Below are positions 1 through 64,000 of a DNA stretch of 64,000 nucleotides, one piece after another. Position numbers and translations under genes: made by a program. The DNA is from Escherichia phage REP1, in sequence record OQ174500.1, one strand, 5' to 3'. How positions within the stretch are numbered: position 1 is the first letter of the stretch; each line of letters opens with the position of its first letter. The notes under the pieces are model-generated. The model had not been told where the DNA came from and did not search any database. It saw only the letters and a program-made list of their open reading frames with translations.

Positions 1-173
1 CAGTTGTAAAAGAGCCTAAAGTAGAAAAGGTTGATAACCTGAGCGAAGAACGTGAATATCTCAATGCTCGTTTGATTGAAGTTGAAGCCCAGATTGCCGA
101 ACACACCAAATTGTTAAAAGCTCTTAATGCAAAAGCAAATGGTTTACGTAATGCTATTGAGGTATTGAAATGA
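1..173 (+). CDS. 3' end of an upstream gene (partial, start beyond window); coiled-coil-like C-terminus
   Basis: Open frame from window edge to TGA at 171-173, overlapping next ATG (ATGA); translation ...[42 protein letters not shown]. Confidence 0.35.
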   Translation, partial: VVKEPKVEKVDNLSEEREYLNARLIEVEAQIAEHTKLLKALNAKANGLRNAIEVLK

Positions 174-559
174 AAAAGCGTTTATTAGAAGACATTGCAG
201 CTTCAAGTAATTCCAGTTTAATTAAAATTATTATGGCTGGTGAGGAAGATGATATGGAAATGCGTGGAAAGATTCACGGCTGCGACGATTTAGATTTTAA
301 ACCTCCAGCATGGGATGCTATTATGGCTATGGTTGAACGCCGCGAAAGGGCTTCTAAAAACGTTCCTAATTGCCCTGAATGCGGTACTGAACAAGTTCAA
401 TTGATTAACTGGCGTAAACCAGAGCTTGAATATAAATGCCGTCAATGTAAACATAAATTCAGTAAGCATGCTCCGGAAATGGTTAAATTGCCTGACTCTA
501 CTGAGTTCTTTAAAGAACTTGTGAGTGTTCAACCAATGCCTAATAATATTTTGGATTAA
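170..559 (+). CDS. hypothetical protein with Cys4 zinc-ribbon (CPECG...CRQC)
   Basis: 129-aa ORF in track; ATG overlapping upstream stop; CxxC..CxxC motif. Confidence 0.55.
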
Positions 560-561
560 AA

Positions 562-804
562 ATGACCAAGCGTAAAGAATATATGGAGGCTGCTGAAAAG
601 GCAGTCCGTGAATTAGCAATAGCTTATTATAATGAACACGGTAAATTTCCTGATAGATACAGCGTGCTTAAATCTGCTTTAACTCGTTCATACAAAAATA
701 TGCTATCAGAAGTAAGTGATATTATATACAAACATAAAGAACAAACAGGCCAAAGTCTTGATTACGATGAGACTTTTAAACAAGTACTAGGAATTAAGGA
801 ATAA
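562..804 (+). CDS. hypothetical early protein
   Basis: 80-aa ORF, tightly packed 3 nt after upstream stop. Confidence 0.5.
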
Positions 805-805
805 T

Positions 806-1069
806 ATGTTTAAAGTATATGGTTATGATAGCAACATCCATAAATGTGTGTATTGTGATAATGCAAAGCGTCTTTTGACCGTGAAGAAACAGCCGTTTGA
901 ATTTATCAACATTATGCCGGAAAAAGGTGTTTTTGATGATGAGAAAATCGCTGAGCTTCTGACTAAACTAGGTCGTGATACTCAAATCGGCTTAACAATG
1001 CCCCAAGTATTTGCTCCTGATGGAAGTCATATTGGTGGATTTGACCAACTGCGAGAATATTTTAAATGA
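806..1069 (+). CDS. nrdC: phage thioredoxin/glutaredoxin NrdC
   Basis: 87 aa; CVYC redox motif; sequence matches my recollection of T4 thioredoxin (MFKVYGYDSNIHKCVYCDNAKRLL...). Confidence 0.85.
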   Translation: MFKVYGYDSNIHKCVYCDNAKRLLTVKKQPFEFINIMPEKGVFDDEKIAELLTKLGRDTQIGLTMPQVFAPDGSHIGGFDQLREYFK

Positions 1070-1281
1070 TGCTCGAAGGAACTGACTATATTCATGATTA
1101 CCGCGGAAGCGCGGTATATGTAGGTGATGAAGTTGCAGTTTATTATGGGTATGGAACTTTGATGACAGCAAAGGTTATTCAAATTAAAAATAATCGTGCT
1201 AAACTTGAAGTTTATTATTCTAACGGTGAAAAGTCTATTTCTAAGTGGAAATACGGCGATTGTATGGTCAAACTGGGGTAA
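1066..1281 (+). CDS. hypothetical protein
   Basis: 71-aa ORF, ATG overlaps nrdC stop. Confidence 0.45.
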   Translation: MMLEGTDYIHDYRGSAVYVGDEVAVYYGYGTLMTAKVIQIKNNRAKLEVYYSNGEKSISKWKYGDCMVKLG

Positions 1282-1283
1282 AT

Positions 1284-1454
1284 ATGATTTACGATATTAA
1301 TGTAGCAAGAGCTCCGTCAATGGTTACTATTCCTGCTGAAGAACTAGATCGTCTTCATAAAATTGAAGAACTTCTTTGGGAAATTGAATCTGATTTGCCA
1401 TCAGGATTAGAATCCTGGATTGATTATGAAGAACTTAATAAATTGCGAAATTAA
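1284..1454 (+). CDS. hypothetical small protein
   Basis: In-frame ATG (M14 of track ORF 1245..1454) just after upstream stop; 56 aa. Confidence 0.4.
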   Translation: MIYDINVARAPSMVTIPAEELDRLHKIEELLWEIESDLPSGLESWIDYEELNKLRN

Positions 1455-1464
1455 TTGGTGAAAA

Positions 1465-1785
1465 ATGACTATTGAAAATAAATTAGATGTTGATGCAGTT
1501 CTGAGCGAAATTATTGAAGACCATGATGCATTTTCGGAAAACTATGATTTCGATTTTTCCGATTATCTTAAACCTGTCGAAATAGAAGACTGGGTGCAAG
1601 ATGGTAAATGTCAATATCGTCAGTGTGTTTACTTTAGTCCAAAACATAATGTACATGTAGCGGTAAATGAATCTCGGTCAGGTTCTTATCATTCTGATTG
1701 GTATTATGCAGTTCCTACCGTTGAACTGGTTGAGCTTCGAGAACGTGTAGTAACTCAGACAGTAAGAGAATGGATTACGCTATAA
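1465..1785 (+). CDS. hypothetical protein
   Basis: 106-aa ORF with ATG start. Confidence 0.5.
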   Translation: MTIENKLDVDAVLSEIIEDHDAFSENYDFDFSDYLKPVEIEDWVQDGKCQYRQCVYFSPKHNVHVAVNESRSGSYHSDWYYAVPTVELVELRERVVTQTVREWITL

Positions 1786-1908
1786 AACCTTGGTGGGCGG
1801 CTAGATGGGAAACTGTAGAGCCAGAGCCGGAAGAACCGGTTTACACTGATGAAGAAACGGTGTATAATGAACCAACGATAAATGACTTAATTGATATGGA
1901 GATGGGAC

Positions 1909-2394
1909 ATGATTACAGTAGATAAGTGGTTTAGAATTAATCGTGCTGATACAGGGCTGTGTAATTACTGGCCGGAACTTAGTGCAGGTACTGTCTTTAA
2001 AGTTCGTGAACTTGCAAAAGAATGTGAAGATGATATAGAACCTGATACTGGAATTATTGAAATTGAACTTTCTGATGGAAAGATTATTAACATCTACGAT
2101 AAGCCAATTACGTATTGGTGTTTGTGGAATACTGAATCAGTCGAAAATGGCGAAATTGAAGAAGTTGTAGAGCGAACTAATCAAGTTGTTCAGAAGCCTA
2201 AAGCCGATTTTCAAGGTGAACGTATTTCATACGCATTAGCTAAATTAGCTGCACAAGAAAATAACGATGGCTATGAAGGTAACCTGATGCAAGCTGCCGC
2301 AGAATACATTGAATGGCTTGAAACTCAAATTTCTTTTTCTGACCGAATGATTCAGCAATATAAGCGATTGCATCAAATGTTTTACAATACTTGA
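1909..2394 (+). CDS. pin: Pin-like protein (inhibitor of host Lon protease), by position and length
   Basis: 161 aa from first ATG of track ORF 1891..2394; lies immediately upstream of gene 49 as pin does in T4. Confidence 0.55.
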   Translation: MITVDKWFRINRADTGLCNYWPELSAGTVFKVRELAKECEDDIEPDTGIIEIELSDGKIINIYDKPITYWCLWNTESVENGEIEEVVERTNQVVQKPKADFQGERISYALAKLAAQENNDGYEGNLMQAAAEYIEWLETQISFSDRMIQQYKRLHQMFYNT

Positions 2395-2405
2395 AAATAA
2401 TAAAT

Positions 2406-2435
2406 ACCCTTATCTATTTAAGGTAAGGGTTTATT
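2406..2435 (+). terminator. hairpin (ACCCTTA...TAAGGGT) followed by T-rich tract
   Basis: Perfect 7-bp inverted repeat with 11-nt loop, then TTATT; between pin and gene 49. Confidence 0.4.
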
Positions 2436-2909
2436 ATGTTATTGACTGGCAAATTATATAAAGAAGAAAAACAGAAATTTTATGATGCACAAAACGGTAA
2501 ATGCTTAATTTGCCAACGAGAACTAAATCCTGATGTTCAAGCTAATCATCTTGACCATGACCATGAATTAAATGGACCAAAAGCAGGAAAGGTACGTGGA
2601 TTGCTTTGTAATCTCTGTAATGCCGCAGAAGGTCAAATGAAGCATAAATTTAATCGTTCTGGCTTAAAGGGACAAGGTGTTGATTATCTTGAATGGTTAG
2701 AAAATTTACTTACTTATTTAAAATCCGATTACACCCAAAATAATATTCACCCTAACTTTGTTGGAGATAAATCAAAGGAATTTTCTCGTTTAGGAAAAGA
2801 GGAAATGATGGCCGAGATGCTTCAAAGAGGATTTGAATATAATGAATCTGACACCAAAACACAATTAATAGCTTCATTTAAGAAGCAGCTTAGAAAGAGT
2901 TTAAAATGA
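2436..2909 (+). CDS. 49: endonuclease VII (Holliday-junction resolvase)
   Basis: 157 aa; CLICQ...CNLCN zinc site; matches T4 gp49 sequence and length. Confidence 0.9.
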   Translation: MLLTGKLYKEEKQKFYDAQNGKCLICQRELNPDVQANHLDHDHELNGPKAGKVRGLLCNLCNAAEGQMKHKFNRSGLKGQGVDYLEWLENLLTYLKSDYTQNNIHPNFVGDKSKEFSRLGKEEMMAEMLQRGFEYNESDTKTQLIASFKKQLRKSLK

Positions 2910-4723
2910 CAATTGAAAAAGAAATTGAAGGATTGATTCATAAAACTAATAAAGACCTTTTAAACGAGAATGCTAATAAAGATTCTCGTGTTTTTCCAAC
3001 TCAACGGGACCTTATGGCTGGTATTGTGTCTAAACACATTGCCAAAAATATGGTCCCGTCTTTTATTATGAAAGCGCATGAAAGCGGAATTATTCATTTC
3101 CATGATATTGATTATTCCCCTGCTCTTCCATTTACTAATTGCTGTTTAGTAGATTTAAAAGGAATGCTTGAGAATGGATTTAAATTAGGCAATGCTCAAA
3201 TTGAAACGCCTAAATCGATTGGTGTTGCTACTGCAATTATGGCACAAATTACTGCACAAGTTGCTTCCCATCAATACGGCGGAACGACTTTTGCTAATGT
3301 AGATAAAGTACTTTCTCCTTATGTTAAACGCACCTATGCAAAACATATTGAGGATGCAGAAAAATGGCAAATCGCTGATGCGTTGAATTATGCTCAATCC
3401 AAAACAGAAAAAGATGTATACGATGCATTCCAAGCTTATGAATATGAAGTAAATACTCTCTTTAGTTCAAACGGACAAACGCCTTTTGTAACAATTACAT
3501 TTGGTACGGGAACTGACTGGACTGAACGAATGATTCAGAAAGCAATTCTGAAAAATCGTATTAAAGGTCTTGGTCGTGATGGAATAACTCCTATTTTCCC
3601 TAAGCTTGTTATGTTTGTTGAAGAAGGTGTTAATCTTTATAAAGACGATCCGAACTATGATATTAAACAGCTTGCTCTAGAGTGCGCAAGCAAAAGAATG
3701 TATCCTGATATTATTTCAGCTAAGAACAATAAAGCTATCACCGGCTCATCTATTCCTGTTTCTCCAATGGGTTGTCGTAGTTTCTTGAGTGTGTGGAAAG
3801 ATTCGACTGGCAATGAAATTCTTGATGGACGTAATAATCTCGGTGTTGTAACACTGAATCTTCCTCGTATCGCGTTAGATTCTTATATTGGAACACAATT
3901 CAATGAACAGAAATTTGTTGAGCTATTTAATGAACGAATGGATCTGTGTTTTGAAGCATTGATGTGTAGAATTAGTTCCTTAAAAGGAGTTAAAGCGACT
4001 GTTGCTCCTATTCTTTACCAAGAAGGTGCATTCGGGGTTCGTCTTAAACCTGATGACGATATAATTGAGTTATTTAAAAATGGTAGAAGTTCAGTGTCTC
4101 TAGGATACATTGGTATTCACGAATTGAATATTCTTGTCGGTCGTGATATTGGACGAGAAATTTTAACTAAAATGAATGCTCATCTTAAGCAGTGGACTGA
4201 AAGAACCGGATTTGCTTTTAGTTTATATTCGACTCCTGCTGAAAACCTTTGTTATCGCTTCTGTAAACTTGATACAGAAAAATATGGAAGTGTAAAAGAT
4301 GTTACCGATAAAGGCTGGTACACTAACAGTTTCCACGTTTCAGTAGAAGAAAATATTACTCCGTTTGAAAAGATTTCTCGTGAAGCGCCATATCATTTCA
4401 TTGCGACAGGTGGTCACATTTCTTATGTTGAACTTCCTGATATGAAAAATAACTTAAAGGGTCTTGAGGCCGTATGGGATTATGCTGCACAACATTTAGA
4501 TTATTTTGGTGTTAACATGCCAGTAGATAAATGTTTTACATGTGGAAGTACCCATGAAATGACTCCTACTGAAAATGGATTTGTTTGTTCTATTTGTGGA
4601 GAAACTGATCCTAAAAAGATGAACACAATAAGAAGAACATGTGGTTATTTGGGAAATCCGAACGAACGCGGATTTAATCTCGGCAAAAATAAAGAAATCA
4701 TGCATAGGGTTAAGCACCAATGA
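2906..4723 (+). CDS. nrdD: anaerobic ribonucleoside-triphosphate reductase NrdD, uninterrupted
   Basis: 605 aa; C-terminal glycyl-radical motif RTCGYLG and Cys4 zinc ribbon (CFTCGS...CSICGE); continuous ORF. Confidence 0.95.
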   Translation: MTIEKEIEGLIHKTNKDLLNENANKDSRVFPTQRDLMAGIVSKHIAKNMVPSFIMKAHESGIIHFHDIDYSPALPFTNCCLVDLKGMLENGFKLGNAQIETPKSIGVATAIMAQITAQVASHQYGGTTFANVDKVLSPYVKRTYAKHIEDAEKWQIADALNYAQSKTEKDVYDAFQAYEYEVNTLFSSNGQTPFVTITFGTGTDWTERMIQKAILKNRIKGLGRDGITPIFPKLVMFVEEGVNLYKDDPNYDIKQLALECASKRMYPDIISAKNNKAITGSSIPVSPMGCRSFLSVWKDSTGNEILDGRNNLGVVTLNLPRIALDSYIGTQFNEQKFVELFNERMDLCFEALMCRISSLKGVKATVAPILYQEGAFGVRLKPDDDIIELFKNGRSSVSLGYIGIHELNILVGRDIGREILTKMNAHLKQWTERTGFAFSLYSTPAENLCYRFCKLDTEKYGSVKDVTDKGWYTNSFHVSVEENITPFEKISREAPYHFIATGGHISYVELPDMKNNLKGLEAVWDYAAQHLDYFGVNMPVDKCFTCGSTHEMTPTENGFVCSICGETDPKKMNTIRRTCGYLGNPNERGFNLGKNKEIMHRVKHQ

Positions 4724-5190
4724 ATTATGATAGATTTTATCCTTGCGATTTTGTTAATGGTCCTGGCTGCAGGACCGTTCTTTTCGTTACAGGTTGTTTG
4801 CATAAATGCGAAGGGTGTTATAATAAATCAACATGGAATGCTAGAAATGGTGTTCCATTCACTGGTGAAACACTAGAACAATTAATTGAATGTTTGAATA
4901 ATGATTATATAGAAGGATTGACTATAACCGGAGGTGACCCTCTCTATCCTGATAACAGAGACGTGATTCACTCTGTGGTTCAAACTATTAAAAATCTTTA
5001 TCCCAATAAAAGCATTTGGTTGTGGACAGGATATAAGTTTGAAGATATTAAACAACTAGAAATGCTTAAATATGTTGATGTTATTATTGATGGGAAGTAT
5101 GAGAAAAATCTTCCGACTAAAAAGCTGTGGCGAGGATCAGATAATCAGCGACTTTGGTCAAATACCGATGGGGTGTGGAAACATGATTAA
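4720..5190 (+). CDS. nrdG: anaerobic RNR activating enzyme NrdG (radical SAM)
   Basis: 156 aa; CxxxCxxC cluster (CLHKCEGC); ATGA overlap with nrdD stop. Confidence 0.9.
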   Translation: MNYDRFYPCDFVNGPGCRTVLFVTGCLHKCEGCYNKSTWNARNGVPFTGETLEQLIECLNNDYIEGLTITGGDPLYPDNRDVIHSVVQTIKNLYPNKSIWLWTGYKFEDIKQLEMLKYVDVIIDGKYEKNLPTKKLWRGSDNQRLWSNTDGVWKHD

Positions 5191-5305
5191 ATTGAATTAT
5201 ATTATGGACACTATAAATGATATGATTTTTCATTTTGGTCCAGAATTTTATTCGCAATATAGTTTAGTGCTTATCAATGCTTGGTTAATCAATTAAGGGT
5301 AAAAT

Positions 5306-5521
5306 ATGTATAAATTTCGTAAAGGTTTAGCTGATTTTCTTACAACTGTAACGTTCTTTCTGTTTATGGCAGTTGGAGCTATTTTTCTTATTCCTTTTAT
5401 TGTTGTATTTTTCGTGATTAGTTTAATTTCTCCAGAAAAGGGCTTATCTTCTAGTGAGTTCAATGAGCGTCTGGATAAAATTACTAACAAGCTGAATGCG
5501 GTTCTTGATAAAAAGGATTAA
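5306..5521 (+). CDS. hypothetical small membrane protein
   Basis: 71 aa; hydrophobic segment FFLFMAVGAIFLIPFIVVFFVISLI; AAGGG Shine-Dalgarno. Confidence 0.5.
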   Translation: MYKFRKGLADFLTTVTFFLFMAVGAIFLIPFIVVFFVISLISPEKGLSSSEFNERLDKITNKLNAVLDKKD

Positions 5522-5523
5522 TT

Positions 5524-5835
5524 ATGATTAGTTTTGAGCGGTATGTAGTAGAGAGTTGGAATGGTTTTGATATGTTCGGTAATGACTATTATTTCTATGA
5601 ATGTAGTCTGAACCCAAGCTTCTGGGCTGGACGTGAACAAGACCTCGAAGAAATCAACGCTCGTGCCGATTTGTTAGGTGAACTGCCTACGGTTTATTTT
5701 ACCTTTGATGAATCCGGCTTCGTTATCCAGGTTTATTTTCCTGAAGAAAACTCTGGTGAGGATTCTGTTAATCCTCCTTATTGGGCTTACCAAGGAATTA
5801 TTTCTCGTGGAACAAAACTCGAACTTAAAGAATAA
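5524..5835 (+). CDS. hypothetical acidic protein
   Basis: 103-aa ORF with AAGGA RBS. Confidence 0.5.
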   Translation: MISFERYVVESWNGFDMFGNDYYFYECSLNPSFWAGREQDLEEINARADLLGELPTVYFTFDESGFVIQVYFPEENSGEDSVNPPYWAYQGIISRGTKLELKE

Positions 5836-5836
5836 G

Positions 5837-6130
5837 ATTGAAGTCTATGGAATTCCAGATGAAGTAGGTCGTTGTCCTGGATGTCAATCAGTTACAAAAC
5901 TTCTAAAGGAGCTCAATGCTCCTTTTACTTTTTATAAAGTTCTTACTAATAATGGTAAGATTGAGTATGATCGTCAACTGATTGTATCTCTTGCTAAACG
6001 CGCTGGATTCACATCTCTTAACATTCGTTATCCAGTCATTTTCATTAATGATTCCAGACAAAAGAACATTAAACACTTCAAAGAAACTCTCATTTCACTT
6101 GGATATGATAGAGATATCATAGAAGACTAA
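5837..6130 (+). CDS. glutaredoxin/NrdH-like redoxin (CPGC), start codon unresolved (possible ATT)
   Basis: Translation IEVYGIPDEVGRCPGCQSV...YPVIFIND is a glutaredoxin fold; no ATG/GTG/TTG in frame between upstream TAA (5833-5835) and the domain. Confidence 0.55.
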   Translation: MEVYGIPDEVGRCPGCQSVTKLLKELNAPFTFYKVLTNNGKIEYDRQLIVSLAKRAGFTSLNIRYPVIFINDSRQKNIKHFKETLISLGYDRDIIED

Positions 6131-6133
6131 GAT

Positions 6134-6156
6134 GGGCCCTCTGGGCCTTTCTTTCT
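6134..6156 (+). terminator. rho-independent terminator hairpin GGCCC-tct-GGGCC + T tract
   Basis: GC stem then TTTCTTTCTT directly after redoxin ORF. Confidence 0.6.
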
Positions 6157-6211
6157 TACATTCTGTATATTACCATTCTAAGCTATCGTTCCTTTCTTAT
6201 CATTCCCTAAA

Positions 6212-6260
6212 ATATTTTTCACAAAGTTGTTTACAACAAGTTCAAACCGTGGTATTATTA
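6212..6260 (+). promoter_or_regulatory. T4-type early promoter (A/T UP element, -35 GTTTAC, -10 TATTAT)
   Basis: aatatttttcacaaagttGTTTACaacaagttcaaaccgtggTATTAT; matches T4 early promoter consensus. Confidence 0.6.
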
Positions 6261-6288
6261 ACATATGAATTACCTTTGAGGAATTGAT

Positions 6289-6471
6289 ATGATTATGGTT
6301 GATAAAGAAATTAAAAAGGGACAGTATTATCTCATTAATGGTAATGCTGTTCGTGTTACTCATGTAAATAGTTTTGAAGTTTGCTATATTATACTCAAGT
6401 TACATAAACGCATGATTTGCGATCGTGCTGCATTTAGTTCAGTTGCTAAGGAAATTAAACTCCATGGGTAA
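6289..6471 (+). CDS. hypothetical protein
   Basis: 60 aa; GAGGAA RBS 6 nt upstream of ATG; downstream of early promoter. Confidence 0.45.
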   Translation: MIMVDKEIKKGQYYLINGNAVRVTHVNSFEVCYIILKLHKRMICDRAAFSSVAKEIKLHG

Positions 6472-6757
6472 AACGTATCGTCGTAAAGATTTAAAAGTAC
6501 GTGATTATGACTATTTCGGAAAGCGTAAAGCTCCTGATGGTGTAAGTCATAAAGATATGGTTGAAAACATTTTTCGCTCAGATAAATGGCGTAGAATGAA
6601 AGGCATTGATTCAGAAGTTAAAGATGAGCTAAATCGCCAATTACGTGGTGAAGTAAGAAAGTTGAAAAAATCAGTTTACATTGACGATGATTTTGATTAT
6701 AATACTTCTCAACGAGTTGCTAAACGTAAATCAAACGAGTGTTATCGTTACAGCTGA
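6464..6757 (+). CDS. hypothetical basic protein
   Basis: 97 aa from ATG (in frame with track ORF 6425..6757); Lys/Arg rich. Confidence 0.5.
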   Translation: MGKTYRRKDLKVRDYDYFGKRKAPDGVSHKDMVENIFRSDKWRRMKGIDSEVKDELNRQLRGEVRKLKKSVYIDDDFDYNTSQRVAKRKSNECYRYS

Positions 6758-6764
6758 GGAAAAT

Positions 6765-6896
6765 ATGAATATCAAACGAATGCTTTTTAAGCAGGGGTTA
6801 TACACTTTAAATGTTACTCCAAAAGGCGATACAACTAAGTGGTCAGTAAATGACTGGATTAAATTCATTGATGAAAATGGTAATTGGGAAATTTAA
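6765..6896 (+). CDS. hypothetical small protein
   Basis: 43 aa; strong GAGGAAAA RBS before ATG. Confidence 0.4.
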   Translation: MNIKRMLFKQGLYTLNVTPKGDTTKWSVNDWIKFIDENGNWEI

Positions 6897-7097
6897 ATGA
6901 ATCCTGAATCTAAATTATCGCAACGAATTGCCGAAGCTCGTCGTCAGTTCTTTGAAAATATGATAGCACAAGGTATTGATGATGAAGTTTTTCTAAACTG
7001 GTTTTGGAATCACAAATATTCAAGTTGCTCAGGAGCAATATTAATATCAGCCGCAATGATGTACGAAGGCTGGAAGGGTGCCAAAAAGTTTAGCTAA
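6897..7097 (+). CDS. hypothetical protein
   Basis: 66 aa; ATG overlaps upstream stop. Confidence 0.5.
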   Translation: MNPESKLSQRIAEARRQFFENMIAQGIDDEVFLNWFWNHKYSSCSGAILISAAMMYEGWKGAKKFS

Positions 7098-7115
7098 GGG
7101 CTTCGGCCCTTTTTG
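7097..7115 (+). terminator. rho-independent terminator AGGGCTTCGGCCCT + TTTTT
   Basis: UUCG-tetraloop GC hairpin followed by T run. Confidence 0.7.
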
Positions 7116-7149
7116 GATAATAAAATTTTAACGTAATTGAGGATAATGT

Positions 7150-7476
7150 ATGACTATTCAAATTAAAAACGTCATTAATTCTTACGCATATGATAAAGTA
7201 GTTTCTTTGCTAGAAAAAGGCGATATTGTAACTCCTCAAAGTTTGGATAAATGGGAAAAAGAGCTTCATCAAACGATGAAACAGAATGATCAGAAGATTG
7301 GACGCAATACTGTCCGTGAATTGTTGGTTCAATATATCTTGTCAGAATTTGATGTTAAAGCTTTTGGTGTAGAATCTAAAGCTTATCAAAAGCATGAAAT
7401 TTCCGATAAAACTATTCGTCGCATGAAAAATCAACGCAAGAAAAAATTTGCAGACCTGAAAATTACTAAGGTATAA
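7150..7476 (+). CDS. hypothetical protein
   Basis: 108-aa ORF. Confidence 0.5.
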   Translation: MTIQIKNVINSYAYDKVVSLLEKGDIVTPQSLDKWEKELHQTMKQNDQKIGRNTVRELLVQYILSEFDVKAFGVESKAYQKHEISDKTIRRMKNQRKKKFADLKITKV

Positions 7477-7478
7477 TT

Positions 7479-7694
7479 ATGAACGAAGCTCTTATTAACG
7501 ATTTGCGTCTTGCTGGATATGAAGTAAATACAAATGGCATTGGTTTAACTCAAATTGAAGGAAACGGATTCATCCTTGAGTATGAATTTAGCCAATGGTG
7601 GTTATATGCCAATTATGGCGAATTGATTGAATACGTTGACCAATTTGATTCACTAGATGCAGCTCTTGAAGCGGCTAAGTTGATGAATGTATGA
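7479..7694 (+). CDS. hypothetical protein
   Basis: 71-aa ORF. Confidence 0.5.
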   Translation: MNEALINDLRLAGYEVNTNGIGLTQIEGNGFILEYEFSQWWLYANYGELIEYVDQFDSLDAALEAAKLMNV

Positions 7695-7960
7695 AATTTA
7701 TTAATATTTCTATTACTATTGAAAATTATGGCATTTTCTATGTTGACCAATACATGAAAATTTCATTTTTCCCAAATAAGACTGGTGTTGGATATTGGGA
7801 AAGCCATGTTTCTGAATTAAATGAAAGTGAATATGTTAGTACACATGAAAAGTTTTTAGACTTTTTATATCATGCTGATCTAACTAGTCATTATATAGAT
7901 ATTCATGAATTTAAAAAGATGATGGAAAAAGTATTCCAAGCATACTGTTTACTTAGATAA
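7691..7960 (+). CDS. hypothetical protein
   Basis: 89-aa ORF; ATGA overlap. Confidence 0.5.
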   Translation: MKFINISITIENYGIFYVDQYMKISFFPNKTGVGYWESHVSELNESEYVSTHEKFLDFLYHADLTSHYIDIHEFKKMMEKVFQAYCLLR

Positions 7961-8038
7961 CTGATATCCTCTATGCTTTAAGATAGATCTTCAAATATTA
8001 TGATATAATAGATCTATGAATTGAGCTAAGAGGTGAAA

Positions 8039-8596
8039 ATGTCAGAAACTAAGCCTAAATATAATTACGTAAACAATAAAGAGCTTTTACAAGCTATTAT
8101 TGATTGGAAAACAGAATTAGCAAATAATAAAGACCCAAATAAAGTAGTTCGTCAGAATGATACTATCGGATTAGCCATTATGCTTATTGCAGAAGGCTTA
8201 TCTAAGCGTTTCAACTTTTCAGGATACACCCAGTCTTGGAAACAAGAAATGATTGCAGATGGTATAGAAGCTTCTATTAAGGGGCTTCACAATTTTGATG
8301 AAACGAAATATAAAAACCCACATGCATATATAACTCAAGCTTGTTTTAATGCATTCGTCCAGCGTATTAAAAAAGAACGTAAGGAAGTTGCAAAGAAATA
8401 TAGTTACTTCGTTCACAATGTCTATGACAGCCGTGACGACGATATGGTTGCGTTAGTAGATGAAACTTTTATTCAAGACATCTATGATAAAATGACGCAT
8501 TACGAAGAATCAACCTATAGAACACCGGGGGCTGAAAAGAAAAGTGTTGTAGACGATTCTCCTAGTTTGGATTTTTTATATGAGGCTAACGATTAA
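8039..8596 (+). CDS. 55: late-transcription sigma factor gp55
   Basis: 185 aa from ATG (track ORF begins at upstream GTG); [24 protein letters not shown]... matches T4 gp55. Confidence 0.9.
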
Positions 8597-8798
8597 CCTC
8601 TCCGGATTCTTGGAAGAAATACCTGAAGTTGAAGCTATTCCCTATTTACTTAAAATGTATCTCAGGGAAGTTTTAGCTCTTGACATTGATATTGATCCAG
8701 AAAATCCGTATGATACCGCTTTTAAATCTAATGGTGTAGAATTAAACTATCGGTATCATTTAACAGATGATGATTTTTATTTTATATTAGAGAAATAA
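8580..8798 (+). CDS. hypothetical protein
   Basis: 72-aa ORF overlapping gp55 3' end. Confidence 0.45.
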
Positions 8799-8799
8799 T

Positions 8800-9117
8800 A
8801 TGACTGATAAACCCGAAATTAATGATGAAGTGGAAAAGCTTATTTCTTCTATTGAAGAAAAGAACCGTCTTGAAGCAGAAAGAAAAGCAAATAAGTTATT
8901 GTCTAAAAACAAACGCGAACTGAACCGTCTTTATAAACACGCTCAGATTGCAGCTGAAAACAATAATTTTGCTCAATACGAATATGCTATCAAGAAAAGT
9001 CGGGATATTCTAAAACAGCCATATAACGATGAACTTATTAGTATTCTTTGGAAGACTACTAGATCGCAGATTGAGGATATGATTGATGCTTACACACGTA
9101 AAATTCAAGCGTCTTAA
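8800..9117 (+). CDS. hypothetical protein (coiled-coil-like)
   Basis: 105-aa ORF. Confidence 0.5.
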   Translation: MTDKPEINDEVEKLISSIEEKNRLEAERKANKLLSKNKRELNRLYKHAQIAAENNNFAQYEYAIKKSRDILKQPYNDELISILWKTTRSQIEDMIDAYTRKIQAS

Positions 9118-9289
9118 AATTAATGCAGGATTTACTGAATCTTTGAATGGTCATCTTTGTGTGAAAATTTCTGAAAAAGAATACCATGATAGTTCAATTA
9201 AAGAAGTTAATCCTCCTATTGTAAGAGCAGACCCTAATATGAAAGTGTGGGTTGATTCTTATCAAGTCAAAAAATGGTGGCAACTGTGA
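9086..9289 (+). CDS. hypothetical protein
   Basis: 67 aa from ATG within track ORF 9083..9289. Confidence 0.45.
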   Translation: MLTHVKFKRLKINAGFTESLNGHLCVKISEKEYHDSSIKEVNPPIVRADPNMKVWVDSYQVKKWWQL

Positions 9290-9464
9290 AAGATGAACGC
9301 CCAGACTTGTGAAATAGATTATAATAAAATTCGTTCCTCTAAAGTAGAAATGATGAGACGCTTTAAAGAGTCTCATGATAAAGCTAAAGCAGAAGGAACT
9401 ATAACATATAAGCGTATAAAATTTAGAAGCTCTAATGAGCCTCTGTATGGTGTATTATGCGGAT

Positions 9465-9485
9465 AGGAGCTTCGGCTCCTATATT
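9465..9485 (+). terminator. hairpin AGGAGCTTCGGCTCCT, probable terminator
   Basis: UUCG-loop hairpin; weak T tract. Confidence 0.5.
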
Positions 9486-9532
9486 GCTTTATAAATTTTT
9501 GGTAAAATAAACCAAAACAATGAGGATATTAA

Positions 9533-10735
9533 ATGAAAGTATGCATTTTTATGGCTCGAGGTCTTGAAGGTTGTGGCGTAACTAAATTTTCTCTTGAGCA
9601 GCGTGATTGGTTTATTAAAAATGGTCATGAAGTAACTTTGGTTTATGCTAAAGATAAATCATTTACCCGTAATTGCGCGCATGATTATAAATCATTTTCA
9701 ATTCCGGTTTTATTGGCAAAAGAATACGATAAAACACTTAAACTGGTAAATGATTGTGATATTCTAATTATCAATTCAGTTCCTGCTACTTCGGTTGAAG
9801 AAGACACTATTAATAACTATAAAAAAATTATTGATAACATTAAACCTTCTGTTCGTGTTGTAGTTTATCAACATGACCATTCTTCTCTTTCTTTGCGTCG
9901 AAATTTGGGATTAGAAGAAACTGTTCGTCGAGCTGATGTTATTTTTAGCCATTCTGATAATGGTGATTTTAATAAAGTTCTGATGAAAGAATGGTATCCA
10001 GAAACTGTTTCTCTGTTTGATGATATTGAAGAAGCACCGACAGTATATAACTTTCAGCCTCCTATGGATATTGCGAAGGTTCGGTCAACATACTGGAAAG
10101 ATGTTTCTGAAATTAACATGAATATCAACCGTTGGATTGGTCGTACGACTACATGGAAAGGTTTTTATCAGATGTTTGATTTTCATGAAAAACATCTTAA
10201 ACCTGCAGGACTAAGTACTATTATGGAAGGTCTGGAACGTTCTCCAGCGTTCATTCCCATTAAAGAAAAAGGAATTCCATACGAGTATTATCGTCTTCAT
10301 CAAGTAGACCAAATTAAAATTGCTCCTAATTTGCCAACGCAAATTCTTGACCGTTATGTAAATAGCGAAATGCTTGAACGTATGAGTAAATCCGGATTTG
10401 GTTATCAGCTGAGTAAGTTGGACAAAAAATATCTACAACGTTCTTTAGAATATACTCATCTCGAGCTTGGTGCATGTGGAACAATTCCGGTATTTTGGAA
10501 ATCTACTGGCGAAAATTTAAAATTCCGTGTTGATAATACTCCTTTGACCTCGCATGATAGCGGTATCATTTGGTTTGATGAAAATGACATGGAATCAACA
10601 TTTGAACGTATTAAAGAACTGTCATCTGACCGAGCTCTTTATGACCGTGAGCGAGAAAAAGCATATGAATTTTTGTATCAGCATCAAGATTCAAGCTTCT
10701 GCTTTAAAGAACAGTTTGACATTATTACAAAATAA
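9533..10735 (+). CDS. agt: DNA alpha-glucosyltransferase
   Basis: 400 aa, same length as T4 alpha-gt; position between 55 and 47. Confidence 0.85.
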   Translation: MKVCIFMARGLEGCGVTKFSLEQRDWFIKNGHEVTLVYAKDKSFTRNCAHDYKSFSIPVLLAKEYDKTLKLVNDCDILIINSVPATSVEEDTINNYKKIIDNIKPSVRVVVYQHDHSSLSLRRNLGLEETVRRADVIFSHSDNGDFNKVLMKEWYPETVSLFDDIEEAPTVYNFQPPMDIAKVRSTYWKDVSEINMNINRWIGRTTTWKGFYQMFDFHEKHLKPAGLSTIMEGLERSPAFIPIKEKGIPYEYYRLHQVDQIKIAPNLPTQILDRYVNSEMLERMSKSGFGYQLSKLDKKYLQRSLEYTHLELGACGTIPVFWKSTGENLKFRVDNTPLTSHDSGIIWFDENDMESTFERIKELSSDRALYDREREKAYEFLYQHQDSSFCFKEQFDIITK

Positions 10736-10756
10736 AGGGCTTCGGCCCTTTAGCTT
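10735..10756 (+). terminator. rho-independent terminator AAGGGCTTCGGCCCTT
   Basis: GC hairpin with UUCG loop right after agt stop. Confidence 0.7.
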
Positions 10757-10782
10757 TATGCGGAGTTTGATATAATGATATT
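10750..10782 (+). promoter_or_regulatory. middle (MotA-dependent) promoter-like element
   Basis: GCTTTA Mot-box-like sequence, 12 nt, then TATAAT. Confidence 0.4.
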
Positions 10783-10911
10783 TCTTGGATATGTGATACT
10801 TTTTCTTGCATTTTATCTATTCACTAGAGCATGTTGGATTGGGTTCTTTAGCACTCCAGATGGATTTATTTCAATAATTTTATTTTGCATTTCAATGACG
10901 GTTCTTGATAT

Positions 10912-11535
10912 ATGAAAAAATATATAACTTATTTAACAATATATAGTGGAGATAAACTTCCTCCTTTTTATATTGGATCTACATCTTTAGATAGGCATTT
11001 AGCTGGATATCATGGATCAGTTTTATCTAAAAAGTATAAGAAAATTTATAATAAAGAACTTTCAGATAACCCGCATCTATTTGATTCATGCATTTTAGCT
11101 GAATTTGATACGCGTGAAGAAGCTATTAAATGCGAGCTATATTATCAACGATTGCATGATGCAGTTAAAAATCCATTATTCTTTAATATGTCATATGCTG
11201 CTCCAAAAGGTTCATTTGGAAGAGATATTAAAGGACAAAATCATCCATTATATGGTTCTCATAATTGTAAAGGAAATATACATTCACATGATCCATTAAC
11301 AGGAAAATCTGCATTTTTACCTTATATTCCAGAAGGTTATGTAAAAGGAAGGTCAAATAAATTTAAAGCTTCATCACATAATAAAGGTAAAAAATGGTAT
11401 AATAACGGAGTTAAGCAAATGTTATGTCATGAACCTCCTGGTCCTGAATGGACAAAAGGAAAAATTAAAGAACTGGTTTCAAAAGCAGCTAAATTAGGAT
11501 GGAAAAGACACCATGAAAATACTAAACTTGGGTGA
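10912..11535 (+). CDS. GIY-YIG family homing-endonuclease-like protein (seg-like)
   Basis: 207 aa; N-terminal TIY-(9 aa)-YIGSTS...R..H module consistent with GIY-YIG; 3' end overlaps gene 47 start by 23 nt. Confidence 0.6.
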   Translation: MKKYITYLTIYSGDKLPPFYIGSTSLDRHLAGYHGSVLSKKYKKIYNKELSDNPHLFDSCILAEFDTREEAIKCELYYQRLHDAVKNPLFFNMSYAAPKGSFGRDIKGQNHPLYGSHNCKGNIHSHDPLTGKSAFLPYIPEGYVKGRSNKFKASSHNKGKKWYNNGVKQMLCHEPPGPEWTKGKIKELVSKAAKLGWKRHHENTKLG

Positions 11536-12532
11536 TTGGCATTTAGGCGTTAAAGCTGATGATGAGTGGATTCGCGGTATTCAAATTGATGGAATTAAGC
11601 AAGCGATAGAATATTCTAAGAAAAATGGAATTACGGTATGGATTCAATACGGTGATATTTTTGATGTGCGAAAAGCGATCACGCATAAAACTATGGAGTT
11701 TGCCCGTGAAATAGTTCAAATGCTTGATGGTGCTGGAATCACATTACATACTATTGTAGGAAATCACGATCTCCACTACAAAAATGTAATGCATCCAAAT
11801 GCTTCTACTGAGCTTTTGGCTAAATATCCTAATGTTAAAGTATATGATAAGCCTACTACAGTAGATTTTGACGGATGTTTGATTGATTTAATTCCTTGGA
11901 TGTGTGAAGAAAATACTGGTGAAATTCTTGAACACATCAAAACTTCATCTGCTTCTTTTTGTGTTGGTCACTGGGAACTGAATGGATTTTATTTTTATAA
12001 AGGAATGAAATCTCACGGTCTTGAACCTGATTTCCTTAAGACTTATAAAGAAGTGTGGTCTGGTCACTTCCATACTATCTCTGAGGCTGCTAACGTCAGA
12101 TATATTGGGACACCATGGACACTAACTGCAGGTGACGAGAATGACCCTCGCGGGTTCTGGATGTTTGATACAGAAACAGAACGAATGGAATTTATTCCAA
12201 ACAATACTACCTGGCATCGTAGAATTCATTATCCATTTAAAGGAAAAATTGACTATAAAGATTTTACAAATCTATCAGTACGTGTTATAGTAACTGAAGT
12301 AGACAAAAATCTGACGAAGTTTGAATCTGAACTAGAGAAAGTTGTGCATTCATTACGAGTTGTGTCAAAGATTGATAACTCTGTCGAGTCAGATGACAGT
12401 GAAGAAGTTGAAGTTCAATCTCTTCAGACGTTGATGGAAGAATACATTAATGCAATTCCAGACATCACTGATTCTGATCGCGAAGCACTTATTCAATATG
12501 CAAATCAGTTATATGTAGAGGCAACACAATGA
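11513..12532 (+). CDS. 47: recombination nuclease subunit gp47 (Mre11/SbcD-like)
   Basis: 339 aa; phosphoesterase motifs GDWHLG, GNHD; matches T4 gp47. Confidence 0.92.
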   Translation: MKILNLGDWHLGVKADDEWIRGIQIDGIKQAIEYSKKNGITVWIQYGDIFDVRKAITHKTMEFAREIVQMLDGAGITLHTIVGNHDLHYKNVMHPNASTELLAKYPNVKVYDKPTTVDFDGCLIDLIPWMCEENTGEILEHIKTSSASFCVGHWELNGFYFYKGMKSHGLEPDFLKTYKEVWSGHFHTISEAANVRYIGTPWTLTAGDENDPRGFWMFDTETERMEFIPNNTTWHRRIHYPFKGKIDYKDFTNLSVRVIVTEVDKNLTKFESELEKVVHSLRVVSKIDNSVESDDSEEVEVQSLQTLMEEYINAIPDITDSDREALIQYANQLYVEATQ

Positions 12533-12792
12533 CTTTTGATGAATTTAAAAATGTTATGATGAGTCAGCATTTTGAATGCGAAGTAAAAGATGATATTGGT
12601 CATAAAGAAATTATTGAATATTGGTTTGAACCGCTAGAGGTTGAAGATAATTGTATTAAAAAGGTTACAGTCTGCACTGACTGGGCTGTATCTTTTAACT
12701 TCAACATTTTAGATAATGACACACCTAAATCATTACGAGATATGGCTGTATCTTGTATTAAGGATGCATACTGTGAAGTTTTCGACATTTGA
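12529..12792 (+). CDS. hypothetical protein (46.2-like position)
   Basis: 87-aa ORF, ATGA overlap with gene 47. Confidence 0.5.
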   Translation: MTFDEFKNVMMSQHFECEVKDDIGHKEIIEYWFEPLEVEDNCIKKVTVCTDWAVSFNFNILDNDTPKSLRDMAVSCIKDAYCEVFDI

Positions 12793-12979
12793 CATTAATG
12801 ATGAATTCATAGCAAACATTGATTATACCGAAGAAGATTCTAGATATGTTGGAATAATTTATATTACATCAAAAACAGCACAAGGTGTTGTTTGCATGGC
12901 TGAATTTGATGAATACTTTTTAGATTATGATGATATGATAGAATGGTCTAAAAGATACATTAAAAGGAATCTTTTGTGA
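12716..12979 (+). CDS. hypothetical protein (46.1-like position); start uncertain (12716 or 12764)
   Basis: Track ORF overlaps the previous ORF; internal ATG at 12764. Confidence 0.4.
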   Translation: MTHLNHYEIWLYLVLRMHTVKFSTFDINDEFIANIDYTEEDSRYVGIIYITSKTAQGVVCMAEFDEYFLDYDDMIEWSKRYIKRNLL

Positions 12980-14658
12980 AGAATTTTAAACTAAACCGAG
13001 TTAGGTATCAAAATATAATGTCAGTAGGTGGAAATCCTATTGACATTCAATTAGATAAGGTTCAAAAAACTCTTATTACTGGACGAAATGGCGGTGGTAA
13101 GTCTACTATGTTAGAAGCCATCACATTTGGGCTTTTTGGCAAGCCATTTCGCGATGTAAAGAAAGGTCAATTAATAAACAGCACAAATAAGAAAGAACTT
13201 TTAGTTGAACTGTGGATGGAATATGATGAGAAAAAGTACTATATCAAAAGAGGACAAAAACCGAACGTTTTTGAAATCACCGTTAACGGTACACGTCTTA
13301 ATGAATCTGCCAGCAGTAAAGATTTCCAAGCAGAATTTGAACAGCTTATCGGAATGTCATATGCCAGTTTCAAGCAGATTGTTGTCCTTGGTACAGCAGG
13401 GTATACCCCTTTCATGGGTTTGTCGACCCCTGCACGAAGAAAGCTTGTGGAAGACCTGCTTGAGGTAGGAACATTAGCTGAAATGGATAAGCTTAATAAA
13501 GCACTAATACGTGAATTAAATTCGCAGAACCAAGTGCTTGATGTTAAAAAAGATAGTATTATCCAACAAATTAAAATATATAATGATAATGTTGAACGCC
13601 AGAAAAAATTGTCTGGTGACAACCTTACTCGTCTACAAAATATGTATGATGATTTGGCAAAAGAAGCTAGAACGCTAAAATCGGAAATAGAAGAAGCTAA
13701 TGAAAGATTAGTTAATATTGTTTTGGATGAAGACCCGACTGATGCATTTAATAAAATCGGTCAAGAAGCAGTTTTAATTAAATCAAAAATTGACTCGTAT
13801 AATAAAGTCATTAATATGTATCACGAAGGTGGATTATGTCCAACCTGTTTGTCACAATTAAGTTCCGGTGATAAAGTTGTTTCTAAAATTAAAGATAAAG
13901 TTTCTGAATGTACGCATTCGTTTGAACAGCTTTCAACACACCGTGATAATTTAAAAGTTCTTGTCGATGAATACCGAGATAATATTAAAACCCAACAGTC
14001 GTTGGCGAATGATATTCGCAATAAAAAGCAATCCCTAATCACAACGGTAGATAAAGCTAAAAAAGTTAAAGCAGCTATAGAAAAAGCATCTTCTGAGTTT
14101 ATTGACCATGCTGATGAAATAGCACTGCTTCAAGAAGAACTTGATAAAATTATTAAGACAAAAACTAATTTAGTAATGGAAAAATACCACCGAGGAATTT
14201 TGACTGATATGCTCAAAGATTCTGGTATTAAAGGTGCTATTATTAAAAAGTACATTCCATTATTTAATAAGCAGATTAACCATTATCTTAAAATAATGGA
14301 AGCGGATTATGTGTTTACATTAGATGAAGAATTTAATGAGACAATTAAATCCCGTGGTCGTGAAGATTTTAGTTATGCTTCATTCAGTCAAGGTGAAAAA
14401 GCGCGAATTGATATTGCTCTTTTATTTACTTGGCGTGATATTGCTGAAAAAGTTTCAGGTGTTAAAATAAACACACTAATTCTTGATGAAGTTTTTGATT
14501 CAGCGACCGACGTTGAAGGTGTAAAAGCTATTTCAACTATTTTAGATAGTTTAAAAAATACTAATGTTTTTGTTATTTCACATAGAGACCATGACCCGCA
14601 AGCATACGGTCAGCATCTTCAAATGAAGAAAGTTGGTCGATTTACTGTAATGGTTTAA
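12976..14658 (+). CDS. 46: recombination nuclease ATPase subunit gp46 (Rad50/SbcC-like)
   Basis: 560 aa; Walker A GRNGGGKST; zinc hook CPTC; GTG start; matches T4 gp46. Confidence 0.92.
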   Translation: MKNFKLNRVRYQNIMSVGGNPIDIQLDKVQKTLITGRNGGGKSTMLEAITFGLFGKPFRDVKKGQLINSTNKKELLVELWMEYDEKKYYIKRGQKPNVFEITVNGTRLNESASSKDFQAEFEQLIGMSYASFKQIVVLGTAGYTPFMGLSTPARRKLVEDLLEVGTLAEMDKLNKALIRELNSQNQVLDVKKDSIIQQIKIYNDNVERQKKLSGDNLTRLQNMYDDLAKEARTLKSEIEEANERLVNIVLDEDPTDAFNKIGQEAVLIKSKIDSYNKVINMYHEGGLCPTCLSQLSSGDKVVSKIKDKVSECTHSFEQLSTHRDNLKVLVDEYRDNIKTQQSLANDIRNKKQSLITTVDKAKKVKAAIEKASSEFIDHADEIALLQEELDKIIKTKTNLVMEKYHRGILTDMLKDSGIKGAIIKKYIPLFNKQINHYLKIMEADYVFTLDEEFNETIKSRGREDFSYASFSQGEKARIDIALLFTWRDIAEKVSGVKINTLILDEVFDSATDVEGVKAISTILDSLKNTNVFVISHRDHDPQAYGQHLQMKKVGRFTVMV

Positions 14659-14713
14659 TTTATAAGAGATTATGCTTTAATTTATTAGAGTATAATCTCT
14701 ATGGAGGAAAAAC

Positions 14714-14902
14714 ATGGAATATTCAACTGGACAGCATTTATTAACTTTTCCTGAAATAAAACGATATATTCTGAGAAATAATTTTTCTAATGAAGAGCAT
14801 ATAGTTACTGAATCTATGCTTAGGAATGCATTTAAAGCAGAATATACAAAAATAATGTCCAATAGAAATGAAGCTTGGACTGTTACTGATTATTATGACT
14901 AA
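14714..14902 (+). CDS. hypothetical protein (45.2-like)
   Basis: 62 aa; GGAGGAAAA RBS. Confidence 0.5.
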   Translation: MEYSTGQHLLTFPEIKRYILRNNFSNEEHIVTESMLRNAFKAEYTKIMSNRNEAWTVTDYYD

Positions 14903-14911
14903 AGGTGTATT

Positions 14912-15301
14912 ATGACTAAAATTACTGTGAATTATACTGTTGACGTAAAAGATATTCAGCCAAAACACGTGCGTTCTGAATCAAATCCACAAAACCAAAA
15001 TAAAATTCGTCGAGCATGGGTTTTGTCTCTTTCTGATAACGCAATGGAAGTTATTCAGAACAAAATTAAATCTGCACCTGCTCGTCATGCGTATTATGAA
15101 GCTATCGATCGTGAAGTAAGTAATAAATGGATTGAACTAATGCGCAAACATACTACAGAATCCCTAAACGCCGGTGCTAAATTTATTATGACTTCATGTG
15201 GTGAACGCCTTGAAGATGATTATTGTGGTAATGCAGATGAACGTCTAATTGTTGCTGCTCAAATTGTTGCGGAAACAATTGCGGCTGATTTTAATCGTTA
15301 A
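14912..15301 (+). CDS. rpbA: RNA polymerase binding protein RpbA
   Basis: 129 aa, same length and position as T4 rpbA. Confidence 0.65.
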
Positions 15302-15304
15302 TTG

Positions 15305-15335
15305 CTTTATTAAATTAGTTATAAAATTAAATCTC
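15305..15335 (+). promoter_or_regulatory. middle-promoter-like element upstream of gene 45
   Basis: GCTTTA box followed about 10 nt later by TATAAA. Confidence 0.35.
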
Positions 15336-15356
15336 ATTTGAATTGAAGGAAATTAC

Positions 15357-16043
15357 ATGAAACTGTCTAAAGATACTACTGCTCTGCTTAAAAATTTCGC
15401 TACTATTAACTCCGGTATTATGCTTAAATCCGGTCAATTTATTATGACTCGCGCAGTTAATGGTACAACTTATGCGGAAGCAAATATTTCTGACGTTATT
15501 GATTTTGATGTAGCAATTTACGATTTGAACGGTTTTCTCGGTATTCTGTCTCTAGTTAATGATGATGCAGAAATTTCCCAGTCAGAAGATGGAAATATTA
15601 AAATTGCTGATGCCCGTTCAACAATTTTTTGGCCAGCAGCCGATCCGAGTACAGTAGTTGCTCCTAATAAACCAATTCCATTCCCGGTAGCATCTGTTGT
15701 TACTGAAATTAAAGCTGAAGACCTTCAACAACTGTTGCGTGTATCTCGTGGTCTGCAAATTGATACAATTGCTATCACGGTAAAAGAAGGTAAAATCGTA
15801 ATTAACGGTTTTAATAAAGTAGAAGATTCTGCTCTGACCCGTGTTAAATATTCTTTGACTCTTGGTGATTATGATGGTGAAAATACATTTAATTTCATTA
15901 TCAATATGGCAAATATGAAAATGCAACCAGGAAATTATAAACTTCTGCTCTGGGCAAAAGGTAAACAAGGTGCTGCTAAATTTGAAGGTGAACATGCGAA
16001 TTATGTAGTAGCTCTTGAAGCTGATTCTACCCACGATTTTTAA
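15357..16043 (+). CDS. 45: sliding clamp gp45
   Basis: 228 aa; sequence matches T4 gp45. Confidence 0.95.
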   Translation: MKLSKDTTALLKNFATINSGIMLKSGQFIMTRAVNGTTYAEANISDVIDFDVAIYDLNGFLGILSLVNDDAEISQSEDGNIKIADARSTIFWPAADPSTVVAPNKPIPFPVASVVTEIKAEDLQQLLRVSRGLQIDTIAITVKEGKIVINGFNKVEDSALTRVKYSLTLGDYDGENTFNFIINMANMKMQPGNYKLLLWAKGKQGAAKFEGEHANYVVALEADSTHDF

Positions 16044-16046
16044 TAG

Positions 16047-16065
16047 AGGGCTTCGGCCCTTTATA
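16047..16065 (+). terminator. hairpin AGGGCTTCGGCCCT between genes 45 and 44
   Basis: UUCG-loop GC hairpin + TTTAT. Confidence 0.6.
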
Positions 16066-16094
16066 ATTTACACTAAAACTTGAATGAGGAAATT

Positions 16095-17054
16095 ATGATT
16101 ACCGTAAATGAAAAAGAACACATTCTTGAACAGAAATATCGTCCATCTACTATCGATGAATGTATTCTTCCCGCCTTTGATAAAGAAACCTTTAAATCTA
16201 TTACAAGTAAAGGTAAGATTCCACATATTATTCTTCATTCTCCTTCTCCAGGAACAGGTAAAACAACTGTAGCAAAAGCATTGTGTCATGATGTAAATGC
16301 TGATATGATGTTTGTAAATGGATCAGACTGTAAAATTGATTTCGTTCGTGGTCCTTTAACTAATTTTGCGAGTGCAGCTTCATTTGATGGTCGTCAAAAA
16401 GTAATCGTTATTGATGAATTTGACCGCTCAGGTTTAGCAGAATCTCAGCGACATCTTCGTTCCTTTATGGAAGCTTATAGTTCAAACTGTAGTATTATTA
16501 TTACTGCTAACAATATTGATGGTATTATTAAACCACTTCAGTCACGCTGCCGAGTTATTACGTTCGGTCAACCGACCGATGAAGATAAAATTGAAATGAT
16601 GAAGCAGATGATTCGTCGATTGACTGAAATCTGTAAACATGAAGGTATTGCTATAGCTGATATGAAAGTTGTAGCAGCTTTGGTTAAAAAGAATTTTCCT
16701 GATTTTCGTAAAACTATTGGCGAGCTCGATAGTTATTCATCTAAAGGTGTTTTGGATGCTGGTATTTTATCACTGGTTACTAACGATCGTGGTGCTATTG
16801 ATGATGTTCTTGAGTCTCTCAAAAATAAAGATGTTAAACAACTCAGAGCTTTAGCACCAAAATATGCAGCCGATTATTCGTGGTTCGTGGGTAAACTTGC
16901 CGAAGAAATCTATTCACGTGTAACTCCACAGAGTATTATTCGTATGTACGAAATTGTCGGCGAAAATAATCAGTATCATGGTATTGCAGCTAATACTGAA
17001 TTGCATTTAGCTTATCTTTTCATTCAATTAGCATGCGAAATGCAGTGGAAGTGA
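16095..17054 (+). CDS. 44: clamp loader large subunit gp44 (AAA+)
   Basis: 319 aa from ATG after GAGGAAA RBS (track ORF starts at upstream ATG 16080); Walker [18 protein letters not shown] motif. Confidence 0.95.
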
Positions 17055-17055
17055 T

Positions 17056-17619
17056 ATGAGCTTATTTGAAGATGATATTCAATTAAACGAGCATCAAGTT
17101 GCTTGGTATTCTAAAGATTGGACAGCTGTCCAATCTGCTGCTGATACTTTTAAAGAAAAAGCTGAAAATGAATTTTTTGAAATAATTGGAGCTATTAATA
17201 ATAAAACTAAATGCTCTATTGCTCAAAAAGATTATTCAAAATTCATGGTTGAAAATGCATTATCACAATTTCCAGAGTGCATGCCAGCTGTATATGCTAT
17301 GAATTTAATTGGATCAGGCTTAAGTGATGAAGCTCATTTTAATTATCTAATGGCTGCAGTTCCTCGTGGTAAAAGATATGGTAAATGGGCAAAACTAGTT
17401 GAAGATTCCACCGAAGTATTGATTATTAAGTTACTTGCTAAGCGGTATCAAGTTAATACAAATGATGCAATTAACTATAAATCAATTCTTACTAAAAATG
17501 GAAAACTACCTTTAGTATTAAAAGAACTTAAAGGATTAGTCACGGATGATTTTTTAAAAGAAGTGACTAAGAACGTAAAAGAACAGAAACAACTCAAAAA
17601 ACTAGCATTGGAATGGTAA
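17056..17619 (+). CDS. 62: clamp loader small subunit gp62
   Basis: 187 aa; matches T4 gp62. Confidence 0.9.
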
Positions 17620-17620
17620 A

Positions 17621-17989
17621 ATGATTGAAATTACTCTTAAAAAACCTGAAGATTTTCTGAAAGTAAAAGAAACTTTGACTCGTATGGGAATTGCTAATAA
17701 TAAAGATAAAGTTCTGTATCAGTCCTGTCATATTCTTCAGAAAAAAGGACTATACTATATCGTTCATTTTAAAGAAATGCTTCGTATGGATGGCCGTCAA
17801 GTTGAAATGACAGAAGAAGATGAAGTTCGTCGTGATTCGATTGCATGGCTGTTAGAAGATTGGGGACTGATTGAAATCGTTCCTGGACAAAGAACTTTTA
17901 TGAAAGATTTAACTAATAACTTCCGAGTTATTTCTTTTAAACAAAAACATGAATGGAAACTCGTTCCTAAATATACGATTGGTAATTAA
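17621..17989 (+). CDS. regA: translational repressor RegA
   Basis: 122 aa; matches T4 RegA. Confidence 0.93.
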   Translation: MIEITLKKPEDFLKVKETLTRMGIANNKDKVLYQSCHILQKKGLYYIVHFKEMLRMDGRQVEMTEEDEVRRDSIAWLLEDWGLIEIVPGQRTFMKDLTNNFRVISFKQKHEWKLVPKYTIGN

Positions 17990-17999
17990 GGTAAATTAT

Positions 18000-18224
18000 A
18001 TGACACAATCAGAGATTCAGTTTACCGAAGCTTTTCTAATATTCGAAAATCTAAAACAAACATATGGTCTGTCTTCTACCCAACTGGTTTTTGACCTCCC
18101 GGAAGATAAACAAAAAGAATTCCAACGATTAGTTTACCCACGCCAACGCGCATTTCATGCGATTATCAAAACCACAAATAAAGATGGCAAGTCCGTTATA
18201 TCGCGTCGTACAATAGAAATTTAA
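18000..18224 (+). CDS. hypothetical protein between regA and gene 43
   Basis: 74 aa from ATG (M18 of track ORF 17949..18224); followed by terminator. Confidence 0.4.
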   Translation: MTQSEIQFTEAFLIFENLKQTYGLSSTQLVFDLPEDKQKEFQRLVYPRQRAFHAIIKTTNKDGKSVISRRTIEI

Positions 18225-18227
18225 AGC

Positions 18228-18252
18228 AAAGGGGCTTCGGCCCCTTATTTGG
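18228..18252 (+). terminator. rho-independent terminator AAGGGGCTTCGGCCCCTT + TTT
   Basis: GC hairpin with UUCG loop. Confidence 0.7.
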
Positions 18253-18265
18253 AGTATAATATATC

Positions 18266-18300
18266 AAGAGCCTAATAACTCGGGCTATAAACTAAGGAAT
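18266..18300 (+). promoter_or_regulatory. gene 43 translational operator-like hairpin adjacent to the Shine-Dalgarno
   Basis: GAGCCUAAUAACUCGGGCU hairpin then AAGGAA and ATG; resembles the T4 gp43 autoregulatory operator. Confidence 0.5.
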
Positions 18301-18304
18301 ATCT

Positions 18305-21001
18305 ATGAAAGAATTTTATATCTCTATCGAAACAGTCGGAAATAACATTGTTGAACGTTATATTGATGAAAATGGAAAGGAACGTACTCGTGAAGTAGAA
18401 TATCTTCCAACTATGTTTAGACACTGTAAGGAAGAATCAAAATACAAAGACATTTACGGTAAAAACTGTGCTCCTCAAAAATTTCCATCAATGAAAGATG
18501 CCCGAGATTGGATGAAACGAATGGAAGACATCGGTCTCGAAGCTCTCGGTATGAACGATTTTAAACTCGCTTATATCAGTGATACATACGGTTCAGAAAT
18601 TGTTTATGACCGAAAATTTGTTCGTGTAGCTAACTGTGACATTGAGGTTACTGGTGATAAATTTCCTGACCCAATGAAAGCTGAATATGAAATTGATGCT
18701 ATCACTCATTACGATTCAATTGATGATCGTTTTTATGTTTTCGACCTTTTGAATTCAATGTATGGTTCAGTATCAAAATGGGATGCAAAGTTAGCTGCTA
18801 AGCTTGACTGTGAAGGTGGTGATGAAGTTCCTCAAGAAATTCTTGACCGAGTAATTTATATGCCATTCGATAATGAGCGTGATATGCTCATGGAATATAT
18901 CAATCTCTGGGAACAGAAACGACCTGCTATTTTTACTGGTTGGAATATTGAGGGGTTTGACGTTCCGTATATCATGAATCGCGTTAAAATGGTTCTCGGT
19001 GAACGTAGTATGAAACGCTTCTCTCCAATCGGTCGAGTAAAATCTAAACTAATTCAAAATATGTACGGTAGCAAAGAAATTTATTCTATTGATGGCGTAT
19101 CTATTCTTGATTATTTAGATTTGTACAAGAAATTCGCTTTTACTAATTTGCCGTCATTCTCTTTGGAATCAGTTGCTCAACATGAAACCAAAAAAGGTAA
19201 ATTACCATACGACGGTCCTATTAATAAACTTCGTGAGACTAATCATCAACGATACATTAGTTATAACATCATTGACGTAGAATCAGTTCAAGCAATTGAT
19301 AAAATTCGCGGGTTTATCGATCTAGTTTTAAGTATGTCTTATTACGCTAAAATGCCTTTTTCCGGTGTAATGAGTCCTATTAAAACTTGGGATGCTATTA
19401 TTTTTAACTCATTGAAAGGTGAACATAAGGTTATTCCTCAACAAGGTTCGCACGTTAAACAGAGTTTTCCGGGTGCATTCGTATTTGAACCTAAACCAAT
19501 TGCTCGTCGATATATTATGAGTTTTGACTTGACGTCTCTGTATCCGAGCATTATTCGTCAGGTTAACATTAGTCCTGAGACTATTCGTGGACAGTTTAAA
19601 GTTCATCCAATTCATGAATATATCGCAGGAACAGCTCCTAAACCGAGTGATGAATATTCTTGTTCTCCGAATGGATGGATGTATGATAAGCATCAAGAAG
19701 GTATCATTCCAAAGGAAATCGCTAAAGTATTTTTCCAGCGTAAAGATTGGAAAAAGAAAATGTTCGCTGAAGAAATGAATGCCGAAGCTATTAAAAAGAT
19801 TATTATGAAAGGCGCAGGGTCCTGTTCAACTAAACCAGAAGTTGAACGATATGTTAAGTTCAGTGATGATTTCTTAAATGAACTATCGAATTATACTGAA
19901 TCTGTTCTCAATAGTCTGATTGAGGAATGTGAAAAAGCGGCTACACTTGCTAATACAAATCAACTGAACCGTAAAATTCTCATTAACAGTCTTTATGGTG
20001 CTCTTGGTAATATTCATTTCCGTTACTATGATTTGCGAAATGCTACTGCTATCACAATTTTCGGCCAAGTTGGTATTCAGTGGATTGCTCGTAAAATTAA
20101 TGAATATCTGAATAAAGTATGCGGAACTAATGGTGAAGATTTCATCGCAGCAGGTGATACTGATTCGGTATATGTTTGTGTAGATAAAGTTATTGAAAAA
20201 GTTGGTCTTGACCGATTCAAAGAGCAGAACGATTTGGTTGAATTCATGAATCAGTTCGGTAAGAAAAAGATGGAACCTATGATTGATGTTGCATATCGTG
20301 AGTTATGTGATTATATGAATAACCGCGAGCATCTGATGCATATGGACCGTGAAGCTATTTCTTGTCCTCCACTTGGTTCAAAGGGCGTTGGCGGATTTTG
20401 GAAAGCGAAAAAGCGTTATGCTCTGAACGTTTATGATATGGAAGATAAGCGTTTTGCTGAACCACATCTAAAAATCATGGGTATGGAAACTCAGCAGAGT
20501 TCAACGCCTAAAGCGGTCCAAGAAGCTCTCGAAGAAAGTATTCGTCGTATTCTTCAGGAAGGTGAAGAGTCTGTCCAAGAATATTACAAAAACTTCGAGA
20601 AAGAATATCGTCAACTTGACTATAAAGTTATTGCTGAAGTAAAAACTGCGAACGATATAGCGAAATATGATGATAAAGGTTGGCCAGGATTTAAATGCCC
20701 GTTCCATATTCGTGGTGTGCTAACTTATCGTCGAGCTGTTAGTGGTCTGGGTGTAGCTCCAATTTTGGATGGAAATAAGGTAATGGTTCTTCCATTGCGT
20801 GAAGGAAATCCATTTGGTGACAAGTGCATTGCTTGGCCGTCGGGCACAGAACTTCCAAAAGAAATTCGTTCTGATGTACTGTCTTGGATTGACTACTCAA
20901 CTTTGTTCCAAAAATCGTTTGTTAAACCGCTTGCGGGTATGTGTGAATCGGCTGGTATGGACTATGAAGAAAAAGCTTCGTTAGACTTCCTGTTTGGCTG
21001 A
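18305..21001 (+). CDS. 43: DNA polymerase gp43 (family B)
   Basis: 898 aa; pol motifs DLTSLYPS and GDTDS; matches T4 gp43. Confidence 0.97.
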   Translation: MKEFYISIETVGNNIVERYIDENGKERTREVEYLPTMFRHCKEESKYKDIYGKNCAPQKFPSMKDARDWMKRMEDIGLEALGMNDFKLAYISDTYGSEIVYDRKFVRVANCDIEVTGDKFPDPMKAEYEIDAITHYDSIDDRFYVFDLLNSMYGSVSKWDAKLAAKLDCEGGDEVPQEILDRVIYMPFDNERDMLMEYINLWEQKRPAIFTGWNIEGFDVPYIMNRVKMVLGERSMKRFSPIGRVKSKLIQNMYGSKEIYSIDGVSILDYLDLYKKFAFTNLPSFSLESVAQHETKKGKLPYDGPINKLRETNHQRYISYNIIDVESVQAIDKIRGFIDLVLSMSYYAKMPFSGVMSPIKTWDAIIFNSLKGEHKVIPQQGSHVKQSFPGAFVFEPKPIARRYIMSFDLTSLYPSIIRQVNISPETIRGQFKVHPIHEYIAGTAPKPSDEYSCSPNGWMYDKHQEGIIPKEIAKVFFQRKDWKKKMFAEEMNAEAIKKIIMKGAGSCSTKPEVERYVKFSDDFLNELSNYTESVLNSLIEECEKAATLANTNQLNRKILINSLYGALGNIHFRYYDLRNATAITIFGQVGIQWIARKINEYLNKVCGTNGEDFIAAGDTDSVYVCVDKVIEKVGLDRFKEQNDLVEFMNQFGKKKMEPMIDVAYRELCDYMNNREHLMHMDREAISCPPLGSKGVGGFWKAKKRYALNVYDMEDKRFAEPHLKIMGMETQQSSTPKAVQEALEESIRRILQEGEESVQEYYKNFEKEYRQLDYKVIAEVKTANDIAKYDDKGWPGFKCPFHIRGVLTYRRAVSGLGVAPILDGNKVMVLPLREGNPFGDKCIAWPSGTELPKEIRSDVLSWIDYSTLFQKSFVKPLAGMCESAGMDYEEKASLDFLFG

Positions 21002-21013
21002 TAGAATAAATCT

Positions 21014-21036
21014 AGGGACCTCCGGGTCCCTTTTTC
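21014..21036 (+). terminator. rho-independent terminator AGGGACCTCCGGGTCCCT + TTTTT
   Basis: 8-bp GC stem + T run after gene 43. Confidence 0.7.
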
Positions 21037-21099
21037 ATACAAGTAATATAAATCTATACTTATGAAAAACAGATGATTCTGGACCTTTAGAATTCCCTA

Positions 21100-21150
21100 A
21101 AAAATTTTTCACAAAACTGTTTACAAGACTGTTCCTCTGTGGTACTATAC
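21100..21150 (+). promoter_or_regulatory. T4-type early promoter (GTTTAC -35, TACTAT -10)
   Basis: aaaaatttttcacaaaactGTTTACaagactgttcctctgtggTACTAT. Confidence 0.6.
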
Positions 21151-21182
21151 AACTATCAGCTAATACGGATTTGGAGAATAAA

Positions 21183-21419
21183 ATGAAAATTGTTTATGGT
21201 TGCTTAGCAGTGTGTTTAGTTGCATTAGCAGCAGTTCCATTTGTTAGTGTTGAAAATGATACTCAACCTGTGATTGAATCTAGCACCGTTATTCACACTA
21301 ATGGTAAAATATCAGTTAAAATTGATGATAATCTTCATGTGAATACAAATGGATCTTTAGGTGTGCAAATGGGTAATACCTGCATAAGCACTACTGGAGT
21401 AATTACTACTTGCATTTGA
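21183..21419 (+). CDS. hypothetical secreted/membrane protein
   Basis: 78 aa from ATG; N-terminal hydrophobic signal-like segment. Confidence 0.5.
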   Translation: MKIVYGCLAVCLVALAAVPFVSVENDTQPVIESSTVIHTNGKISVKIDDNLHVNTNGSLGVQMGNTCISTTGVITTCI

Positions 21420-21429
21420 GGAAATTATT

Positions 21430-21810
21430 ATGAAAATCGCTATTTTGGTTATTGCATTAGGTCTTACTGGTTGTGTAGCTCAAGGACCGGTAGTAAATCA
21501 GTCTGATGTAGGAAAAATTGTAAACTGTTCAAGCAAATTTTATAATCCTAATGTCAAGTGTTATAAAGAAGCTCCAAAACAGACAGTAGAACAAATGCAG
21601 GCGAATTTTGACGAAGCTATTCGTCCAGATGAATCTGCTCAAGCATATCGTAATTCGGATGTAATTACACGCGAAGAAAAAATTGAAAACTACTGCGCCG
21701 AGCTTTGGGCTAATTGGGCTAATAATTACCAATGGCGTACTGGTAAAAATGCTCCGATGGAGTATGTAGTGAATTCTTATAATTCATGTGTAAAAAATTT
21801 GACTAAGTGA
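21430..21810 (+). CDS. putative lipoprotein
   Basis: 126 aa; signal peptide with lipobox LTGC. Confidence 0.5.
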   Translation: MKIAILVIALGLTGCVAQGPVVNQSDVGKIVNCSSKFYNPNVKCYKEAPKQTVEQMQANFDEAIRPDESAQAYRNSDVITREEKIENYCAELWANWANNYQWRTGKNAPMEYVVNSYNSCVKNLTK

Positions 21811-21817
21811 GGAAAAC

Positions 21818-22069
21818 ATGGAAACTTTAGTAGCAGGTTCAATTTTTATGGTTTTAGTTTCAGGCGTGTTGGCTATTATTATATACATGCTTCCATGGTT
21901 TATCGCCTTGATGCGTGGGTCAAAATCGACAGTAGGAATCTTTTTCACATCTTTACTGTTTAACTGGTCAATTATTGGTTGGTTTATTACATTTATTTGG
22001 TCAATTGCGGGTGAAACTAAAAAGTCTGCACAGCCAAATCAGGTAATTATCATCAGAGAGAAGGAATGA
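21818..22069 (+). CDS. imm: Imm-like membrane protein (superinfection immunity), by size and position
   Basis: 83 aa, two hydrophobic helices; just upstream of gene 42. Confidence 0.5.
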   Translation: METLVAGSIFMVLVSGVLAIIIYMLPWFIALMRGSKSTVGIFFTSLLFNWSIIGWFITFIWSIAGETKKSAQPNQVIIIREKE

Positions 22070-22215
22070 AAAGCAAAATTATAACAGTGTTGCTTTTAAT
22101 CTTGATGATTATAATAAGTATATACTATAGTGTAACGGTTCCTCTTATGATTCCAACTATTATTTTAGGTTGGGGTTTATTACTGTTACAAGTTAAATAT
22201 GAATGTATCAATTGA
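22066..22215 (+). CDS. hypothetical small membrane protein
   Basis: 49 aa hydrophobic ORF; ATGA overlap with upstream stop; not in ORF track (<60 aa). Confidence 0.35.
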   Translation: MKSKIITVLLLILMIIISIYYSVTVPLMIPTIILGWGLLLLQVKYECIN

Positions 22216-22222
22216 GGTTTAA

Positions 22223-22963
22223 ATGATTAGTGACTCTATGACAGTTGAAGAAATCCGTCTTCATTTGGGGCTTGCATTAAAAGAAAAAGATTTCGTAGTT
22301 GATAAAACTGGTGTTAAAACTATTGAAATTATTGGCGCATCATTTGTAGCAGATGAACCGTTTATTTTTGGCGCTCTTAATGATGAATACATTCAGCGTG
22401 AACTTGAATGGTATAAATCTAAAAGCTTGTTTGTTAAAGATATTCCAGGTGAAACACCAAAGATTTGGCAGCAGGTAGCATCTTCTAAAGGCGAAATTAA
22501 CTCGAATTATGGTTGGGCTATTTGGTCAGAAGATAACTATGCCCAGTATGATATGTGTTTAGCTGAACTTGGTCAAAATCCTGATTCTCGACGTGGTATC
22601 ATGATTTATACTCGTCCATCCATGCAATTTGATTACAATAAAGATGGTATGTCAGATTTCATGTGTACTAATACAGTACAGTACCTGATTCGTGATAAGA
22701 AAGTCAATGCAGTAGTAAGCATGCGCTCAAATGATGTGGTCTTCGGATTCCGTAATGATTATGCATGGCAAAAATACGTATTAGATAAATTAGTATCTGA
22801 TTTGAATGCCGGCGATTCAACTCGTCAGTATAAAGCAGGTTCTATTATATGGAATGTTGGAAGTCTTCATGTATATTCTCGTCATTTTTACTTGGTTGAT
22901 CATTGGTGGAATACTGGCGAAACTCATATTGTGAAAAAAGATTATAACGGTGAGTGGAAATGA
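22223..22963 (+). CDS. 42: dCMP hydroxymethylase
   Basis: 246 aa; matches T4 gp42. Confidence 0.95.
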   Translation: MISDSMTVEEIRLHLGLALKEKDFVVDKTGVKTIEIIGASFVADEPFIFGALNDEYIQRELEWYKSKSLFVKDIPGETPKIWQQVASSKGEINSNYGWAIWSEDNYAQYDMCLAELGQNPDSRRGIMIYTRPSMQFDYNKDGMSDFMCTNTVQYLIRDKKVNAVVSMRSNDVVFGFRNDYAWQKYVLDKLVSDLNAGDSTRQYKAGSIIWNVGSLHVYSRHFYLVDHWWNTGETHIVKKDYNGEWK

Positions 22964-23802
22964 TTCAATTCGTAATTCCAAGCTATCAACGCGTAGGGGC
23001 AGTTTCTGCCCTTGATATGTTTCCGACTGATTATGAACCACATATTGTAGTGCGTGAACATGAAGAAAAAGCTTATCATGACGCTTATGGGTCTAGAGTT
23101 AAAATTATAACTATTCCTGATGATGTAAACGGAATTGCCGGTACTCGTAAAGCAATTACTGATATGTATGCAGGTCAACGAATCTGGATGATTGACGATG
23201 ATACTACTATTCGTATGAGTTCAATGCGAAAAAGAGATGATCGTCGTTGCGTAGATAAAGTCAATCAATTGACTCGTGAACAGTTCTATGAATTGATTCA
23301 ATATGTTGAGGATGCCATGGATTGTGGGTATTATCATGGCCATGCTCGTCTACCTATTTTTAAAATTACTTCATCTTGGGGTAATTATCGTGAAAATTCA
23401 TATGGATTCACGAATACATGGTATGACCTCGGAAAACTTACGACAGAACAAATTGGGTATGGAAAAATTGATTTATGCGAAGATATGTATGCATTTCTCA
23501 ATTTAATTAATCAAGGTTATCCGCATTTGGCCTTGTTCAAATATCTGGTTGTATCTGGAAAAGCACAAGCTCCTGGCGGGTGCAGTTCAATTCGCAGTAA
23601 TTCTAAACATAATAGAGCGCTTGAGCAGATCAATAGAGAGTTTCCAGAGCAAGCTCGTTGGAAAACTTCTAATATTGAAAAACGAAAATCGTTGGGTGAA
23701 GAAGACGAGCCATTAAAGGTTCTTCGTATGTGTGTTTCACGTAAAGAAAAATCAGAAGCATTTCATAAGTTTAATGCTATTCATCCAATAGCAGTTGATT
23801 AA
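22960..23802 (+). CDS. putative glycosyltransferase with DXD motif (candidate beta-glucosyl-HMC alpha-glucosyltransferase), occupying the beta-gt position
   Basis: 280 aa; MIDDDTTI DXD motif; not similar to T4 beta-gt as I recall it. Confidence 0.5.
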   Translation: MIQFVIPSYQRVGAVSALDMFPTDYEPHIVVREHEEKAYHDAYGSRVKIITIPDDVNGIAGTRKAITDMYAGQRIWMIDDDTTIRMSSMRKRDDRRCVDKVNQLTREQFYELIQYVEDAMDCGYYHGHARLPIFKITSSWGNYRENSYGFTNTWYDLGKLTTEQIGYGKIDLCEDMYAFLNLINQGYPHLALFKYLVVSGKAQAPGGCSSIRSNSKHNRALEQINREFPEQARWKTSNIEKRKSLGEEDEPLKVLRMCVSRKEKSEAFHKFNAIHPIAVD

Positions 23803-23830
23803 TGCCTAAATTTATTGTGTTATAATTACT
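23797..23830 (+). promoter_or_regulatory. middle-promoter-like element upstream of uvsX
   Basis: TGCCTAAA (Mot-box-like), about 12 nt, then TATAAT. Confidence 0.35.
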
Positions 23831-23879
23831 CTATCTTTAACCAGTGAGGAAAATATAATGATGCCTATGGAAAAAATGA

Positions 23880-25061
23880 ATGTCTATTGCAGATTTAAAA
23901 TCCCGTTTGATTAAAGCTTCCACTTCTAAAATGACTGCTGAACTGACTACATCTAAATTCTTTAATGAAAAGGATGTAATCCGTACAAAAATCCCAATGC
24001 TTAATATTGCTATTTCTGGTGCGATTGATGGCGGCATGCAGTCTGGTTTAACTATTTTCGCAGGGCCTTCTAAACACTTTAAATCAAATATGTCTTTGAC
24101 TATGGTTGCGGCATATTTGAACAAATATCCTGACGCGGTTTGTCTATTCTATGATAGTGAATTTGGTATTACTCCAGCTTATTTGCGATCCATGGGAGTT
24201 GACCCGGAACGAGTAATTCATACGCCGATTCAGTCAGTTGAACAGCTGAAAATTGATATGGTGAACCAGCTTGAAGCTATTGAGCGTGGTGAAAAGGTTA
24301 TTGTATTCATCGACTCAATCGGTAATATGGCTTCTAAGAAAGAAACGGAAGATGCCTTAAATGAAAAATCTGTGGCAGATATGACTCGTGCTAAATCACT
24401 GAAGTCATTATTCCGTATTGTTACTCCTTATTTTAGCATTAAAAATATTCCGTGCGTTGCGGTTAACCATACAATTGAAACAATTGAAATGTTTAGTAAA
24501 ACCGTGATGACAGGTGGTACAGGCGTAATGTATTCGGCTGATACAGTATTCATTATCGGTAAGCGTCAGATTAAAGATGGTTCTGATCTTCAGGGGTATC
24601 AATTTGTTCTAAATGTAGAAAAATCTCGTACCGTTAAAGAAAAAAGTAAATTCTTTATTGATGTTAAATTTGACGGTGGTATTGATCCTTATTCTGGATT
24701 GCTAGATATGGCTCTTGAATTAGGATTTGTAGTAAAACCTAAAAATGGTTGGTATGCTCGTGAATTTCTTGACGAAGAAACCGGCGAGATGATTCGCGAA
24801 GAAAAATCTTGGCGTGCAAAAGATACCAACTGCACTACATTCTGGGGTCCTTTATTTAAGCATCAACCATTCCGAGATGCTATTAAACGTGCTTATCAAT
24901 TAGGTGCTATTGATAGTAATGAAATTGTTGAAGCTGAAGTTGATGAATTGATTAACTCAAAGGTTGAAAAATTTAAATCTCCAGAAAGTAAAAGTAAATC
25001 AGCAGCTGATTTAGAAACTGACCTCGAACAGTTAAGTGATATGGAAGAATTTAATGAATAA
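23880..25061 (+). CDS. uvsX: recombinase UvsX (RecA-like)
   Basis: 393 aa; Walker A GPSKHFKS; matches T4 UvsX. Confidence 0.95.
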   Translation: MSIADLKSRLIKASTSKMTAELTTSKFFNEKDVIRTKIPMLNIAISGAIDGGMQSGLTIFAGPSKHFKSNMSLTMVAAYLNKYPDAVCLFYDSEFGITPAYLRSMGVDPERVIHTPIQSVEQLKIDMVNQLEAIERGEKVIVFIDSIGNMASKKETEDALNEKSVADMTRAKSLKSLFRIVTPYFSIKNIPCVAVNHTIETIEMFSKTVMTGGTGVMYSADTVFIIGKRQIKDGSDLQGYQFVLNVEKSRTVKEKSKFFIDVKFDGGIDPYSGLLDMALELGFVVKPKNGWYAREFLDEETGEMIREEKSWRAKDTNCTTFWGPLFKHQPFRDAIKRAYQLGAIDSNEIVEAEVDELINSKVEKFKSPESKSKSAADLETDLEQLSDMEEFNE

Positions 25062-25398
25062 AGATGATTTAGATTTAGATCTAGAAATTATCGACGAATC
25101 CCCCTCTTCGGAGGGGGAAGAAGAAAGAAAAGAACGTCTTTTTAATGAATCTCTTAAGATAATTAAATCTGCCATGGAAAATGTTATCCAGGAGATTGTC
25201 ATTAAACTAGAAGATGGTTCTACACACATTGTGTATGTGACAAAATTAGATTGGGTTGATGGAAAAGTCGTAATGGACTTTGCTGTTCTTGACCAAGAAA
25301 GAAAAGCTGAGTTAGCTCCTCATGTAGAAAAATGTATTACAATGCAACTACAAGATGCATTTAATAAAAGGTCAAAGAAAAAGTTTAAATTCTTTTAA
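25054..25398 (+). CDS. 40: gp40-like protein (head vertex assembly chaperone), by position
   Basis: 114 aa from ATG overlapping uvsX stop; acidic. Confidence 0.5.
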   Translation: MNKDDLDLDLEIIDESPSSEGEEERKERLFNESLKIIKSAMENVIQEIVIKLEDGSTHIVYVTKLDWVDGKVVMDFAVLDQERKAELAPHVEKCITMQLQDAFNKRSKKKFKFF

Positions 25399-25407
25399 GG
25401 AGTAAGT

Positions 25408-26835
25408 GTGGTAGAAATTATTCTTTCTCATCTCATATTTGATCAAGCTTATTTTTCAAAAGTTTGGCCATATATGGATTCAGAATATTTTGAAAGTGGT
25501 CCAGCTAAAAATACATTCAAATTAATTAAATCTCATGTTAACGAGTATCATAGCGTTCCATCTATTAATGCGTTAAATGTTGCGTTAGAAAATAGTTCAT
25601 TTACTGAAACAGAATATTCTGGTGTAAAAACACTTATTTCAAAACTGGCTGATTCTCCAGAAGACCACAGTTGGTTAGTAAAAGAAACAGAAAAATATGT
25701 TCAGCAAAGGGCGATGTTTAATGCTACGTCTAAAATAATCGAAATTCAAACTAATGCTGAACTTCCTCCGGAAAAACGAAATAAGAAAATGCCGGATGTT
25801 GGTGCTATTCCTGACATCATGCGTCAAGCATTATCAATTTCATTTGATAGCTACGTTGGTCATGATTGGATGGATGACTACGAAGCACGCTGGCTATCTT
25901 ATATGAATAAAGCTCGTAAGGTTCCATTTAAACTTCGTATTTTGAATAAAATTACAAAAGGCGGAGCTGAAACAGGAACACTGAACGTTTTAATGGCTGG
26001 CGTTAACGTTGGTAAATCATTAGGACTTTGCTCATTAGCAGCAGATTATTTGCAGCTTGGTCATAACGTTCTTTATATCTCCATGGAAATGGCAGAAGAA
26101 GTCTGTGCTAAACGTATTGATGCTAACATGCTCGATGTTTCTCTTGACGATATTGATGATGGACATATTTCTTACGCCGAATATAAAGGAAAAATGGAAA
26201 AATGGCGTGAGAAATCTACTCTCGGTCGTTTAATCGTTAAGCAATATCCTACTGGTGGAGCAGACGCTAATACATTCAGGTCTCTCTTGAATGAATTGAA
26301 GCTCAAGAAGAATTTTGTTCCAACAATCATTATTGTCGACTATCTAGGTATTTGTAAATCTTGCCGCATTAGAGTTTATTCAGAAAATAGTTACACAACT
26401 GTTAAAGCTATCGCAGAGGAATTACGTGCTCTGGCTGTTGAAACAGAAACTGTTCTTTGGACTGCAGCACAGGTTGGTAAACAAGCTTGGGACTCTTCCG
26501 ATGTTAACATGAGCGATATTGCAGAATCTGCTGGTCTTCCAGCAACAGCTGATTTTATGCTTGCGGTCATTGAAACCGAGGAGCTAGCAGCTGCTGAACA
26601 ACAACTCATTAAGCAAATCAAATCACGATATGGTGATAAGAATAAGTGGAATAAGTTTTTGATGGGTGTTCAAAAAGGAAATCAAAAGTGGGTAGAAATT
26701 GAACAAGATTCTACTCCAACTGAAGTGAGTGAAGTAGCAGGTTCACAACAGATTCAGGCTGAACAGAATCGCTATCAAAGAAATGAATCCACTCGAGCTC
26801 AGTTAGATGCTTTGGCAAATGAATTAAAATTTTAG
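25408..26835 (+). CDS. 41: replicative DNA helicase gp41 (DnaB-like)
   Basis: 475 aa; GTG start; Walker A GVNVGKS; matches T4 gp41. Confidence 0.95.
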   Translation: MVEIILSHLIFDQAYFSKVWPYMDSEYFESGPAKNTFKLIKSHVNEYHSVPSINALNVALENSSFTETEYSGVKTLISKLADSPEDHSWLVKETEKYVQQRAMFNATSKIIEIQTNAELPPEKRNKKMPDVGAIPDIMRQALSISFDSYVGHDWMDDYEARWLSYMNKARKVPFKLRILNKITKGGAETGTLNVLMAGVNVGKSLGLCSLAADYLQLGHNVLYISMEMAEEVCAKRIDANMLDVSLDDIDDGHISYAEYKGKMEKWREKSTLGRLIVKQYPTGGADANTFRSLLNELKLKKNFVPTIIIVDYLGICKSCRIRVYSENSYTTVKAIAEELRALAVETETVLWTAAQVGKQAWDSSDVNMSDIAESAGLPATADFMLAVIETEELAAAEQQLIKQIKSRYGDKNKWNKFLMGVQKGNQKWVEIEQDSTPTEVSEVAGSQQIQAEQNRYQRNESTRAQLDALANELKF

Positions 26836-26866
26836 TTTACAAGCTGGCAAGACTATGGTATAGTAG
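26835..26866 (+). promoter_or_regulatory. T4-type early promoter (GTTTAC, 18 nt, TATAGT)
   Basis: Directly downstream of gene 41, upstream of dmd. Confidence 0.5.
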
Positions 26867-26893
26867 TCTTGTTGGTTAAATGAGGAGATTGTT

Positions 26894-27076
26894 ATGGAAT
26901 TAGTAAAGGTAGTTTTTATGGGGTGGTTTAAGAATGAAAGCATGTTTACTAAAGAAATCACAATGATGAAAGATGACGTTCAATGGGCTACTACTCAATA
27001 TGCTGAAGTTAATAAAGCATTAGTTAAAGCTTTCATTGATGACAAGCAAGTGTGTGAAGTAGATTGCAGAGGATAA
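26894..27076 (+). CDS. dmd: Dmd antitoxin (inhibitor of host RnlA/LsoA toxins)
   Basis: 60 aa; MELVKVVFMGWFKNESMFTKEI... matches T4 Dmd. Confidence 0.85.
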   Translation: MELVKVVFMGWFKNESMFTKEITMMKDDVQWATTQYAEVNKALVKAFIDDKQVCEVDCRG

Positions 27077-27077
27077 T

Positions 27078-27335
27078 ATGCATATTGTTTTATTTAAACC
27101 TACTCCGTATAATGTTAGGAAAAATACTCAATTCAAGGCACTTATTGCGGATACGTGGGAATTGGTGTTAGATATTCCAGCAGAAGAAAGTCCTCCATTT
27201 GGTCGAGTGGAATTTATTAAGTTTGCTGTGCGCCCTACGAAGCGACAGATTCGCCAATGCAAAAGATACTTTCGTAAAATCGTCAAGTTAGAGAAACAGT
27301 TTGTAACATGTGATTATGCAGAAGTTTTAAAATAG
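27078..27335 (+). CDS. hypothetical protein (61.4-like)
   Basis: 85-aa ORF. Confidence 0.5.
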   Translation: MHIVLFKPTPYNVRKNTQFKALIADTWELVLDIPAEESPPFGRVEFIKFAVRPTKRQIRQCKRYFRKIVKLEKQFVTCDYAEVLK

Positions 27336-27337
27336 CT

Positions 27338-27366
27338 GTTTACTTTTGTTGGAAATTGATATACTA
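27338..27366 (+). promoter_or_regulatory. early promoter (GTTTAC ... TATACT)
   Basis: ctGTTTACttttgttggaaattgaTATACT upstream of sp. Confidence 0.45.
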
Positions 27367-27395
27367 TATAAACATAAACTACTGAGGAGATTATC

Positions 27396-27689
27396 ATGAA
27401 AAAATTTATTTTTGCTACAATTTTTACTTTGGCTTCTTGTGCTGCTCAGCCTTCTATGGCAGGATATGATAAAGATTTGTGTGAATGGTCTATGACTGCA
27501 GATCAGACTGAAGTTGAAACTCAAATTGAAGCGGATATTATGAATATCGTTGAGCGCGATCGTCCTGAAATGAAAGCTGAAGTGCAAAAACAACTTAAGT
27601 CTGGTGGTGTAATGCAGTATAATTATGTTCTGTATTGCGATAAAAACTTTAATAACAAAAATATCGTAACCGAAATCACAGGCGAATAA
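27396..27689 (+). CDS. sp: spackle periplasmic protein Sp
   Basis: 97 aa; N-terminal signal peptide MKKFIFATIFTLASCAAQPSMA; length and position match T4 sp. Confidence 0.75.
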   Translation: MKKFIFATIFTLASCAAQPSMAGYDKDLCEWSMTADQTEVETQIEADIMNIVERDRPEMKAEVQKQLKSGGVMQYNYVLYCDKNFNNKNIVTEITGE

Positions 27690-27690
27690 T

Positions 27691-28323
27691 ATGATTTATT
27701 ATATGCACAAAAATCCACCGTTTAAATACGGTAAATTTCCTGATGCACAATGTTATAATATAACGCCTGATGAAAATAACCGTGGATATCTTATTGGCAC
27801 AATTTTTGTAATTGTTAAAGATAACGAAATCGTTGCCTGGGCAGATTTTAAAGGTACAACATATGATGTTAATCCGGTGCCTTTCACATATTACAATTTA
27901 ATGGATTTGGCATACGATTATAATTGGTTTAATCATGACACTTTGGCTCATATTGAAGGTGTAGGATTTGATATTTCATATTCGGAATACACTTTAAGCC
28001 CTATGAGTCGAGCCCATAAAGAACCTGAATATTTTTCATTTAGGAAACGTTTAAACTTTAAACGCAGCACAGAGTATGTCGGTGGAATCTTTGTTAAAGA
28101 TAATCGAATTATTCGTATTAATTATGCTTTGAGCGTTAGTCAAAAAGATATTGATGTTGATTTAGATTTCACTGAAAATAATATTAATAATATTGCTTCT
28201 GTGTATTTTGGTATCGATCACAAAATTGTAATATGTGGATATGAATTACCGTTTGAAGAACAGCCTAAAGTAAAAGTTTCTATTGACGATCAAATTTTTA
28301 ATGCTTTTATGAATAAAGGTTAA
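27691..28323 (+). CDS. hypothetical protein with internal domain repeat (61.2-like)
   Basis: 210 aa; two VKDNxI-containing repeats; C-terminal SIDDQIFNAFMNKG. Confidence 0.5.
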   Translation: MIYYMHKNPPFKYGKFPDAQCYNITPDENNRGYLIGTIFVIVKDNEIVAWADFKGTTYDVNPVPFTYYNLMDLAYDYNWFNHDTLAHIEGVGFDISYSEYTLSPMSRAHKEPEYFSFRKRLNFKRSTEYVGGIFVKDNRIIRINYALSVSQKDIDVDLDFTENNINNIASVYFGIDHKIVICGYELPFEEQPKVKVSIDDQIFNAFMNKG

Positions 28324-28324
28324 T

Positions 28325-28681
28325 ATGTATAGTTCTGAATTTTCATATTTAAAAATGGAAAAAATTTCATACGATTTTATAGATGAAAAGGTTTATTACA
28401 GTTTCCATGAACCGCGTTTTAATAGTGAGGTTGGGTTTATTGTAGTAAAAGACAATTTCATTTTAAAGATATATTCGGCATTAAAGGATTTTCACTACGA
28501 AAATATTAACCTAAAATTTGATAAAGAAAACGTTCGTAATTGTGCAGTAACAATTACAGGAAATAAAGGTACATGTGTTATGCTATCTGATGAAATTAAT
28601 GATTTGCTAAATGATGCAGAAAATATTACTGCGCCATCTATTGATGACCAAATTTTTAATGCTTTTATGAATAGAGGTTAA
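28325..28681 (+). CDS. hypothetical protein, paralog of preceding ORF
   Basis: 118 aa; VKDNFIL motif and near-identical C-terminal SIDDQIFNAFMNRG. Confidence 0.45.
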   Translation: MYSSEFSYLKMEKISYDFIDEKVYYSFHEPRFNSEVGFIVVKDNFILKIYSALKDFHYENINLKFDKENVRNCAVTITGNKGTCVMLSDEINDLLNDAENITAPSIDDQIFNAFMNRG

Positions 28682-28682
28682 T

Positions 28683-28847
28683 ATGAAAACATATAAAGAA
28701 TTTATTAAAGAAGATATGGTCGCTGGAGATTCAGGTGGTAATCCTGAAAATATCTCTACTGGAACAACGTCAGGTGCTGTAGTAAATAAAGGTCCTGAAC
28801 AGATTCCTAAAAAGAAAAAAGAGGAATCTAAAGAAAAAGAAGAGTAA
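28683..28847 (+). CDS. hypothetical small Lys/Glu-rich protein (61.1-like); end uncertain
   Basis: ATG 1 nt after upstream stop; about 42-54 aa depending on exact reading. Confidence 0.3.
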   Translation: MKTYKEFIKEDMVAGDSGGNPENISTGTTSGAVVNKGPEQIPKKKKEESKEKEE

Positions 28848-28849
28848 AA

Positions 28850-29878
28850 ATGTCATCAATACCTTGGATTGATAATGAGTTTGCATACCGTGCATTAGCT
28901 CATCTACCTAAATTCACACAAGTAAATAATAGTTCAACTTTTAAATTACGGTTTAGATGTCCTGTTTGTGGAGATTCAAAAACCGATCAAAATAAAGCCC
29001 GTGGATGGTATTATGGCGATAATAATGAAGGAAATATTCATTGTTATAACTGTAATTATCATGCACCAATCGGAATATATTTAAAGGAGTTTGAACCTGA
29101 TTTATATCGTGAGTATATCTTTGAAATAAGAAAAGAAAAAGGTAAAAGTCGTCCAGTAGAAAAACCTAAAGAACTTCCTAAGCAACCTGAGAAGAAAATA
29201 ATTAAATCTCTTCCGTCATGTGTTAGATTAGATAAACTGGCGGAAGACCATCCAATTATAAAATATGTAAAAGCTCGTTGTATTCCAAAGGATAAATGGA
29301 AATATCTTTGGTTTACAACCGAATGGCCTAAATTAGTTAATAGCATAGCACCGGGAACATACAAAAAGGAAATTTCTGAGCCTCGTCTTGTTATTCCAAT
29401 TTATAATGCTAATGGAAAAGCTGAGTCTTTTCAAGGACGTGCATTAAAGAAAGATGCTCCACAAAAGTATATCACCATCAAAGCTTATCCTGAGGCAACA
29501 AAAATTTACGGTGTTGAACGAGTTAAAGATGGTGATGTATATGTTCTAGAAGGACCCATCGATTCACTTTTTATTGAAAATGGTATAGCCATTACTGGCG
29601 GTCAATTAGACCTAGAAGTTGTTCCATTTAAAGATAGACGAGTGTGGGTTTTAGATAATGAACCTCGTCACCCTGACACTATCAAACGAATGACTAAATT
29701 AGTTGATGCAGGAGAAAGGGTTATGTTTTGGGATAAATCTCCCTGGAAATCAAAAGATGTTAATGATATGATTAGAAAGGAAGGTGCAACCCCTGAACAA
29801 ATTATGGAATATATGAAAAATAATATTGCCCAGGGGTTGATGGCTAAAATGCGGTTATCTAAATATGCTAAGATTTAA
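28850..29878 (+). CDS. 61: DNA primase gp61
   Basis: 342 aa; N-terminal zinc ribbon CPVCGDS...CYNCNYH; matches T4 gp61. Confidence 0.93.
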   Translation: MSSIPWIDNEFAYRALAHLPKFTQVNNSSTFKLRFRCPVCGDSKTDQNKARGWYYGDNNEGNIHCYNCNYHAPIGIYLKEFEPDLYREYIFEIRKEKGKSRPVEKPKELPKQPEKKIIKSLPSCVRLDKLAEDHPIIKYVKARCIPKDKWKYLWFTTEWPKLVNSIAPGTYKKEISEPRLVIPIYNANGKAESFQGRALKKDAPQKYITIKAYPEATKIYGVERVKDGDVYVLEGPIDSLFIENGIAITGGQLDLEVVPFKDRRVWVLDNEPRHPDTIKRMTKLVDAGERVMFWDKSPWKSKDVNDMIRKEGATPEQIMEYMKNNIAQGLMAKMRLSKYAKI

Positions 29879-30075
29879 ATTAACCCAACTAAAGCAAATG
29901 CTAAATCTACAAATGTATCAAGAGTAACCACTGGAATATTAATACCATGTGCAATTGCAATAGGTGATAGAATAAAGTTCCAGAGTAAAATTCCTACCAT
30001 AGCAGAAATAGTAAAAGCTATACGTTTTTTATTACCTTTTATGGCATTAACAAGTGCCATTAATTTTTGTACCAT
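29875..30075 (-). CDS. hypothetical small membrane protein encoded antisense to the early genes
   Basis: 66 aa, two hydrophobic segments; strong SD (AAGGAGGA) 3 nt upstream of ATG on - strand; AATAAATA late-promoter-like box upstream. Confidence 0.4.
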   Translation of the reverse strand: MVQKLMALVNAIKGNKKRIAFTISAMVGILLWNFILSPIAIAHGINIPVVTLDTFVDLAFALVGLI

Positions 30076-30087
30076 ATATCCTCCTTA

Positions 30088-30118
30088 TTGCTTTATATTT
30101 ATTGTATAATTAATCTAC
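30088..30118 (+). promoter_or_regulatory. middle-promoter-like element upstream of gene 56
   Basis: GCTTTA box, then TATAAT about 12 nt downstream. Confidence 0.4.
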
Positions 30119-30144
30119 TAACCCATGAATTGAAAGGAAAAATA

Positions 30145-30663
30145 ATGGCTTACTTTAATGAATGTGCTCATTTGATCGAAGGTGTTGATAAAGCAAATCG
30201 TGCATATGCTGAGAATATTATGCACAATATTGACCCACTGCAGGTTATGCTTGATATGCAGCGGCATTTACAGATTCGTTTGGCTAATGATAAACCAGAA
30301 ACAAATCGTCATCCTGATTCACTTGAAACTGCAGGAGAAGTTCTTGCTTGGTTGCGAAACCAAGACGATTATATCGCAGATGAAACTCGCGAGCTATATA
30401 CTTCTCTTGGTGGTATGAGTAATGGTGAAAAAGAAGCTTCTGCCGTATGGAAACCTTGGAAGAAACGTTATTCTGAAATGCAATCCAAGAAAATTCAAGA
30501 CTTATCTCCTGAAGATCAGCTTGAAATTAAATTTGAACTGATTGACCAATTTCACTTTTTCATGAATAAATTTATTGCTCTTGGAATGTCAGCTGAAGAA
30601 ATCTTTAAACTTTATTACCTGAAAAATGCTGAAAACTTCGCTCGTCAAGACCGAGGTTATTAA
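30145..30663 (+). CDS. 56: dCTP pyrophosphatase gp56 (MazG-like)
   Basis: 172 aa from ATG after GAAAGGAAA RBS (track ORF begins upstream); MAYFNECAHLIEG... consistent with T4 gp56. Confidence 0.8.
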   Translation: MAYFNECAHLIEGVDKANRAYAENIMHNIDPLQVMLDMQRHLQIRLANDKPETNRHPDSLETAGEVLAWLRNQDDYIADETRELYTSLGGMSNGEKEASAVWKPWKKRYSEMQSKKIQDLSPEDQLEIKFELIDQFHFFMNKFIALGMSAEEIFKLYYLKNAENFARQDRGY

Positions 30664-30857
30664 TGGCTCGTTTAAATAAGCGTCAGCTTAAGAAAGCTCA
30701 TAAGAAACGTATTGACCAACTATTTAAAGATTATGACAAGGAGCTCGTGTGTGAGCTCTTAACTAATCAACTTCGTATGGTTGAAGTTATAGAAGGTCCT
30801 GACGAAATTTTTGTCAGTGAAGAAGCTTTAAAATTAATTATAGAGCATTCAAAATGA
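30663..30857 (+). CDS. hypothetical protein (soc.2-like position)
   Basis: 64-aa ORF. Confidence 0.5.
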   Translation: MARLNKRQLKKAHKKRIDQLFKDYDKELVCELLTNQLRMVEVIEGPDEIFVSEEALKLIIEHSK

Positions 30858-31027
30858 AAATATCCAAAGAAGAATTTATTAGACGTCAAAAAGCTTTAAT
30901 TAATTTACACGAGTGGTATGCTTATCAACTTAAAGTAGATAGCTCTAATATAAATGCTGTAATGGCTTTATATAAACAAATTCAAGATGAACACGAATTC
31001 CTGGCACAAGTTTTCATTGAAGACTGA
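30854..31027 (+). CDS. hypothetical protein (soc.1-like position)
   Basis: 57 aa; ATGA overlap; not in ORF track. Confidence 0.35.
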   Translation: MKISKEEFIRRQKALINLHEWYAYQLKVDSSNINAVMALYKQIQDEHEFLAQVFIED

Positions 31028-31035
31028 TATAAATA
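31028..31035 (+). promoter_or_regulatory. late promoter TATAAATA for soc
   Basis: Exact TATAAATA about 30 nt upstream of soc ATG with AAGGAG RBS between. Confidence 0.7.
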
Positions 31036-31066
31036 CACCTGTAATTAAACAATAAAGGAGTTTATT

Positions 31067-31303
31067 ATGGGTGGTTTCGTTAACATCAAGACCTTTACTC
31101 ATCCAGCAGGTGAAGGCAAAGAAGTTAAAGGTATGGAAGTTTCTGTAGCATTTGATGTATATTCAAATGAACACCGTATTGCAGATTCTCATTATCAAAT
31201 CTTTCCGTCAGAAAAAGCAGCTTATTCTGATGTAGTTTCCGATGCAGCAACTTGGAAAACTAAGAATGCTGCAATGTTTACACCTACAGAAATAGGTGGT
31301 TAA
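31067..31303 (+). CDS. soc: small outer capsid protein Soc
   Basis: 78 aa; VNIKTF...YQIFPSEKAAYS similar to T4 Soc; preceded by late promoter. Confidence 0.85.
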   Translation: MGGFVNIKTFTHPAGEGKEVKGMEVSVAFDVYSNEHRIADSHYQIFPSEKAAYSDVVSDAATWKTKNAAMFTPTEIGG

Positions 31304-31310
31304 TAATTCA

Positions 31311-31335
31311 AGGACTCCTTCGGGAGTCCTTTTTC
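31311..31335 (+). terminator. rho-independent terminator AGGACTCCTTCGGGAGTCCT + TTTTT
   Basis: 8-bp stem, UUCG loop, T run. Confidence 0.7.
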
Positions 31336-31400
31336 ATTTTACTGGTTTACTTTCCAAAATGAGTATGGTATAATAGAATTATCTTATAGAGGAGAGTACT

Positions 31401-31607
31401 ATGTTAAATCGTTGGATTAAACCAAATGAAGATTTAGATATTATCATTTCACGGCATGTAATGAAGAAATATGAACTGCAGCCATGGTCTACAGAAGTTG
31501 TTGTGCACTCATTTATGATGTACGCAGATGGTTCTGTCGAATTTAATGCAGAGATTCGATATGATTATGGCGAAAAGCAAGTCGAATTCAAGAGAGGCTT
31601 TTTGTAA
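31401..31607 (+). CDS. hypothetical protein
   Basis: 68-aa ORF. Confidence 0.45.
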   Translation: MLNRWIKPNEDLDIIISRHVMKKYELQPWSTEVVVHSFMMYADGSVEFNAEIRYDYGEKQVEFKRGFL

Positions 31608-31948
31608 TGTTTATCTTTAATTGGTTTAAAAGTTTCTTTACGGATTTTTTCTCTACAACTCCGGGGGAAGGTGTAGTTCCTATTTCAAATGACTACCTTC
31701 CTTTAACTGTAGTTGAGTATGTTTATATGGGAGATGGAACAGTAGAAGCAGTCACTATGACTTATGAAGAAGCCCAAGAATATTATAAAAATCCTTGGCG
31801 CTGGTCAGTACCTACTACATCATCTAACACACAGAATACACAGTCTAGTTCTGATTCATATGACACTAATGTTCCTGTTCATGTATGGACGGGCGATTCG
31901 TGTGGAAGTTCTTGCGATTCTAGTTGTTCATCTACATCTTGTGATTGA
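31607..31948 (+). CDS. hypothetical protein with Ser/Cys-rich C-terminal tail
   Basis: 113 aa; C-terminus [17 protein letters not shown]. Confidence 0.5.
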
Positions 31949-31956
31949 GGAAAATT

Positions 31957-32442
31957 ATGGAAGCGATTTTGTTTGAAATGTATATTAGCAGTAATAGTAT
32001 GTCGTTTGCTAAAGACGTTCCAATTACCGTAGCAGTAATGATTGATAAGGGTTATTGTGACCCAATGTATCTCGTAGAAAATTTTGTTTCAATGCCAGTT
32101 CCAGAAGATGCTGAAATAAAACTTAAAAAGATCGGAATTATTGAAACTGTACCAAATATTCCGTTTAGAGCAATTGAAGCATTTACTAAATCCGAATACA
32201 TTAATGTTAGCGCAGAACAATATAATGATAAACCTTTATCTTTCTATTCGTATGATTCAGTATATAGCTGGAAAATAGATAAAGGAAATAAATTTATAAT
32301 TGTGAGTGAAGATGCTTTATCATACTTTATTTCTTCTGTATGGAATAGTTTACATCCAAATTTGCTAAAAATTCATGAATTTGATGATGCTCCTACTGTT
32401 GTTTTAGGTAAAACAAATGAAAGTTCTGAAGAAAATGCTTGA
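31957..32442 (+). CDS. hypothetical protein
   Basis: 161 aa from ATG after GAGGAAA RBS. Confidence 0.5.
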
Positions 32443-32620
32443 ATGGTTCAGTAGACCAAACTCAATGTACATTGATGATGGCTGGGTTGAACAAGCAAAT
32501 AAAGAAATGCAGAACGAATCAGAAGAATGGATGAAATCAATGATTAGTGCTGAGAAAGAAAAGAAATTAGAACGCTCAGCGCTTAAATTGATGAGAGACA
32601 TCTATGGTGATAAATCATGA
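32417..32620 (+). CDS. hypothetical protein
   Basis: 67-aa ORF. Confidence 0.4.
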
Positions 32621-32781
32621 TCAAAGATATGACGTTGGAAGAGGCAAAGGCTAAAGCAAATGAAGCCTTGGATTTGCTTCTTAAAATTGGCAGTAAAATG
32701 ATGGAAGAAAATGAAAAATACATTCAGGAAAATAAAATTCCTGACGGTCCATTAGTAGGCAAAAGGAAATCACATGATTGA
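32617..32781 (+). CDS. hypothetical small protein
   Basis: 54 aa; ATGA overlaps at both ends; not in ORF track. Confidence 0.35.
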
Positions 32782-33244
32782 AGTAGCAAAATTATATTCA
32801 ATAGAATTTATGTCTAAAGAAGGTAAATCAGTAAATACACTTGATAAAAAATGCTCGTTAATTATTCCTTTAGCAGAAAATCCGGATATTTTAATTAAAG
32901 ATATAAAAGAAAGAAAATATCCAGAAAATGTTATTCTAATTATAAAGCATACTGAAGATATTTTGCAGAATACAGATTCACCATTTTCTTCTTCTGAAGC
33001 TTTAACTATTAAAGGCTATAAAAGAGCTCATGAATATGGTCTTTTTGACATGTTTGAAGACGATAAAGTTAAATTAGCGAGTCAACCTTCTAAAAGTAAA
33101 ACATTCATTATTGAAGATATTAAAGATATAAATGCATTTGTTAGGATGGTCTGGGCTCATTTTGATGTTGGACTACGCTGGAGAATGTCCGAAGAAGAAA
33201 GAAAGATTATTGAAGCTAATCGTCAATTTGGTTTTTATCGCTAG
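32774..33244 (+). CDS. hypothetical protein (mrh-region)
   Basis: 156-aa ORF. Confidence 0.5.
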
Positions 33245-33252
33245 GAATTAGT

Positions 33253-33435
33253 ATGGATTTATTTGAGATGTTAGAAGATAATCATTCTACGAATATCCAG
33301 AATGATTCTAGTGATTATAAGAAAGAATACCGTATAGTATTACAGAATTATGGAATTGAAGCCCCAGATGCTCTTCTAGAAGAACTAGCTTCATACCATC
33401 TTGACCCTCCGCCTTGGGCTCCCTGGGCAAAATAA
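33253..33435 (+). CDS. hypothetical protein
   Basis: 60-aa ORF. Confidence 0.45.
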   Translation: MDLFEMLEDNHSTNIQNDSSDYKKEYRIVLQNYGIEAPDALLEELASYHLDPPPWAPWAK

Positions 33436-33439
33436 TTCA

Positions 33440-33478
33440 AAAAGTTGTTTACTTTCCTTTCTAACGATGATATGATAG
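33440..33478 (+). promoter_or_regulatory. early promoter (GTTTAC, 18 nt, TATGAT)
   Basis: aaaaagttGTTTACtttcctttctaacgatgaTATGAT. Confidence 0.5.
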
Positions 33479-33502
33479 CTTCTGAAGTATACGGAGGCTA
33501 TC

Positions 33503-34126
33503 ATGATTATTAATCTTGCAGATGTTGAACAGTTATCTATAAAAGCTGAAAGCGTTGATTTTCAATATGATATGTATAAAAAGGTCTGTGAAAAATTTAC
33601 TGACTTTGAGCAGTCTGTTCTTTGGCAATGTATGGAAGCTAAAAAGAATGAAGCTCTTCATCGGCAGTTGAATAAAATCGTTAAAAAGCATTTAACTAAA
33701 TCACCTTATCAGTTATATCGCGGTATATCAAAATCGACAAAAGAACTTATTAAAGATTTACAGGTTGGAGAAGTGTTTTCAACGAACAGGGTAGATTCAT
33801 TTACTACTAGTTTGCATACAGCGTGTTCTTTTTCTTATGCTGAATATTTCACTGAAACAATACTTCGTTTAAAAACTGATAAAGCTTTTAATTATTCTGA
33901 CCATATCAGCGATATTATACTTTCTTCTCCTAATACTGAGTTTAAGTATACATATGAAGACACTGATGGATTAGATTCAGAAAGAACTGATAACTTAATG
34001 ATGATTGTACATGAACAAGAATGGATGATTCCAATTGGAAAGTATAAAATAACTTCTATTTCAAAAGAAAAATTACACGATTCATTTGGAACATTTAAAG
34101 TTTATGATATTGAGGTAGTTGAATGA
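33503..34126 (+). CDS. modB: ADP-ribosyltransferase ModB-like
   Basis: 207 aa; R (YRGIS), S-T-S-like (FSTNR, SFTTS) and EQEWMIP (E-x-E) motifs. Confidence 0.7.
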   Translation: MIINLADVEQLSIKAESVDFQYDMYKKVCEKFTDFEQSVLWQCMEAKKNEALHRQLNKIVKKHLTKSPYQLYRGISKSTKELIKDLQVGEVFSTNRVDSFTTSLHTACSFSYAEYFTETILRLKTDKAFNYSDHISDIILSSPNTEFKYTYEDTDGLDSERTDNLMMIVHEQEWMIPIGKYKITSISKEKLHDSFGTFKVYDIEVVE

Positions 34127-34725
34127 AATACTCAGTAATGCAACTAAAAGATTTTAAAATAAAATCAATGGATGCATCGGTGCGTGCTTCTATTCGTGAA
34201 GAATTACTTTCTGAAGGGTTTAATTTATCTGAAATTGAACTTTTAATTCATTGTATTACCAACAAACCAGATGACCATACTTGGTTAAATGAAATAATCA
34301 AATCTCGTTTGGTTCCAAACGATAAACCTCTTTGGAGAGGTGTTCCAGTCGAGACTAAGCAGGTGTTAAATCAAGGAATTGATATTATTACATTTGATAA
34401 AGTCGTATCAGCTTCATATGATAAAAATATAGCTCTACATTTTGCTTCCGGTTTAGAGTATAACACACAGGTTATTTTTGAATTCAAAGCTCCTATGGTA
34501 TTCAATTTCCAGGAGTATGCTATAAAAGCTCTACGCTGTAAAGAATACAATCCAAACTTTAAGTTTCCGGATAGCCATCGTTATCGTAATATGGAATTAG
34601 TTTCAGATGAACAAGAAGTAATGATACCAGCTGGAAGTGTATTTAAAATTGCAGATAGATATGAGTACAAAAAGTATTCAACATACACTATCTATACTCT
34701 TGATTTTGAAGGATTTAATCTATAA
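34123..34725 (+). CDS. modA: ADP-ribosyltransferase ModA-like
   Basis: 200 aa; LWRG, SASYD, EQEVMIP motifs; paralog of preceding gene. Confidence 0.7.
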   Translation: MKYSVMQLKDFKIKSMDASVRASIREELLSEGFNLSEIELLIHCITNKPDDHTWLNEIIKSRLVPNDKPLWRGVPVETKQVLNQGIDIITFDKVVSASYDKNIALHFASGLEYNTQVIFEFKAPMVFNFQEYAIKALRCKEYNPNFKFPDSHRYRNMELVSDEQEVMIPAGSVFKIADRYEYKKYSTYTIYTLDFEGFNL

Positions 34726-34764
34726 TGGAAGGACTTAGATTCATTATACCATGAAATTTTTAAA

Positions 34765-34812
34765 GCATTTTTACATAAAGTTGTTTACAATCTGAAGTAA
34801 AAATGTTATAGT
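34765..34812 (+). promoter_or_regulatory. early promoter (GTTTAC ... TATAGT)
   Basis: ttttacataaagttGTTTACaatctgaagtaaaaatgtTATAGT. Confidence 0.5.
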
Positions 34813-34850
34813 ATAAGTAGTTAACCCGTCCGTGAGAAAAATAGAAAAAT

Positions 34851-35597
34851 ATGAAACTGACTAATAATCAAATTCGTAAAATTAAACGTCGTTTAGAGCA
34901 CACTCAGGCATCTGCAAAAAGACGTTCTAAAGATTTTAACTTAGACTTCAATTACATTAAGAATATTTTAGATCAAAAAGTTTGTGCCTATTCAGGAGAA
35001 CCTTTTGATAATCGTATTGAAGGAGAGAAATTATCATTAGAACGTTTTGATAATAACATTGGATACATTAAAGGGAATGTTATTGCAGTAAAGAAAAAGT
35101 ATAATACATTTCGTTCTGATTACACTTTAGAAGAGTTGATTGAAAAGCGTGATTTATTTGCTTTGCGAATTGGTCGTTCATCTGCGAAAAAAGTTCATAA
35201 ACTAAATTTAGATGAAAAGAAATGGGCTAAAATCAAAAAGACTTATAATCAAATTAAAGCTATACAGAAAAAACGTGAAAACCGAATTGAACACATTTCT
35301 CAGCTTTCTAAATCAAAACAGACCTCTGACATTAAGCTAAGGATTATAGCACTTAAAGCTCGTATTGATGGTTCTCGCATAGCAGAAGGCGCTGAAGTTG
35401 TTAAACTGAACGTTCTTCTTAAAGGCTCGGATTGGAAAATTGTGAAAAAGTTGTCAGAAGCAGAAATGCAATATGATATGTGTGATAAAATTATTCAAGG
35501 TGTAGAGCGGTATCAAAACTTGTCTTTTATTGATAAACTTAAACTGAAAAGAGGATACCCGCTAAATTGTTCAATTTTTAAACTTATCCGAGGATAA
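34851..35597 (+). CDS. hypothetical basic protein (srd-position; function uncertain)
   Basis: 248 aa; Lys/Arg rich; between modA and dda. Confidence 0.4.
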   Translation: MKLTNNQIRKIKRRLEHTQASAKRRSKDFNLDFNYIKNILDQKVCAYSGEPFDNRIEGEKLSLERFDNNIGYIKGNVIAVKKKYNTFRSDYTLEELIEKRDLFALRIGRSSAKKVHKLNLDEKKWAKIKKTYNQIKAIQKKRENRIEHISQLSKSKQTSDIKLRIIALKARIDGSRIAEGAEVVKLNVLLKGSDWKIVKKLSEAEMQYDMCDKIIQGVERYQNLSFIDKLKLKRGYPLNCSIFKLIRG

Positions 35598-35598
35598 T

Positions 35599-35910
35599 AT
35601 GGTTTATGTATATGCGATAGTTTACCGAGACAAAGACGGATTTACTGCGCCAGTTCCACTTGATGAACATCGTCCTGCTGTGTTTTTTGAAAGAGAGATT
35701 GCTGATAGAGTTTTTACTACTCTCAAAGACCAATATCGACTAGCTTTAGGTATGGGAATTCCAAGACTAGTTGAGACTCCACGCAAGTTTTGGTTTAATA
35801 AAATAGAAGTTAAACATGTTAAGCCTGATGTAGATACACAAAGATTATATCAACGAATTCTAGATACTGGGCGTATTGTTAGTATTCCAATTGCAGGGAC
35901 TTTCCGATGA
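35599..35910 (+). CDS. hypothetical protein (dda.1-like)
   Basis: 103-aa ORF. Confidence 0.5.
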   Translation: MVYVYAIVYRDKDGFTAPVPLDEHRPAVFFEREIADRVFTTLKDQYRLALGMGIPRLVETPRKFWFNKIEVKHVKPDVDTQRLYQRILDTGRIVSIPIAGTFR

Positions 35911-37226
35911 CATTTGATGATTTGACAGAAGGCCAGAAAAATGCCTTTAACATCGTTATGAGGGCTATTAAAGAAAAGAAACATCATGTAACTATTAATG
36001 GACCTGCTGGTACTGGTAAGACTACTCTTACTAAGTTCATCATTGAAGCTTTAATATCAACAGGCGAAACTGGTATCATTTTGGCAGCTCCTACACATGC
36101 AGCTAAAAAGATTCTTTCAAAACTGTCGGGGAAAGAAGCGAGTACTATTCACAGTATTCTTAAAATTAACCCAGTTACGTATGAAGAAAACGTTCTTTTT
36201 GAACAGAAGGAAGTACCAGATTTAGCTAAATGCAGGGTATTAATCTGCGACGAAGTGTCAATGTATGATAGAAAGCTATTTAAAATTCTGCTTTCAACTA
36301 TTCCACCTTGGTGTACTATAATTGGAATAGGTGATAATAAGCAAATTAGACCTGTTGATCCAGGAGAAAATACTGCTTATATCAGTCCATTCTTTACACA
36401 CAAAGATTTTTATCAGTGTGAACTTACTGAAGTTAAACGCAGTAATGCTCCTATTATTGATGTAGCTACTGATGTTCGCAACGGTAAGTGGATTTATGAT
36501 AAAGTTGTTGACGGGCATGGAGTACGTGGATTTACTGGTGATACCGCTTTACGCGATTTTATGGTAAATTATTTTTCAATCGTAAAATCATTAGATGATT
36601 TGTTTGAAAATCGCGTAATGGCATTTACGAATAAATCTGTTGACAAGTTAAATAGCATTATTCGTAAAAAGATTTTTGAAACTGATAAAGATTTTATTGT
36701 TGGTGAAATTATTGTAATGCAGGAACCATTAATTAAAACATATAAAATTGATGGAAAGCCTGTGTCAGAAATTATTTTTAATAACGGACAATTAGTTCGT
36801 ATTATAGAAGCAGAGTATACATCAACGTTTGTTAAAGCTCGTGGTGTTACTGGAGAATACTTAATTCGTCATTGGGATTTAACAGTAGAAACTTATGGCG
36901 ATGATGAATATTATCGTGAAAAGATTAAAATAATTTCATCTGATGAAGAGCTATATAAGTTTAACCTGTTTTTAGGTAAAACGGCAGAAACTTATAAAAA
37001 TTGGAACAAAGGCGGAAAAGCTCCGTGGAGTGATTTTTGGGATGCTAAATCACAGTTTAGTAAAGTGAAAGCACTTCCTGCATCAACATTCCATAAAGCT
37101 CAGGGTATGTCTGTAGACCGTGCTTTCATTTATACGCCTTGTATTCATTATGCAGATGCTGAACTAGCTCAACAACTTCTTTATGTTGGTGTAACACGTG
37201 GTCGTTATGATGTATTTTATGTGTGA
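35907..37226 (+). CDS. dda: DNA helicase Dda (SF1)
   Basis: 439 aa; Walker A GPAGTGKTT; matches T4 Dda. Confidence 0.93.
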   Translation: MTFDDLTEGQKNAFNIVMRAIKEKKHHVTINGPAGTGKTTLTKFIIEALISTGETGIILAAPTHAAKKILSKLSGKEASTIHSILKINPVTYEENVLFEQKEVPDLAKCRVLICDEVSMYDRKLFKILLSTIPPWCTIIGIGDNKQIRPVDPGENTAYISPFFTHKDFYQCELTEVKRSNAPIIDVATDVRNGKWIYDKVVDGHGVRGFTGDTALRDFMVNYFSIVKSLDDLFENRVMAFTNKSVDKLNSIIRKKIFETDKDFIVGEIIVMQEPLIKTYKIDGKPVSEIIFNNGQLVRIIEAEYTSTFVKARGVTGEYLIRHWDLTVETYGDDEYYREKIKIISSDEELYKFNLFLGKTAETYKNWNKGGKAPWSDFWDAKSQFSKVKALPASTFHKAQGMSVDRAFIYTPCIHYADAELAQQLLYVGVTRGRYDVFYV

Positions 37227-37232
37227 GGCTAT

Positions 37233-37493
37233 ATGATTAACATCAATTCAAAATATTTAAATCGTCTAATAGATGGTATAAGGAAGCATACTAATAAGCA
37301 AGATAATCTCGATGTTATGGTAACAGGAGCTGAGCTCCTTCATAAGCTTTATCTTATAAGTGATACTATATTAGCAATTAAACGAATTGAAAAACAATCA
37401 TATCACAGTAATACAGATACGGTAATTACACTAGATGAAAGTGTCTGTAAATTACTAATTAAATTTGAGGAAGCTATTCGTGGAAATAACTAA
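37233..37493 (+). CDS. hypothetical protein, first of three tandem small ORFs
   Basis: 86-aa ORF. Confidence 0.5.
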   Translation: MININSKYLNRLIDGIRKHTNKQDNLDVMVTGAELLHKLYLISDTILAIKRIEKQSYHSNTDTVITLDESVCKLLIKFEEAIRGNN

Positions 37494-37725
37494 AGATCAG
37501 TTTTATCTTCTTCAGGATAAAGTTAGCGAAATTTATGAAATTGCTCATGGTAAAAATCGTGAAACTGTAAAAATTGAATCTAGTAAGTTGATGCTTCAAT
37601 TAGAAGAAATTGAACGAGATTTAATTGCGTTAGAATTCTTTTGCGGTGAAGTGAAAACTGTTACAATTAATGATTATGTTTTAGGCGAAATTAGCTATCT
37701 TTATGAGGCGATTATTAATGATTGA
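37465..37725 (+). CDS. hypothetical protein (paralog family; probable start at GTG 37480)
   Basis: Track start is TTG; GAGGAAG RBS precedes GTG at 37480. Confidence 0.45.
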   Translation: MRKLFVEITKDQFYLLQDKVSEIYEIAHGKNRETVKIESSKLMLQLEEIERDLIALEFFCGEVKTVTINDYVLGEISYLYEAIIND

Positions 37726-37960
37726 ATTAAGTTGGTACCAATTTAAATCTCTTATGACAAATGTTAAAGCTGTCATTGAAGAAAATTCAGGACCTGATAA
37801 TGTTACTATTCGCGAAAAAGCTTTAAAGATAGTATACAGTCTTGAAGAGATACAAAAAGATATTGAATCTATGGCAAAATTTATTGATGAGCCTATTAAT
37901 AAAGTTTATATTCAAGACTATACTGTAGGTCAAATTCGCGATTTAGCAAGGAAAATTTAA
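37718..37960 (+). CDS. hypothetical protein (paralog of preceding ORF)
   Basis: 80 aa; shared LEEIxxDI and DYxxGxI pattern. Confidence 0.45.
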   Translation: MIELSWYQFKSLMTNVKAVIEENSGPDNVTIREKALKIVYSLEEIQKDIESMAKFIDEPINKVYIQDYTVGQIRDLARKI

Positions 37961-38643
37961 TGTTTGATTTTATTATAGATTTTGAAACAATGGGAAGTGG
38001 TGAAAAAGCAGCTGTTATTGATTTGGCTGTAATTGCTTTTGACCCTAATCCAGAAGTCGTTGAAACATTTGATGAATTAGTTTCACGTGGCATTAAAATC
38101 AAATTTGATTTAAAAAGCCAAAAAGGACATCGTCTTTTTACTAAAAGCACTATCGAATGGTGGAAGAATCAATCCCCTGAAGCTCGAAAAAATATTGCGC
38201 CATCAGATGAAGATGTAAGCACTATCGATGGTATTGCAAAATTTAATGATTACATCAATGCGCATAATATCGATCCTTGGAAATCTCAAGGCTGGTGCCG
38301 TGGAATGTCGTTTGATTTTCCAATTTTAGTCGATCTCATTCGCGATATTCAACGTCTTAACGGCGTTTCCGAGAATGAGCTTGATACATTTAAGTTAGAA
38401 CCGTGTAAATTCTGGAATCAGCGTGATATTCGTACCAGAATTGAAGCACTTCTCCTTGTTCGTGATATGACTACGTGTCCTCTTCCAAAAGGAACTTTAG
38501 ATGGATTCGTTGCGCATGATTCCATTCATGACTGTGCGAAAGACATCCTGATGATGAAGTATGCTTTGCGCTATGCTATGGGTCTTGAAGATGCTCCGTC
38601 AGAGGAAGAGTGCGATCCTCTATCTCTTCCAACAAAACGATAA
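37960..38643 (+). CDS. dexA: exonuclease A (DEDDh 3'-5' exonuclease)
   Basis: 227 aa; N-terminal DFETMG exo I motif; matches T4 DexA. Confidence 0.9.
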   Translation: MFDFIIDFETMGSGEKAAVIDLAVIAFDPNPEVVETFDELVSRGIKIKFDLKSQKGHRLFTKSTIEWWKNQSPEARKNIAPSDEDVSTIDGIAKFNDYINAHNIDPWKSQGWCRGMSFDFPILVDLIRDIQRLNGVSENELDTFKLEPCKFWNQRDIRTRIEALLLVRDMTTCPLPKGTLDGFVAHDSIHDCAKDILMMKYALRYAMGLEDAPSEEECDPLSLPTKR

Positions 38644-38644
38644 A

Positions 38645-38682
38645 AAGTTGTTTACTTCCTCGGTTAGTTGTGGTATTATAAC
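38645..38682 (+). promoter_or_regulatory. early promoter (GTTTAC ... TATTAT)
   Basis: aaaagttGTTTACttcctcggttagttgtggTATTAT. Confidence 0.5.
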
Positions 38683-38706
38683 ACCATAGCTACTGAGGAT
38701 AATAAA

Positions 38707-39210
38707 ATGAAAATTTATCGTGTTGAATCATCATTTAGTATTCTTAATTATGAAGATGCTATAACAATACGTCGAGATCTTTGTGTTCAAATAACTCCGT
38801 ACAGGAGTATAATGGATTCATGGAGCGAAGAGTGGTTATTACACGTAGGTTATGACAGACCTAATTTTATGCATCATAGTAATGATAATAAAAGAATTCC
38901 TCTTCCGCACGAAGACAAACTATTAGTTAAAAATGCTAATATAGCAATTAATACTAATTTTGAGAAAGAAGAATATGTAGGCGTAGATCACTATATTCCA
39001 GGATGGTTTATAGCTCTTTATCATTTTGCTTTTGCTAGTGAATATGATATGATGAGATGGTTCACACGAGAAGAGCGTGAAGAATTAGCTTCTAAAGGAT
39101 TTTATCTCGCTGTATACGAAGTACCTGAAGATAAAGTTATCATTGGTGGGCATCAAGTAATGTTCCGCAAGTCACATGCCGAATTAAAAGGCTTTATTAC
39201 CTTAGATTAA
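38707..39210 (+). CDS. hypothetical early protein
   Basis: 167 aa from ATG after GAGGA RBS. Confidence 0.5.
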   Translation: MKIYRVESSFSILNYEDAITIRRDLCVQITPYRSIMDSWSEEWLLHVGYDRPNFMHHSNDNKRIPLPHEDKLLVKNANIAINTNFEKEEYVGVDHYIPGWFIALYHFAFASEYDMMRWFTREEREELASKGFYLAVYEVPEDKVIIGGHQVMFRKSHAELKGFITLD

Positions 39211-39220
39211 AGAGAAAATT

Positions 39221-39658
39221 ATGATTAAAAATAATGCTGTTTATCAATTGAAAAAATTTGATGAAATTAAGAATTTTTCGGTACTGTCTAATACAGCTCA
39301 TAATAAGTTTTGTGAACTTCTTGGTTTAACTGGCGGATATCCTTTTACTGTTATTAGTGTTAATAGCGGAATTCTTATCGGTATGATGTATATTGAAATT
39401 AGAAACTATTATGGAATGGTATCACCGCTTATTATTTATGAAAAAGATTTTAGTCTATTGACAGAAATTGAAAAACCTGAAGATCCAACTGATCTGCTGT
39501 GTAAGGCAGTTTATATTCGTCGTCCATTCGCGAATCCTGTGGGTGGATGGGTGACTGATCAGTGGATTGAAGATGGTGTTGAACTTCTGAACGTAGTTCA
39601 TGCTGGAGAGTACTCTGTAGTTCCTCGCAGCGCAGTGATTAATGTTCGTGTAAGCTAG
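39221..39658 (+). CDS. hypothetical protein sharing C-terminal domain with the next two ORFs
   Basis: 145 aa; C-terminal GGWVTDQWIEDGVELLNVVHAGEYSVVP. Confidence 0.55.
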   Translation: MIKNNAVYQLKKFDEIKNFSVLSNTAHNKFCELLGLTGGYPFTVISVNSGILIGMMYIEIRNYYGMVSPLIIYEKDFSLLTEIEKPEDPTDLLCKAVYIRRPFANPVGGWVTDQWIEDGVELLNVVHAGEYSVVPRSAVINVRVS

Positions 39659-39688
39659 TTTACAAACTCTTGGACCAGAGTATAATGG
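39658..39688 (+). promoter_or_regulatory. early promoter (GTTTAC, 17 nt, TATAAT)
   Basis: taGTTTACaaactcttggaccagagTATAAT. Confidence 0.5.
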
Positions 39689-39729
39689 TCCTGCGGAGTA
39701 TAAATCTTAACAACAAAGAGAGAAAAATT

Positions 39730-40203
39730 ATGATTACTATCGGTGAAATTAAGCGTGTATCGTCTGCATCTCGTTCTAAAGCTGCAGGTCGTCTAGTTGA
39801 AGTGGTAGGACTTCGTACTAATGGTACTGGTCGTGTTAAAGAAGTTAAAGTTCGAATCATTCCTAGTTCTGGAAAAACTGAAACTCAGTACGCTTACGTA
39901 AGTCCTAAATTTCTGGAAACTCGTGTTAGCTCTCATTTTGCTTCTGTTGAAGAAGTTGAATCCACTGAGTCTAATGCACAATTTAAATGGGCGTTGTGTA
40001 AAGGCGTTGAATTTGTAACTGATGAAGAATTCGATTATATTGATGATTTCGCTGGTCCAAGTAAAACTGATAGGATGTGTGGCTTCATCACAGACCAATG
40101 GGTTGAAGATGGTGAAAAGCTCTACAATATCGTATTCTTAGGTGACTTCCGGGTTGTTGAAGAATCTGAAATCACTCGTTATGCTTCTCCTCATAAAGCT
40201 TAA
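39730..40203 (+). CDS. hypothetical protein, tandem paralog
   Basis: 157 aa; ASRSKAAGRLVEV N-term and GFITDQWVEDGEKLYNIVFLGDFRVV C-term. Confidence 0.55.
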   Translation: MITIGEIKRVSSASRSKAAGRLVEVVGLRTNGTGRVKEVKVRIIPSSGKTETQYAYVSPKFLETRVSSHFASVEEVESTESNAQFKWALCKGVEFVTDEEFDYIDDFAGPSKTDRMCGFITDQWVEDGEKLYNIVFLGDFRVVEESEITRYASPHKA

Positions 40204-40212
40204 GGAATTATT

Positions 40213-40632
40213 ATGAATATTGTAAATCTCTCTACTGGTGATTACGTATATGTATCCGTTGCTTCTCGTTCTAAAGTTGCAGGAAAGCTGGTTGAAGTTC
40301 TTTCTGTAAGTGATCCAGTTTTTGGTCGTAACGAGGTTAAAGTTCGTGACGCTGATGGTAACATTGGTTATGTCTCAAGTCAGTTCATTGAGCCAGAAGA
40401 AAGCGCATTTAAATGGAAACTTTGTTCTTCAGTTTTAGTTGTAAAAGACCATAAATTCACAATTGCGGCGGCAACAGATGGAACTCCATGGACAACGAAT
40501 CAAGTCGCTGGTTTTATTTCGGACCGTTGGGTAGAAGATGGTGTCAAGCTCTACAATATTGTTTTTGCAGGCCAGTTCATGGTAGTTCCTGAATTCCAAA
40601 TTAAAAAATGGTGCGAAGCAGCTTTAGCATAA
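40213..40632 (+). CDS. hypothetical protein, tandem paralog
   Basis: 139 aa; ASRSKVAGKLVEV and GFISDRWVEDGVKLYNIVFAGQFMVV. Confidence 0.55.
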   Translation: MNIVNLSTGDYVYVSVASRSKVAGKLVEVLSVSDPVFGRNEVKVRDADGNIGYVSSQFIEPEESAFKWKLCSSVLVVKDHKFTIAAATDGTPWTTNQVAGFISDRWVEDGVKLYNIVFAGQFMVVPEFQIKKWCEAALA

Positions 40633-40738
40633 ATTTGCATAAAGTTTAAAATTTTTCATAAAACTATATACATCAGTAGTTGATTATGGTACTATATCAA
40701 TATCAACTACTGATACAGAAAACAACTTGGAGAATAAA

Positions 40739-41008
40739 ATGGAAAATTTAATTATCATCGAGCAATCTTTCAATGATTATGGTATGGCTTATGGTTATCG
40801 TGCGATAATGGAAGATTCTCGTGGATGTGTTATCGATATTGCTGAATGTAAAGATTTACTGCAGCTTTTGAAGATTGTTCGCAAAAATTGGGATTGTGAA
40901 AATATTAAAGTTCGAGTTGTTACAGAAGAAGAAACTGTTTTTCATGATGTAAAATTTGCCAAAGGTGCTGCTACTCTTCTGAAACGCATCGCTCCACTGT
41001 TCAATTAA
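40739..41008 (+). CDS. hypothetical protein
   Basis: 89 aa from ATG after GGAGAA RBS. Confidence 0.5.
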   Translation: MENLIIIEQSFNDYGMAYGYRAIMEDSRGCVIDIAECKDLLQLLKIVRKNWDCENIKVRVVTEEETVFHDVKFAKGAATLLKRIAPLFN

Positions 41009-41021
41009 TGAGGAAATTGTA

Positions 41022-41237
41022 ATGAAACGTAAAATTGTTCAGAATTGCACTAATGACGAATTTGAAGATGTATTATTTGATCCAGATTTGGTAGTGGTTC
41101 AAAAGGAACATACCGTTAAGTTTACTCACTTGACTTCGGTTTATGTGTATGAGAAAGTCGGTGATAAACAGCCAATTTACGGTGTATTTCGTGAAATTAC
41201 TGAAAACGGCACAACTTACTGGAAGGAAATTTATTAA
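41022..41237 (+). CDS. hypothetical protein
   Basis: 71-aa ORF. Confidence 0.5.
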
Positions 41238-41650
41238 TGGCTATTAAATTTGAAGTTAATAAATGGTATCAATTTAAAAATAAACAAGCTCAAGAAAATT
41301 TTATTAAAGACCATACTGAAAACGGACTCTACGCACGACGTTTAGGTATGTATCCTTTTAAAATTTTAGATGTGGACGCTCTTGGGCGTCCAATTAAAAT
41401 TTTGTCATCTACTGGAAATTTAGTACTATCTTCTGGTAAAGATGTTTTGGATGAAGACTTTATTTGGCTTTCAAAAAGTGAAGCTGGGTTCTTTGATGAA
41501 GTGGAAAATCCATATCAGGCAGCTGAAGAGCAGGAAGACCCTGCACCAGTAATTGACCCATCTGAGTTTCCTTTAATGAAAATTACTATTGAAAATAATT
41601 ACCAAGCATGGTCTTTATATCAGATGCTGAAAGCTCACTTTAAGGAATAA
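41237..41650 (+). CDS. hypothetical protein
   Basis: 137-aa ORF. Confidence 0.5.
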
Positions 41651-41652
41651 TT

Positions 41653-41829
41653 ATGCCACTTTATGATTATAAATGTCAATTCAAAGACTGTGCAAAAGAA
41701 TACGAAAAAATCAAGAAAATTTCTGAAAGGGATACTGATGTATGTCCTGATTGTTATCGGCTGGCTGTTCGGTTAGTTTCCGCTCCTAAGCGTGTGAATG
41801 GCGGATTTTACGACTTGCTTAAAGGGTAA
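41653..41829 (+). CDS. small zinc-ribbon protein (FmdB-type CxxC...CxxC)
   Basis: 58 aa MPLYDYKCQFKDC...CPDC; tightly packed between flanking ORFs; not in track. Confidence 0.4.
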   Translation: MPLYDYKCQFKDCAKEYEKIKKISERDTDVCPDCYRLAVRLVSAPKRVNGGFYDLLKG

Positions 41830-41831
41830 TT

Positions 41832-42092
41832 ATGAAATATGTTAATCGTTCTATCGCAGCATTAGTATTAGCAGTATCTTTAGTAGGATGTACTGATGCT
41901 GATAATGCAACTAAAATTTTATCATCAAGTGGTTTTACTAATATTGAAATCACTGGATATAACTGGTTCGGTTGCTCTGAAAATGATTTCCAACATACTG
42001 GATTTCGTGCTATTGGACCTACCGGGCAGAAAGTAGAAGGAACAGTATGTTCTGGGCTGTTCTTTAAGGATTCAACTATTCGTTTTAAATAA
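41832..42092 (+). CDS. putative lipoprotein
   Basis: 86 aa; signal peptide with lipobox LVGC. Confidence 0.5.
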   Translation: MKYVNRSIAALVLAVSLVGCTDADNATKILSSSGFTNIEITGYNWFGCSENDFQHTGFRAIGPTGQKVEGTVCSGLFFKDSTIRFK

Positions 42093-42116
42093 AAGGCCTT
42101 CGGGCCTTTAGCTTTA
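42093..42116 (+). terminator. rho-independent terminator AAGGCCTTCGGGCCTT
   Basis: GC hairpin with UUCG loop + T-rich. Confidence 0.65.
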
Positions 42117-42137
42117 TGATTACTGGAGTATAATATT
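42103..42137 (+). promoter_or_regulatory. middle-promoter-like element upstream of gene 39
   Basis: GCTTTA box, 12 nt, TATAAT. Confidence 0.4.
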
Positions 42138-42158
42138 CCCGAAACCAAACGAGGATAA

Positions 42159-43979
42159 GTGATGATTAAGAATGAAATTAAAATTCTGAGCGATATTGAA
42201 CATATCAAAAAGCGTAGCGGCATGTACATTGGCTCTTCAGCTAATGAAATGCATGAGCGCTTTCTGTTTGGTAAATGGGAAAGTGTTCAGTATGTACCTG
42301 GTCTTGTTAAGCTTATTGATGAAATTATCGATAACTCAGTAGATGAAGGTATTCGTACTAAGTTTAAATTCGCGAATAAAATTAATGTTACCATTAAAAA
42401 TAATCAGGTAACAGTTGAAGATAATGGTCGCGGTATTCCACAAGCGATGGTTAAAACACCTACCGGTGAAGAAATTCCTGGTCCAGTTGCTGCTTGGACT
42501 ATTCCAAAAGCAGGTGGTAACTTCGGTGATGATAAAGAACGCGTCACTGGTGGTATGAATGGTGTTGGTTCTAGTTTGACAAACATTTTTTCTGTGATGT
42601 TTGTCGGTGAAACTGGCGATGGTCAAAATAATATTGTAGTTCGTTGTTCAAATGGCATGGAAAATAAATCATGGGAAGATATTCCTGGAAAATGGAAAGG
42701 AACCCGTGTTACTTTCATTCCTGATTTTATGTCATTTGAAACTAATGAGCTGTCCCAAGTTTATCTTGACATTACACTAGATCGTCTCCAAACACTTGCT
42801 GTTGTTTATCCTGATATTCAATTTACCTTTAATGGTAAAAAGGTTCAGGGTAATTTTAAGAAATACGCACGCCAATATGATGAACATGCTATCGTTCAAG
42901 AACAAGAAAATTGTTCTATTGCGGTTGGTCGTTCACCGGATGGATTTCGTCAGTTAACTTATGTGAATAACATTCACACTAAGAATGGTGGCCATCATAT
43001 TGACTGTGTTATGGATGATATTTGTGAAGACCTTATTCCACAAATCAAACGTAAGTTCAAAATTGATGTAACTAAAGCACGCGTTAAAGAATGTTTGACT
43101 ATCGTTATGTTTGTTCGTGATATGAAAAACATGCGATTTGATTCTCAAACTAAAGAGCGTTTGACTTCTCCATTTGGCGAAATTCGTAGTCATATTCAAC
43201 TTGATGCTAAAAAGATTTCACGTGCTATTCTAAATAATGAAGCAATTCTAATGCCAATTATTGAAGCAGCATTAGCTCGTAAATTGGCAGCAGAAAAAGC
43301 AGCAGAAACTAAAGCAGCTAAAAAGGCTTCTAAAGCTAAGGTTCATAAACATATTAAAGCGAATCTTTGCGGTAAAGATGCTGACACTACTCTTTTCTTG
43401 ACTGAAGGTGATTCTGCTATCGGATATCTTATTGATGTTCGTGATAAAGAACTTCATGGTGGTTATCCATTACGTGGTAAAGTTCTTAATAGTTGGGGTA
43501 TGTCATATGCTGATATGCTTAAAAACAAAGAACTATTTGATATTTGCGCAATCACTGGATTAGTTCTTGGTGAAAAGGCTGAAAACTTGAATTATCATAA
43601 TATTGCTATTATGACCGATGCTGACCATGATGGTCTAGGAAGCATTTATCCTTCTCTGCTCGGATTTTTTAGTAATTGGCCAGAATTGTTTGAGCAAGGA
43701 CGAATTCGCTTTGTCAAAACTCCTGTAATCATCGCTCAGGTCGGTAAAAAACAAGAATGGTTTTATACAGTCGCTGAATATGAGAGTGCCAAAGATGCTC
43801 TACCTAAACATAGCATCCGTTATATTAAAGGACTTGGCTCTTTGGAAAAATCTGAATATCGTGAGATGATTCAAAACCCAGTATATGATGTTGTTAAACT
43901 TCCTGAGAACTGGAAAGAGCTTTTTGAAATGCTCATGGGGGATAATGCTGACCTTCGTAAAGAATGGATGAGCCAGTAG
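42159..43979 (+). CDS. 39: DNA topoisomerase II large subunit gp39 (GyrB-like), unsplit
   Basis: 606 aa; GHKL ATPase motif EIIDNSVDE; Toprim motifs LTEGDSA and TDADHDG; single continuous ORF. Confidence 0.93.
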   Translation: MMIKNEIKILSDIEHIKKRSGMYIGSSANEMHERFLFGKWESVQYVPGLVKLIDEIIDNSVDEGIRTKFKFANKINVTIKNNQVTVEDNGRGIPQAMVKTPTGEEIPGPVAAWTIPKAGGNFGDDKERVTGGMNGVGSSLTNIFSVMFVGETGDGQNNIVVRCSNGMENKSWEDIPGKWKGTRVTFIPDFMSFETNELSQVYLDITLDRLQTLAVVYPDIQFTFNGKKVQGNFKKYARQYDEHAIVQEQENCSIAVGRSPDGFRQLTYVNNIHTKNGGHHIDCVMDDICEDLIPQIKRKFKIDVTKARVKECLTIVMFVRDMKNMRFDSQTKERLTSPFGEIRSHIQLDAKKISRAILNNEAILMPIIEAALARKLAAEKAAETKAAKKASKAKVHKHIKANLCGKDADTTLFLTEGDSAIGYLIDVRDKELHGGYPLRGKVLNSWGMSYADMLKNKELFDICAITGLVLGEKAENLNYHNIAIMTDADHDGLGSIYPSLLGFFSNWPELFEQGRIRFVKTPVIIAQVGKKQEWFYTVAEYESAKDALPKHSIRYIKGLGSLEKSEYREMIQNPVYDVVKLPENWKELFEMLMGDNADLRKEWMSQ

Positions 43980-44011
43980 TTTACTTTACCACAAGGATGT
44001 GGTATAATTAA
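43979..44011 (+). promoter_or_regulatory. early promoter (GTTTAC ... TATAAT)
   Basis: taGTTTACtttaccacaaggatgtggTATAAT. Confidence 0.5.
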
Positions 44012-44033
44012 TTGGGCAAATGAGGATATTGAA

Positions 44034-44237
44034 ATGAAATCATATAAAGTAAATTTAGAACTTTTTGATAAAGCAGTTCATCGAGAATATAGAATCATTC
44101 AACGCTTTTTCGATATGGGAGAAGCCGAAGAATTTAAAAACCGCTTTAAAGATATTAGAGATAAAATTCAATCCGACACCGCAACTAAAGATGAACTACT
44201 AGAAGTTGCTGAAGTTATTAAGCGTAATATGAATTAA
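44034..44237 (+). CDS. hypothetical protein (rIIA.1-like)
   Basis: 67-aa ORF. Confidence 0.5.
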
Positions 44238-44247
44238 TGAGGAAATT

Positions 44248-46425
44248 ATGATTATCACCACTGAAAAAGAAACAATTCTTGGTAATGGTTCTAAATCAAA
44301 AGCATTTAGCATCACAGCATCTCCTAAAGTATTTAAAATTCTGTCATCTGATTTGTATACAAACAAAATTCGCGCAGTTGTTCGTGAATTGATTACCAAC
44401 ATGATTGATGCCCATGCTCTCAATGGAAATCCTGAAAAATTTATCATACAAGTTCCTGGACGTTTAGATCCACGATTTGTTTGCCGAGATTTTGGTCCGG
44501 GTATGAGCGATTTTGATATTCAGGGTGATGATAATTCTCCTGGTCTGTATAATTCATACTTCAGTTCATCTAAGGCTGAATCTAACGATTTCATTGGCGG
44601 ATTTGGTTTAGGTTCTAAATCTCCGTTTAGTTATACTGATACGTTTAGTATTACTTCGTATCATAAAGGTGAAATTCGTGGTTATGTAGCTTACATGGAT
44701 GGTGATGGCCCACAGATTAAACCTACATTCGTAAAAGAAATGGGTCCAGATGATAAAACTGGTATTGAAATCGTAGTTCCAGTTGAAGAAAAAGACTTTA
44801 GAAACTTTGCTTATGAAGTTTCTTATATCATGCGACCGTTCAAAGATTTGGCTATCATTAATGGTCTTGACCGCGAAATTGATTATTTTCCTGATTTTGA
44901 TGATTATTATGGTGTAAATCCAGAAAGATACTGGCCTGATCGTGGTGGATTATATGCTATCTATGGCGGTATTGTTTATCCTATCGATGGTGTTATTAGA
45001 GACCGTAACTGGCTAAGCATTCGCAATGAAGTGAATTACATTAAGTTTCCAATGGGTTCACTTGATATTGCTCCATCTCGCGAGGCTCTTTCACTAGATG
45101 ATCGCACTCGTAAAAATATCATTGAACGAGTTAAAGAACTCAGTGAGAAAGCATTTAATGAAGATGTAAAACGATTTAAAGAATCTACATCTCCTCGTCA
45201 CACATATCGCGAATTAATGAAGATGGGGTATTCTGCTCGAGATTATATGATTAGTAATTCAGTCAAATTCACGACTAAAAATCTGTCATATAAAAAGATG
45301 CAGAGCATGTTTGAACCTGACAGTAAGTTATGCAATGCAGGAGTTGTGTATGAAGTAAATCTTGACCCTCGACTGAAACGCATTAAGCAAAGTCATGAAA
45401 CTTCAGCCGTTGCATCAAGTTATCGTCTGTTTGGTATTAATACAACAAAAATTAATATCGTTATTGATAATATTAAAAATCGTGTTAATATTGTTCGTGG
45501 ATTAGCACGTGCGTTAGATGATAGTGAATTTAATAACACTTTGAATATTCATCATAACGAACGCCTTTTGTTTATTAACCCAGAAATAGAATCGCAGATT
45601 GATTTACTTCCTGATATTATGGCGATGTTTGAAAGTGATGAAGTTAACATTCATTATTTGTCAGAAATTGAAGCTTTAGTAAAAAGTTATATTCCAAAGG
45701 TAGTTAAAAGTAAAGCTCCTCGTCCTAAAGCTGCTACAGCATTTAAGTTTGAAATTAAAGATGGGCGTTGGGAAAAAGAGGAATTATTTACACTTACGTC
45801 AGAAGCAGATGAAATTACTGGTTATGTAGCGTATATGCATCGTTCTGATATTTTCTCTATGGATGGTACTACATCACTTTGTCATCCATCTATGAATATT
45901 TTGATTCGTATGGCTAATCTTATTGGCATTAATGAATTTTATGTTATTCGTCCGCTTTTACAGAAAAAGGTAAAAGAACTCGGTCAGTGCCAATGTATTT
46001 TTGAAGCTTTGCGTGATTTATATGTAGATGCTTTTGATGATGTAGATTATGATAAGTATGTAGGTTATTCAAGTTCAGCTCAACGATATATTGATAAAAT
46101 TATCAAGTATCCTGAACTAGATTTTATGATGAAGTACTTCAGTACAGATGAAGTTTCTGAAGAATATACACGACTTGGTAATATGGTTAGTTCATTACGC
46201 GGTGTGTATTTCAATGGTGGAAAAGATACCATCGGTCATGATATCTGGACAGTAACTAATCTCTTTGATGAATTATCACGTAATGCTTCAAAAAATAGTG
46301 ATAAAATGGTTGCTGAGTTTACCAAGAAATTCCGTATTGTTTCCGACTTCATCGGTTATCGCAACTCTTTAAGTGATGATGAAGTTTCCCAAATCGCTAA
46401 AACTATGAAGGCCCTTGCGGCCTAA
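44248..46425 (+). CDS. rIIA: rIIA protein (membrane-associated, GHKL-like N-terminus)
   Basis: 725 aa, same length as T4 rIIA; position between 39 and rIIB. Confidence 0.9.
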
Positions 46426-46436
46426 TAAGGAAAATT

Positions 46437-47375
46437 ATGTACAATATTAAATGCCTGACCAAAAACGAACAAGCTGAAATTGTTAAGCTGTATTCAAGTG
46501 GTAATTACACCCAACAGGAATTGGCTGATTGGCAAGGTGTATCGGTTGACACAATTCGTCGTGTTTTGAAAAATGCTGAAGAAGCTAAACGCTCTAAAGT
46601 TACTATTAGCGGTGATATTACAATTAAAGTTAATAGCGATGCAGTTATTGCTCCAGTTGCTAAATCTGACATTATTTGGAATGCATCTAAAAAATTCATT
46701 TCAATTACTGTTGACGGTGTAACTTATAACGCAACTCCTAATACTCATTCAAACTTCCAGGAAATTCTTAATCTGCTTGTAGCAGATAAGTTGGAAGAAG
46801 CGGCACAAAAAATTAATGTTCGTCGCGCTGTTGAAAAATATATTTCCGGCGATGTTCGAATTGAAGGCGGAAGCTTGTTCTATCAAAATATCGAATTACG
46901 GTCTGGTTTAGTTGATCGTATTCTCGATTCGATGGAAAAAGGTGAAAACTTTGAATTTTATTTTCCGTTCTTGGAAAATCTGCTGGAAAACCCAAGCCAG
47001 AAAGCGGTATCTCGACTCTTTGATTTCTTGGTAGCAAACGATATTGAAATTACAGAAGATGGTTACTTCTATGCTTGGAAAGTAGTTCGTGACAACTACT
47101 TTGACTGTCACTCAAACACCTTTGATAACAGTCCTGGTAAAGTAGTTAAAATGCCGCGTACTCGTGTGAATGACGATGATACACAAACTTGTTCTCGTGG
47201 TCTGCATGTATGTTCTAAATCTTATATTCGTCACTTTGGCAGTTCAACCAGCCGAGTTGTAAAAGTTAAAGTACATCCACGTGATGTAGTATCAATTCCG
47301 ATTGATTACAACGATGCTAAAATGCGTACCTGCCAATACGAAGTAGTTGAAGACGTTACTGAACAATTTAAATAA
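46437..47375 (+). CDS. rIIB: rIIB protein
   Basis: 312 aa, same length as T4 rIIB. Confidence 0.9.
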   Translation: MYNIKCLTKNEQAEIVKLYSSGNYTQQELADWQGVSVDTIRRVLKNAEEAKRSKVTISGDITIKVNSDAVIAPVAKSDIIWNASKKFISITVDGVTYNATPNTHSNFQEILNLLVADKLEEAAQKINVRRAVEKYISGDVRIEGGSLFYQNIELRSGLVDRILDSMEKGENFEFYFPFLENLLENPSQKAVSRLFDFLVANDIEITEDGYFYAWKVVRDNYFDCHSNTFDNSPGKVVKMPRTRVNDDDTQTCSRGLHVCSKSYIRHFGSSTSRVVKVKVHPRDVVSIPIDYNDAKMRTCQYEVVEDVTEQFK

Positions 47376-47393
47376 GGGCTTCGGCCCTTATCA
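47374..47393 (+). terminator. rho-independent terminator AAGGGCTTCGGCCCTT
   Basis: GC hairpin after rIIB. Confidence 0.65.
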
Positions 47394-47407
47394 TATTAAG
47401 GAAAATT

Positions 47408-47602
47408 ATGTTAGGTTATCAAGCACGAGTAAAAGAAGAATACGATCAATTAATGCTCAAAATTAATGCACTGAGCAAATTTTTAGAAAGCGCAAAGTTT
47501 CTAACAGTTAACGCAGTTGAGCAAGAACTGCTACTTTCGCAGTTCATCTCAATGAAATCTTATGCTGAGTGTCTAGAGAAAAGAATCGCACAATTCAAAT
47601 AA
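47408..47602 (+). CDS. hypothetical protein (D1 region)
   Basis: 64-aa ORF. Confidence 0.5.
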   Translation: MLGYQARVKEEYDQLMLKINALSKFLESAKFLTVNAVEQELLLSQFISMKSYAECLEKRIAQFK

Positions 47603-47605
47603 AAT

Positions 47606-47628
47606 AAGGGCTTCGGCCCTTTTGTTTT
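47606..47628 (+). terminator. rho-independent terminator AGGGCTTCGGCCCT + TTTTGTTTT
   Basis: GC hairpin + T tract. Confidence 0.7.
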
Positions 47629-47665
47629 AAGAGAAATTATGATTCCGACATAAAGGAAAGTTTAA

Positions 47666-48223
47666 ATGCAGAAAACGAATCCGGGTTTACAGAGACTATT
47701 TCAGATTCCGACATTTACCCTATCGAACAGTGACTTGACTAGTGAAATGAAGGTCAAAATTGCTGATACAGCAAGATACTCTTTAAAACAAAACCCGAAC
47801 CAGGATAAAGCAGAAGTTATCGAAAGATGCCGTATCGCTGTGTACGCAGAGTTTTTTGTGGCAGATTGGCTAAGCGGATATGTCAATAAAGGCCAAGAAA
47901 ATGTCGATGATCCGTACACGTATGCATGGGATGTTTTAGCGCATCCAAAATATTGCGGGCTTCGTGTAGAAGTCAAAACACATCAAACTGACTCGCGTTG
48001 GATTTCGGTAACAACGGGATGCAGCGGAGAGTATCCATATGGTTCTGGAATAAATTTAGGGCCCATTCTAAATCATCAAGTCGCTGACTGTATAATTATA
48101 TTCAACACTAAAGAAATTCATCCAGGTGTCATCCAGTACACTCCGAAGTTCATCGGTGACAGAGAAGACCTTCGTAAGGTTGTAAGAAAAAGCAACTACA
48201 ACGGATGGTATCTTTCCATTTAA
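47666..48223 (+). CDS. denB: endonuclease IV DenB
   Basis: 185 aa, length and position as T4 denB. Confidence 0.75.
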   Translation: MQKTNPGLQRLFQIPTFTLSNSDLTSEMKVKIADTARYSLKQNPNQDKAEVIERCRIAVYAEFFVADWLSGYVNKGQENVDDPYTYAWDVLAHPKYCGLRVEVKTHQTDSRWISVTTGCSGEYPYGSGINLGPILNHQVADCIIIFNTKEIHPGVIQYTPKFIGDREDLRKVVRKSNYNGWYLSI

Positions 48224-48227
48224 AAAT

Positions 48228-48284
48228 TTTTTCACAAAACGGTTTACATACCACAAGGACCGTGGTACTATACAACTATCAACT
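48228..48284 (+). promoter_or_regulatory. early promoter (GTTTAC ... TACTAT)
   Basis: aaaaattttttcacaaaacgGTTTACataccacaaggaccgtggTACTAT. Confidence 0.6.
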
Positions 48285-48308
48285 ACTGATACGGATTTGG
48301 AGAATAAA

Positions 48309-48572
48309 ATGAAATTTAAATTTTATTACGCTAAACATAAAATAACTGATGAGTTTGTGTCAGTTGAATATTCGAGCGATGATGAAGGCATGATTTATAC
48401 TCGCTTAGGATTATCGCATTGGGAGTCTGATCAGCCTTATTTTTCAACTCCTGAAGAAATTACACGCTTAGTTAATGGTCATATGAATGACCACTGGAAT
48501 GTAATTCTTTCAGATAGTCTTAAAGAGGCTATTAATAGTAATGAAATGAAAATCGCTGAGATTGAGCTATGA
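48309..48572 (+). CDS. hypothetical protein
   Basis: 87 aa from ATG after GGAGAA RBS. Confidence 0.5.
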   Translation: MKFKFYYAKHKITDEFVSVEYSSDDEGMIYTRLGLSHWESDQPYFSTPEEITRLVNGHMNDHWNVILSDSLKEAINSNEMKIAEIEL

Positions 48573-48757
48573 GTTCACTATGGTGGTGTTTCGTTTGGTT
48601 AATTAGTATTCCATTAATTTGTTTAACATTTACTTTTGTAATGAGGTTATTATGAAAATTTTGAATTCTGTACTTATTGCTTGCGCGTGGTGGGTTGCAC
48701 AGGTTTCAGCGGTAGTAGTTGGTATTCACATTTATTACGAATATTTTTAAAAAAGTT

Positions 48758-48800
48758 GTTTACAAGACTGTTCTTCCGTGGTACTATTACCCTATCAACT
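48758..48800 (+). promoter_or_regulatory. early promoter (GTTTAC ... TACTAT)
   Basis: aaaaagttGTTTACaagactgttcttccgtggTACTAT. Confidence 0.55.
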
Positions 48801-48815
48801 ACGGAGGAACAGAAA

Positions 48816-48929
48816 ATGAAAAAGATTATTAAAGCTATATGGAATGTAGTTATAATACTAATAGTTTTGAGTATATTCCCAATCGTTTTAATGATTGATG
48901 TATTAAACGTTTACTTTGGATTTATGTGA
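48816..48929 (+). CDS. hypothetical small membrane peptide
   Basis: 37 aa hydrophobic; strong GGAGGAA RBS. Confidence 0.35.
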   Translation: MKKIIKAIWNVVIILIVLSIFPIVLMIDVLNVYFGFM

Positions 48930-48936
48930 GGAAAAT

Positions 48937-49134
48937 ATGAAGCGTAAACGCAGTGCTTTTACATTTATTGAATGGTTTTTCGATAATATTTTTCCGGCTT
49001 TATTCATTTTCATGCTGATTTTTGCCTTAGGTTCAGTTGTAGTTGGAATCTATTTGATGACAGTAGTCGGAATTGATATTCATCAAAATGGTTTAAAATC
49101 CGTGGTTGAAACAATTTGGAACGGTGTAAAATGA
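48937..49134 (+). CDS. hypothetical small membrane protein
   Basis: 65 aa; GAGGAAAA RBS; hydrophobic core. Confidence 0.4.
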   Translation: MKRKRSAFTFIEWFFDNIFPALFIFMLIFALGSVVVGIYLMTVVGIDIHQNGLKSVVETIWNGVK

Positions 49135-49241
49135 TGAATTTGTTGAGCGGTTGGTTTTATATTCTTATGTTTTACATTGGTGCAAATTTTCCATATTGGA
49201 TGGGATGGTCAACAACTGCATTCGGATTTTATACTCCTTGA
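49131..49241 (+). CDS. hypothetical small membrane peptide
   Basis: 36 aa; ATGA overlap; not in track. Confidence 0.3.
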   Translation: MMNLLSGWFYILMFYIGANFPYWMGWSTTAFGFYTP

Positions 49242-49249
49242 GGTAAATT

Positions 49250-49465
49250 ATGAAAAGTTTTAAAGATGTAAAAGTTGGTGAAATTTTTTGTTTAGATAAC
49301 GGTGATCAGTTAATTCGTATTTCACCTCTTAAGAGCACCAGCGAGAAAATGACAGTTAACGCTACTTTAGCAAATAACAGTAATGAACGTTTCTGTATTG
49401 AAAATGATACTGAAACTTACACCGTAGAAGAATTCTGGGAATTGAGCGTCGACTGCGACGATTAA
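49250..49465 (+). CDS. hypothetical protein
   Basis: 71-aa ORF. Confidence 0.5.
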   Translation: MKSFKDVKVGEIFCLDNGDQLIRISPLKSTSEKMTVNATLANNSNERFCIENDTETYTVEEFWELSVDCDD

Positions 49466-49525
49466 TTTAATGGCCGTGTGTATTCATGCGGCCTTGGAGT
49501 AGAAAATAATTTAGAGGAAATTAAT

Positions 49526-49969
49526 ATGAAATACATGACTGTTACTGATCTGAATGATGCAGGCGCTACTGTTATTGGTACAATCAAGGGTGGTGAGTGG
49601 TTTTTGGGAACTCCGCATAAAGATATTTTATCTAAACCTGGATTTTACTTTTTAGTAAGTGAATTCGATGGTTCATGCGTATCTGCACGATTTTATGTAG
49701 GTAATCAGCGTTCTAAGCAAGGATTCAGTGCAGTTCTAAGTCATATTCGTCAACGCCGGTCTCAACTTGCGCGTACTATTGCAAATAACAATATGGTATA
49801 CGCAGTGTTTTATCTGCCTGCTTCTAAGATGAAACCTCTGACGACGGGATTTGGAAAAGGTCAGTTAGCTTTGGCGTTTACTCGTAATCATCATTCTGAG
49901 TATCAAACACTTGAAGAAATGAACCGTATGTTGGCTGATAACTTTAAATTCGTTTTGCAGGCATATTAA
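49526..49969 (+). CDS. ndd: nucleoid disruption protein Ndd
   Basis: 147 aa from ATG after GAGGAAA RBS; [10 protein letters not shown]... matches my recollection of T4 Ndd. Confidence 0.75.
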
Positions 49970-50049
49970 TGAGTAATTTCCATAACGAACATGTGATGCA
50001 GTTTTATCGTAATAATTTTAAAACTAAAGGCGTCTTCGGACGCCAGTGA
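49969..50049 (+). CDS. stp: Stp peptide (26 aa; activator of host PrrC anticodon nuclease)
   Basis: [26 protein letters not shown]; ATG overlaps ndd stop; not in track (<60 aa). Confidence 0.75.
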
Positions 50050-50056
50050 GGAAAAT

Positions 50057-50212
50057 ATGAATATTGCAAAATTATTAGGAGTTATTTCATTTATTTGTTG
50101 GATAGTAGCATGTGTTTTAACTATCTGTATTGATGCCAGCAGTGTGTTTTCGCAGGCTTTAGCCCAAGGTATGTGTGCATATTTAACATTTGTGTTGTTA
50201 TCTAATGATTAA
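50057..50212 (+). CDS. ac: Ac-like small membrane protein (acridine sensitivity)
   Basis: 51 aa hydrophobic; GAGGAAAA RBS; position between stp and 52. Confidence 0.55.
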   Translation: MNIAKLLGVISFICWIVACVLTICIDASSVFSQALAQGMCAYLTFVLLSND

Positions 50213-50345
50213 GAAAATCTTGGGCTATTCATTAGCCCTTGCTATTTTATTGATAGCGTTATATTACGGAATAATGTTCGGATTAATTCAAGTCGTGCTT
50301 TTCATTTCTGATGTTATTATGGCACTACATTCACTAGTATGGTAA
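50205..50345 (+). CDS. hypothetical small membrane peptide (52.1-like)
   Basis: 46 aa hydrophobic; overlaps ac stop. Confidence 0.35.
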   Translation: MIKKILGYSLALAILLIALYYGIMFGLIQVVLFISDVIMALHSLVW

Positions 50346-50349
50346 ATTT

Positions 50350-51678
50350 ATGCAACTGAATAATCGCGATTTAAAAAGTATCATTGATAATGAAGCATTG
50401 GCTTATGCTATGTACACGGTTGAAAATCGTGCTATCCCAAATATGATTGACGGATTTAAGCCAGTTCAACGATTTGTTATTGCTCGAGCTCTTGATTTGG
50501 CACGAGGAAATAAAGATAAGTTTCACAAACTCGCTTCTATTGCAGGTGGTGTAGCGGACCTTGGATATCATCATGGTGAAAACTCCGCACAAGACGCAGG
50601 CGCTTTGATGGCTAATACTTGGAATAATAACTTTCCTCTGTTAGATGGTCAAGGAAACTTTGGTTCTCGTACCGTTCAAAAGGCAGCTGCGAGTCGTTAT
50701 ATTTTTGCTCGTGTAAGTAAAAATTTCTATAGCGTATATAAAGATACTGAATATGCTCCGGTACATCAAGATAAAGAACACATTCCGCCTGCTTTTTATT
50801 TGCCTATTATTCCTACTGTTCTTCTTAATGGTGTTTCCGGTATTGCAACTGGTTATGCAACTTACATTCTTCCTCATAGCGTTTCTTCTGTCAAGAAAGC
50901 TGTACTGCAAGCTCTTCAAGGAAAGAAAGTAACTAAACCGAAGGTTGAATTCCCAGAATTTCGTGGTGAAGTCGTTGAAATTGACGGTCAATATGAAATT
51001 CGTGGAACATACAAGTTTACTTCACGAACTCAAATGAATATCACTGAGATTCCGTATAAGTATGATCGTGAAACTTATGTGAGTAAAATCTTAGACCCAC
51101 TTGAAGATAAAGGCTTCATTACATGGGATGATGCTTGTGGTGAGCACGGCTTCGGCTTTAAAGTTAAATTCCGTAAAGAATATTCTTTGAGCGATAACGA
51201 AGAAGAACGCCATGCAAAAATTATGAAAGACTTCGGGTTGATTGAGCGTCGTTCTCAGAATATTACCGTCATTAATGAGAAAGGAAAGCTACAAGTTTAC
51301 GATAACGTAGTTGATTTAATTAAAGATTTCGTTGAAGTTCGTAAAACTTATGTCCAAAAACGAATTGATAACAAAATTAAAGAAACTGAGTCAGCTTTTC
51401 GTTTAGTCTTTGCCAAGGCGCATTTCATTAAGAAAGTAATTTCAGGTGAAATTGTTGTACAAGGTAAAACTCGTAAAGAACTGACCGAAGAACTTTCTAA
51501 AATTGATATGTATTCTTCTTATGTTGATAAACTAGTTGGTATGAACATTTTTCATATGACTTCCGACGAAGCAAAGAAACTTGCTGAAGAAGCTAAAGCT
51601 AAAAAAGAAGAAAACGAATATTGGAAAACTACTGATGTAGTTACAGAATACACTAAAGATTTAGAGGAAATCAAATGA
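50350..51678 (+). CDS. 52: DNA topoisomerase II medium subunit gp52 (GyrA-like)
   Basis: 442 aa; N-terminal AYAMYTVENRAIP...KPVQR motif; matches T4 gp52. Confidence 0.93.
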   Translation: MQLNNRDLKSIIDNEALAYAMYTVENRAIPNMIDGFKPVQRFVIARALDLARGNKDKFHKLASIAGGVADLGYHHGENSAQDAGALMANTWNNNFPLLDGQGNFGSRTVQKAAASRYIFARVSKNFYSVYKDTEYAPVHQDKEHIPPAFYLPIIPTVLLNGVSGIATGYATYILPHSVSSVKKAVLQALQGKKVTKPKVEFPEFRGEVVEIDGQYEIRGTYKFTSRTQMNITEIPYKYDRETYVSKILDPLEDKGFITWDDACGEHGFGFKVKFRKEYSLSDNEEERHAKIMKDFGLIERRSQNITVINEKGKLQVYDNVVDLIKDFVEVRKTYVQKRIDNKIKETESAFRLVFAKAHFIKKVISGEIVVQGKTRKELTEELSKIDMYSSYVDKLVGMNIFHMTSDEAKKLAEEAKAKKEENEYWKTTDVVTEYTKDLEEIK

Positions 51679-51824
51679 GTCCATTCATTGGTATCACAAG
51701 CGCTGCATTAGTATCTGGTAGCATTTTACTGGCGGGTTTAGGTGTTGTTCTAGCCGTAGCAGGAGGTCTTCTTGCATTCGGAATTCAACGTGTTATCATG
51801 ACAGTTATCACAGTCATGCAGTAA
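51675..51824 (+). CDS. hypothetical small membrane peptide
   Basis: 49 aa hydrophobic; ATGA overlap with gene 52 stop. Confidence 0.35.
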   Translation: MSPFIGITSAALVSGSILLAGLGVVLAVAGGLLAFGIQRVIMTVITVMQ

Positions 51825-51828
51825 TTTT

Positions 51829-51856
51829 AGGGAGAGCCGAGGCTCTCCCTTTTTTA
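51829..51856 (+). terminator. rho-independent terminator AGGGAGAGCCGAGGCTCTCCCT + TTTTTT
   Basis: 9-bp stem + T run. Confidence 0.75.
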
Positions 51857-51865
51857 TTTCAAAAA

Positions 51866-51918
51866 TTTTTTCACAAAACGGTTTACAACCAAAGCATACT
51901 ATGGTACTATACAACTAT
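51866..51918 (+). promoter_or_regulatory. early promoter (GTTTAC ... TACTAT)
   Basis: aaaaattttttcacaaaacgGTTTACaaccaaagcatactatggTACTAT. Confidence 0.6.
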
Positions 51919-51951
51919 CAACTATTGATACAGAATTACGGAGATTAGAAA

Positions 51952-52587
51952 ATGTCTAAAGTAACTTACATCATCAAAGCTTCTAACGATGTTCTGAATG
52001 AAAAAACCGCTGCGATTTTAATTACTATTGCTAAGAAAGATTTCATTACAGCTGCAGAAGTTCGTGAGGTGCATCCAGATTTAGGTAACGCAGTAGTTAA
52101 TAGTAATATTGGGGTGTTGATTAAAAAAGGCCTGGTGGAGAAATCAGGTGATGGACTAATCATTACTGGTGAAGCTCAGGATATTATTTCAAATGCAGCA
52201 ACTTTATACGCACAGGAAAACGCTCCTGAACTGCTGAAAAAACGAGCAACTCGTAAAGCTCGCGAAATTACTTCTGATATGGAAGAAGATAAAGACTTCA
52301 TGTTAAAACTTTTAGATGAAAATGGATTTGTTCTTAAAAAGGTTGAAACTTATCGTAGTAACTATCTCGCTATTTTAGAAAAACGCACTCACGGAATTCG
52401 TAATTTTGAAATTAATAACAATGGAAATATGCGAATTTTTGGATACAAAATGATGGAACATCATATTCAGAAATTTACTGATATCGGAATGTCATGTAAA
52501 ATCGCTAAAAACGGTAATGTGTATCTTGACATTAAACGCTCGGAAGAAAACATTGAAGCAGTAATCACTGTAGCATCTGAACTGTGA
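51952..52587 (+). CDS. motA: middle-transcription activator MotA
   Basis: 211 aa, same length and position as T4 motA. Confidence 0.8.
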   Translation: MSKVTYIIKASNDVLNEKTAAILITIAKKDFITAAEVREVHPDLGNAVVNSNIGVLIKKGLVEKSGDGLIITGEAQDIISNAATLYAQENAPELLKKRATRKAREITSDMEEDKDFMLKLLDENGFVLKKVETYRSNYLAILEKRTHGIRNFEINNNGNMRIFGYKMMEHHIQKFTDIGMSCKIAKNGNVYLDIKRSEENIEAVITVASEL

Positions 52588-52597
52588 GGAATAAATA

Positions 52598-52927
52598 ATG
52601 AACAAGTTAGAAATTATCAATGAACTTCGTCGTTGTGCAGAACCCACTCAAGAGGGGTGGGATATCTGGTACCATGGAGCTTATCTTGGAACTATCGTAA
52701 AGATTAAGACTGGTAAATACATGATTATTCGTGAAAGTAAAGATGCTCCAGTAGGTATTCGCAATAATTTCATGGCAGCGATAAGTTCCTTTACAGATGC
52801 AGCTTACGAAATTTACCTTGCCGATTATAAAGAATTCCAGGAATCTCAACCGGTTATTCGCTCAATTGGCGTTAACAAAGCTCGACAGAAAACTTTGTGG
52901 CAGCGTATTAAAGGATGGTTTAAATGA
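52598..52927 (+). CDS. hypothetical protein
   Basis: 109-aa ORF. Confidence 0.5.
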
Positions 52928-53385
52928 ACCCATTTATCAATCGTTTAAAAATGCTGAATGTTCCTTTATCTCGTGAGACTCCAGAAAGTCTTGTTGAAAA
53001 ATTTAAAGCGCATGGTTATAAATGCACAGAAGAAGATATTCTGAAAGAAGTTCCTGAAATCTGTTGGCAGACTGCGTATTGGGATGAAAACCAAAAGTAT
53101 CAACGACGAATTGTCTGTGCAGCCAACCGTTTTAAATTAAAAGATGGACGAACTCTTATTATTCCAGGTGCTCGTCATTATTCTAAAGATATGGCAGAAG
53201 TTTTAGATGTAGTTAAACCTCAATTAGTTACTCAACAAGTTTGTAATGATGACCAAGGGTTTATTGACCAATATAGTAATTATTGGACACGTGAAGAAGC
53301 AATGATTATTGCAACTTACGCTGGACAAGTACGTATTGAACGTGGTGGTAATGAAAAAGAACTTTACTCTGAGGACCTTTACTAA
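52924..53385 (+). CDS. hypothetical protein
   Basis: 153-aa ORF. Confidence 0.5.
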
Positions 53386-53681
53386 TGAATATTAAAAAGT
53401 TTCAAATTGATGGAATTAAGAATCAAATCCAGGCGTTGGAATATGCTAATAAAATGATGTCAACTAATTGGGGAATTTATGCCAATGAACCGGGATTTAA
53501 GTTCTGCGATATGGAATTCACTAAAAAGCTTGTAGGAAAAGATTATGTATGTCCATTTAGTTCTATAATAAATGACATGTTAAAACCCGCTTTACGCGAT
53601 CTTTATATTGCGATGAACGAAGAAATGATAAAAGAACTAAAACGTCAACTGAAGGTGATTCAATTTGGCCAGGGAAATTAA
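53385..53681 (+). CDS. hypothetical protein
   Basis: 98-aa ORF. Confidence 0.5.
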   Translation: MNIKKFQIDGIKNQIQALEYANKMMSTNWGIYANEPGFKFCDMEFTKKLVGKDYVCPFSSIINDMLKPALRDLYIAMNEEMIKELKRQLKVIQFGQGN

Positions 53682-53883
53682 TTCAAAATCCGATTATTTT
53701 AATTCTCTTAATGATAAAGATAAAAATCTAATACGGCATTTTATCGTTGAGATGGGATATACTGATACACGTGATTTAAGAGAACATATATTTGAATGTG
53801 GTGTAGCTAAAAAGTTTTCATTCACATGCAAATGTTTGAGAGAGGTAATTCAGCACTATGAACAATTTAGTCGCAAAACATAA
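53665..53883 (+). CDS. hypothetical protein
   Basis: 72-aa ORF. Confidence 0.45.
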   Translation: MAREINSKSDYFNSLNDKDKNLIRHFIVEMGYTDTRDLREHIFECGVAKKFSFTCKCLREVIQHYEQFSRKT

Positions 53884-53966
53884 TTTTAATAAAGCTTCTG
53901 TTCATAAGGATAAGAAGAAAGCGTTTAAAGAATCTAATCGCAAACAGAAACATAAGGGGAAGGTCT

Positions 53967-54245
53967 ATGATTATTGATTCTCAATCCGTGGTTCAATACA
54001 CAATCAAAATTGATATTCTAGAAAAGCTATATAAGTTTCTACCAAACCTATACCATTCAATTGTTAATGAATTAGTTGAAGAACTGCATCTTGAGAATAA
54101 TGATTTCTTGATTGGAACTTATAAAGACCTCTCAAAAGCAGGATATTTTTACGTAATTCCAGCTCCAGGAAAAAGTATTGATGATGTATTAAAAATTATA
54201 ATGATTTATGTCCATGATTACGAAATTGAAGATTATTTCGAATGA
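53967..54245 (+). CDS. hypothetical acidic protein (possible Arn-like anti-restriction protein, by size/position only)
   Basis: 92 aa, acidic; lies in the motA-asiA interval where T4 has arn. Confidence 0.35.
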   Translation: MIIDSQSVVQYTIKIDILEKLYKFLPNLYHSIVNELVEELHLENNDFLIGTYKDLSKAGYFYVIPAPGKSIDDVLKIIMIYVHDYEIEDYFE

Positions 54246-54394
54246 GTCATAATCTTGAAAAAGTAATCGAGCATAATGTAGCTCAGGAACGTAAGTCGTT
54301 CAAGGAATTCGTAGAAAAAATTTTTGAAGAAAATAACACAGACCAGTTTACAAATCAAGCGTCTGATGATATTATAACAAAGTCAACTAATTGA
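54242..54394 (+). CDS. hypothetical small protein
   Basis: 50 aa; ATGA overlap; not in track. Confidence 0.3.
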   Translation: MSHNLEKVIEHNVAQERKSFKEFVEKIFEENNTDQFTNQASDDIITKSTN

Positions 54395-54406
54395 GTGGTA
54401 TAGTTA

Positions 54407-54679
54407 ATGAATAAAAACATTGATACAGTTCGTGAAATTATTACTGTTGCGTCTATTTTGATTAAATTTTCCAGAGAAGATATTGTTGAGAATCGTGCTA
54501 ATTTTATTGCATTTCTGAATGAGATTGGAGTAACGCATGAAGGTAGAAAATTAAATCAGAATTCATTCCGTAAAATTGTTTCTGAATTAACTCAAGAAGA
54601 TAAGAAAACCCTCATCGACGAATTCAACGAGGGTTTTGAGGGTGTATATCGATATCTAGAGATGTATACGAACAAATAA
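54407..54679 (+). CDS. asiA: anti-sigma70 factor AsiA
   Basis: 90 aa; matches T4 AsiA. Confidence 0.92.
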   Translation: MNKNIDTVREIITVASILIKFSREDIVENRANFIAFLNEIGVTHEGRKLNQNSFRKIVSELTQEDKKTLIDEFNEGFEGVYRYLEMYTNK

Positions 54680-55336
54680 TTATTTAGCCCTTCCTAATAT
54701 TCTGGCCGCCTGGGCACATATTGATTCAAGGCGGTCATTACTTATATGATCATTTCTATACCAGTACATGGTTATCGTTCCAGCATAGATATTATCCAAA
54801 TTAAAATATGGACAACTGTACATGTAGTTTATTTCAGGAGTAGGCTTTTTAGTTGGTAAAAAAGCAAATTTTGAGTTGGAATAATAATGACGTCCATTTA
54901 AATGAACTGTATATTCATCCATAGTTTTATCAACAGGATATCCTCCAAGTGATTTTTCAGTTATTGTTGAAGGTAATCTTCCTTCGTATGCTATAATATC
55001 AACAAAATAGTTTAAGTTTTTAGGGCGGAAAGAATACACCGCACTAAAGTCTGCCTCAGATGATATATGAACTATCTGGAGTTGTTCCAGGGCGACAGAT
55101 TCAAAGCGTGCATTTCTTTCCTTTTCAATAATTTCACTGTATGTTTCATACTTTGATTGCTTATAGTACTCAAAGAAACTATCTCCCCTATACCAAACAA
55201 TCGCCATCATAAATAAAAGAATTACGACAGCTACCCGGGAAGCAAGAACCTTCCCGGTAGCGTTATCTTTGAACAAGCGATCTAGAACACCAAACAGAAT
55301 ATCAGAGGGCGAAAATGATATTCTAGGTGCTGCCAT
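54680..55336 (-). CDS. t: holin T
   Basis: 218 aa; single TM segment VAVVILLFMMAIVWY; matches T4 holin. Confidence 0.92.
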   Translation of the reverse strand: MAAPRISFSPSDILFGVLDRLFKDNATGKVLASRVAVVILLFMMAIVWYRGDSFFEYYKQSKYETYSEIIEKERNARFESVALEQLQIVHISSEADFSAVYSFRPKNLNYFVDIIAYEGRLPSTITEKSLGGYPVDKTMDEYTVHLNGRHYYSNSKFAFLPTKKPTPEINYMYSCPYFNLDNIYAGTITMYWYRNDHISNDRLESICAQAARILGRAK

Positions 55337-55354
55337 AGACCCTCCTTTTAAGGA

Positions 55355-55362
55355 TATTTATT
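55355..55362 (-). promoter_or_regulatory. late-promoter-like AATAAATA upstream of t
   Basis: Reverse complement reads GAATAAATATCC, then AAGGAGGG SD and ATG. Confidence 0.4.
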
Positions 55363-55367
55363 CAAAA

Positions 55368-56153
55368 TTATACTCTTGAACCATATATTGTACCAACTTT
55401 AGTCCAAGATGGAGCATTACCAGTAACAGCTTTACCAGCAGCGCCGCCGTTATATTCTGATCCTTGACCGCGAATATTACATTTACCTCCTGCGGCACCG
55501 GCATCACCACCATTCCCGCCATTATAGATACCATTGACAGACCCTTTACCGGGCGCAGAAATAGTACCAGCAGTAGCACCCTGTTCCATATTAGCAGACC
55601 CACCAGCAGCACCAAATGGACGACCACCTCCACCGCCAAAAGTCAATCTCATTTGTGAAAAAGGAGAGTAGTATCCGCCGCCACCGCCGCCACCGCCACC
55701 TGCGATAACACCATTGTTATTAATACGTAATCTAGTTCCAATTCCGTTATTTATTGCAGTTCCTCCTGCTCCGCCAGCAGAGTTATTTCCACCATTCCCG
55801 CCGCGACCCCAAACATGCACGCCTGAATTGATATTAAGTGTCACGTATGCATTAGTTAATGAACTAGGAAAATCTAAGCAAGGTTGCCCAGCTGATGAAG
55901 AAACAATATTTCCTGTAATAGTAACAACAACAGGAGTACTACCTTGAGATTTGAGATAATTTATTAGCGTGTCTTTATTATATGAATTACTAGCGCCAAT
56001 ACTGTAATATACTTCTTTAGATTGCCCAGCCATTGAACTCATCCAACCGGGAACTGAAACACGAACTGCTCTCATCGCAGCATCCATCCAACGTTGTCCA
56101 GTTTCATTCACGGCAGATTCGCCAATCCAGCCAGGAACACCTACAATTGCCAT
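55368..56153 (-). CDS. 38: long tail fibre tip adhesin gp38 (T2/T6 type) with glycine-rich motifs
   Basis: 261 aa; several Gly-rich blocks (GGGGGGGGGYY, GGGGGRPFGAAGG, NGGNGGDAGAAGG) separating variable segments. Confidence 0.88.
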   Translation of the reverse strand: MAIVGVPGWIGESAVNETGQRWMDAAMRAVRVSVPGWMSSMAGQSKEVYYSIGASNSYNKDTLINYLKSQGSTPVVVTITGNIVSSSAGQPCLDFPSSLTNAYVTLNINSGVHVWGRGGNGGNNSAGGAGGTAINNGIGTRLRINNNGVIAGGGGGGGGGYYSPFSQMRLTFGGGGGRPFGAAGGSANMEQGATAGTISAPGKGSVNGIYNGGNGGDAGAAGGKCNIRGQGSEYNGGAAGKAVTGNAPSWTKVGTIYGSRV

Positions 56154-56161
56154 TAAAAATC

Positions 56162-56182
56162 CTTAGAGGGCCGAAGCCCTCT
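56162..56182 (-). promoter_or_regulatory. hairpin AGAGGGCTTCGGCCCTCT between genes 37 and 38 (attenuator or processing stem)
   Basis: GC hairpin in the 30-nt intergenic space on the - strand. Confidence 0.4.
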
Positions 56183-56183
56183 T

Positions 56184-59100
56184 TTACATAAGTTTAGATT
56201 CAAGTTCTTTTACACGAGAAGAAAGTGTTTTCACAGCTTCAACCAGAAGAGCAATCTGGGATTGAGAAGAAACAGTGAGTATTTTATTACCCTTAATATC
56301 TTCAACTTCACGAACTGCTTCTGGTAAAACATCTTGCAGTGTTTGAGCCACAATACCCGCTTCAGTTTGAACAATTTCACCGCCTATATAGTCAGCTTTA
56401 TCATAGATTAAACCATCAAGCTGTTCAACCTTTTCAAGAGCATTTTCAATAGGTCTGAAATTAGATTTCAAACGAATATCAGAACGAATATAAACGTTTG
56501 GGGCATTTATATTCATGTCAGAATAAGTGTCACCCGTTTGGAATCTCATTCGGCGTGCGGCATTAGTAATGATATCAAGAACTCCGTCAGCGGATTGTTT
56601 AATTCCGGTATCATTATCACCAAATGCTATACTATTTCCACCAAGTGCGTTATTGATATTAATACCAAATGAATTTGTTTGATTAATACCAGCTACAGTA
56701 GCATTATTTACTACAAAGCGGTTAGCTCCACCTGGAGTTTTTTCAAAGTAAGCAATATAGTTAGTTTCATCTGCAATTTCAATGCGGTTACCGCGAGAAG
56801 CATCACCAGCATGAAATATTCTCATATTTCTCGGGTTAGCACCAGACTTATCAAAGTTAATACTTCCATTATTTTTGATGTTAAGGCCATTATAAAACTC
56901 TGATACCCCAGAAACGCTCATAGAGTTTGAAATAGTTACTTTACCTGAATCGATATTGATAGAAAAAGGTCTCAAGCTATTATAAGAACCGGAGGCTTTA
57001 GTTTTATCAGTATCGGTATTTTTATCTGTTAATAATATATGGAACGTAGTACCATCATTATAAAACAGAGCAGCTGCAGAGCCACTTTCGTCGCCGTTAG
57101 ATTTGTGACGGAATCCTATAGTAGTATTTGCCACAAAAGTTGCATTTGTAGAAATATTAGAACTACCTGCATCAAAAACGCCTGAGCTATTATTAAGAAG
57201 TTTAAAAACACGACCTTTAACAGTATCTACAGGAAGCTCTTCTACTGGTGATTGTGTAGGCCCATATAATCCATGAACTACTACTGAAGCGTTTTCTGAA
57301 GTGCTATATTCTAATGTAAGTCTATTTAAATAAGTGCCACAATTAATATAAACATCATACTCATCGCCTGAGGTATTAATATACGCAATATCTTTAATAG
57401 CATCTGTTTCGCGTTGCCATAAAACACCATTAATTCCTTTAGGGCTGTTATTACCTGAACGCAATACAATTTCATTAATTGTTGCTTGTCTAAAAGTACC
57501 AACGTTAAATCCAGAACCACCAGTAATTTTAAATTGAACTGTAGCCACACCTTGAGGCATAGTTACTGTTGCCAATTTATACCAACCGCTATCGACAGAA
57601 TAATTAATCCAGCCGGTAGTTACTTTACGGTCTAAAGTAGTGTTTAAGTTAGCAAAATTACCAGAACCGTTGGTAATATTACCGTCAGTTCCTAGTTGGG
57701 CATTTCCGACTTTAAGAGGTTTACTGATTGACACGAAATTATCGCTTATAACAAGACCGTGTCCATAAGATTGACTATAAAGCGATAAATCACTTCCAGC
57801 GCCACCAAGACCAACATACCACGATCTAATTCCAGCTTTAGAACCTTGTAAATAATTAGCAGAAGAAGATGAAGGAGAATCTAGAGTAAGCGCTGCATTA
57901 CGTTCATTAATAGTTACTGGACATATCATTTTAATAGTTTTAAGACTATTACTTACTTGTAATAATCCTGTACCAGATCCAGAATCTCCTAAATGAACAT
58001 CATGCGACATTTTAACTGTGCCGGTGTTCAGTTCTATTATCAATGGTCTAAGATTACTTATACCGCCTGATTCTCCGGCACCTTTAGGAGTCGGGATAAT
58101 ATAAAGATTACTTTCCGAACGGCGGAAAATAGCACCATATTCAGCATTCCAAATTCTTAATGCATCAGCTGTTCCACCAATTTTTACCTGTCCAGTAATA
58201 GAAGAACCACCTTGGACAAACAAACCATTAGACATGGTAACATTGCCACCAAAAGAACCTGTACCAGAGGCACTTATATTTCCGAGCCCGACAATATGTC
58301 CAGTTTCGACAGTTCCGTTAAATTTAAAGTTAACCGGACCTACTGTTTGACCTGACGCAGGATTAGTACGTTGAGCGTAGAAATAATAACCTTGTGAATC
58401 TGAAACTTCGAATACAGTTTCTCTATTACCTGGAGTTGAGTTAAATGAGTTACCCCATGCTTTAATGGTTACAGTATTTTTATTCTGACCATTACGAGTG
58501 CCTGCATCCCAGTTAATGGTTTTTGTTCCGTCAACACCTGTAGGCGCTTTAAATGACAAAGCATTGGTATTGTCATCACCTGATAAAAATAACCCGGTAC
58601 GCATTGAAATACGTTGGGTTGAGTCAAATGTACCATCTGCTCTAATAGCAACTCTATTAGACCCAGTTTTAATATCTAAAATACCTGGCTCAACAAGAAG
58701 TCCATCGCCCATGTTAACAGACATACGACCCGTGCCACGGAAATAGTGATACATTTTAGAATTACTGCTATAACCGATATGAGTCTGACCGTCGCCGTTA
58801 TTATTATTACCATCAATATCGGTGCGTGCAGTAAACATTGCTTGGTTGTTATTTGGGAAATCCCAAGTAGAACCGGAATCTCGACTATAACCAACCATCA
58901 ATTTTTTAGTACTATTAATACCATTATTCAAAATGGTAGCGGATGAAATACCGTTAGCCATCAGGTCATAAACGCCATCACGGACCCATTTAATACCAGT
59001 ATCGTTATCGCCAATTGCAATACCAATGGAAATGGCAGACTCTAAAGGATAACGCCCATTTGTACCATTATCAGGAAGACCTACTGAAATAGATTTACCT

Positions 59101-59990
59101 GCGGTAATACGTCCAGAGGTATCAAACGCCCACTGGAAAGACGAAGGTCCTACGCCGGTCCACCAAGAAATTTCTTGCGGCTTTCCCGAACGACAGTCAA
59201 CTATTTCATGGAAAATGCTAGAAGTATTTGAAGCCCGCATTTTACGCATGTAGTTCAATCCGTTTGTATCACGGTCAGAACCATCTGCTGGTGGATTATA
59301 AATCCAAGTAGGTAAAGAAACAATGTCATAACCCGTGTCATTATTCGGTATAAAGGTTTTAGAACTCAGGTTAATATTTTTTGTATTGACGCGCGGTGCA
59401 GAAACAAATCCAGTTGCCGAGTTAATATTACCTGAAGCCGAAATATTACCTGCACGGACTTCAATACTGCCATTATCTACAATAAAACTACCGTTTCGAT
59501 TAAAAGTCCAATATTTTGAATCACCAGATTCATTGATATATTGAATTTTAAAACTTCCTTCATTTACTAACGTACCAACAGAAAAAGTTCCATCTTTATA
59601 GCGTTGTTTAATTAGCGGATGGTATTCTGAAGTAGAAGTAGTTGAACTCAAATCGGTAAAGATAGGAGCTTTATTTTTATGTTGGTTTGCCCAAGCACCA
59701 TTACCAGCAGTTTTAGGTAAAAATTCAATATATTTTCCTGCATAAACAAACTGGTTTCCATTAAGATTATATGTTCCATTTTGTAAATAATCACCAGTTT
59801 GAGTGATATTTCCACTGATATTACCGCCAGCGGAAATGCTTAAGTCAATGATATTTCCTGAATCATCTTTAGTAAAAATTGTTCTATCTTTTAAGTTTAT
59901 AGCCAATTCACCTTCGGCTAATACTGAAGCAGCAGGACGTGCACCTGCGATTTTGCTTCTTTTAAATTGTATTTGTTTTAAAGTAGCCAT
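56184..59990 (-). CDS. 37: long tail fibre distal subunit gp37 with C-terminal intramolecular chaperone-like domain
   Basis: 1268 aa; N-terminus and central blocks match T4 gp37; divergent C-terminal part ending ...ALLVEAVKTLSSRVKELESKLM. Confidence 0.92.
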   Translation of the reverse strand: MATLKQIQFKRSKIAGARPAASVLAEGELAINLKDRTIFTKDDSGNIIDLSISAGGNISGNITQTGDYLQNGTYNLNGNQFVYAGKYIEFLPKTAGNGAWANQHKNKAPIFTDLSSTTSTSEYHPLIKQRYKDGTFSVGTLVNEGSFKIQYINESGDSKYWTFNRNGSFIVDNGSIEVRAGNISASGNINSATGFVSAPRVNTKNINLSSKTFIPNNDTGYDIVSLPTWIYNPPADGSDRDTNGLNYMRKMRASNTSSIFHEIVDCRSGKPQEISWWTGVGPSSFQWAFDTSGRITAGKSISVGLPDNGTNGRYPLESAISIGIAIGDNDTGIKWVRDGVYDLMANGISSATILNNGINSTKKLMVGYSRDSGSTWDFPNNNQAMFTARTDIDGNNNNGDGQTHIGYSSNSKMYHYFRGTGRMSVNMGDGLLVEPGILDIKTGSNRVAIRADGTFDSTQRISMRTGLFLSGDDNTNALSFKAPTGVDGTKTINWDAGTRNGQNKNTVTIKAWGNSFNSTPGNRETVFEVSDSQGYYFYAQRTNPASGQTVGPVNFKFNGTVETGHIVGLGNISASGTGSFGGNVTMSNGLFVQGGSSITGQVKIGGTADALRIWNAEYGAIFRRSESNLYIIPTPKGAGESGGISNLRPLIIELNTGTVKMSHDVHLGDSGSGTGLLQVSNSLKTIKMICPVTINERNAALTLDSPSSSSANYLQGSKAGIRSWYVGLGGAGSDLSLYSQSYGHGLVISDNFVSISKPLKVGNAQLGTDGNITNGSGNFANLNTTLDRKVTTGWINYSVDSGWYKLATVTMPQGVATVQFKITGGSGFNVGTFRQATINEIVLRSGNNSPKGINGVLWQRETDAIKDIAYINTSGDEYDVYINCGTYLNRLTLEYSTSENASVVVHGLYGPTQSPVEELPVDTVKGRVFKLLNNSSGVFDAGSSNISTNATFVANTTIGFRHKSNGDESGSAAALFYNDGTTFHILLTDKNTDTDKTKASGSYNSLRPFSINIDSGKVTISNSMSVSGVSEFYNGLNIKNNGSINFDKSGANPRNMRIFHAGDASRGNRIEIADETNYIAYFEKTPGGANRFVVNNATVAGINQTNSFGININNALGGNSIAFGDNDTGIKQSADGVLDIITNAARRMRFQTGDTYSDMNINAPNVYIRSDIRLKSNFRPIENALEKVEQLDGLIYDKADYIGGEIVQTEAGIVAQTLQDVLPEAVREVEDIKGNKILTVSSQSQIALLVEAVKTLSSRVKELESKLM

Positions 59991-59998
59991 AAGTCCTC

Positions 59999-60661
59999 TT
60001 AATAATAGCCGAAATCTTGAACAGAATCCTTAATTACGATTTGGTCAAATCGTGGAACATGTGAAGGTTGAGATGCAGGATTCTGCGAGAAAAAGTTTGG
60101 CGCGGTTAAGTTACCTGTCATAGTGTCACCAGATCGTAACACTCTAGAGTTCGCATTTGCCGTAACAGTATTTATTGCTCCATCAACATAGTCCTTTCTA
60201 GTAAGGTCATTTGCTGATACAGGAGAAACTGCATTACTTCTTATTTGACCTACTGCTGTCACAACGCCTTTTGTACTAATATCACCATTACGTGCATTAA
60301 TTACAACAGTTCGGTCTGCTGAACCTTGTGATGATTTAAAACCAATACCATTCCATGAAACGATGTCAATATTTGCCATAGCAAAAGTAGCTGCATCACC
60401 GTTACCTGGATAAACACCGCACTGTTGACTACTACCTATAGTAGGAACATGTACTCCTCCATTAAATCGAACGGTCGCGGCGTAAGTACCACCATTAGCT
60501 TTAGAAACGAAATCGTTATCAGCAGCTTGTGGTTTATTATATTCTGAATATATTTTAAATGATTTATAGAGTACATCGTCACCGGCTGGATTCAATGGAA
60601 AATTTCCTTGATGCCAAATGACAGAGCCTCCGGTTGTTGAACCTACTTTTAAATCAGCCAT
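59999..60661 (-). CDS. 36: long tail fibre distal connector gp36
   Basis: 220 aa; matches T4 gp36. Confidence 0.93.
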   Translation of the reverse strand: MADLKVGSTTGGSVIWHQGNFPLNPAGDDVLYKSFKIYSEYNKPQAADNDFVSKANGGTYAATVRFNGGVHVPTIGSSQQCGVYPGNGDAATFAMANIDIVSWNGIGFKSSQGSADRTVVINARNGDISTKGVVTAVGQIRSNAVSPVSANDLTRKDYVDGAINTVTANANSRVLRSGDTMTGNLTAPNFFSQNPASQPSHVPRFDQIVIKDSVQDFGYY

Positions 60662-60685
60662 TGTATGCCCCTTTATTTTAATAGT

Positions 60686-60693
60686 ATTTATAA
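60686..60693 (-). promoter_or_regulatory. late promoter TATAAATA for gene 36
   Basis: Reverse complement of tatttata; followed by AAGGGG SD and ATG. Confidence 0.65.
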
Positions 60694-60694
60694 A

Positions 60695-60720
60695 GAAAAA
60701 GGGAACCCGAAGGCTCCCTC
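60695..60720 (-). terminator. rho-independent terminator after gene 35 (GGGAGCCTTCGGGTTCCC + TTTTT on - strand)
   Basis: GC hairpin with UUCG loop then T run, read on the - strand. Confidence 0.6.
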
Positions 60721-60723
60721 AAT

Positions 60724-61839
60724 TTATACTTCTCTAAATTCTTGCCCAAACACTTTACCAGTTTTAGACGATGCTTGTGTAGGAAGTACCATTATATCCG
60801 GAGGTGAAGCAGATTCACAGATATAATTAACACGAATACCATTGACGCCAAATTCAGCAGGTTTTGAAATTCCGCCATTTCTTGATACTTCAGAAAAGCT
60901 TAAATTTCTCATGCCACCTTGGCCAGCTTGTGCAGTTCTCTGTGCGTATATCGTAAATCCTACAGCGTTTTCTGGAACAACTACATAATCTTCCTTTAAT
61001 TCCCATGACCCAGCTTGCCCAGTAAACTCAGCTTGTGTCGAGGAAATATATCCATTCGATGCATTATAAAATCGAATGGATATATTCGTAGTTCCAAGAG
61101 CAAGTAAATCAGCATCAGCATATAACTGAGCTTTAAGATAAAGAACATCTCCAGGAATTAAATTATAATCAGATAATTTACTTATAGCAGCTGAAGTTGG
61201 TAATCTCGCAATTTCGTTATTAGTTCCACCGACTGCCGACATAAATTGCTCAACGCTTTCATACGTTCTTCTTGGAAACCCGGTAGCTCCTACATCTTCT
61301 AAACTATCAAATACAACATCTAAAATAGTTTGATAATCATCTGTGCTTTTTCTATTACTCAGTTTAACATGCTCTAATGCAATAGCTCTTTTAGAAGAAG
61401 TATAAAAAGCAGCATATGATACGTCAAATCTTGACAATATAGAGTCAGATGGAAAAGCAGACGTTCCGGCGGTTCTTAACCAAGATACTACTTCAGGAGG
61501 AAAATTAACCTTTCCGCTAGTTAATATAGCAACAATTCGATTATTCGTCAAAGAATTCATGAAACTAACAAAAGCAGCTGATGTAGTATCGTTTGAAGTC
61601 GAAAAGGCATATGACTTACTATCAACTAATGCTCCGGTGGAAGGGTCAAAAACTCTTAGATGAAGTCCTGCGCTAAATGTTTGATTTCCGACAGGATTAT
61701 CTTGAAATTTAACATATGGTCCTGCAGTAGAAAGCGGGCAAGAACCCGCTATACTTATTTTGTATCTTACTGAATTACTTTCCGATAAAAATGGCGTTTG
61801 GACATATCCTTGTCCAAACTCTGCCATAAATTTTTCCAT
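60724..61839 (-). CDS. 35: long tail fibre hinge connector gp35
   Basis: 371 aa; position and length as T4 gp35. Confidence 0.88.
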   Translation of the reverse strand: MEKFMAEFGQGYVQTPFLSESNSVRYKISIAGSCPLSTAGPYVKFQDNPVGNQTFSAGLHLRVFDPSTGALVDSKSYAFSTSNDTTSAAFVSFMNSLTNNRIVAILTSGKVNFPPEVVSWLRTAGTSAFPSDSILSRFDVSYAAFYTSSKRAIALEHVKLSNRKSTDDYQTILDVVFDSLEDVGATGFPRRTYESVEQFMSAVGGTNNEIARLPTSAAISKLSDYNLIPGDVLYLKAQLYADADLLALGTTNISIRFYNASNGYISSTQAEFTGQAGSWELKEDYVVVPENAVGFTIYAQRTAQAGQGGMRNLSFSEVSRNGGISKPAEFGVNGIRVNYICESASPPDIMVLPTQASSKTGKVFGQEFREV

Positions 61840-61847
61840 AATACCTC

Positions 61848-64000
61848 TTATTCAATCCATTCAAATTTAACAGATTTATTTACTGGGTCAGGAATAATGC
61901 GAACATTACCAATTCGTAAGAAATCGCGAATAGTAAGATTCCCCATTGTAGCATTATCAGATGGTAAAGCACCGATATCAGACGGCTGAGGAGGGTTACC
62001 TCCATCAAATACCTGAACAAAACTCGACCAAGAGTTTTTGGTTTTCTGCCATGTACGGGTCCAGCGAGTGGTACGTGCTTCTGGAGTCGTTGGATAAGTA
62101 ATCCAATCTTGGTAAAGCGAATCAAGTGTGTTACCAAACTGAGTCAATGTACCAGGAGATTTAACTTCTTCACCGCGTTCTAAGTATGGAAGTCCAGTCA
62201 CTTCATTAGTTTTTTCAACCATTTTAAAATAACCTGGGAACTGATTATAAGTGGCTGAATCATTAATGTCAATTGACCAGAATCCTACAGTATCAGATGT
62301 CGGTGCACGGGTGTATAAATCAGCGGTTTTAGTACCCTGAGAACGAATTCTCGAGTTAACAGTTAAACCACCTGAATTTATAGTAGCACCTTTGGCAATG
62401 ATTAAGCTTTCACCAATCGTTACTTGACCAGATGCATTATTAATAGCTAAAGGACGTAATCCATTAAATCCACCAGTCTGATCACCCGATGCAGTAAGCA
62501 TAAAATATGTGTTAGCAGCATCATTGCGAATAAAGAATCCATAATCACCGTTTATTGCTCTGAAAGCATTTGCAGACTTGCTAATGAATTCACCATTGGC
62601 TGTAACTGAACTACCAAATGTTGCTACGCCATTCGCATTCAATGAACCGGAAGCGTTAACATTTATTGGCATCACAGTACCATTAATGCTAAACGTAATA
62701 TTACCAGCTTTATTACGTTGAGAATAAAAGTGATTAGATGTTTCATCACCAACTTCAAATACAGTAGAACGTGTTGTATCTGATCCACCACCAAACTGAT
62801 TTCCCCAAACTCTGATAGTCATCGTCTGCGCTGGGTTAGTTCCAGTTTGAGGTCCTTTCTCAAAAATCAGACGAGTTGCCGTTCCAGTATTAGAAATAGT
62901 TAATGTACTATTTGCCGAAACTGAACCACCAAACGCAGCAGTACTAGATGATACAAGAGGGGCACTCAGATTCGTTTGTTGGGTTAATGTTAGTGAACCA
63001 TTAACTGTCTGCGCAATGTCCCTACGAATGAACTGAGATGAATCTAGACCATCCAATAAATTACTATCTACAGCTTTTGCTTTTAACGGCAAATAATTTG
63101 CTAATACACGGTTTAATTCATATGGTGATACTGCATAGCTATTTTTCTCATACAGTTCTAAATCTTGGGTAGAACCGACTGTATCATTACCAACGAATGT
63201 AATTGAACCAGATGAAGTTTTAACAAAACCTCTTATCGCAGTAGTAGCTGCCCAGGTAGGTTCACTCTGCACAATCCATTTTAAATTTTTTGGAGATACA
63301 GCAGTATTTGCTGATGTTCCAGTCACAGTTTCAGACTGAGTTGCAACTTTAATAACACCTTCTTGCGATTCGGTAGATTTAGTACCTAAAAGCTTTTTAG
63401 GAGTTATTAAAACATTATCTAATGTTCCTGCAGCAGCTTCAACCTGTGTAGCTACACGAAGTGTACCACGCTGTGTCTCATTTGCTTCAAGAATATTAAG
63501 GGTATAATGGTCCCAGAGAGTTCCTGATTCAACTAATCCAGATAGAGCAACAACAGAAGTACGATCAGTACTATTAAATCTGGTTTTAATTTTTAATGGT
63601 GTAGAGATACGAGTATCGTCGACGCCTGCGTCGAATTCAACTTGCGTAGCAATTTCAGCTATACCACTTAAACTTTCAGTTGCTCTACGGTCATTTAAAG
63701 TTTTAGGAGTGACTGCACGAGTATAATCAGTTCCTGTATTAACTTCACTTTGCGTAGCAATTTCAATTAAACCAATTCTTGCATCAGTTGATGTCTTTTT
63801 ATGTAACGTTTCTGGCGTTACAACCGCATTTGCCCATCCTTCTTGGCTTTGTCCAGCAATTACTTCACTTTCAACTGCTAAAATTACTGCACCTTGTTGC
63901 GTTGGAGTAGCTTTATACTGATCCAAGGCTTTAGGTGAAACAACTAAGTTATTAGTGTTTTTATTATAAACATTCGTACCATTTAATTCACGGCTAGAAG
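61848..64000 (-). CDS. 34: long tail fibre proximal subunit gp34, C-terminal portion (5' end beyond window)
   Basis: Open frame continues to the window edge; repetitive Thr/Ser/Gly-rich fibre sequence; upstream of 35 as in T4. Confidence 0.85.
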   Translation of the reverse strand, partial: SSRELNGTNVYNKNTNNLVVSPKALDQYKATPTQQGAVILAVESEVIAGQSQEGWANAVVTPETLHKKTSTDARIGLIEIATQSEVNTGTDYTRAVTPKTLNDRRATESLSGIAEIATQVEFDAGVDDTRISTPLKIKTRFNSTDRTSVVALSGLVESGTLWDHYTLNILEANETQRGTLRVATQVEAAAGTLDNVLITPKKLLGTKSTESQEGVIKVATQSETVTGTSANTAVSPKNLKWIVQSEPTWAATTAIRGFVKTSSGSITFVGNDTVGSTQDLELYEKNSYAVSPYELNRVLANYLPLKAKAVDSNLLDGLDSSQFIRRDIAQTVNGSLTLTQQTNLSAPLVSSSTAAFGGSVSANSTLTISNTGTATRLIFEKGPQTGTNPAQTMTIRVWGNQFGGGSDTTRSTVFEVGDETSNHFYSQRNKAGNITFSINGTVMPINVNASGSLNANGVATFGSSVTANGEFISKSANAFRAINGDYGFFIRNDAANTYFMLTASGDQTGGFNGLRPLAINNASGQVTIGESLIIAKGATINSGGLTVNSRIRSQGTKTADLYTRAPTSDTVGFWSIDINDSATYNQFPGYFKMVEKTNEVTGLPYLERGEEVKSPGTLTQFGNTLDSLYQDWITYPTTPEARTTRWTRTWQKTKNSWSSFVQVFDGGNPPQPSDIGALPSDNATMGNLTIRDFLRIGNVRIIPDPVNKSVKFEWIE

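Follow-up and report, generated by a model that had tools for sequence, protein, structure and literature searches.

A MotB-family array of motB.1, motB and a second motB-like gene, with a putative RB69-type cassette, in an RB3-like T4-type phage

We analyzed a 64,000-nucleotide stretch of Escherichia phage REP1 (OQ174500.1; hereafter, the window) and identified three consecutive genes as motB.1, motB and a second motB-like gene of the MotB family. The original prediction had described them as tandem paralogs with a common C-terminal domain, which is correct yet ordinary; the named MotB family went unrecognized there. Our best overall explanation, which we hold to be probable, is that these genes are the motB.1/motB/motB-like array of an RB3-like Tequatrovirus, encoding two-domain MotB-family proteins and including an RB69-type cassette.

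Pfam, GenBank annotations and two papers already cover the family and its shared C-terminal domain, as well as the idea of a duplication and the existence of genomes with several copies. Patterson-West et al. (2021) aligned 102 phage homologs, reported that MotB and MotB.1 carry a common C-terminal domain behind different N-terminal domains, and proposed that either motB or motB.1 originated by duplication of the other (PMC7827196). The same study found both genes in 40 genomes and noted phages with extra copies, among them RB69 with two motB copies, one motB.1 and one 29-amino acid peptide (PMC7827196). RB69ORF010c has been annotated as 'similar to motB' since 2003 (AY303349). More recently, Kim et al. 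(2025) assigned the N-terminal domain of MotB.1 to an LSm/SH3-like barrel fold that GoF and Frd.2 also have at the structural level, although BLASTP shows no similarity between MotB.1 and GoF (PMC12152347).

Identification of the MotB-family array

The span 38600-41100 is 98-99% identical to the Escherichia phages JLBYU31, RB3, RB5-RB10 and RB27 (Tequatrovirus). The array is preceded by dexA (37960-38643) and a MotB.2 homolog (38707-39210), labeled 'transcriptional regulator' in some records. The array itself comprises three consecutive plus-strand ORFs of the predicted lengths: ORF1, the motB.1 homolog (39221-39658, 145 amino acids); ORF2, an RB69-type motB (39730-40203, 157 amino acids from its ATG); and ORF3, the second motB-like gene (40213-40632, 139 amino acids), labeled 'MotB-like transcriptional regulator'. 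A 90-amino acid ORF (40736-41008) lies downstream of ORF3 and is followed by cef, goF, 39.2, 39.1 and gene 39. This order matches RB3, T4 and RB69, and the T4 order dexA, motB.2, motB.1, motB, cef equals that of the window minus ORF3 and the 90-amino acid ORF. The array thus occupies the T-even early, non-essential stretch between dexA and cef/goF/gene 39, bearing out its proposed placement in an early host-takeover region.

The mechanically called ORF2 begins at a TTG at 39670 and spans 177 amino acids; the RB3 record, in which the counterpart is annotated motB, gives the 157-amino acid form, and the corresponding ATG is preceded by an A-rich GAGAG Shine-Dalgarno-like stretch. ORF3 starts 9 nt past the ORF2 stop, behind AAGGA.

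All three proteins exceeded the 25-bit gathering threshold of Pfam PF17613 (motB, modifier of transcription), with scores of 32.7 bits for ORF1, 141.3 for ORF2 and 72.1 for ORF3. The match covers ORF2 at full length and only the last 36 residues of ORF1. In PHROG, ORF2 (E=2e-68) and ORF3 belong to phrog_1671 (MotB-like), and ORF1 belongs to phrog_2333 with a secondary match to phrog_1671. The N-terminal KOW-like domain with the SRSKxAG motif, characteristic of 'Category 1' MotB (PMC7827196), is present. Defense and anti-defense models (PADLOC) and NCBIfam gave no match.

The three proteins share a C-terminal module

Pairwise alignment showed that the similarity among the three proteins is significant. 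BLASTP gave E=2e-12 for ORF1-ORF2, E=1e-29 with 40% identity end to end for ORF2-ORF3, and E=2e-11 for ORF1-ORF3, with 17 of 32 residues identical at the C-terminus. Smith-Waterman scores were 113 (ORF1-ORF2), 228 (ORF2-ORF3) and 107 (ORF1-ORF3) against shuffle means of 27-29 (sd 4.4-4.8), and none of 2000 shuffles reached the observed score for any pair. Chance similarity is ruled out by these BLASTP and shuffle results, and the predicted tandem paralogy is upheld far beyond chance. The N-terminal half of ORF1 showed no significant similarity to those of ORF2 and ORF3, its scores being reached in 14 and 351 of 2000 shuffles.

The C-terminal module reads GWVTDQWIEDGVELLNVVHAGEYSVV in ORF1, GFITDQWVEDGEKLYNIVFLGDFRVV in ORF2 and GFISDRWVEDGVKLYNIVFAGQFMVV in ORF3, with the core G-[WFY]-[IV]-[TS]-D-x-W-[IV]-E-x-G-x-x-L-x-N-[IV]-V...G.[FY]..V present in all three; a 15-sequence alignment of the domain shows no variation at the residues G, D, W, E, G, L, N, V and G. 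The N-terminal motif predicted for the second and third proteins was also found (ASRSKAAGRLVEV in ORF2 and ASRSKVAGKLVEV in ORF3), as was the central block (FKWALC and FKWKLC, respectively). Likeness among the copies persists at the DNA level, with 64-74% identity across the domain core.

A C-terminal-domain profile searched against all six frames of the 64-kb window recovered exactly three copies, the three ORFs, at 92-111 bits; the next best match had E=0.78, ruling out a fourth hidden copy in the window. The neighboring MotB.2 homolog and 90-amino acid ORF were also considered as relatives and rejected, with hhalign probabilities of at most 0.8% against the MotB family and no common Pfam or PHROG family.

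Predicted domain architecture

Each protein is predicted to consist of two all-beta domains, a variable SH3-like small barrel followed by a conserved beta domain of 60-75 residues. According to the models, MotB and MotB-like have a KOW-like barrel at the N-terminus, and MotB.1 has a different, LSm/EF-P-domain-I-like one. In ORF1, the SH3/LSm-like barrel spans amino acids 1 to ~84 and the MotB-family C-terminal domain, reading DPTDLLC...GWVTDQWIEDGVELLNVVHAGEYSVVPRSAV, spans ~86-145. In ORF2, an acidic linker separates a KOW-like barrel at amino acids 1 to ~63 from the C-terminal domain at ~85-157, which begins with FKWALC. ORF3 has almost no linker between its KOW-like barrel (~9-61) and its C-terminal domain (~65-139).

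We used AlphaFold2 with a 59-sequence alignment to predict the structure of ORF3, which yielded two all-beta domains with a mean pLDDT of 84. The N-terminal strands lie at residues 11-14, 26-32, 41-45, 51-55 and 59-61, and the C-terminal strands at 73-85, 92-108, 111-118, 121-126 and 130-133. The ORF1 model had low confidence in the C-terminal domain. Its N-terminal domain shows the bent five-stranded antiparallel sheet of an LSm-like fold, with FeoA and Hfq as structural neighbors. In the five-stranded OB-fold barrel, strand 3 is linked to strand 4 by a cross-over, often a helical one. In the ORF3 model, only two residues join C-terminal strands 3 and 4 (111-118 and 121-126), which suggests a hairpin more than an OB cross-over, and the top 60 matches to the whole-protein model included no OB-fold proteins.

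A BFVD fold search returned family members and weak SH3-like matches only. Sequence searches for solved structures of relatives gave none, the best hits (E of 3.9 and 0.4) being unrelated proteins. Profile comparison by hhalign linked none of the KOW N-terminal domain, the LSm-like N-terminal domain, the C-terminal domain and GoF to one another (at most 1.2%); between the ORF1-type N-terminal domain (20 sequences) and GoF (23 sequences), both shallow profiles, the probability was 0.3%. The KOW/Tudor/SH3-like barrels of NusG, Spt5, EF-P domain I and eIF5A are only 10-22% identical to the family, without sequence-level membership, and Pfam KOW matched none of the three ORFs at E≤1. Whereas the NusG, Spt5, EF-P and eIF5A barrels are parts of transcription or translation factors, MotB-family proteins are free-standing phage proteins of 140-160 amino acids.

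Comparison with T4 MotB and MotB.1

ORF2 is the positional ortholog of T4 motB, with the dexA side upstream and cef downstream, and the two proteins are 46% identical end to end (E 6e-48), having in common the KOW-like N-terminal domain, the FKW block and the C-terminal motif. ORF3 is 37% identical to T4 MotB with the same architecture, but represents an additional copy that is shorter, has hardly any linker and carries an N-terminal domain that is not basic. Phages T4, T2 and T6 lack an ORF3 counterpart, whereas RB69-type phages possess one.

ORF1 occupies the same position as T4 motB.1, directly upstream of motB, and shares the N-terminal SH3/LSm-like barrel of T4 MotB.1, a 13.8-kDa early protein, with 78% identity across the part that T4 retains. 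In contrast to ORF1, which is intact with 145 amino acids and a complete shared domain, the T4 reference gene is disrupted within the motif by a 1-nt insertion; its product ends ...GWVTDQWIGRWR* after 119 amino acids, and the remainder of the domain sits in the next frame. RB69 motB.1 is of another subtype, ~48% identical to ORF1 and broken by frameshifts. The reference motB.1 genes of T4 and RB69 are both frameshifted within the shared domain.

Deletion of T4 motB.1 gave no phenotype (PMC12152347). Since the T4 allele is C-terminally truncated, this result says little about the intact protein. Because the T4 and RB69 references are both frameshifted, RB3-like phages with an intact three-gene array offer T4 biologists better models of the MotB family.

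Mosaic origin of the motB and motB-like pair

The RB69 genome (AY303349, Mosigvirus) contains the array motB.1 - motB - RB69ORF010c, the same three genes in the same order. ORF2 represents the RB69-type allele, being 85% identical to RB69 MotB, and ORF3 is 87% identical to the RB69 protein. The surroundings differ: in RB69, motB.2 follows the motB-like gene, whereas in the window its homolog precedes motB.1, and the genes flanking the window array are of T4 type, not RB69 type.

We scanned the region in 200-nt sliding windows against T4 and RB69. The flanks (dexA, motB.2, cef and gene 39) showed 95-98% identity to T4 and 70-78% to RB69. Across ~39600-40600, identity to RB69 was 83-97.5%, peaking at 97.5% at 39600-39900, and identity to T4 was at most 79% or no match was found; T4-like identity (99%) returned at ~40600. 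Synonymous divergence (dS) from RB69 was 0.28 for motB and 0.63 for motB-like, compared with more than 2 for dexA and cef. The identity flip and the low dS to RB69 indicate that the motB and motB-like pair is, on this sequence comparison, a cassette of RB69 (Mosigvirus) type that entered a T4-type backbone by recombination. The pair behaves as a cassette traded between Mosigvirus and Tequatrovirus. Both joints of the putative cassette lie at or near sequence coding for the conserved C-terminal domain, and this coding sequence appears to act as a recombination joint.

Distribution and copy number

We searched 50,697 phage records by tblastn and found the family in ~770, all from enterobacterial T4-like phages, whose hosts were Escherichia, Shigella, Klebsiella, Yersinia, Salmonella, Enterobacter, Citrobacter and Serratia. 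ORF3 orthologs (identity ≥80%) occurred in 207 of 777 phage records. RB69-type MotB (ORF2-type, ≥60%) was found in 202 records and T4-type MotB only (<60%) in 569. Judged from the near-equal record totals only, these counts suggest that ORF3 orthologs and RB69-type MotB travel together.

Copy number was profiled across 28 loci, comprising the window and 27 fetched loci. Three copies were present in 10 of the 28: the window, RB3, Manna, three IMG/VR contigs, and the Mosigviruses RB69, ESh15, JS09 and O157 typing phage 6. T4 and 14 others carried two copies, and three contigs carried one. A HMMER search of 1.84 billion cluster representatives with the C-terminal profile returned 35 matches at E≤1e-3, of which ~27 were genuine, with lengths of 100-200 amino acids and almost all consisting of KOW plus C-terminal domain. 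Long repeat-domain proteins (Ig, CarboxypepD_reg, InlB B-repeat and phage-tail) were judged spurious, their matches being summed from 18-29-residue stretches. Foldseek against viral models detected the architecture also in Yersinia phage phiR1-RT, Serratia phage PS2 and Citrobacter phage Merlin. The MotB family is small and phage-restricted.

Selection and modular variation

The original prediction also suggested diversifying selection on the array, possibly in a family targeting different host factors. Under such a model, the genes would be recent duplicates engaged in an arms race, with a separate host factor for each copy. The tandem arrangement in an early region, the variation in copy number from 1 to 3 between phages and the differing N-termini among copies are in line with this proposal. 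The substitution rates are not: pairwise Nei-Gojobori dN/dS was 0.07-0.28, well below 1 for every divergent ortholog pair, although such pairwise values are compatible with a few positively selected sites. For ORF1, dN/dS against orthologs was 0.07-0.28, with 0.00-0.03 in the C-terminal domain and 0.41-0.54 in the N-terminal domain; ORF2 gave 0.19-0.28 (divergent pairs) and ORF3 0.07-0.17. These values resemble those of neighboring genes, and the array is kept under purifying selection. Moreover, the paralogs are old (40% and ~30% identity), each has its own conserved ortholog group, and no PADLOC anti-defense or defense model matches. We consider the arms-race proposal very unlikely.

Variation in the family is instead modular, with N-terminal domains swapped and whole cassettes exchanged between phage genera. 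The N-termini fused to the common C-terminal domain are KOW, LSm-like or 1-3 tandem barrels, the latter (P0133, P0134 and P0150) separated by a repeated IDFDVxSxYVxPV linker. In Klebsiella phages (P0222), a KOW domain is joined to a MotB.1-type C-terminal domain. Three further chimeras (P0028, P0029 and P0031) combine a MotB N-terminus with an ORF3-type C-terminus, with the joint at or near the FKWKLC block, which is the product expected of unequal crossover between tandem genes. The array probably originated from an old duplication combined with replacement of N-terminal domains.

Charge and candidate functions

The MotB protein of T4 is abundant among the early proteins and binds DNA tightly, without sequence specificity. 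The host nucleoid protein H-NS and StpA co-purify with it by way of DNA, and it changes the footprint of H-NS on DNA and relieves the silencing of host genes by H-NS (PMC6070864, PMC7827196). It raises the expression of 75 host genes, roughly one third of which belong to the H-NS regulon; expressed by itself it is toxic, and it increases burst size twofold (PMC6070864, PMC7827196). By analogy, the window MotB would have a comparable role, exerted by its basic KOW domain, and MotB-like and MotB.1 could be accessory variants carrying the same C-terminal module behind differently charged or different N-terminal barrels; ORF2 and ORF3 are only 46% and 37% identical, respectively, to the T4 protein from which this function is transferred.

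The charge distribution of the window proteins differs from that of T4 MotB, which has a pI of 9.3 with +5 in the N-terminal domain and +2 in the C-terminal domain. The window MotB has a pI of 5.3, with +7 in the N-terminal domain, -3 in the linker and -8 in the C-terminal domain; MotB-like has a pI of 5.4 (N-terminal domain -1, C-terminal domain +1) and MotB.1 a pI of 5.35. Among the three, only ORF2 has a basic N-terminal domain. Since the window proteins are acidic overall (pI 5.3-5.4), tight DNA binding of the non-specific kind may not extend to every one of them. Across the family, the mean charge was +3.6 for the KOW domain and, over 83 members, -3.5 for the C-terminal domain, and this opposition of a basic KOW domain and an acidic C-terminal domain favors the KOW domain as the putative nucleic-acid-binding part.

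A published HHpred analysis proposed that the MotB C-terminal domain is an OB-fold of the cold-shock DNA-binding type. All three paralogs would then be DNA-binding nucleoid modifiers acting through a nucleic-acid-binding C-terminal OB-fold. We find this doubtful given the mean acidity of the C-terminal domain (-8 in the window MotB) next to a basic KOW domain, and given that in the ORF3 model C-terminal strands 3 and 4 lie only two residues apart, which points to a hairpin. Charge and fold data question whether the shared domain is the DNA-binding part. A somewhat less doubtful, still tentative reading takes the C-terminal domain as a module for protein-protein contacts, serving homo- or hetero-oligomerization of the paralogs or docking on one common host or phage partner, with interchangeable N-terminal barrels providing different specificities for nucleic acids or proteins. 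Its acidity would suit such a role, as would its fusion to N-termini of at least three types (KOW, LSm-like, and one to three repeated barrels), the co-occurrence of two or three family members in most genomes, and the near-absence of amino acid change in the ORF1 C-terminal domain (dN/dS 0.00-0.03) next to a relaxed N-terminal domain. On the other hand, a DNA-independent MotB-H-NS interaction was not found (PMC7827196), and AlphaFold3 gave no confident MotB.1 homomultimers, the truncated T4 form having been used (PMC12152347).

A role of the family in RNA binding or translation instead of on DNA is quite unlikely, even though KOW, LSm-like and EF-P/eIF5A-like barrels are typical of RNA or ribosome binding. 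Returning to the protein-protein reading, we speculate, with the same doubt as for the OB-fold, that the C-terminal module could be an acidic SH3-like/meander handle for docking or oligomerization, and the family a set of modular adaptors whose interchangeable N-terminal barrels bring different nucleic acids or proteins to one partner. If this were true, the published work on T4 MotB.1 would have used a naturally truncated protein without most of the handle.

Predicted regulatory elements

A strong sigma-70/T4 early-promoter-like site was predicted between motB.1 and motB, a short way upstream of motB (39659-39686, plus strand) from its consensus match, consisting of TTTACA, a 16-nt spacer and TATAAT (11 of 12 consensus positions); T4 conserves the GTTTACAAACTCT block. 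Downstream of motB-like, the 95-nt spacer contains a perfect 13-bp inverted repeat (hairpin) at 40672-40714 on the plus strand. The RNA of 40633-40735 folds with -24.2 kcal/mol (z = -5.5), and none of 200 shuffles was equally stable. A terminator scan passed over the hairpin because no T-run follows it; the motB/motB-like transcript may end or be processed there. Taken together, the promoter-like site and the hairpin are consistent with motB and motB-like forming one early transcription unit.

Mosaic structure of the motB region and chimeric proteins

We compared the window with the corresponding loci of T4 and RB69, which revealed that nt 39600-40600 is a mosaic patch. Within the window, the motB and motB-like DNA shares 83-97.5% identity with RB69, a Mosigvirus, while on either side of the patch the DNA is 95-98% identical to T4 and just 70-78% identical to RB69. 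The window also diverges across goF/39.2 (41300-41700), a second patch, where identity to RB3 is only 75-80%. Three proteins from metagenome assemblies (P0028, P0029, and P0031) each join a MotB N-terminus to a C-terminus of the motB-like (ORF3) type in one polypeptide, with the junction at or near FKWKLC, the central block of ORF3. Such a fusion would result if motB and motB-like, lying in tandem, underwent unequal crossover, turning two genes into one.

Frameshifts in motB.1

In the T4 locus L003 (NC_000866; 4143-4340, minus strand), the reference motB.1 carries a frameshift caused by a 1-nt G insertion at TGGATT-GAAGATGG, within the conserved motif. Its product is 119 amino acids long with the C-terminal end ...GWVTDQWIGRWR*, and the next frame encodes the other 29 residues of the shared MotB-family C-terminal domain: LEDGVELLNVVHAGEYSVVPRSAVVAILN*. 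Most relatives possess an intact MotB.1 of 143-145 amino acids, such as P0120, which was found on 256 contigs. The truncated 13.8-kDa MotB.1 is the form used in published experiments (Kim et al. 2025, PMC12152347).

RB69 motB.1 is also interrupted (1982-2478 in the RB69 locus L024, AY303349), with two frameshifts, both located inside the C-terminal domain. The annotated 29-amino acid 'RB69ORF012c', classed as 'Category 3' by Patterson-West et al. 2021 (PMC7827196), is the out-of-frame tail of this gene. A different frameshift, in the linker, was identified in motB.1 of the IMG/VR locus L005.

Look-alikes of the shared domain

The profile of the shared domain also gave weak matches to long repeated-domain proteins (P0236, P0241, and P0244-P0249), characterized by Ig, CarboxypepD_reg, InlB B-repeat, and phage-tail types, one of them with GYATEQWVLDKNYITG units. 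P0245 scored 29.3 bits, above the Pfam motB threshold. Each match consisted of several short stretches; we judged these proteins to be hairpin-motif look-alikes rather than homologues.

Other features of the window

The MotB.2 homologue (38707-39210), labelled 'transcriptional regulator' in some GenBank records, showed no similarity to the MotB domains detectable by hhalign (probability ≤0.3%). In the 95-nt spacer 3' of motB-like lies a perfect 13-bp inverted repeat (40672-40714), and the fold of 40633-40735 reached -24.2 kcal/mol (z = -5.5). Since the repeat lacks a T-run on its 3' side, it is not a canonical intrinsic terminator. The next ORF (40736-41008; 90 amino acids, phrog_3720) was present in only 3 of the 27 fetched loci (L001, L002, and L019), at 99% identity, and T4 lacks a counterpart.

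In the window, one uninterrupted 606-amino acid ORF (42159-43979) makes up gene 39, which encodes the topoisomerase II large subunit; the gene is likewise undivided in RB3 and RB69 ('60plus39'), whereas in T4 it is split into genes 39 and 60. Upstream of dexA, the homologues of T4 dexA.2 (37465-37725, 86 amino acids) and dexA.1 (37703-37960, 85 amino acids) share 31% identity over 83 amino acids (BLASTP, E = 1e-10), and these small ORFs are tandem paralogues too.

Follow-up and report, generated by a model that had tools for sequence, protein, structure and literature searches.

The window analysed here, a 64,000-nt stretch of the Escherichia phage REP1 record OQ174500.1, carries gene 39 on the + strand together with the following genes and signal:

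41653..41829, + strand, 39.2, encoding a zinc-ribbon protein, upstream neighbour in T4 order
41832..42092, + strand, 39.1, upstream neighbour in T4 order
42151..42155, + strand, Shine-Dalgarno sequence GAGGA, spaced 6 nt from ATG 42162 and 3 nt from GTG 42159
42162..43979, + strand, gene 39, unsplit, DNA topoisomerase II large subunit (GyrB/ParE-like), 605 aa plus stop
44034..44237, + strand, rIIA.1 (Pfam T4_RIIA1, 1.4e-33), which follows gene 60 in T4
44248..46425, + strand, rIIA, downstream neighbour, in synteny with T4, RB32 and T2
50350..51678, + strand, gene 52, topoisomerase II medium subunit (GyrA/ParC-like breakage-reunion), 442 aa (Pfam DNA_topoisoIV, 9.4e-77)

The order goF, 39.2, 39.1, 39, rIIA.1, rIIA is the same in REP1, T4, RB32 and T2. 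Since rIIA.1 and rIIA follow gene 60 in T4, the REP1 ORF spans the whole interval from 39 to 60. A scan of 41600-44300 for consensus promoters and terminators returned no more sites than shuffled sequence did.

To define the extent of gene 39, we examined its reading frame and its start. The results showed one uninterrupted + strand frame from 42159 to 43979 with no internal stop codons, encoding 606 aa if counted from the GTG given in the ORF list. An earlier note on this DNA had described the same single frame and a 606-aa product; the frame is correct, but the start had been placed one codon (3 nt) too early. In T4 gp39, RB32 60plus39, T2 gp39 and the crystallised T6 gp39, the first residue is the Met encoded at 42162 (MIKNEIK). 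The Shine-Dalgarno spacing and these homologue starts speak against GTG 42159, which lies 3 nt from the Shine-Dalgarno sequence, and indicate that the true start is almost certainly ATG 42162, giving a 605-aa protein that begins MIKNEIK. Gene 39 would be translated conventionally from this single ORF into one GyrB-like subunit of ~68 kDa, with neither a second initiation nor a ribosome hop.

We then compared the REP1 protein with its relatives by BLASTP. REP1 gp39 was identical to RB32 "60plus39" at all 605 of 605 residues, and it matched residues 1-473 of T4 gp39 at 466 of 473 positions (99%). In RB32, '60plus39' is the annotation of the unsplit gene itself. REP1 residues 472-605 aligned with residues 27-160 of T4 gp60, from which the bypass had been spliced out, at 128 of 134 positions (96%), indicating that the C-terminal end of the REP1 protein is indeed homologous to gp60. 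The earlier note had assigned the "C-terminal third" to gp60, which overstates a share of ~22%. Against T2 gene 39, 604 of 605 residues and 96.5% of the DNA were identical. The best match in the PDB was T6 gp39 (8YLU chain C; 603/605, residues 1-605 aligned to 1-605, substitutions D173T and Q526H), and further T6 gp39 entries are 8YO1, 8YO5, 8YO7, 8YOD, 8YON and 9IMJ. The alignments to RB32, T2 and T6 gp39 were ungapped over 605 aa and colinear from end to end, with no insertions. At residues 326-328, T4 gp39 reads "LIR" and REP1 reads "FDS", and T4T has FDS as in REP1. We rejected this as a genuine polymorphism, as it is a compensated +1/-1 difference limited to the old T4 reference record.

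To identify the domains of gp39, we searched Pfam and PHROGs. The Pfam families HATPase_c (2e-09), DNA_gyraseB (1.5e-13) and TOPRIM_C each scored above the curated cutoff, and the protein matched phrog_543 'DNA topoisomerase II large subunit' (2.4e-295). The ATPase and TOPRIM motifs were located as follows:

42321..42569, + strand, GHKL ATPase motifs: EIIDNSVDE (residues 54-62, 42321-42347), DNGRGIP (residues 87-93, 42420-42440) and GGMNGVG (residues 130-136, 42549-42569)
43401..43418, + strand, TOPRIM acidic motif TEGDSA (residues 414-419, with E415), on gp39 in T4
43611..43634, + strand, TOPRIM DxDxD motif MTDADHDG (residues 484-491, with D486, D488, D490 and G491), on gp60 in T4, directly before the coding gap

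The transducer QTK loop is present as QTKERL (residues 329-334). E415 and D486/D488/D490 lie in one frame and on one polypeptide in REP1, and the ATPase motifs are in the same frame; in T6 Topo II, E415 and the DxD residues are named as metal-binding (PMC11461880). The protein thus shows what is expected of the B-type subunit of a type IIA topoisomerase, namely a GHKL ATPase, a transducer with its QTK loop, a contiguous TOPRIM domain and an A-type partner gene. Full-length alignments of gp39 were also obtained with human TOP2A/B, yeast Top2 and S. pneumoniae ParE (E 1e-47 to 1e-59). The T2 and T6 enzymes consist of two subunits, and T6 gp39 and gp52 are active in relaxation assays, with structures solved by cryo-EM and crystallography (PMC11461880). 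In REP1, gp39 (GHKL ATPase, transducer and complete TOPRIM) would assemble with gp52 into an A2B2 ATP-dependent, DNA-relaxing type IIA topoisomerase, as in T2 and T6. ATP-dependent strand passage by the REP1 enzyme is likewise predicted from its 603/605 identity to the active T6 gp39.

We next asked what occupies the site at which T4 gene 39 is interrupted. The TOPRIM-coding region of T4, and of a minority of related phages, was entered by a MobA homing-endonuclease element of ~1.1 kb, which brought new C- and N-terminal extensions (CTE and NTE), its own target copy and a 50-nt gap protecting that target. The published element measures 1097-1106 nt, is accompanied by a target deletion of 55-75 nt, carries a HomR copy with 67-81% identity to the parental sequence and has its 5' boundary at residues 466-473 (bioRxiv 10.1101/2022.08.31.505936). 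The ~1.1-kb element of T4 comprises a 43-aa CTE on gp39, mobA, a 30-aa unique NTE on gp60, the HomR copy and the 50-nt gap, whereas REP1 has none of these. The T4 mobA gene is represented by a 114-nt remnant plus 60.1 (a pseudogene) in the old T4 reference record and by an intact 272-aa HNH protein in T4T.

In the DNA alignment, window positions 42000-43579 corresponded to T4 5490-3911 (96.1%) and positions 43644-44247 to T4 2793-2190 (99.5%). Between these blocks, megablast placed 1120 nt of T4 (2794-3913) opposite only 67 nt of the window (43577-43643). Positions 43588-43633 also matched the cassette HomR copy (T4 2899-2854) weakly, at 76% over 46 nt. These figures match those published for the element. 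The two features at the site are:

43581..43643, + strand, parental segment replaced by the MobA element in T4, codons 474-494, ENLNYHNIAIMTDADHDGLGS
43632..43637, + strand, empty bypass site, GGT (Gly491, 43632-43634) followed by CTA (Leu492)

The T4 sequence at the gap site is GAT GGA [TAG CCT ... TTG GA] TTA GGT, the bracketed part being the 50-nt gap, whereas REP1 reads GAT GGT CTA GGA AGC. The REP1 site contains no stop codon, no matched GGA pair for take-off and landing, and no UAG after a take-off codon. When the gap, the gap with its flanks and the entire ~1.1-kb element were searched by blastn-short, the 50-nt gap sequence was absent from the 64 kb beyond chance 9-12-mers. In six-frame tblastn searches of the 64 kb, the 272-aa MobA of T4T gave a best E of 3.7, with no extra DNA at the site, and the CTE gave a best E of 0.071 at an unrelated locus. 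The 30 aa specific to the NTE were not found by tblastn in the 64 kb, and the full NTE matched the native target stretch only: its residues 27-46 aligned with 43575-43634 at 70% identity, that is, with the native HomR-equivalent residues. A cassette relocated or decayed elsewhere, as in the Campylobacter clade, was rejected on the same searches, which gave only chance-level matches across the 64 kb. The absence of a gene 60 split and of a bypass element, which the earlier note had read from the ORF, was therefore borne out at the DNA level: 67 nt stand against T4's 1120 nt, and the gap, MobA, CTE and NTE are all missing.

An assembly or annotation error, such as a cassette lost when the assembly collapsed, would also produce a single ORF. 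This explanation has no specific support. The junction is clean, in-frame parental sequence that matches T2 and RB32 apart from single synonymous differences, hundreds of independent genomes agree with it, and the flanking synteny is intact, so that we regard an artefact as vanishingly improbable.

To place the unsplit gene among its relatives, we searched the locus by megablast against a database of 50,697 phage records. The gene 39 locus matched 732 records, of which about 500 reached >=90% identity and about 490 reached >=95%, and nearly all were Tequatrovirus of Escherichia, Shigella, Yersinia or Salmonella. The 1117 nt specific to T4 matched 43 phage records, a number that includes several T4 isolates or duplicate RefSeq/GenBank entries. 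Roughly nine-tenths of the sequenced close relatives thus share the unsplit arrangement, making the empty allele the state of the large majority.

The direction of the change was assessed with outgroups. Human TOP2A/B, yeast Top2, pneumococcal ParE and E. coli GyrB were all contiguous across query residues 406-603, which span the region split in T4. The T4 interruption itself combines a homing-endonuclease gene with extensions specific to the element and a second, diverged copy of the target, and this structure is a signature of insertion. For every invaded clade, 'parental' genomes 96-99% identical are known (bioRxiv 10.1101/2022.08.31.505936). Against RB32 and T2, we found no co-conversion and no elevated divergence around the REP1 site, where SNP density did not rise. 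The opposite direction, in which split genes 39 and 60 are ancestral in T-even phages and the REP1 ORF is the product of their fusion, is allowed by the introduction of PMC11461880, which leaves 'gene-fusion or gene-separation' open. It is contradicted by the contiguous TOPRIM of every type IIA outgroup aligned, by the endonuclease gene, extensions and duplicated target copy that make up the T4 interruption, and by the rarity of the split state (43 records); transfer of the split into T2 has moreover been seen experimentally, as relayed in bioRxiv 10.1101/2022.08.31.505936. A derived fusion is effectively already refuted, and we give it next to no credence.

The earlier note had called the REP1 arrangement "ancestral, uninvaded". 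Because the outgroups are contiguous, the T4 insert is element-like, MobA transfer into T2 has been published and REP1 bears no scar of the CTE or NTE, this description is supported, and the literature, the rarity of the cassette and the parental type of the target agree with it. As a statement about history read from one sequence, it is well supported but falls short of proof. We hold with high confidence that REP1 carries an intact, uninvaded T-even gene 39 allele, encoding a 605-aa subunit with a gp52 partner, translated conventionally and containing an empty, T2-like MobA site.

The same single ORF could also have arisen by secondary loss ('hit and run'), if an ancestor carried the MobA cassette and then lost it, whether through exact excision or through recombination with a phage whose site was empty. 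Manning & Atkins (bioRxiv 10.1101/2022.08.31.505936) described Aeromonas phages in which Topo2L has been re-fused, and T-even phages recombine freely, the REP1 window being a mosaic with no relative more than 97% identical over 24 kb. However, the re-fused genes that have been described retain insertions derived from the CTE or NTE, and REP1 has none. Its 63-nt target has the parental T2/RB32 sequence type, with 1 nt different from T2, rather than the cassette HomR type (76%); SNP density is flat around the site against RB32 and T2, and the empty allele is the large majority. We therefore consider secondary loss very unlikely. A perfectly clean conversion to the empty allele would have the same function and sequence as the uninvaded state.

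To evaluate the uninvaded site as a potential MobA target, we compared 43581-43643 with T2. The results showed 62 of 63 nt identical, the sole difference being ACC for ACT at Thr485, which is synonymous. The segment is of parental T2/RB32 type and corresponds colinearly to the part of T2 gene 39 nicked by MobA. According to bioRxiv 10.1101/2022.08.31.505936, which reports Bonocora et al. (PNAS 2011), MobA nicks T2 gene 39 and, in mixed infection, carries both the split and the gap into T2. The same paper places the nick within HomR, ~20 nt upstream of the gap, and attributes protection from re-cleavage to the gap and not to HomR polymorphisms. From this second-hand nick mapping, the nick in REP1 would fall at ~43614. 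Since its segment is 62/63 nt identical to that of T2, an experimentally shown MobA target, REP1 is predicted to be a naive recipient that MobA could cleave and convert in mixed infection with a MobA+ phage. That REP1 instead descends from a once-invaded lineage by scarless reversion, or that the ACC at Thr485, close to the predicted nick, confers MobA resistance without a bypass gap, is hardly to be expected; if true, either would be informative on the arms race of homing endonucleases with their T-even phage targets.

We also examined the wider window for other homing elements. The best relatives over 24 kb were ~95-97% identical in a patchy manner, and the window is a typical mosaic T-even genome that is no copy of a deposited one. 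In a colinear map against T4 1-50000, in which ~46 kb are shared, every T4 homing-endonuclease element was absent from the window: the nrdD intron with its endonuclease (junction 3442/3443), mobC, mobB, segA, segF and mobA. segA, together with b-gt, is replaced in REP1 by an ORF for a 282-aa glycosyltransferase of the TAGT family, and T4 dam had no match anywhere in the 64-kb window. The ORF at 10912-11535, which lies between a-gt and gene 47 where T4 has an empty site, matched phrog_10820 'HNH endonuclease' (1.3e-94) and phrog_314 'homing endonuclease', with a sub-threshold Pfam match to GIY-YIG, and is a candidate endonuclease. A description of the window as "free of homing endonucleases" was rejected on account of this ORF. 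The missing T4 elements and the one candidate endonuclease of its own fit the known patchwork distribution of homing elements.

The unsplit gene 39 is already known: it is published, of T2/T6/RB32 type and the majority state among sequenced Tequatroviruses. It is the textbook counterpart of the T4 39/60 split and has been characterised in T2 as a MobA recipient and in T6 through structures and activity. For the annotation of REP1, these results call for a topoisomerase II large subunit of 605 aa with its start at 42162, with no recoding expected, in a two-subunit enzyme. Beyond correct annotation they have little significance, although they also flag REP1 as a phage potentially open to MobA homing as a naive recipient.

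Compared with known systems, REP1 is closest to T6, T2 and RB32, whose gp39 is likewise 605 aa with a shared start, the shared order 39.2-39.1-39-rIIA.1-rIIA and all catalytic motifs matching. The differences from these phages are synonymous or near-neutral only (DNA identity 96.5-97.4%; F70L relative to T2), and RB32 and T2 have an additional ORF between 39.2 and 39.1 that the REP1 window lacks. The Aeromonas clade 7 re-fused Topo2L of Manning & Atkins carries a CTE/NTE-homologous insertion at the MobA site, whereas REP1 has no insertion relative to T2, T6 and RB32. In the three-subunit topoisomerase II of T4, E415 lies on gp39 and DxD on gp60, so that the catalytic TOPRIM domain is split, whereas it is whole in REP1; the ~70-aa TOPRIM insertion of T4 is pendant and has a small effect on activity (PMC11461880). 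In contrast to bacterial GyrB, the phage enzyme is without the GyrB insert, and it is paired with gp52, a short, 442-aa homologue of GyrA; the phage enzyme relaxes DNA and does not supercoil it (PMC11461880). As in REP1, a single chain carries the GHKL ATPase, transducer and TOPRIM in bacterial GyrB/ParE and in the N-terminal half of eukaryotic Topo II.

Of the T4 homing-endonuclease genes in the syntenic region, mobB, segA and segF were not recovered anywhere in the window by tblastn. The mobB site measured 24 nt (window 9518-9541) compared with 861 nt in T4, and segA and segF, both present in T4, were missing at 22946-23891 and 30624-31296, respectively. The soc gene was kept at 31073-31234 but had diverged, with 57% amino acid identity. 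The group I intron and its endonuclease ORF that interrupt T4 nrdD (1035 nt, T4 44815-45849) were cleanly missing from nrdD of the window, mobC (T4 42917-43523) was likewise missing from the window, and nrdG overlapped nrdD at 4720.

2906-4723, + strand: nrdD as a single 605-aa ORF, with the junction at 3442/3443

We identified one candidate endonuclease ORF within a 594-nt segment that has no counterpart in T4.

10912-11535, + strand: 207-aa ORF flanked by a-gt (9533-10735) and gene 47 (11513-12532)

In PHROGs, this ORF matched phrog_10820 'HNH endonuclease' (1.3e-94) and phrog_314 'homing endonuclease' (1.4e-17), while its score against Pfam GIY-YIG (21.4 bits) fell slightly below the cutoff of 22.6. 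The ORF probably encodes a Seg-like, free-standing homing endonuclease; the corresponding site in T4 is empty.

The DNA modification genes also differed from those of T4, where b-gt (351 aa) and segA occupy the place of the following ORF.

22954-23802, + strand: 282-aa ORF assigned to the TET-associated glycosyltransferases (Pfam TAGT, 2.1e-10)

T4 b-gt used as a tblastn query gave no match in the window. Together, the replacement ORF and this result suggest that the hydroxymethylcytosine glucosylation pattern of REP1 differs from that of T4; the 282-aa ORF may be the T2/T6-type second-glucose transferase. The DNA adenine methyltransferase gene dam (within T4 16806-17709) had no counterpart, T4 Dam giving no tblastn match across the 64 kb, and the homologous blocks flanking the dam site were separated by just 22 nt (window 30103-30124).

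In megablast searches, the gene 39 locus matched other phage records in two pieces because those relatives carry an extra ORF of about 375 nt between 39.2 and 39.1. RB32 (ORF005c, 123 aa) and T2 carried this ORF, as did many close relatives, whereas it was missing from the window (41829/41832), from T4T and from other phages, among them sutha and fPS-2. An unsupported antisense ORF was also found here; in such AT-rich DNA it most likely arose by chance.

41819-42229, - strand: 136-aa ORF overlapping 39.1 and the 5' end of gene 39

Residues 326-328 of gp39 read LIR in the T4 reference (NC_000866) but FDS in the window (43137-43145), T4T, RB32, T2 and T6. At the DNA level, the LIR/FDS difference came down to a 1-nt deletion offset by a 1-nt insertion (CGATTGATTCGTCAA versus CGATTTGATTCTCAA). 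LIR in NC_000866 is most likely a mistake in the old reference sequence; it is also present in the T4 construct of PDB 8YO3.

The motB region spanned 1158 nt in the window compared with 522 nt in T4 and represents a local duplication or replacement.

39670-40203 and 40213-40632, + strand: two tandem motB-family ORFs (Pfam motB, 2.7e-41 and 6.4e-20)

The gp38 protein differed in type as well.

55368-56153, - strand: gp38, 261 aa (Pfam GP38 and Gp38_N)

The adjoining 1268-aa ORF (56184-59990) would be gp37. The gp38 of the window is of the long adhesin type, which we take to be a T2/T6-like receptor-recognition module, whereas T4 gp38 is of the short chaperone type.

Follow-up and report, generated by a model that had tools for sequence, protein, structure and literature searches.

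The DNA stretch analyzed here (the window; 64,000 nt) belongs to a Tequatrovirus, with 97% identity to phage Kha5h. The interval at positions 47408-50345 opens at the ATG of denB.1 and closes at the stop codon of 52.1, with the genes for the membrane-associated proteins rIIA and rIIB directly upstream of the small membrane protein genes described below. All genes of the interval lie on the plus strand, in the order denB.1, denB, orf87 (87 aa), ndd.6, ndd.5, ndd.4, a 65-aa gene, ndd.2, ndd.1, ndd, stp, ac and 52.1 (Table 1), and the interval corresponds to the non-essential D region long known from T-even phages. The first-pass annotation had recognized denB, ndd, the 26-aa Stp peptide and an Ac-like protein here, and all these identities, positions and orientations were confirmed.

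Table 1. Genes and signals of the D region, in window coordinates.
Feature	Position	Strand	Description
denB.1	47408-47602	+	64-aa soluble helical protein; 97% identity to T4 DenB.1
Terminator-like hairpin	47606-47629	+	C(UUCG)G stem-loop with a T-run 3' of it (terminator scan)
denB, endonuclease IV	47666-48223	+	185 aa; 99% amino-acid identity to T4 DenB
T4 early-type promoter match	48242-48271	+	GTTTACA-N-GTGGTACTAT; 5' of orf87, ndd.6 and ndd.5
orf87 (phrog_2390)	48309-48572	+	87-aa acidic soluble ORF; absent from T4 and RB27
ndd.6 (phrog_8851)	48569-48655	+	Hydrophobic, Cys-rich peptide of 28 aa; start overlaps the orf87 stop (ATGA)
ndd.5 (phrog_5011)	48652-48750	+	32 aa with one hydrophobic stretch; start overlaps the ndd.6 stop (ATGA); Shine-Dalgarno core GAGG
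Second T4 early-type promoter match	48758-48787	+	5' of ndd.4
ndd.4 (phrog_3098)	48816-48929	+	37-aa hydrophobic peptide; GGAGG Shine-Dalgarno
ndd.3/2a, DUF7248	48937-49134	+	65 aa; N-terminus basic, a single hydrophobic segment, and a conserved GLKSVVE.IWNG at the C-terminus
ndd.2 (phrog_4135)	49131-49241	+	Peptide of 36 aa, rich in aromatic residues; start overlaps the stop of the 65-aa gene (ATGA)
ndd.1	49250-49465	+	71-aa acidic soluble protein; 99% identity to T4 Ndd.1
ndd, nucleoid disruption protein	49526-49969	+	147 aa; Pfam PF06591 (Phage_T4_Ndd), E 3e-86
stp	49969-50049	+	26 aa, soluble and basic; start overlaps the ndd stop (TAATG); 25 of 26 residues as in T4 Stp
Hairpin in stp 3' end	50029-50044	+	GGCGUC-UUCG-GACGCC; immediately 5' of the ac Shine-Dalgarno
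ac (phrog_2501)	50057-50212	+	51 aa; two predicted hydrophobic helices with a DASSVFSQ loop between them
52.1, DUF7396	50205-50345	+	46-aa hydrophobic protein; 8-nt overlap with ac; stop codon 4 nt before the gene 52 ATG

DenB.1 matches Pfam PF21825 (crAss001_48; E 5e-19; pN/pS 0.08), and the hairpin downstream from its gene has a folding energy of -11.3 kcal/mol, the equivalent site in Kha5h being annotated as a terminator. The orthology of denB (pN/pS 0.04) to T4 denB is evident from its sequence (185 aa) and from the same gene order, between denB.1 and the ndd cluster; no Pfam model exists for endonuclease IV DenB. The product of ndd disrupts the nucleoid, and its match to PF06591 is full-length (residues 1-147; 287 bits, for a cut-off of 25). 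Stp activates PrrC, an anticodon nuclease of the host, via EcoprrI. Its gene lies between ndd and ac, as in T4, but the peptide is soluble and basic (GRAVY -1.07; pN/pS 0.03) and falls outside the membrane-peptide set. The first 10 residues of Stp are invariant in every stp homolog recovered, including those from other genera. The hairpin in the 3' end of this gene (-11.5 kcal/mol, z -3.2) is also kept across genera, in which G-U and UUUG-loop variants of it occur, and is missing from the T6-type stp allele. DenB cleaves single-stranded DNA in a dC-specific manner, according to a published account (PMC2175332). T4 Ndd.1 was detected early in a published T4 time-course proteome (pN/pS 0.11 for ndd.1 here). 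The orf87 product matches its PHROG family with an E value of 1e-46, and 20 of 22 Tequatrovirus loci carry an intact copy of the ORF, as one of two alleles with about 70% nucleotide identity; its AF2 model (pLDDT 89.6) had no match among known folds.

At least four hydrophobic ORFs of 36-65 aa had been proposed for the interval. The hydrophobic small ORFs are indeed present, but they number seven and range from 28 to 65 aa. The highest mean Kyte-Doolittle value over 17 residues (KD17) was 2.2-3.4 in six of the seven and only 1.4 in the aromatic-rich ndd.2, the membrane status of which is consequently uncertain. Six of these products, all shorter than about 70 aa, are thus predicted to span the membrane with one or more hydrophobic helices. 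All seven match PHROG families and two match Pfam DUFs above the cut-off; none matched NCBIfam, Rfam had no match within the interval, and word-indexed protein searches returned close relatives only. The 65-aa gene product scored 68.1 bits against PF23906 (DUF7248, Ndd.2a family; cut-off 27) and carries the GLKSVVE.IWNG motif. A DUF7248 profile search of a large library recovered 32 representative clusters, all of tiny proteins, together with three tape-measure proteins; the latter match via WNGIKSV repeats, and we regard them as spurious.

The seven small genes occur in the same order in T4 (NC_000866, T4p265-T4p275), with 93-100% amino-acid identity, and T4 annotation describes the products of ndd.6-ndd.2, ac and 52.1 as predicted membrane or periplasmic proteins. 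The window differs from T4 in the presence of orf87 between denB and ndd.6, in the length of Ndd (147 aa, versus 151 aa in T4) and in its intact 65-aa gene, which is split into ndd.3 and ndd.2a in the T4 reference because one base is missing from that sequence. T4 annotation has covered all seven small ORFs since the 1990s, and the hydrophobic, membrane-localized character of the products and the phenotype of the region deletion have been discussed by Kutter et al. 2018 (PMC6071114). New here are the explanation of the ndd.3/ndd.2a split, the linkage of 52.1 to gene 52 across genera and the occurrence of an Ac paralog in some phages. The small genes had also been described as easily missed by annotation, which was borne out: of the 17 annotated Tequatrovirus records inspected, only about 3 include CDSs for ndd.6, stp or 52.1.

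Reading frames this short could arise by chance in AT-rich DNA, or could encode leader peptides with an irrelevant amino-acid sequence. Hydrophobicity alone is weak evidence to the contrary, because 11-17% of the mechanical ATG-initiated ORFs of 25-80 aa in the AT-rich DNA of the window reach a KD17 of at least 2.0, and the products of all seven small ORFs went undetected in the published T4 time-course proteome. Conservation and selection, unlike hydrophobicity, exceed the chance expectation. Of 22 other Tequatrovirus loci, at least 20 keep any given one of the seven ORFs intact (ndd.5, ndd.4 and 52.1 in 22/22, ndd.6 at 28 aa in 20/22, the 65-aa gene at full length in 21/22). The pN/pS ratio was 0.13 for ndd.6, 0.086 for ndd.5, 0.073 for the 65-aa gene, 0.092 for ndd.2 and 0.046 for ac, but at least 0.8 in shifted frames for these same five. 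Within the genus, 52.1 had a ratio of 0.26, with few substitutions, and the value of 0.69 for ndd.4 is uninformative because it is based on only six variable sites. Specific motifs mark five of the families in other T4-like genera as well, and these non-hydrophobic motifs survive in genera in which Ndd is only 47-65% identical; examples are WCLIW..CIP.IC.CF in ndd.6, G..AFYVGFN.PYWLG in ndd.2 and KK.LKAIWN..VL.IFP.V..ID in ndd.4, a family present in 32 of 38 loci. The ndd.5 family is restricted to Tequatrovirus; nearly every T4-like locus sampled has 52.1 and ndd.4. Point mutants of ac also have a phenotype. The chance-ORF reading was therefore rejected as scarcely credible, and sequence comparison identifies the small ORFs as genuine coding genes under purifying selection.

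The signals for their expression are of two kinds. Shine-Dalgarno cores of 4-5 nt precede ndd.5, ndd.4, ndd.3/2a and ac, in agreement with the strong ribosome-binding sites initially reported, whereas ndd.6, ndd.2 and 52.1 have starts overlapping the preceding stop codon (ATGA, TAATG or 8 nt), as does stp; these overlaps suggest that the four genes are translationally coupled to the gene upstream. The claim that the small ORFs have early promoters of their own held at two sites only, 5' of orf87 and of ndd.4. The pattern GTTTAC-N15-TGGTA occurs nine times in the 64,000-nt window, always on the plus strand (0.13 copies expected), and two of these copies are in the interval. The extended T4 early consensus was the only informative promoter pattern, a scan for generic sigma-70 promoters yielding 16 matches against 12.6 expected, which is not above chance. 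T4 RNA-seq classed all the small D-region ORFs as early (PMC9697503, Table S2). A literature search found no T4 ribosome-profiling (Ribo-seq) study and the proteins escaped detection, so we infer translation of the small ORFs, that of ac being supported genetically. The tiny hydrophobic ORFs are real, conserved early genes, already known from T4 annotation.

Functional information is available for Ac. The protein is identical to T4 Ac (51 aa; phrog_2501, E 2e-25), which identifies ac as the orthologue of T4 ac, predicted to encode a two-helix hydrophobic protein of 51-52 aa. Relatives in other genera were found only with a profile including a paralog, and some phages carry such an Ac paralog. 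In T4 itself, ac confers acridine sensitivity on infection; T4 without ac is resistant, and expression of Ac sensitizes Escherichia coli to acriflavine and ampicillin (bioRxiv 10.1101/2025.06.30.662393). The authors proposed that Ac blocks AcrAB-TolC, a proposal repeated elsewhere (PMC13250531). The D-region peptides resemble AcrZ and other small membrane-protein regulators of bacteria in their size (28-65 aa), their one or two hydrophobic helices and their proposed mode of action, binding to a larger membrane complex. AcrZ binds AcrB, and Ac has been proposed to act on this same pump. However, the D-region peptides are phage-encoded and expressed early, the effect of Ac on efflux would be inhibitory, its partner is only proposed, and comparison with an AcrZ sequence revealed no similarity; a search of PDB sequences with Ac gave no match. 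The bacterial regulators have been reviewed (PMC12648545).

The product of 52.1 matches Pfam PF24129 (DUF7396, gp52.1 family) over positions 1-46 of 46, with 78.3 bits (cut-off 27). Its AF2 model is one continuous 44-residue helix (pLDDT 96.8) and, being a single long helix, does not settle its topology as a hairpin or a single pass. Of 31 non-Tequatrovirus loci, 28 have a homolog, invariably immediately 5' of gene 52, as do all 22 Tequatrovirus loci, a tight linkage of 52.1 to gene 52 that extends across genera. Identity in JS98-like and Gaprivervirus-like loci is 83-89% for 52.1, against 69-83% for gp52 and 60-64% for Ndd. This linkage, with only 4 nt between the stop codon of 52.1 and the gene 52 ATG, would fit a membrane partner of the topoisomerase subunit gp52, as a tether or assembly aid, rather than a host modulator. 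We nonetheless consider such a partnership improbable: conserved gene order alone does not imply an interaction, and phages with the sa-delta-9 and GT7 deletions, which remove 52.1, are viable, whereas mutants of gene 52 have a DNA-delay phenotype.

The explanation that we favor, with a probability of about 0.55, is that the interval combines the known takeover genes denB, ndd and stp with seven early membrane peptides that alter host envelope proteins. The D region is read from left to right as early mRNA, by readthrough of the rII transcript and from the two internal early promoters, and Ndd.6, Ndd.5, Ndd.4, the DUF7248 protein, Ndd.2, Ac and 52.1 would be made in the first minutes of infection and inserted into the host inner membrane. 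Each would bind and alter one specific protein or process of the host envelope, in the manner of the bacterial regulators, with Ac as the worked example: it increases the accumulation of acridines in infected cells, most likely through impaired efflux. We infer the membrane insertion, the host proteins as targets and the choice of targets. The first-pass annotation had put forward small peptides as modulators of host membrane proteins or defense systems, a role that is plausible; the phenotypic evidence concerns Ac only and the role is extrapolated to the other six, and the defense-related Stp is soluble. The sa-delta-9 deletion, extending from 52.1 through denB, abolishes the stimulation of phospholipid synthesis after infection (PMC6071114), and the whole D region can be deleted at little cost on laboratory strains (PMC9712115; PMC6071114). 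The weak selection signals for ndd.4 and 52.1 within the genus, the failure to detect the seven products in the T4 proteome, the lack of similarity between Ac and AcrZ, the marginal hydrophobicity of ndd.2 and the dispensability of the region weigh against this explanation. A stronger version, which we put forward tentatively, is that each peptide may inhibit or activate a different host inner-membrane machine, with one driving the increased phosphatidylglycerol synthesis lost in sa-delta-9, Ac blocking AcrAB-TolC directly and 52.1 coupling the topoisomerase to the membrane.

The small membrane proteins might instead serve the cycle of the phage itself, in superinfection exclusion, envelope integrity or lysis timing. 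T4 Imm, Sp, RI, RIII and RIIA/B are early proteins with these functions, Imm and Sp serving as precedents, and the D-region genes are expressed early and follow rIIA and rIIB directly. The conserved C-terminal segment of the DUF7248 protein, after the hydrophobic stretch, would face outward if the basic N-terminus is inside, fitting a periplasmic role. Like the D-region peptides, Imm, Sp, RI and RIII are small early proteins at the inner membrane or in the periplasm, non-essential in the laboratory, but they are 80-100 aa long, have defined exclusion or lysis-inhibition phenotypes and showed no sequence relationship to these peptides in PHROG and Pfam searches. Moreover, the Ac phenotype is one of drug accumulation and is reproduced by Ac alone in uninfected cells, and the literature covered maps neither an exclusion nor a lysis phenotype to D-region deletions, making this alternative rather unlikely. 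Unlikely too is a role as counter-defense factors, or as sensed triggers, for membrane-bound systems of abortive infection or exclusion carried by prophages and plasmids. The neighborhood is shared with genes that interact with defenses, rIIA/B with RexAB and Stp with EcoprrI-PrrC, and dispensability on laboratory strains and the turnover of the region among phages (presence or absence and paralogs, involving orf87, the Ac paralog and extra ORFs around denB) are also in its favor. Yet arms-race genes usually diversify, whereas these peptides are strongly conserved, and the near-universal 52.1 and ndd.4 occur in T4-like genera with different hosts. A transposon screen shows that conditional essentiality against defense systems is frequent among T4 accessory genes, but the part of it covered here does not name any D-region small ORF (bioRxiv 10.1101/2025.11.20.689424).

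A literature search by T4 gene names found nothing functional on the ndd small ORFs, and these peptides are among the most conserved function-unknown genes of the best-studied phage, with at least five of the seven families extending beyond Tequatrovirus. The comparisons provide a corrected model for T4 ndd.3/ndd.2a, conserved motifs to mutate and evidence that most of these genes are lost when T4-like genomes are annotated automatically. Small membrane proteins are now recognized regulators of transporters and signaling complexes, and Ac, if it is a true AcrAB-TolC blocker, would be a natural efflux-pump inhibitor.

The interval between rIIB and gene 52 (window positions 47408-50345, + strand) is the T4 D region itself, rather than a look-alike. 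It matched 562 phage records, 491 of them with at least 80% coverage and about 90-97% identity; nearly all of these 491 records were from Tequatrovirus, and KMB22 and Kha5h were the top matches (97% each). The window is oriented as the reverse complement of the T4 reference, with the gene order rIIA, rIIB, interval, gene 52, motA.1 and motA. The first-pass annotation had the right names for the large genes and for Stp and Ac; what it called "tiny membrane peptides" correspond to ndd.2 to ndd.6, ac and 52.1 of T4. A T4 locus tag exists for every ORF of the interval except orf87, which is annotated in many relatives. Each small ORF matched a PHROG family, and two matched a Pfam DUF above the cut-off. 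The warning that annotation easily misses such genes was borne out, as about three of the 17 annotated records inspected have CDSs for ndd.6, stp or 52.1. Because the interval is the T4 D region and the view of its small proteins as membrane-active "monkey wrenches" goes back decades, the finding is already known and of low surprise.

Features of the interval and its flanks; pN/pS values are pooled pairwise values across Tequatrovirus loci (denB and ndd for comparison)
Feature	Position	Strand	Description	pN/pS
C(UUCG)G hairpin	47377-47392			
denB.1	47408-47602	+	64 aa	
Terminator-like C(UUCG)G hairpin with T-run	47606-47629 (hairpin 47606-47621)	+		
denB	47666-48223	+	185 aa	0.039
Early-promoter match	48242	+	ahead of orf87, ndd.6, ndd.5	
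orf87	48309-48572	+	87 aa; absent from T4	
ndd.6	48569-48655	+	28 aa	0.13
ndd.5	48652-48750	+	32 aa	0.086
Early-promoter match	48758	+	ahead of ndd.4	
ndd.4	48816-48929	+	37 aa	0.69
DUF7248 gene (ndd.3/2a)	48937-49134	+	65 aa	0.073
ndd.2	49131-49241	+	36 aa	0.092
ndd.1	49250-49465	+	71 aa	
ndd	49526-49969	+	147 aa	0.093
stp	49969-50049	+	26 aa	0.032
C(UUCG)G hairpin	50029-50044		within last stp codons	
ac	50057-50212	+	51 aa	0.046
52.1	50205-50345	+	46 aa	0.26
gene 52	start 50350	+		

The region displays presence/absence polymorphism across loci. In nine of 22 loci (L004, L005, L041-L044, L049, L051 and L052), denB.1 and denB are separated by a 109-aa ORF (RB32ORF268c-like), and denB is annotated there as a shorter, 477-nt CDS; a 68-aa ORF (RB32ORF266c-like) follows denB, ahead of ndd.6, in two (L046 and L049). 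DenB.1, present in 26 of 38 T4-like loci, matched Pfam PF21825, "crAss001_48 related protein" (E 5e-19), tying a T4 early protein to a family named for a crAss-like phage. Ndd is 147 aa long in the window, Kha5h, PhiZZ6 and phiD1, whereas T4 and the remaining loci encode 150-152 aa, owing to an indel block at about residues 45-55 (SEFDGSCVS versus SKLDGRPFSNPCVS). The hairpin in stp, directly 5' of the ac Shine-Dalgarno sequence, is conserved beyond the genus, where G-U and UUUG-loop variants of it occur; the T6-type stp allele lacks it and has a different C-terminus (28 aa). This pattern is compatible with an RNA constraint, which may partly account for the conservation of the Stp C-terminus.

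Hydrophobicity alone is weak evidence for the small ORFs, because 11-17% of mechanical 25-80-aa ATG-ORFs in the AT-rich DNA of the window reach a 17-residue Kyte-Doolittle mean of at least 2.0. The question of chance is settled by conservation. Conservation across T-even phages, proposed as a check by the first-pass annotation, was found: among 22 other Tequatrovirus loci, start, frame and length were kept in all 22 for ndd.5, ndd.4 and 52.1, in 21 for the 65-aa gene and ndd.2, and in 20 for ndd.6, and Ac was 51 or 52 aa long in all 22. The shifted frames of ndd.6, ndd.5, the 65-aa gene, ndd.2 and ac gave pN/pS values of at least 0.8, against the low values of the true frames. The within-genus signal was less clear for ndd.4, with six variable sites, and for 52.1.

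A search with Ndd identified 31 loci from other T4-like genera (Ndd 47-65% identical), with the order rIIB-denB-ndd-52 retained, and the families were traced by iterative profile searches over their ORFs. The ndd.4 family (KK.LKAIWN..VL.IFP.V..ID) was found in 32 of 38 loci and the 65-aa DUF7248 family, with a basic N-terminus and one hydrophobic segment followed by GLKSVVE.IWNG, in 20 of 38. The ndd.6 (WCLIW..CIP.IC.CF) and ndd.2 (G..AFYVGFN.PYWLG) families occur in several genera, the 52.1 family (YYG...VLFISDVIM..GSLIW) was recovered from 28 of the 31 non-Tequatrovirus loci, and ndd.5 had no relatives in these searches outside Tequatrovirus. Motifs this specific at the residue level speak against a reading of the ORFs as accidental or as leader peptides. 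The DUF7248 profile, run against 1.84 billion representatives, matched 32 clusters, 29 of them of 25-81-aa proteins, and all 16 members read had the same architecture. The other three (P0027, P0029 and P0032; 820-976 aa, tape-measure-like), in which GLKSVVE.IWNG aligns to 9-10 tandem WNGIKSV-type repeats, are probably low-complexity coincidences. Shigella phage Sf25 gp120 (P0007; 62 aa) is a natural in-frame fusion of an Ndd.4 N-terminal half and an Ndd.2a C-terminal half, and matches both PF26889 and PF23906. Given the conserved frames, the low pN/pS values of five of the seven and the cross-genus motifs, a chance origin is effectively excluded. The seven small ORFs are almost certainly real early genes.

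Both the window and 21 of the 22 Tequatrovirus loci have an unbroken 65-aa gene. The T4 reference (NC_000866, 166432-166628) lacks one base in codon 2 (ATGAACGT, versus ATGAAGCGT or ATGAAACGT in the other 21 loci), resulting in an out-of-frame "ndd.3" (26 aa) and a truncated "ndd.2a" (40 aa). Only three of 410 matching records carry the deletion (X75802, AF158101 and NC_000866), all representing one original sequence, and the base is present in independently sequenced T4 genomes (T4T, KJ477684/5 and OZ209023/57). Comparison of these records therefore indicates that "ndd.3" is most likely an artefact of the T4 reference.

The extended early-promoter consensus of T4 (GTTTAC-15 nt-TGGTA) occurs nine times in the window, always on the + strand, versus 0.13 expected. 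GAGG or GGAGG cores precede ndd.5, ndd.4, the 65-aa gene and ac; the starts of ndd.6, ndd.2, stp and 52.1 overlap the upstream stop codon, suggesting coupled translation. In T4, RNA-seq classed all these small ORFs as early, and the matched proteome detected Ndd and Ndd.1 and none of the small-ORF proteins (PMC9697503, Table S2). We found no ribosome-profiling data for T4 in the literature.

Among the seven small proteins, Ac is the one with a phenotype on record. Expressed from a plasmid, it renders E. coli more sensitive to acriflavine and ampicillin, and T4 without ac grows in acriflavine; a block of AcrAB-TolC was proposed by the authors (bioRxiv 10.1101/2025.06.30.662393) and restated as an assumption in a 2026 PNAS paper (PMC13250531). 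No sequence similarity was found between Ac and AcrZ, and no solved structure was found for Ac among PDB sequences. In some Tequatroviruses (slur07, vB_SsoM_113, PhiZZ6 and ECML-134), an additional Ac-like gene, diverged and 51 aa long, sits between stp and ac (L047, L049, L050 at 2938-3093 and L051 at 3196-3351; MKFVHGIAFFCWFF...ETSVFLQASAQG...). Ac initially appeared confined to Tequatrovirus; a profile including this paralog recovered 47-49-aa relatives from two other lineages (JS98-like, L007 and L010; L020/L023), with a (D/E)(A/T/S)SV.SQ loop joining two hydrophobic helices.

We propose, with a probability of roughly 0.55, that the small early proteins would insert into the host inner membrane and there modulate specific host envelope proteins, with Ac as the model case. 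The sa-delta-9 deletion abolishes the post-infection stimulation of phospholipid synthesis, and several of the genes it removes were thought, from their hydrophobic composition, to be membrane-localised (Kutter et al., PMC6071114). The region is dispensable, as sa-delta-9 and GT7-type deletions take out 52.1 through denB or rIIB (PMC6071114; PMC9712115). Envelope roles that serve the phage itself, such as exclusion or lysis timing, seem rather unlikely, and we give little credence to roles in countering, or triggering, membrane-bound abortive-infection systems. For 52.1 alone, a role linked to gp52 could be envisaged: where found, its homolog always lies immediately 5' of gene 52, and in JS98-like and Gaprivervirus-like phages it is unusually well conserved (83-89% identity, versus 69-83% for gp52 and 60-64% for Ndd). 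We consider such a role, suggested by this tight linkage, very improbable. Nothing functional was found in the literature on ndd.2 to ndd.6 and 52.1. The finding marks a gap in T4 biology that is genuine and amenable to study.

Follow-up and report, generated by a model that had tools for sequence, protein, structure and literature searches.

Gene organization around g38

The DNA analysed here, henceforth the window, is a 64,000-nucleotide stretch from Escherichia phage REP1 (OQ174500.1), and the phage that carries it is a Tequatrovirus. On the minus strand of the window, an open reading frame running from an ATG to a stop codon spans positions 55368 to 56153 exactly and encodes a protein of 261 residues. 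This protein, gp38, is identical at 261/261 positions to the deposited entry WBY52762.1 ('tail fiber protein [Escherichia phage REP1]'), which belongs to a cluster of 68 members at 90% identity that includes the proteins of vB_Eco_NR1 (NR1) and IME339. Many of the phages carrying a near-identical gp38 were isolated on Shigella. When the whole gene was compared at the nucleotide level with a phage genome collection from which REP1 was absent, the best match reached 96.4%. Our literature search for publications on phage REP1 or REP4, including adsorption and plating data, found none.

The gene, g38, lies between g37 (56184-59990) and the holin gene t (54680-55336, 218 aa), and all three are on the minus strand. 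The ORF downstream of g38 was recognized as holin T with E=1e-116, and the same gene order is found in T6, T2 and the Bas phages. The features of the locus are as follows.

60685..60692, minus strand: TATAAATA, a match to the late-promoter consensus of T4 type, located upstream of g36 (pattern search)
56184..59990, minus strand: g37, distal half-fibre subunit of 1268 aa, predicted to be capped by gp38 (Pfam gp37_trimer, Gp34_trimer and Peptidase_S74; gene order)
56187..56483, minus strand: gp37 aa 1170-1268, predicted intramolecular chaperone domain (Peptidase_S74, PF13884, over aa 1170-1227, E=8e-14), starting at S1170 in SDIRLK
56165..56182, minus strand: UUCG-loop hairpin with a 7-bp stem, located after the g37 stop and before the g38 ribosome-binding site (fold of -13.4 kcal/mol)
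55368..56153, minus strand: g38 coding sequence, 261 aa plus stop, for gp38, the receptor-recognising adhesin of the long-tail-fibre tip (ORF, Pfam, PHROG)

The ribosome-binding site of g38, AAGGA, is located at 56160-56164. Judged by energy, the 61-nt stretch between g37 and g38 does not stand out as a significant RNA structure (z-score of -1.08). The hairpin within it is kept with a different stem sequence in T6, Bas35 and Bas38, compensatory changes that support it, and the NR1 record annotates the equivalent hairpin as a terminator. The TATAAATA motif occurs only twice in the 64 kb, at 31028-31035 (plus strand) and at 60685-60692 (minus strand), against an expectation of 10.7 from shuffled sequences, and at least two copies were present in 100/100 shuffles. 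The late transcript of g36-g37-g38 likely starts at the copy at 60685-60692.

gp38 belongs to the T2/T6-type adhesin family

The original prediction placed the protein in the T2-type gp38 family, and profile searches bear this out. The Pfam family GP38 (PF05268) is matched with E=5.8e-71 and 239.2 bits (cut-off of 25), covering all 218 profile positions, while Gp38_N (PF21721) is matched by aa 1-42 with E=8.2e-18 and 64.6 bits (cut-off of 25). The PHROG family phrog_2056, labelled 'tail fiber protein; host specificity', is matched with E=2e-103. Two proteins of solved structure were also retrieved with phmmer, the gp38 chain of the S16 crystal (6f45_D, E=4e-50) and the receptor-binding domain of PP01 gp38 (9v85, E=7e-32). 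Together with the gene order g37-g38-t, these matches support, at the level of sequence, the reading that the ORF encodes a gp38 adhesin of the T2/T6-type family.

An AlphaFold2 model of gp38 computed with 64 homologues had a pLDDT of 93.4 and a pTM of 0.84. Searching with this predicted model, Foldseek returned 6f45_D (TM scores of 0.82/0.86) and 9v85_C (0.75/0.87) and no significant match besides these two. Sequence and predicted fold thus show a three-domain model of gp38, composed of a helical attachment domain, a beta-helix and a polyglycine-II sandwich. The solved gp38 proteins of Salmonella phage S16 (PDB 6F45) and E. coli phage PP01 (PDB 9V85), both of which bind OmpC, have the three-domain architecture and the polyglycine-II sandwich in common with REP1 gp38. 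By contrast, they share only 41-45% sequence identity with it and differ in their loops and receptor. The domains map to the window as follows.

56016..56153, minus strand: N-terminal attachment domain, aa 1-46 (Gp38_N match), with short helices predicted by AlphaFold2 at 10-18, 23-29 and 38-41
55809..56015, minus strand: first part of the predicted beta-helix domain, aa 47-115 (AlphaFold2 strands), with Y66, L67, S69, V77 and A88 specific to REP1 and slur07
55434..55808, minus strand: glycine-rich specificity domain, aa 116-240, predicted polyglycine-II sandwich with receptor loops (composition, entropy, Foldseek)
55371..55433, minus strand: conserved C-terminal strands predicted to close the beta-helix, aa 241-261 (AlphaFold2 model, entropy, alignment)

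The attachment domain contains three tryptophans, W9, W22 and W37, which are shared by 61/64, 61/64 and 36/64 homologues, respectively. In the S16 structure, three tryptophans of the gp38 attachment domain dock into gp37 (PMC6851490), and aa 1-46 of REP1 gp38, with W9, W22 and W37, would dock onto the gp37 trimer. The chaperone domain of gp37 is expected to be cleaved off by its own activity, leaving the tip for gp38. At the five positions of the beta-helix that are specific to REP1 and slur07, the other members of the REP1 cluster have W66, I67, A69, I77 and T88, and they have T249 in place of S249. This serine (in GNAPSW; window position 55409) is a threonine in all close relatives and lies within the C-terminal strands, outside the predicted loops.

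Conserved glycine blocks frame the variable segments

Of the 261 residues of gp38, 60 are glycine; aa 116-240 contribute 46 (in 125 residues) and aa 1-115 contribute 11 (in 115 residues). The glycine runs are located at 118-119, 121-122, 127-128, 130-131, 152-160 (G9), 173-177 (G5), 184-185, 212-213, 215-216, 222-223 and 236-237. To profile conservation, gp38 was aligned with 104 full-length homologues and the mean column entropy was computed over aa 116-240. Glycine columns averaged 0.63 bits versus 1.72 bits for non-glycine columns (Mann-Whitney p=7e-8). The individual blocks GRGGNGG, poly-G (G9), GGGGGRPFG and GGAAG had entropies of 0.32, 0.49, 0.23 and 0.42 bits, respectively, and the variable segments at aa 161-172, 182-211 and 224-235 had 2.74 (the highest of the family), 1.90 and 2.28 bits. 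The conserved glycine blocks around variable segments are real and far above chance. The original prediction that poly-Gly blocks frame short variable segments is therefore correct as to the framing, but not as to the length of the third segment, which extends over about 30 residues and has glycine motifs inside it. In the S16 gp38 crystal structure, the number of glycine motifs is 10, not 5 (PMC6851490). The longest motif of REP1 gp38 is encoded here.

55674..55700, minus strand: G9 run, aa 152-160, encoded by mixed GGN codons (on the plus strand, at 55675-55700, CCGCCGCCA repeated 2.6 times, imperfectly)

The counterpart of this run in S16 gp38 is the central helix 151-GGGGGGGG-158 (PMC6851490). 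The repeat coding for G9 is of a short trinucleotide type with no homopolymer, and family members vary little in length there; a change in its length by slippage could in principle occur.

Five receptor loops have been defined in the crystal structure of PP01 gp38 (PMC12892980). Loops A-E of REP1 gp38 were placed by alignment to PP01 gp38 together with the predicted model, and the positions listed are predicted positions.

55773..55790, minus strand: predicted loop A, aa 122-127, GNNSAG (PP01 loop A, W119-I124; PMC12892980)
55641..55670, minus strand: predicted loop B, aa 162-171, YSPFSQMRLT, in variable segment 2 (PP01 loop B, Q161-V170; PMC12892980)
55584..55601, minus strand: predicted loop C, aa 185-190, GSANME (PP01 loop C, N184-W189; PMC12892980)
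55524..55538, minus strand: predicted loop D, aa 206-210, VNGIY (PP01 loop D, N204-Y209; PMC12892980)
55455..55478, minus strand: predicted loop E, aa 226-233, NIRGQGSE (PP01 loop E, N225-S231; PMC12892980)

Loop B, which contains R169, forms a beta-hairpin in the AlphaFold2 model, with strands at 160-165 and 168-173.

The variable segments are of the Tsx type

We compared REP1 gp38 with the gp38 proteins of phages whose primary receptor has been assigned experimentally. Tsx is the primary receptor of T6, Bas35, Bas36, Bas37, Bas39 and Bas43 (PMC8594841, BASEL S5 table; PMC12032242), while OmpF serves Bas38, OmpA serves Bas45, M1 and FL18, and FadL serves T2 (PMC8594841; PMC12032242). Within aa 116-240, the proteins of the Tsx-dependent phages Bas39 and JK38 match REP1 at 124/125 positions and those of T6 and Bas35-37 at 102-105/125 positions (82-84%), with no indels. 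Bas43, another Tsx phage, is at 70%. Among phages with other receptors, the OmpA phages Bas45, FL18 and M1 are at 71%, 67% and 57%, T2 (FadL) is at 49%, and T2 and Bas38 (OmpF) together span 48-49%. A domain identity of about 70% is no guide to the receptor, since Bas43 (Tsx) and Bas45 (OmpA) score 70% versus 71%. The alignment with the Tsx-dependent phages revealed that the Tsx-type set of variable segments is present in REP1 gp38.

Over aa 116-240, gp38 of NR1 is identical at 125/125 positions and in its DNA as well, and all five predicted loops are the same. The gp38 of the Shigella phage JK38 is identical to that of Bas39 (FriedrichMiescher); both are equal in length to REP1 gp38, identical to it at 252/261 positions and share its five predicted loops except for R169K in loop B. 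This is their sole difference in the specificity domain, the others being seven substitutions in aa 66-90 of the beta-helix and S249T, and R169 itself is present in T6 and Bas35-37. For Bas39, the primary receptor was shown to be Tsx by knockout plating (BASEL S5 table; PMC8594841), and for JK38, Tsx/Kdo was found by RB-TnSeq (bioRxiv 10.64898/2026.04.02.716166). T6 gp38, the classical Tsx adhesin, also has the same length as REP1 gp38 without indels. Segment 2 is identical at 11-12/12 positions in T6 and Bas35-37 (aa 161-172 are unchanged in NR1 and Bas35-37, with one change in T6), and these phages also have loops D and E unchanged. It is the attachment and beta-helix half of T6 and Bas35-37 that represents another allele, only 32-33% identical over aa 47-115, and T6 gp37 has 994 aa versus 1268 aa for REP1 gp37, so that a different gp37 tip matches a different gp38 attachment half.

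Because the loops match those of NR1, differ from Bas39 and JK38 by R169K only and carry the R169 of T6 and Bas35-37, the primary receptor of REP1 gp38 is very probably the nucleoside channel Tsx, as for T6, and not the FadL used by T2. T2 gp38 (FadL/OmpF), after which the family is named, has family membership, fold and gene position in common with REP1 gp38, and its attachment domain is identical at 45/46 positions. However, its specificity domain is at 49% and its segment 2 at 0/12, and thus its receptor class differs from that of REP1. More generally, the FadL- and OmpF-specific types (T2 and Bas38) were rejected for REP1 on segment 2 identities of 0/12 and 1/12 with 48-49% in the domain. 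The OmpA-specific types were rejected likewise, segment 2 being identical at only 2/12 positions for type 1 (Bas45 and FL18) and 2/15 for type 2 (M1), and both the EGSL insertion and the M1-type YWNASITRYRYRYVV being absent from REP1 gp38.

The original prediction had proposed an alignment with gp38 of other phages as the way to the receptor. With T2 and T6 compared, the outcome is T6-like and points to Tsx, so the label 'T2-type' is apt for the family but not for the specificity allele (49% identity to T2 versus 82% to T6 over aa 116-240). It had also foreseen that segments identical to those of a characterised gp38 would make the case one of confirmation. This is almost exactly what was found, R169K being all that separates the variable segments of REP1 gp38 from those of Tsx-dependent Bas39 and JK38. 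The segments being nearly identical to those of characterised Tsx binders, the finding is a confirmation rather than a novelty: gp38 of REP1 is already known through an exact deposited protein, a known family, solved structures and Tsx-type loops.

g38 is a recombinant gene

The two halves of g38 have different nearest relatives. No mismatch to slur07 occurs from window position 58050 down to 55846, a stretch of 100% nucleotide identity that takes in the distal 1.9 kb (about 620 codons) of g37, the hairpin between the genes and the first 102 codons of g38. No mismatch to NR1 occurs from 55862 down to 55410, that is, over g38 codons 98-248 with the whole glycine-rich domain; the 6 residues at which NR1 gp38 differs are all outside the specificity domain. 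The two stretches overlap in a short interval.

55846..55862, minus strand: predicted crossover interval of 17 nt, codons 98-102 (last NR1 mismatch at 55863, first slur07 mismatch at 55845)

From this pattern of matches, g38 is a clean recombinant: the gp37 tip and the attachment half of gp38 are of slur07 type, and the specificity half joined to them is of NR1/Bas39 type. The crossover precedes the first glycine motif by about 14 codons. S249 matches neither parent. The gp38 of slur07 has 263 aa and a specificity domain of the Bas43 type, a second Tsx-type allele set that is about 70% identical to REP1, and the exchange would therefore have swapped one Tsx-type loop set for another. The mosaic agrees with the modular exchange described by Trojet et al. 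(PMC3157838), and likewise with engineered swaps confined to the distal half of g38 (bioRxiv 10.64898/2026.04.02.716166). With its crossover a short distance upstream of the glycine-rich domain, it is a tidy natural case of the modular exchange known for the gp38 family. Two patches of g37 on the minus strand, at 56910-57660 and 56312-56611, have only 53-80% nucleotide identity to NR1 and Bas39, elsewhere the closest genomes, versus 100% to slur07, and upstream of 58050 g37 departs from slur07 too. By its patchwork of matches, gp37 is itself mosaic, with three sources or more.

At the DNA level, Bas39 g38 is only 92% identical to REP1 g38, with a dS of 0.30 and a dN of 0.022. This divergence indicates an old lineage under purifying selection, and the dN/dS of 0.07 identifies the ORF as a real gene. 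In the specificity domain, the dN to Bas39 drops to 0.0036 at a dS of 0.31, which argues that the loops are strongly conserved inside a receptor class.

Proposed adsorption pathway and alternative explanations

In the adsorption pathway that we propose, gp37 would trimerise aided by its C-terminal S74 domain, and this domain, from what is known of the family, would then cleave itself off at about S1170. A single gp38 monomer would cap the new gp37 tip of each long tail fibre by way of its N-terminal three-helix domain. The glycine motifs would form polyglycine-II helices packed into a rigid three-layer lattice with the five variable loops at its far end, where they would bind to an outer-membrane beta-barrel protein by its extracellular loops in a reversible, first step of adsorption. 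Once several fibres are bound, the short tail fibres would be released and bind irreversibly to the LPS core. Taken as a whole, the reading of g38 as the recombinant gene of a Tequatrovirus gp38 adhesin with the family fold and Tsx as receptor is very likely correct.

One alternative keeps the adhesin but has it bind something other than Tsx alone, be it OmpA or a broadened, PST-like range of Tsx with OmpA/LPS or a Shigella or Yersinia protein. Few loop substitutions can alter or widen specificity (PMC3157838; bioRxiv 10.64898/2026.04.02.716166): Q206L turns the OmpF specificity of RB51/RB68 gp38 into OmpW specificity (bioRxiv 10.64898/2026.04.02.716166), and a few changes in HVS2/3 add OmpA to the range of PST gp38 compared with T6 (PMC3157838). 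Some doubt about Tsx persists for this reason, as R169K is located in predicted loop B. Moreover, the nearest non-Tsx relatives are the type-1 OmpA adhesins of Bas45 and FL18 (67-71% over aa 116-240), which Lutz et al. put beside the Tsx clade (PMC12032242), and the many Shigella isolates among the carriers of near-identical gp38 would suit a target in that host. Yet the OmpA-type segment 2 is shorter (NRGKLIF versus YYSPFSQMRLTF, 2/12 identical) and segment 3 of that type has a 4-residue insertion, neither of which applies to REP1. Furthermore, REP1 has the T6 residues Q167 and M168 where PST has 167R and 168I (PMC3157838), and both tested phages with a domain identical at 124/125 positions depend on Tsx. 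We therefore regard this alternative as unlikely. Less likely still is that the particular chimeric allele of REP1, with its slur07-type half, Bas39-type half, R169 and private S249, has acquired a receptor range unlike that of its Tsx-dependent relatives, such as an added OmpA or a Shigella-specific target after the manner of PST or RB68.

A T4-type gp38, that is, a chaperone of tail-fibre assembly located outside the virion, is favoured only by the labels of homologues, several records reading 'distal long tail fiber assembly catalyst' or 'tail assembly protein'. We give it next to no credence. Direct comparison with T4 gp38 (NP_049864) revealed no similarity (BLASTP E=16 over 23 residues) and refutes this reading at the sequence level, and the T4 RefSeq entry itself notes that the 'gp38' of the T2 subfamily is unrelated to that of T4 and is the adhesin. 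The adhesin reading is further favoured by the Pfam family and by the similarity to crystal structures in which gp38 sits on the tip of gp37, as well as by a partner gp37 with a self-cleaving S74 chaperone domain in place of the T4-type receptor-binding needle. Because REP1 gp38 is unrelated to the T4 chaperone, the 'assembly catalyst' labels that many homologues bear are misannotations that have been carried over. The chances are even, by contrast, that gp38 sets the primary porin while the practical host range on wild strains is limited elsewhere, by shielding through O-antigen or capsule, by the gp12/LPS-core step or by host defence. The BASEL study found the LPS deep core to be the terminal receptor of all these phages and O-antigen and defence systems to affect plating strongly (PMC8594841), and phages with identical Gp38 differ in how they infect the strains of the ECOR collection (PMC12032242). 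On the other hand, exchange of gp38 alone suffices to switch the porin (bioRxiv 10.64898/2026.04.02.716166), and gp38 is the only adsorption-specificity gene identified in the window. This explanation complements the assignment of gp38 as a Tsx-type adhesin and does not contradict it.

Consequences for annotation and host range

That variable loops determine receptor specificity, as originally proposed, is well supported (PMC3157838, PMC6851490, PMC12032242 and bioRxiv 10.64898/2026.04.02.716166), and swapping the distal half of gp38 alone is enough to switch the receptor (bioRxiv 10.64898/2026.04.02.716166). As far as the primary outer-membrane receptor is concerned, g38 may reasonably be called the likeliest determinant of host range in the window. 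The short tail fibre gp12, which binds the secondary LPS receptor, should lie outside the window, since this is what T4 gene order predicts and the ORF list contains no tail-fibre-sized ORF other than g34-g37.

On the strength of the predicted receptor, the phage can be labelled a Tsx-using, T6-type adsorber, which aids the choice of non-redundant cocktails and foresees resistance by loss of tsx. The assignment also corrects the widespread labels 'assembly catalyst' and 'hypothetical protein' on identical proteins; beyond annotation it is of little import.

On the plus strand, several antisense ORFs of 45-93 aa are found within g38 (55464-55947; for example, 55464-55658 and 55714-55947), with translations rich in Pro, Thr and Ala. 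We rejected them as genes: they are by-products of GGN codons read backwards and show no sign of being genes. Finally, many gp38 homologues in the databases are assigned to bacterial assemblies (E. coli, Shigella, Enterobacter and even Bacillus cereus) on contigs of 100-400 kb, which most likely represent DNA of lytic phages that was co-assembled with, or contaminates, bacterial genome projects.
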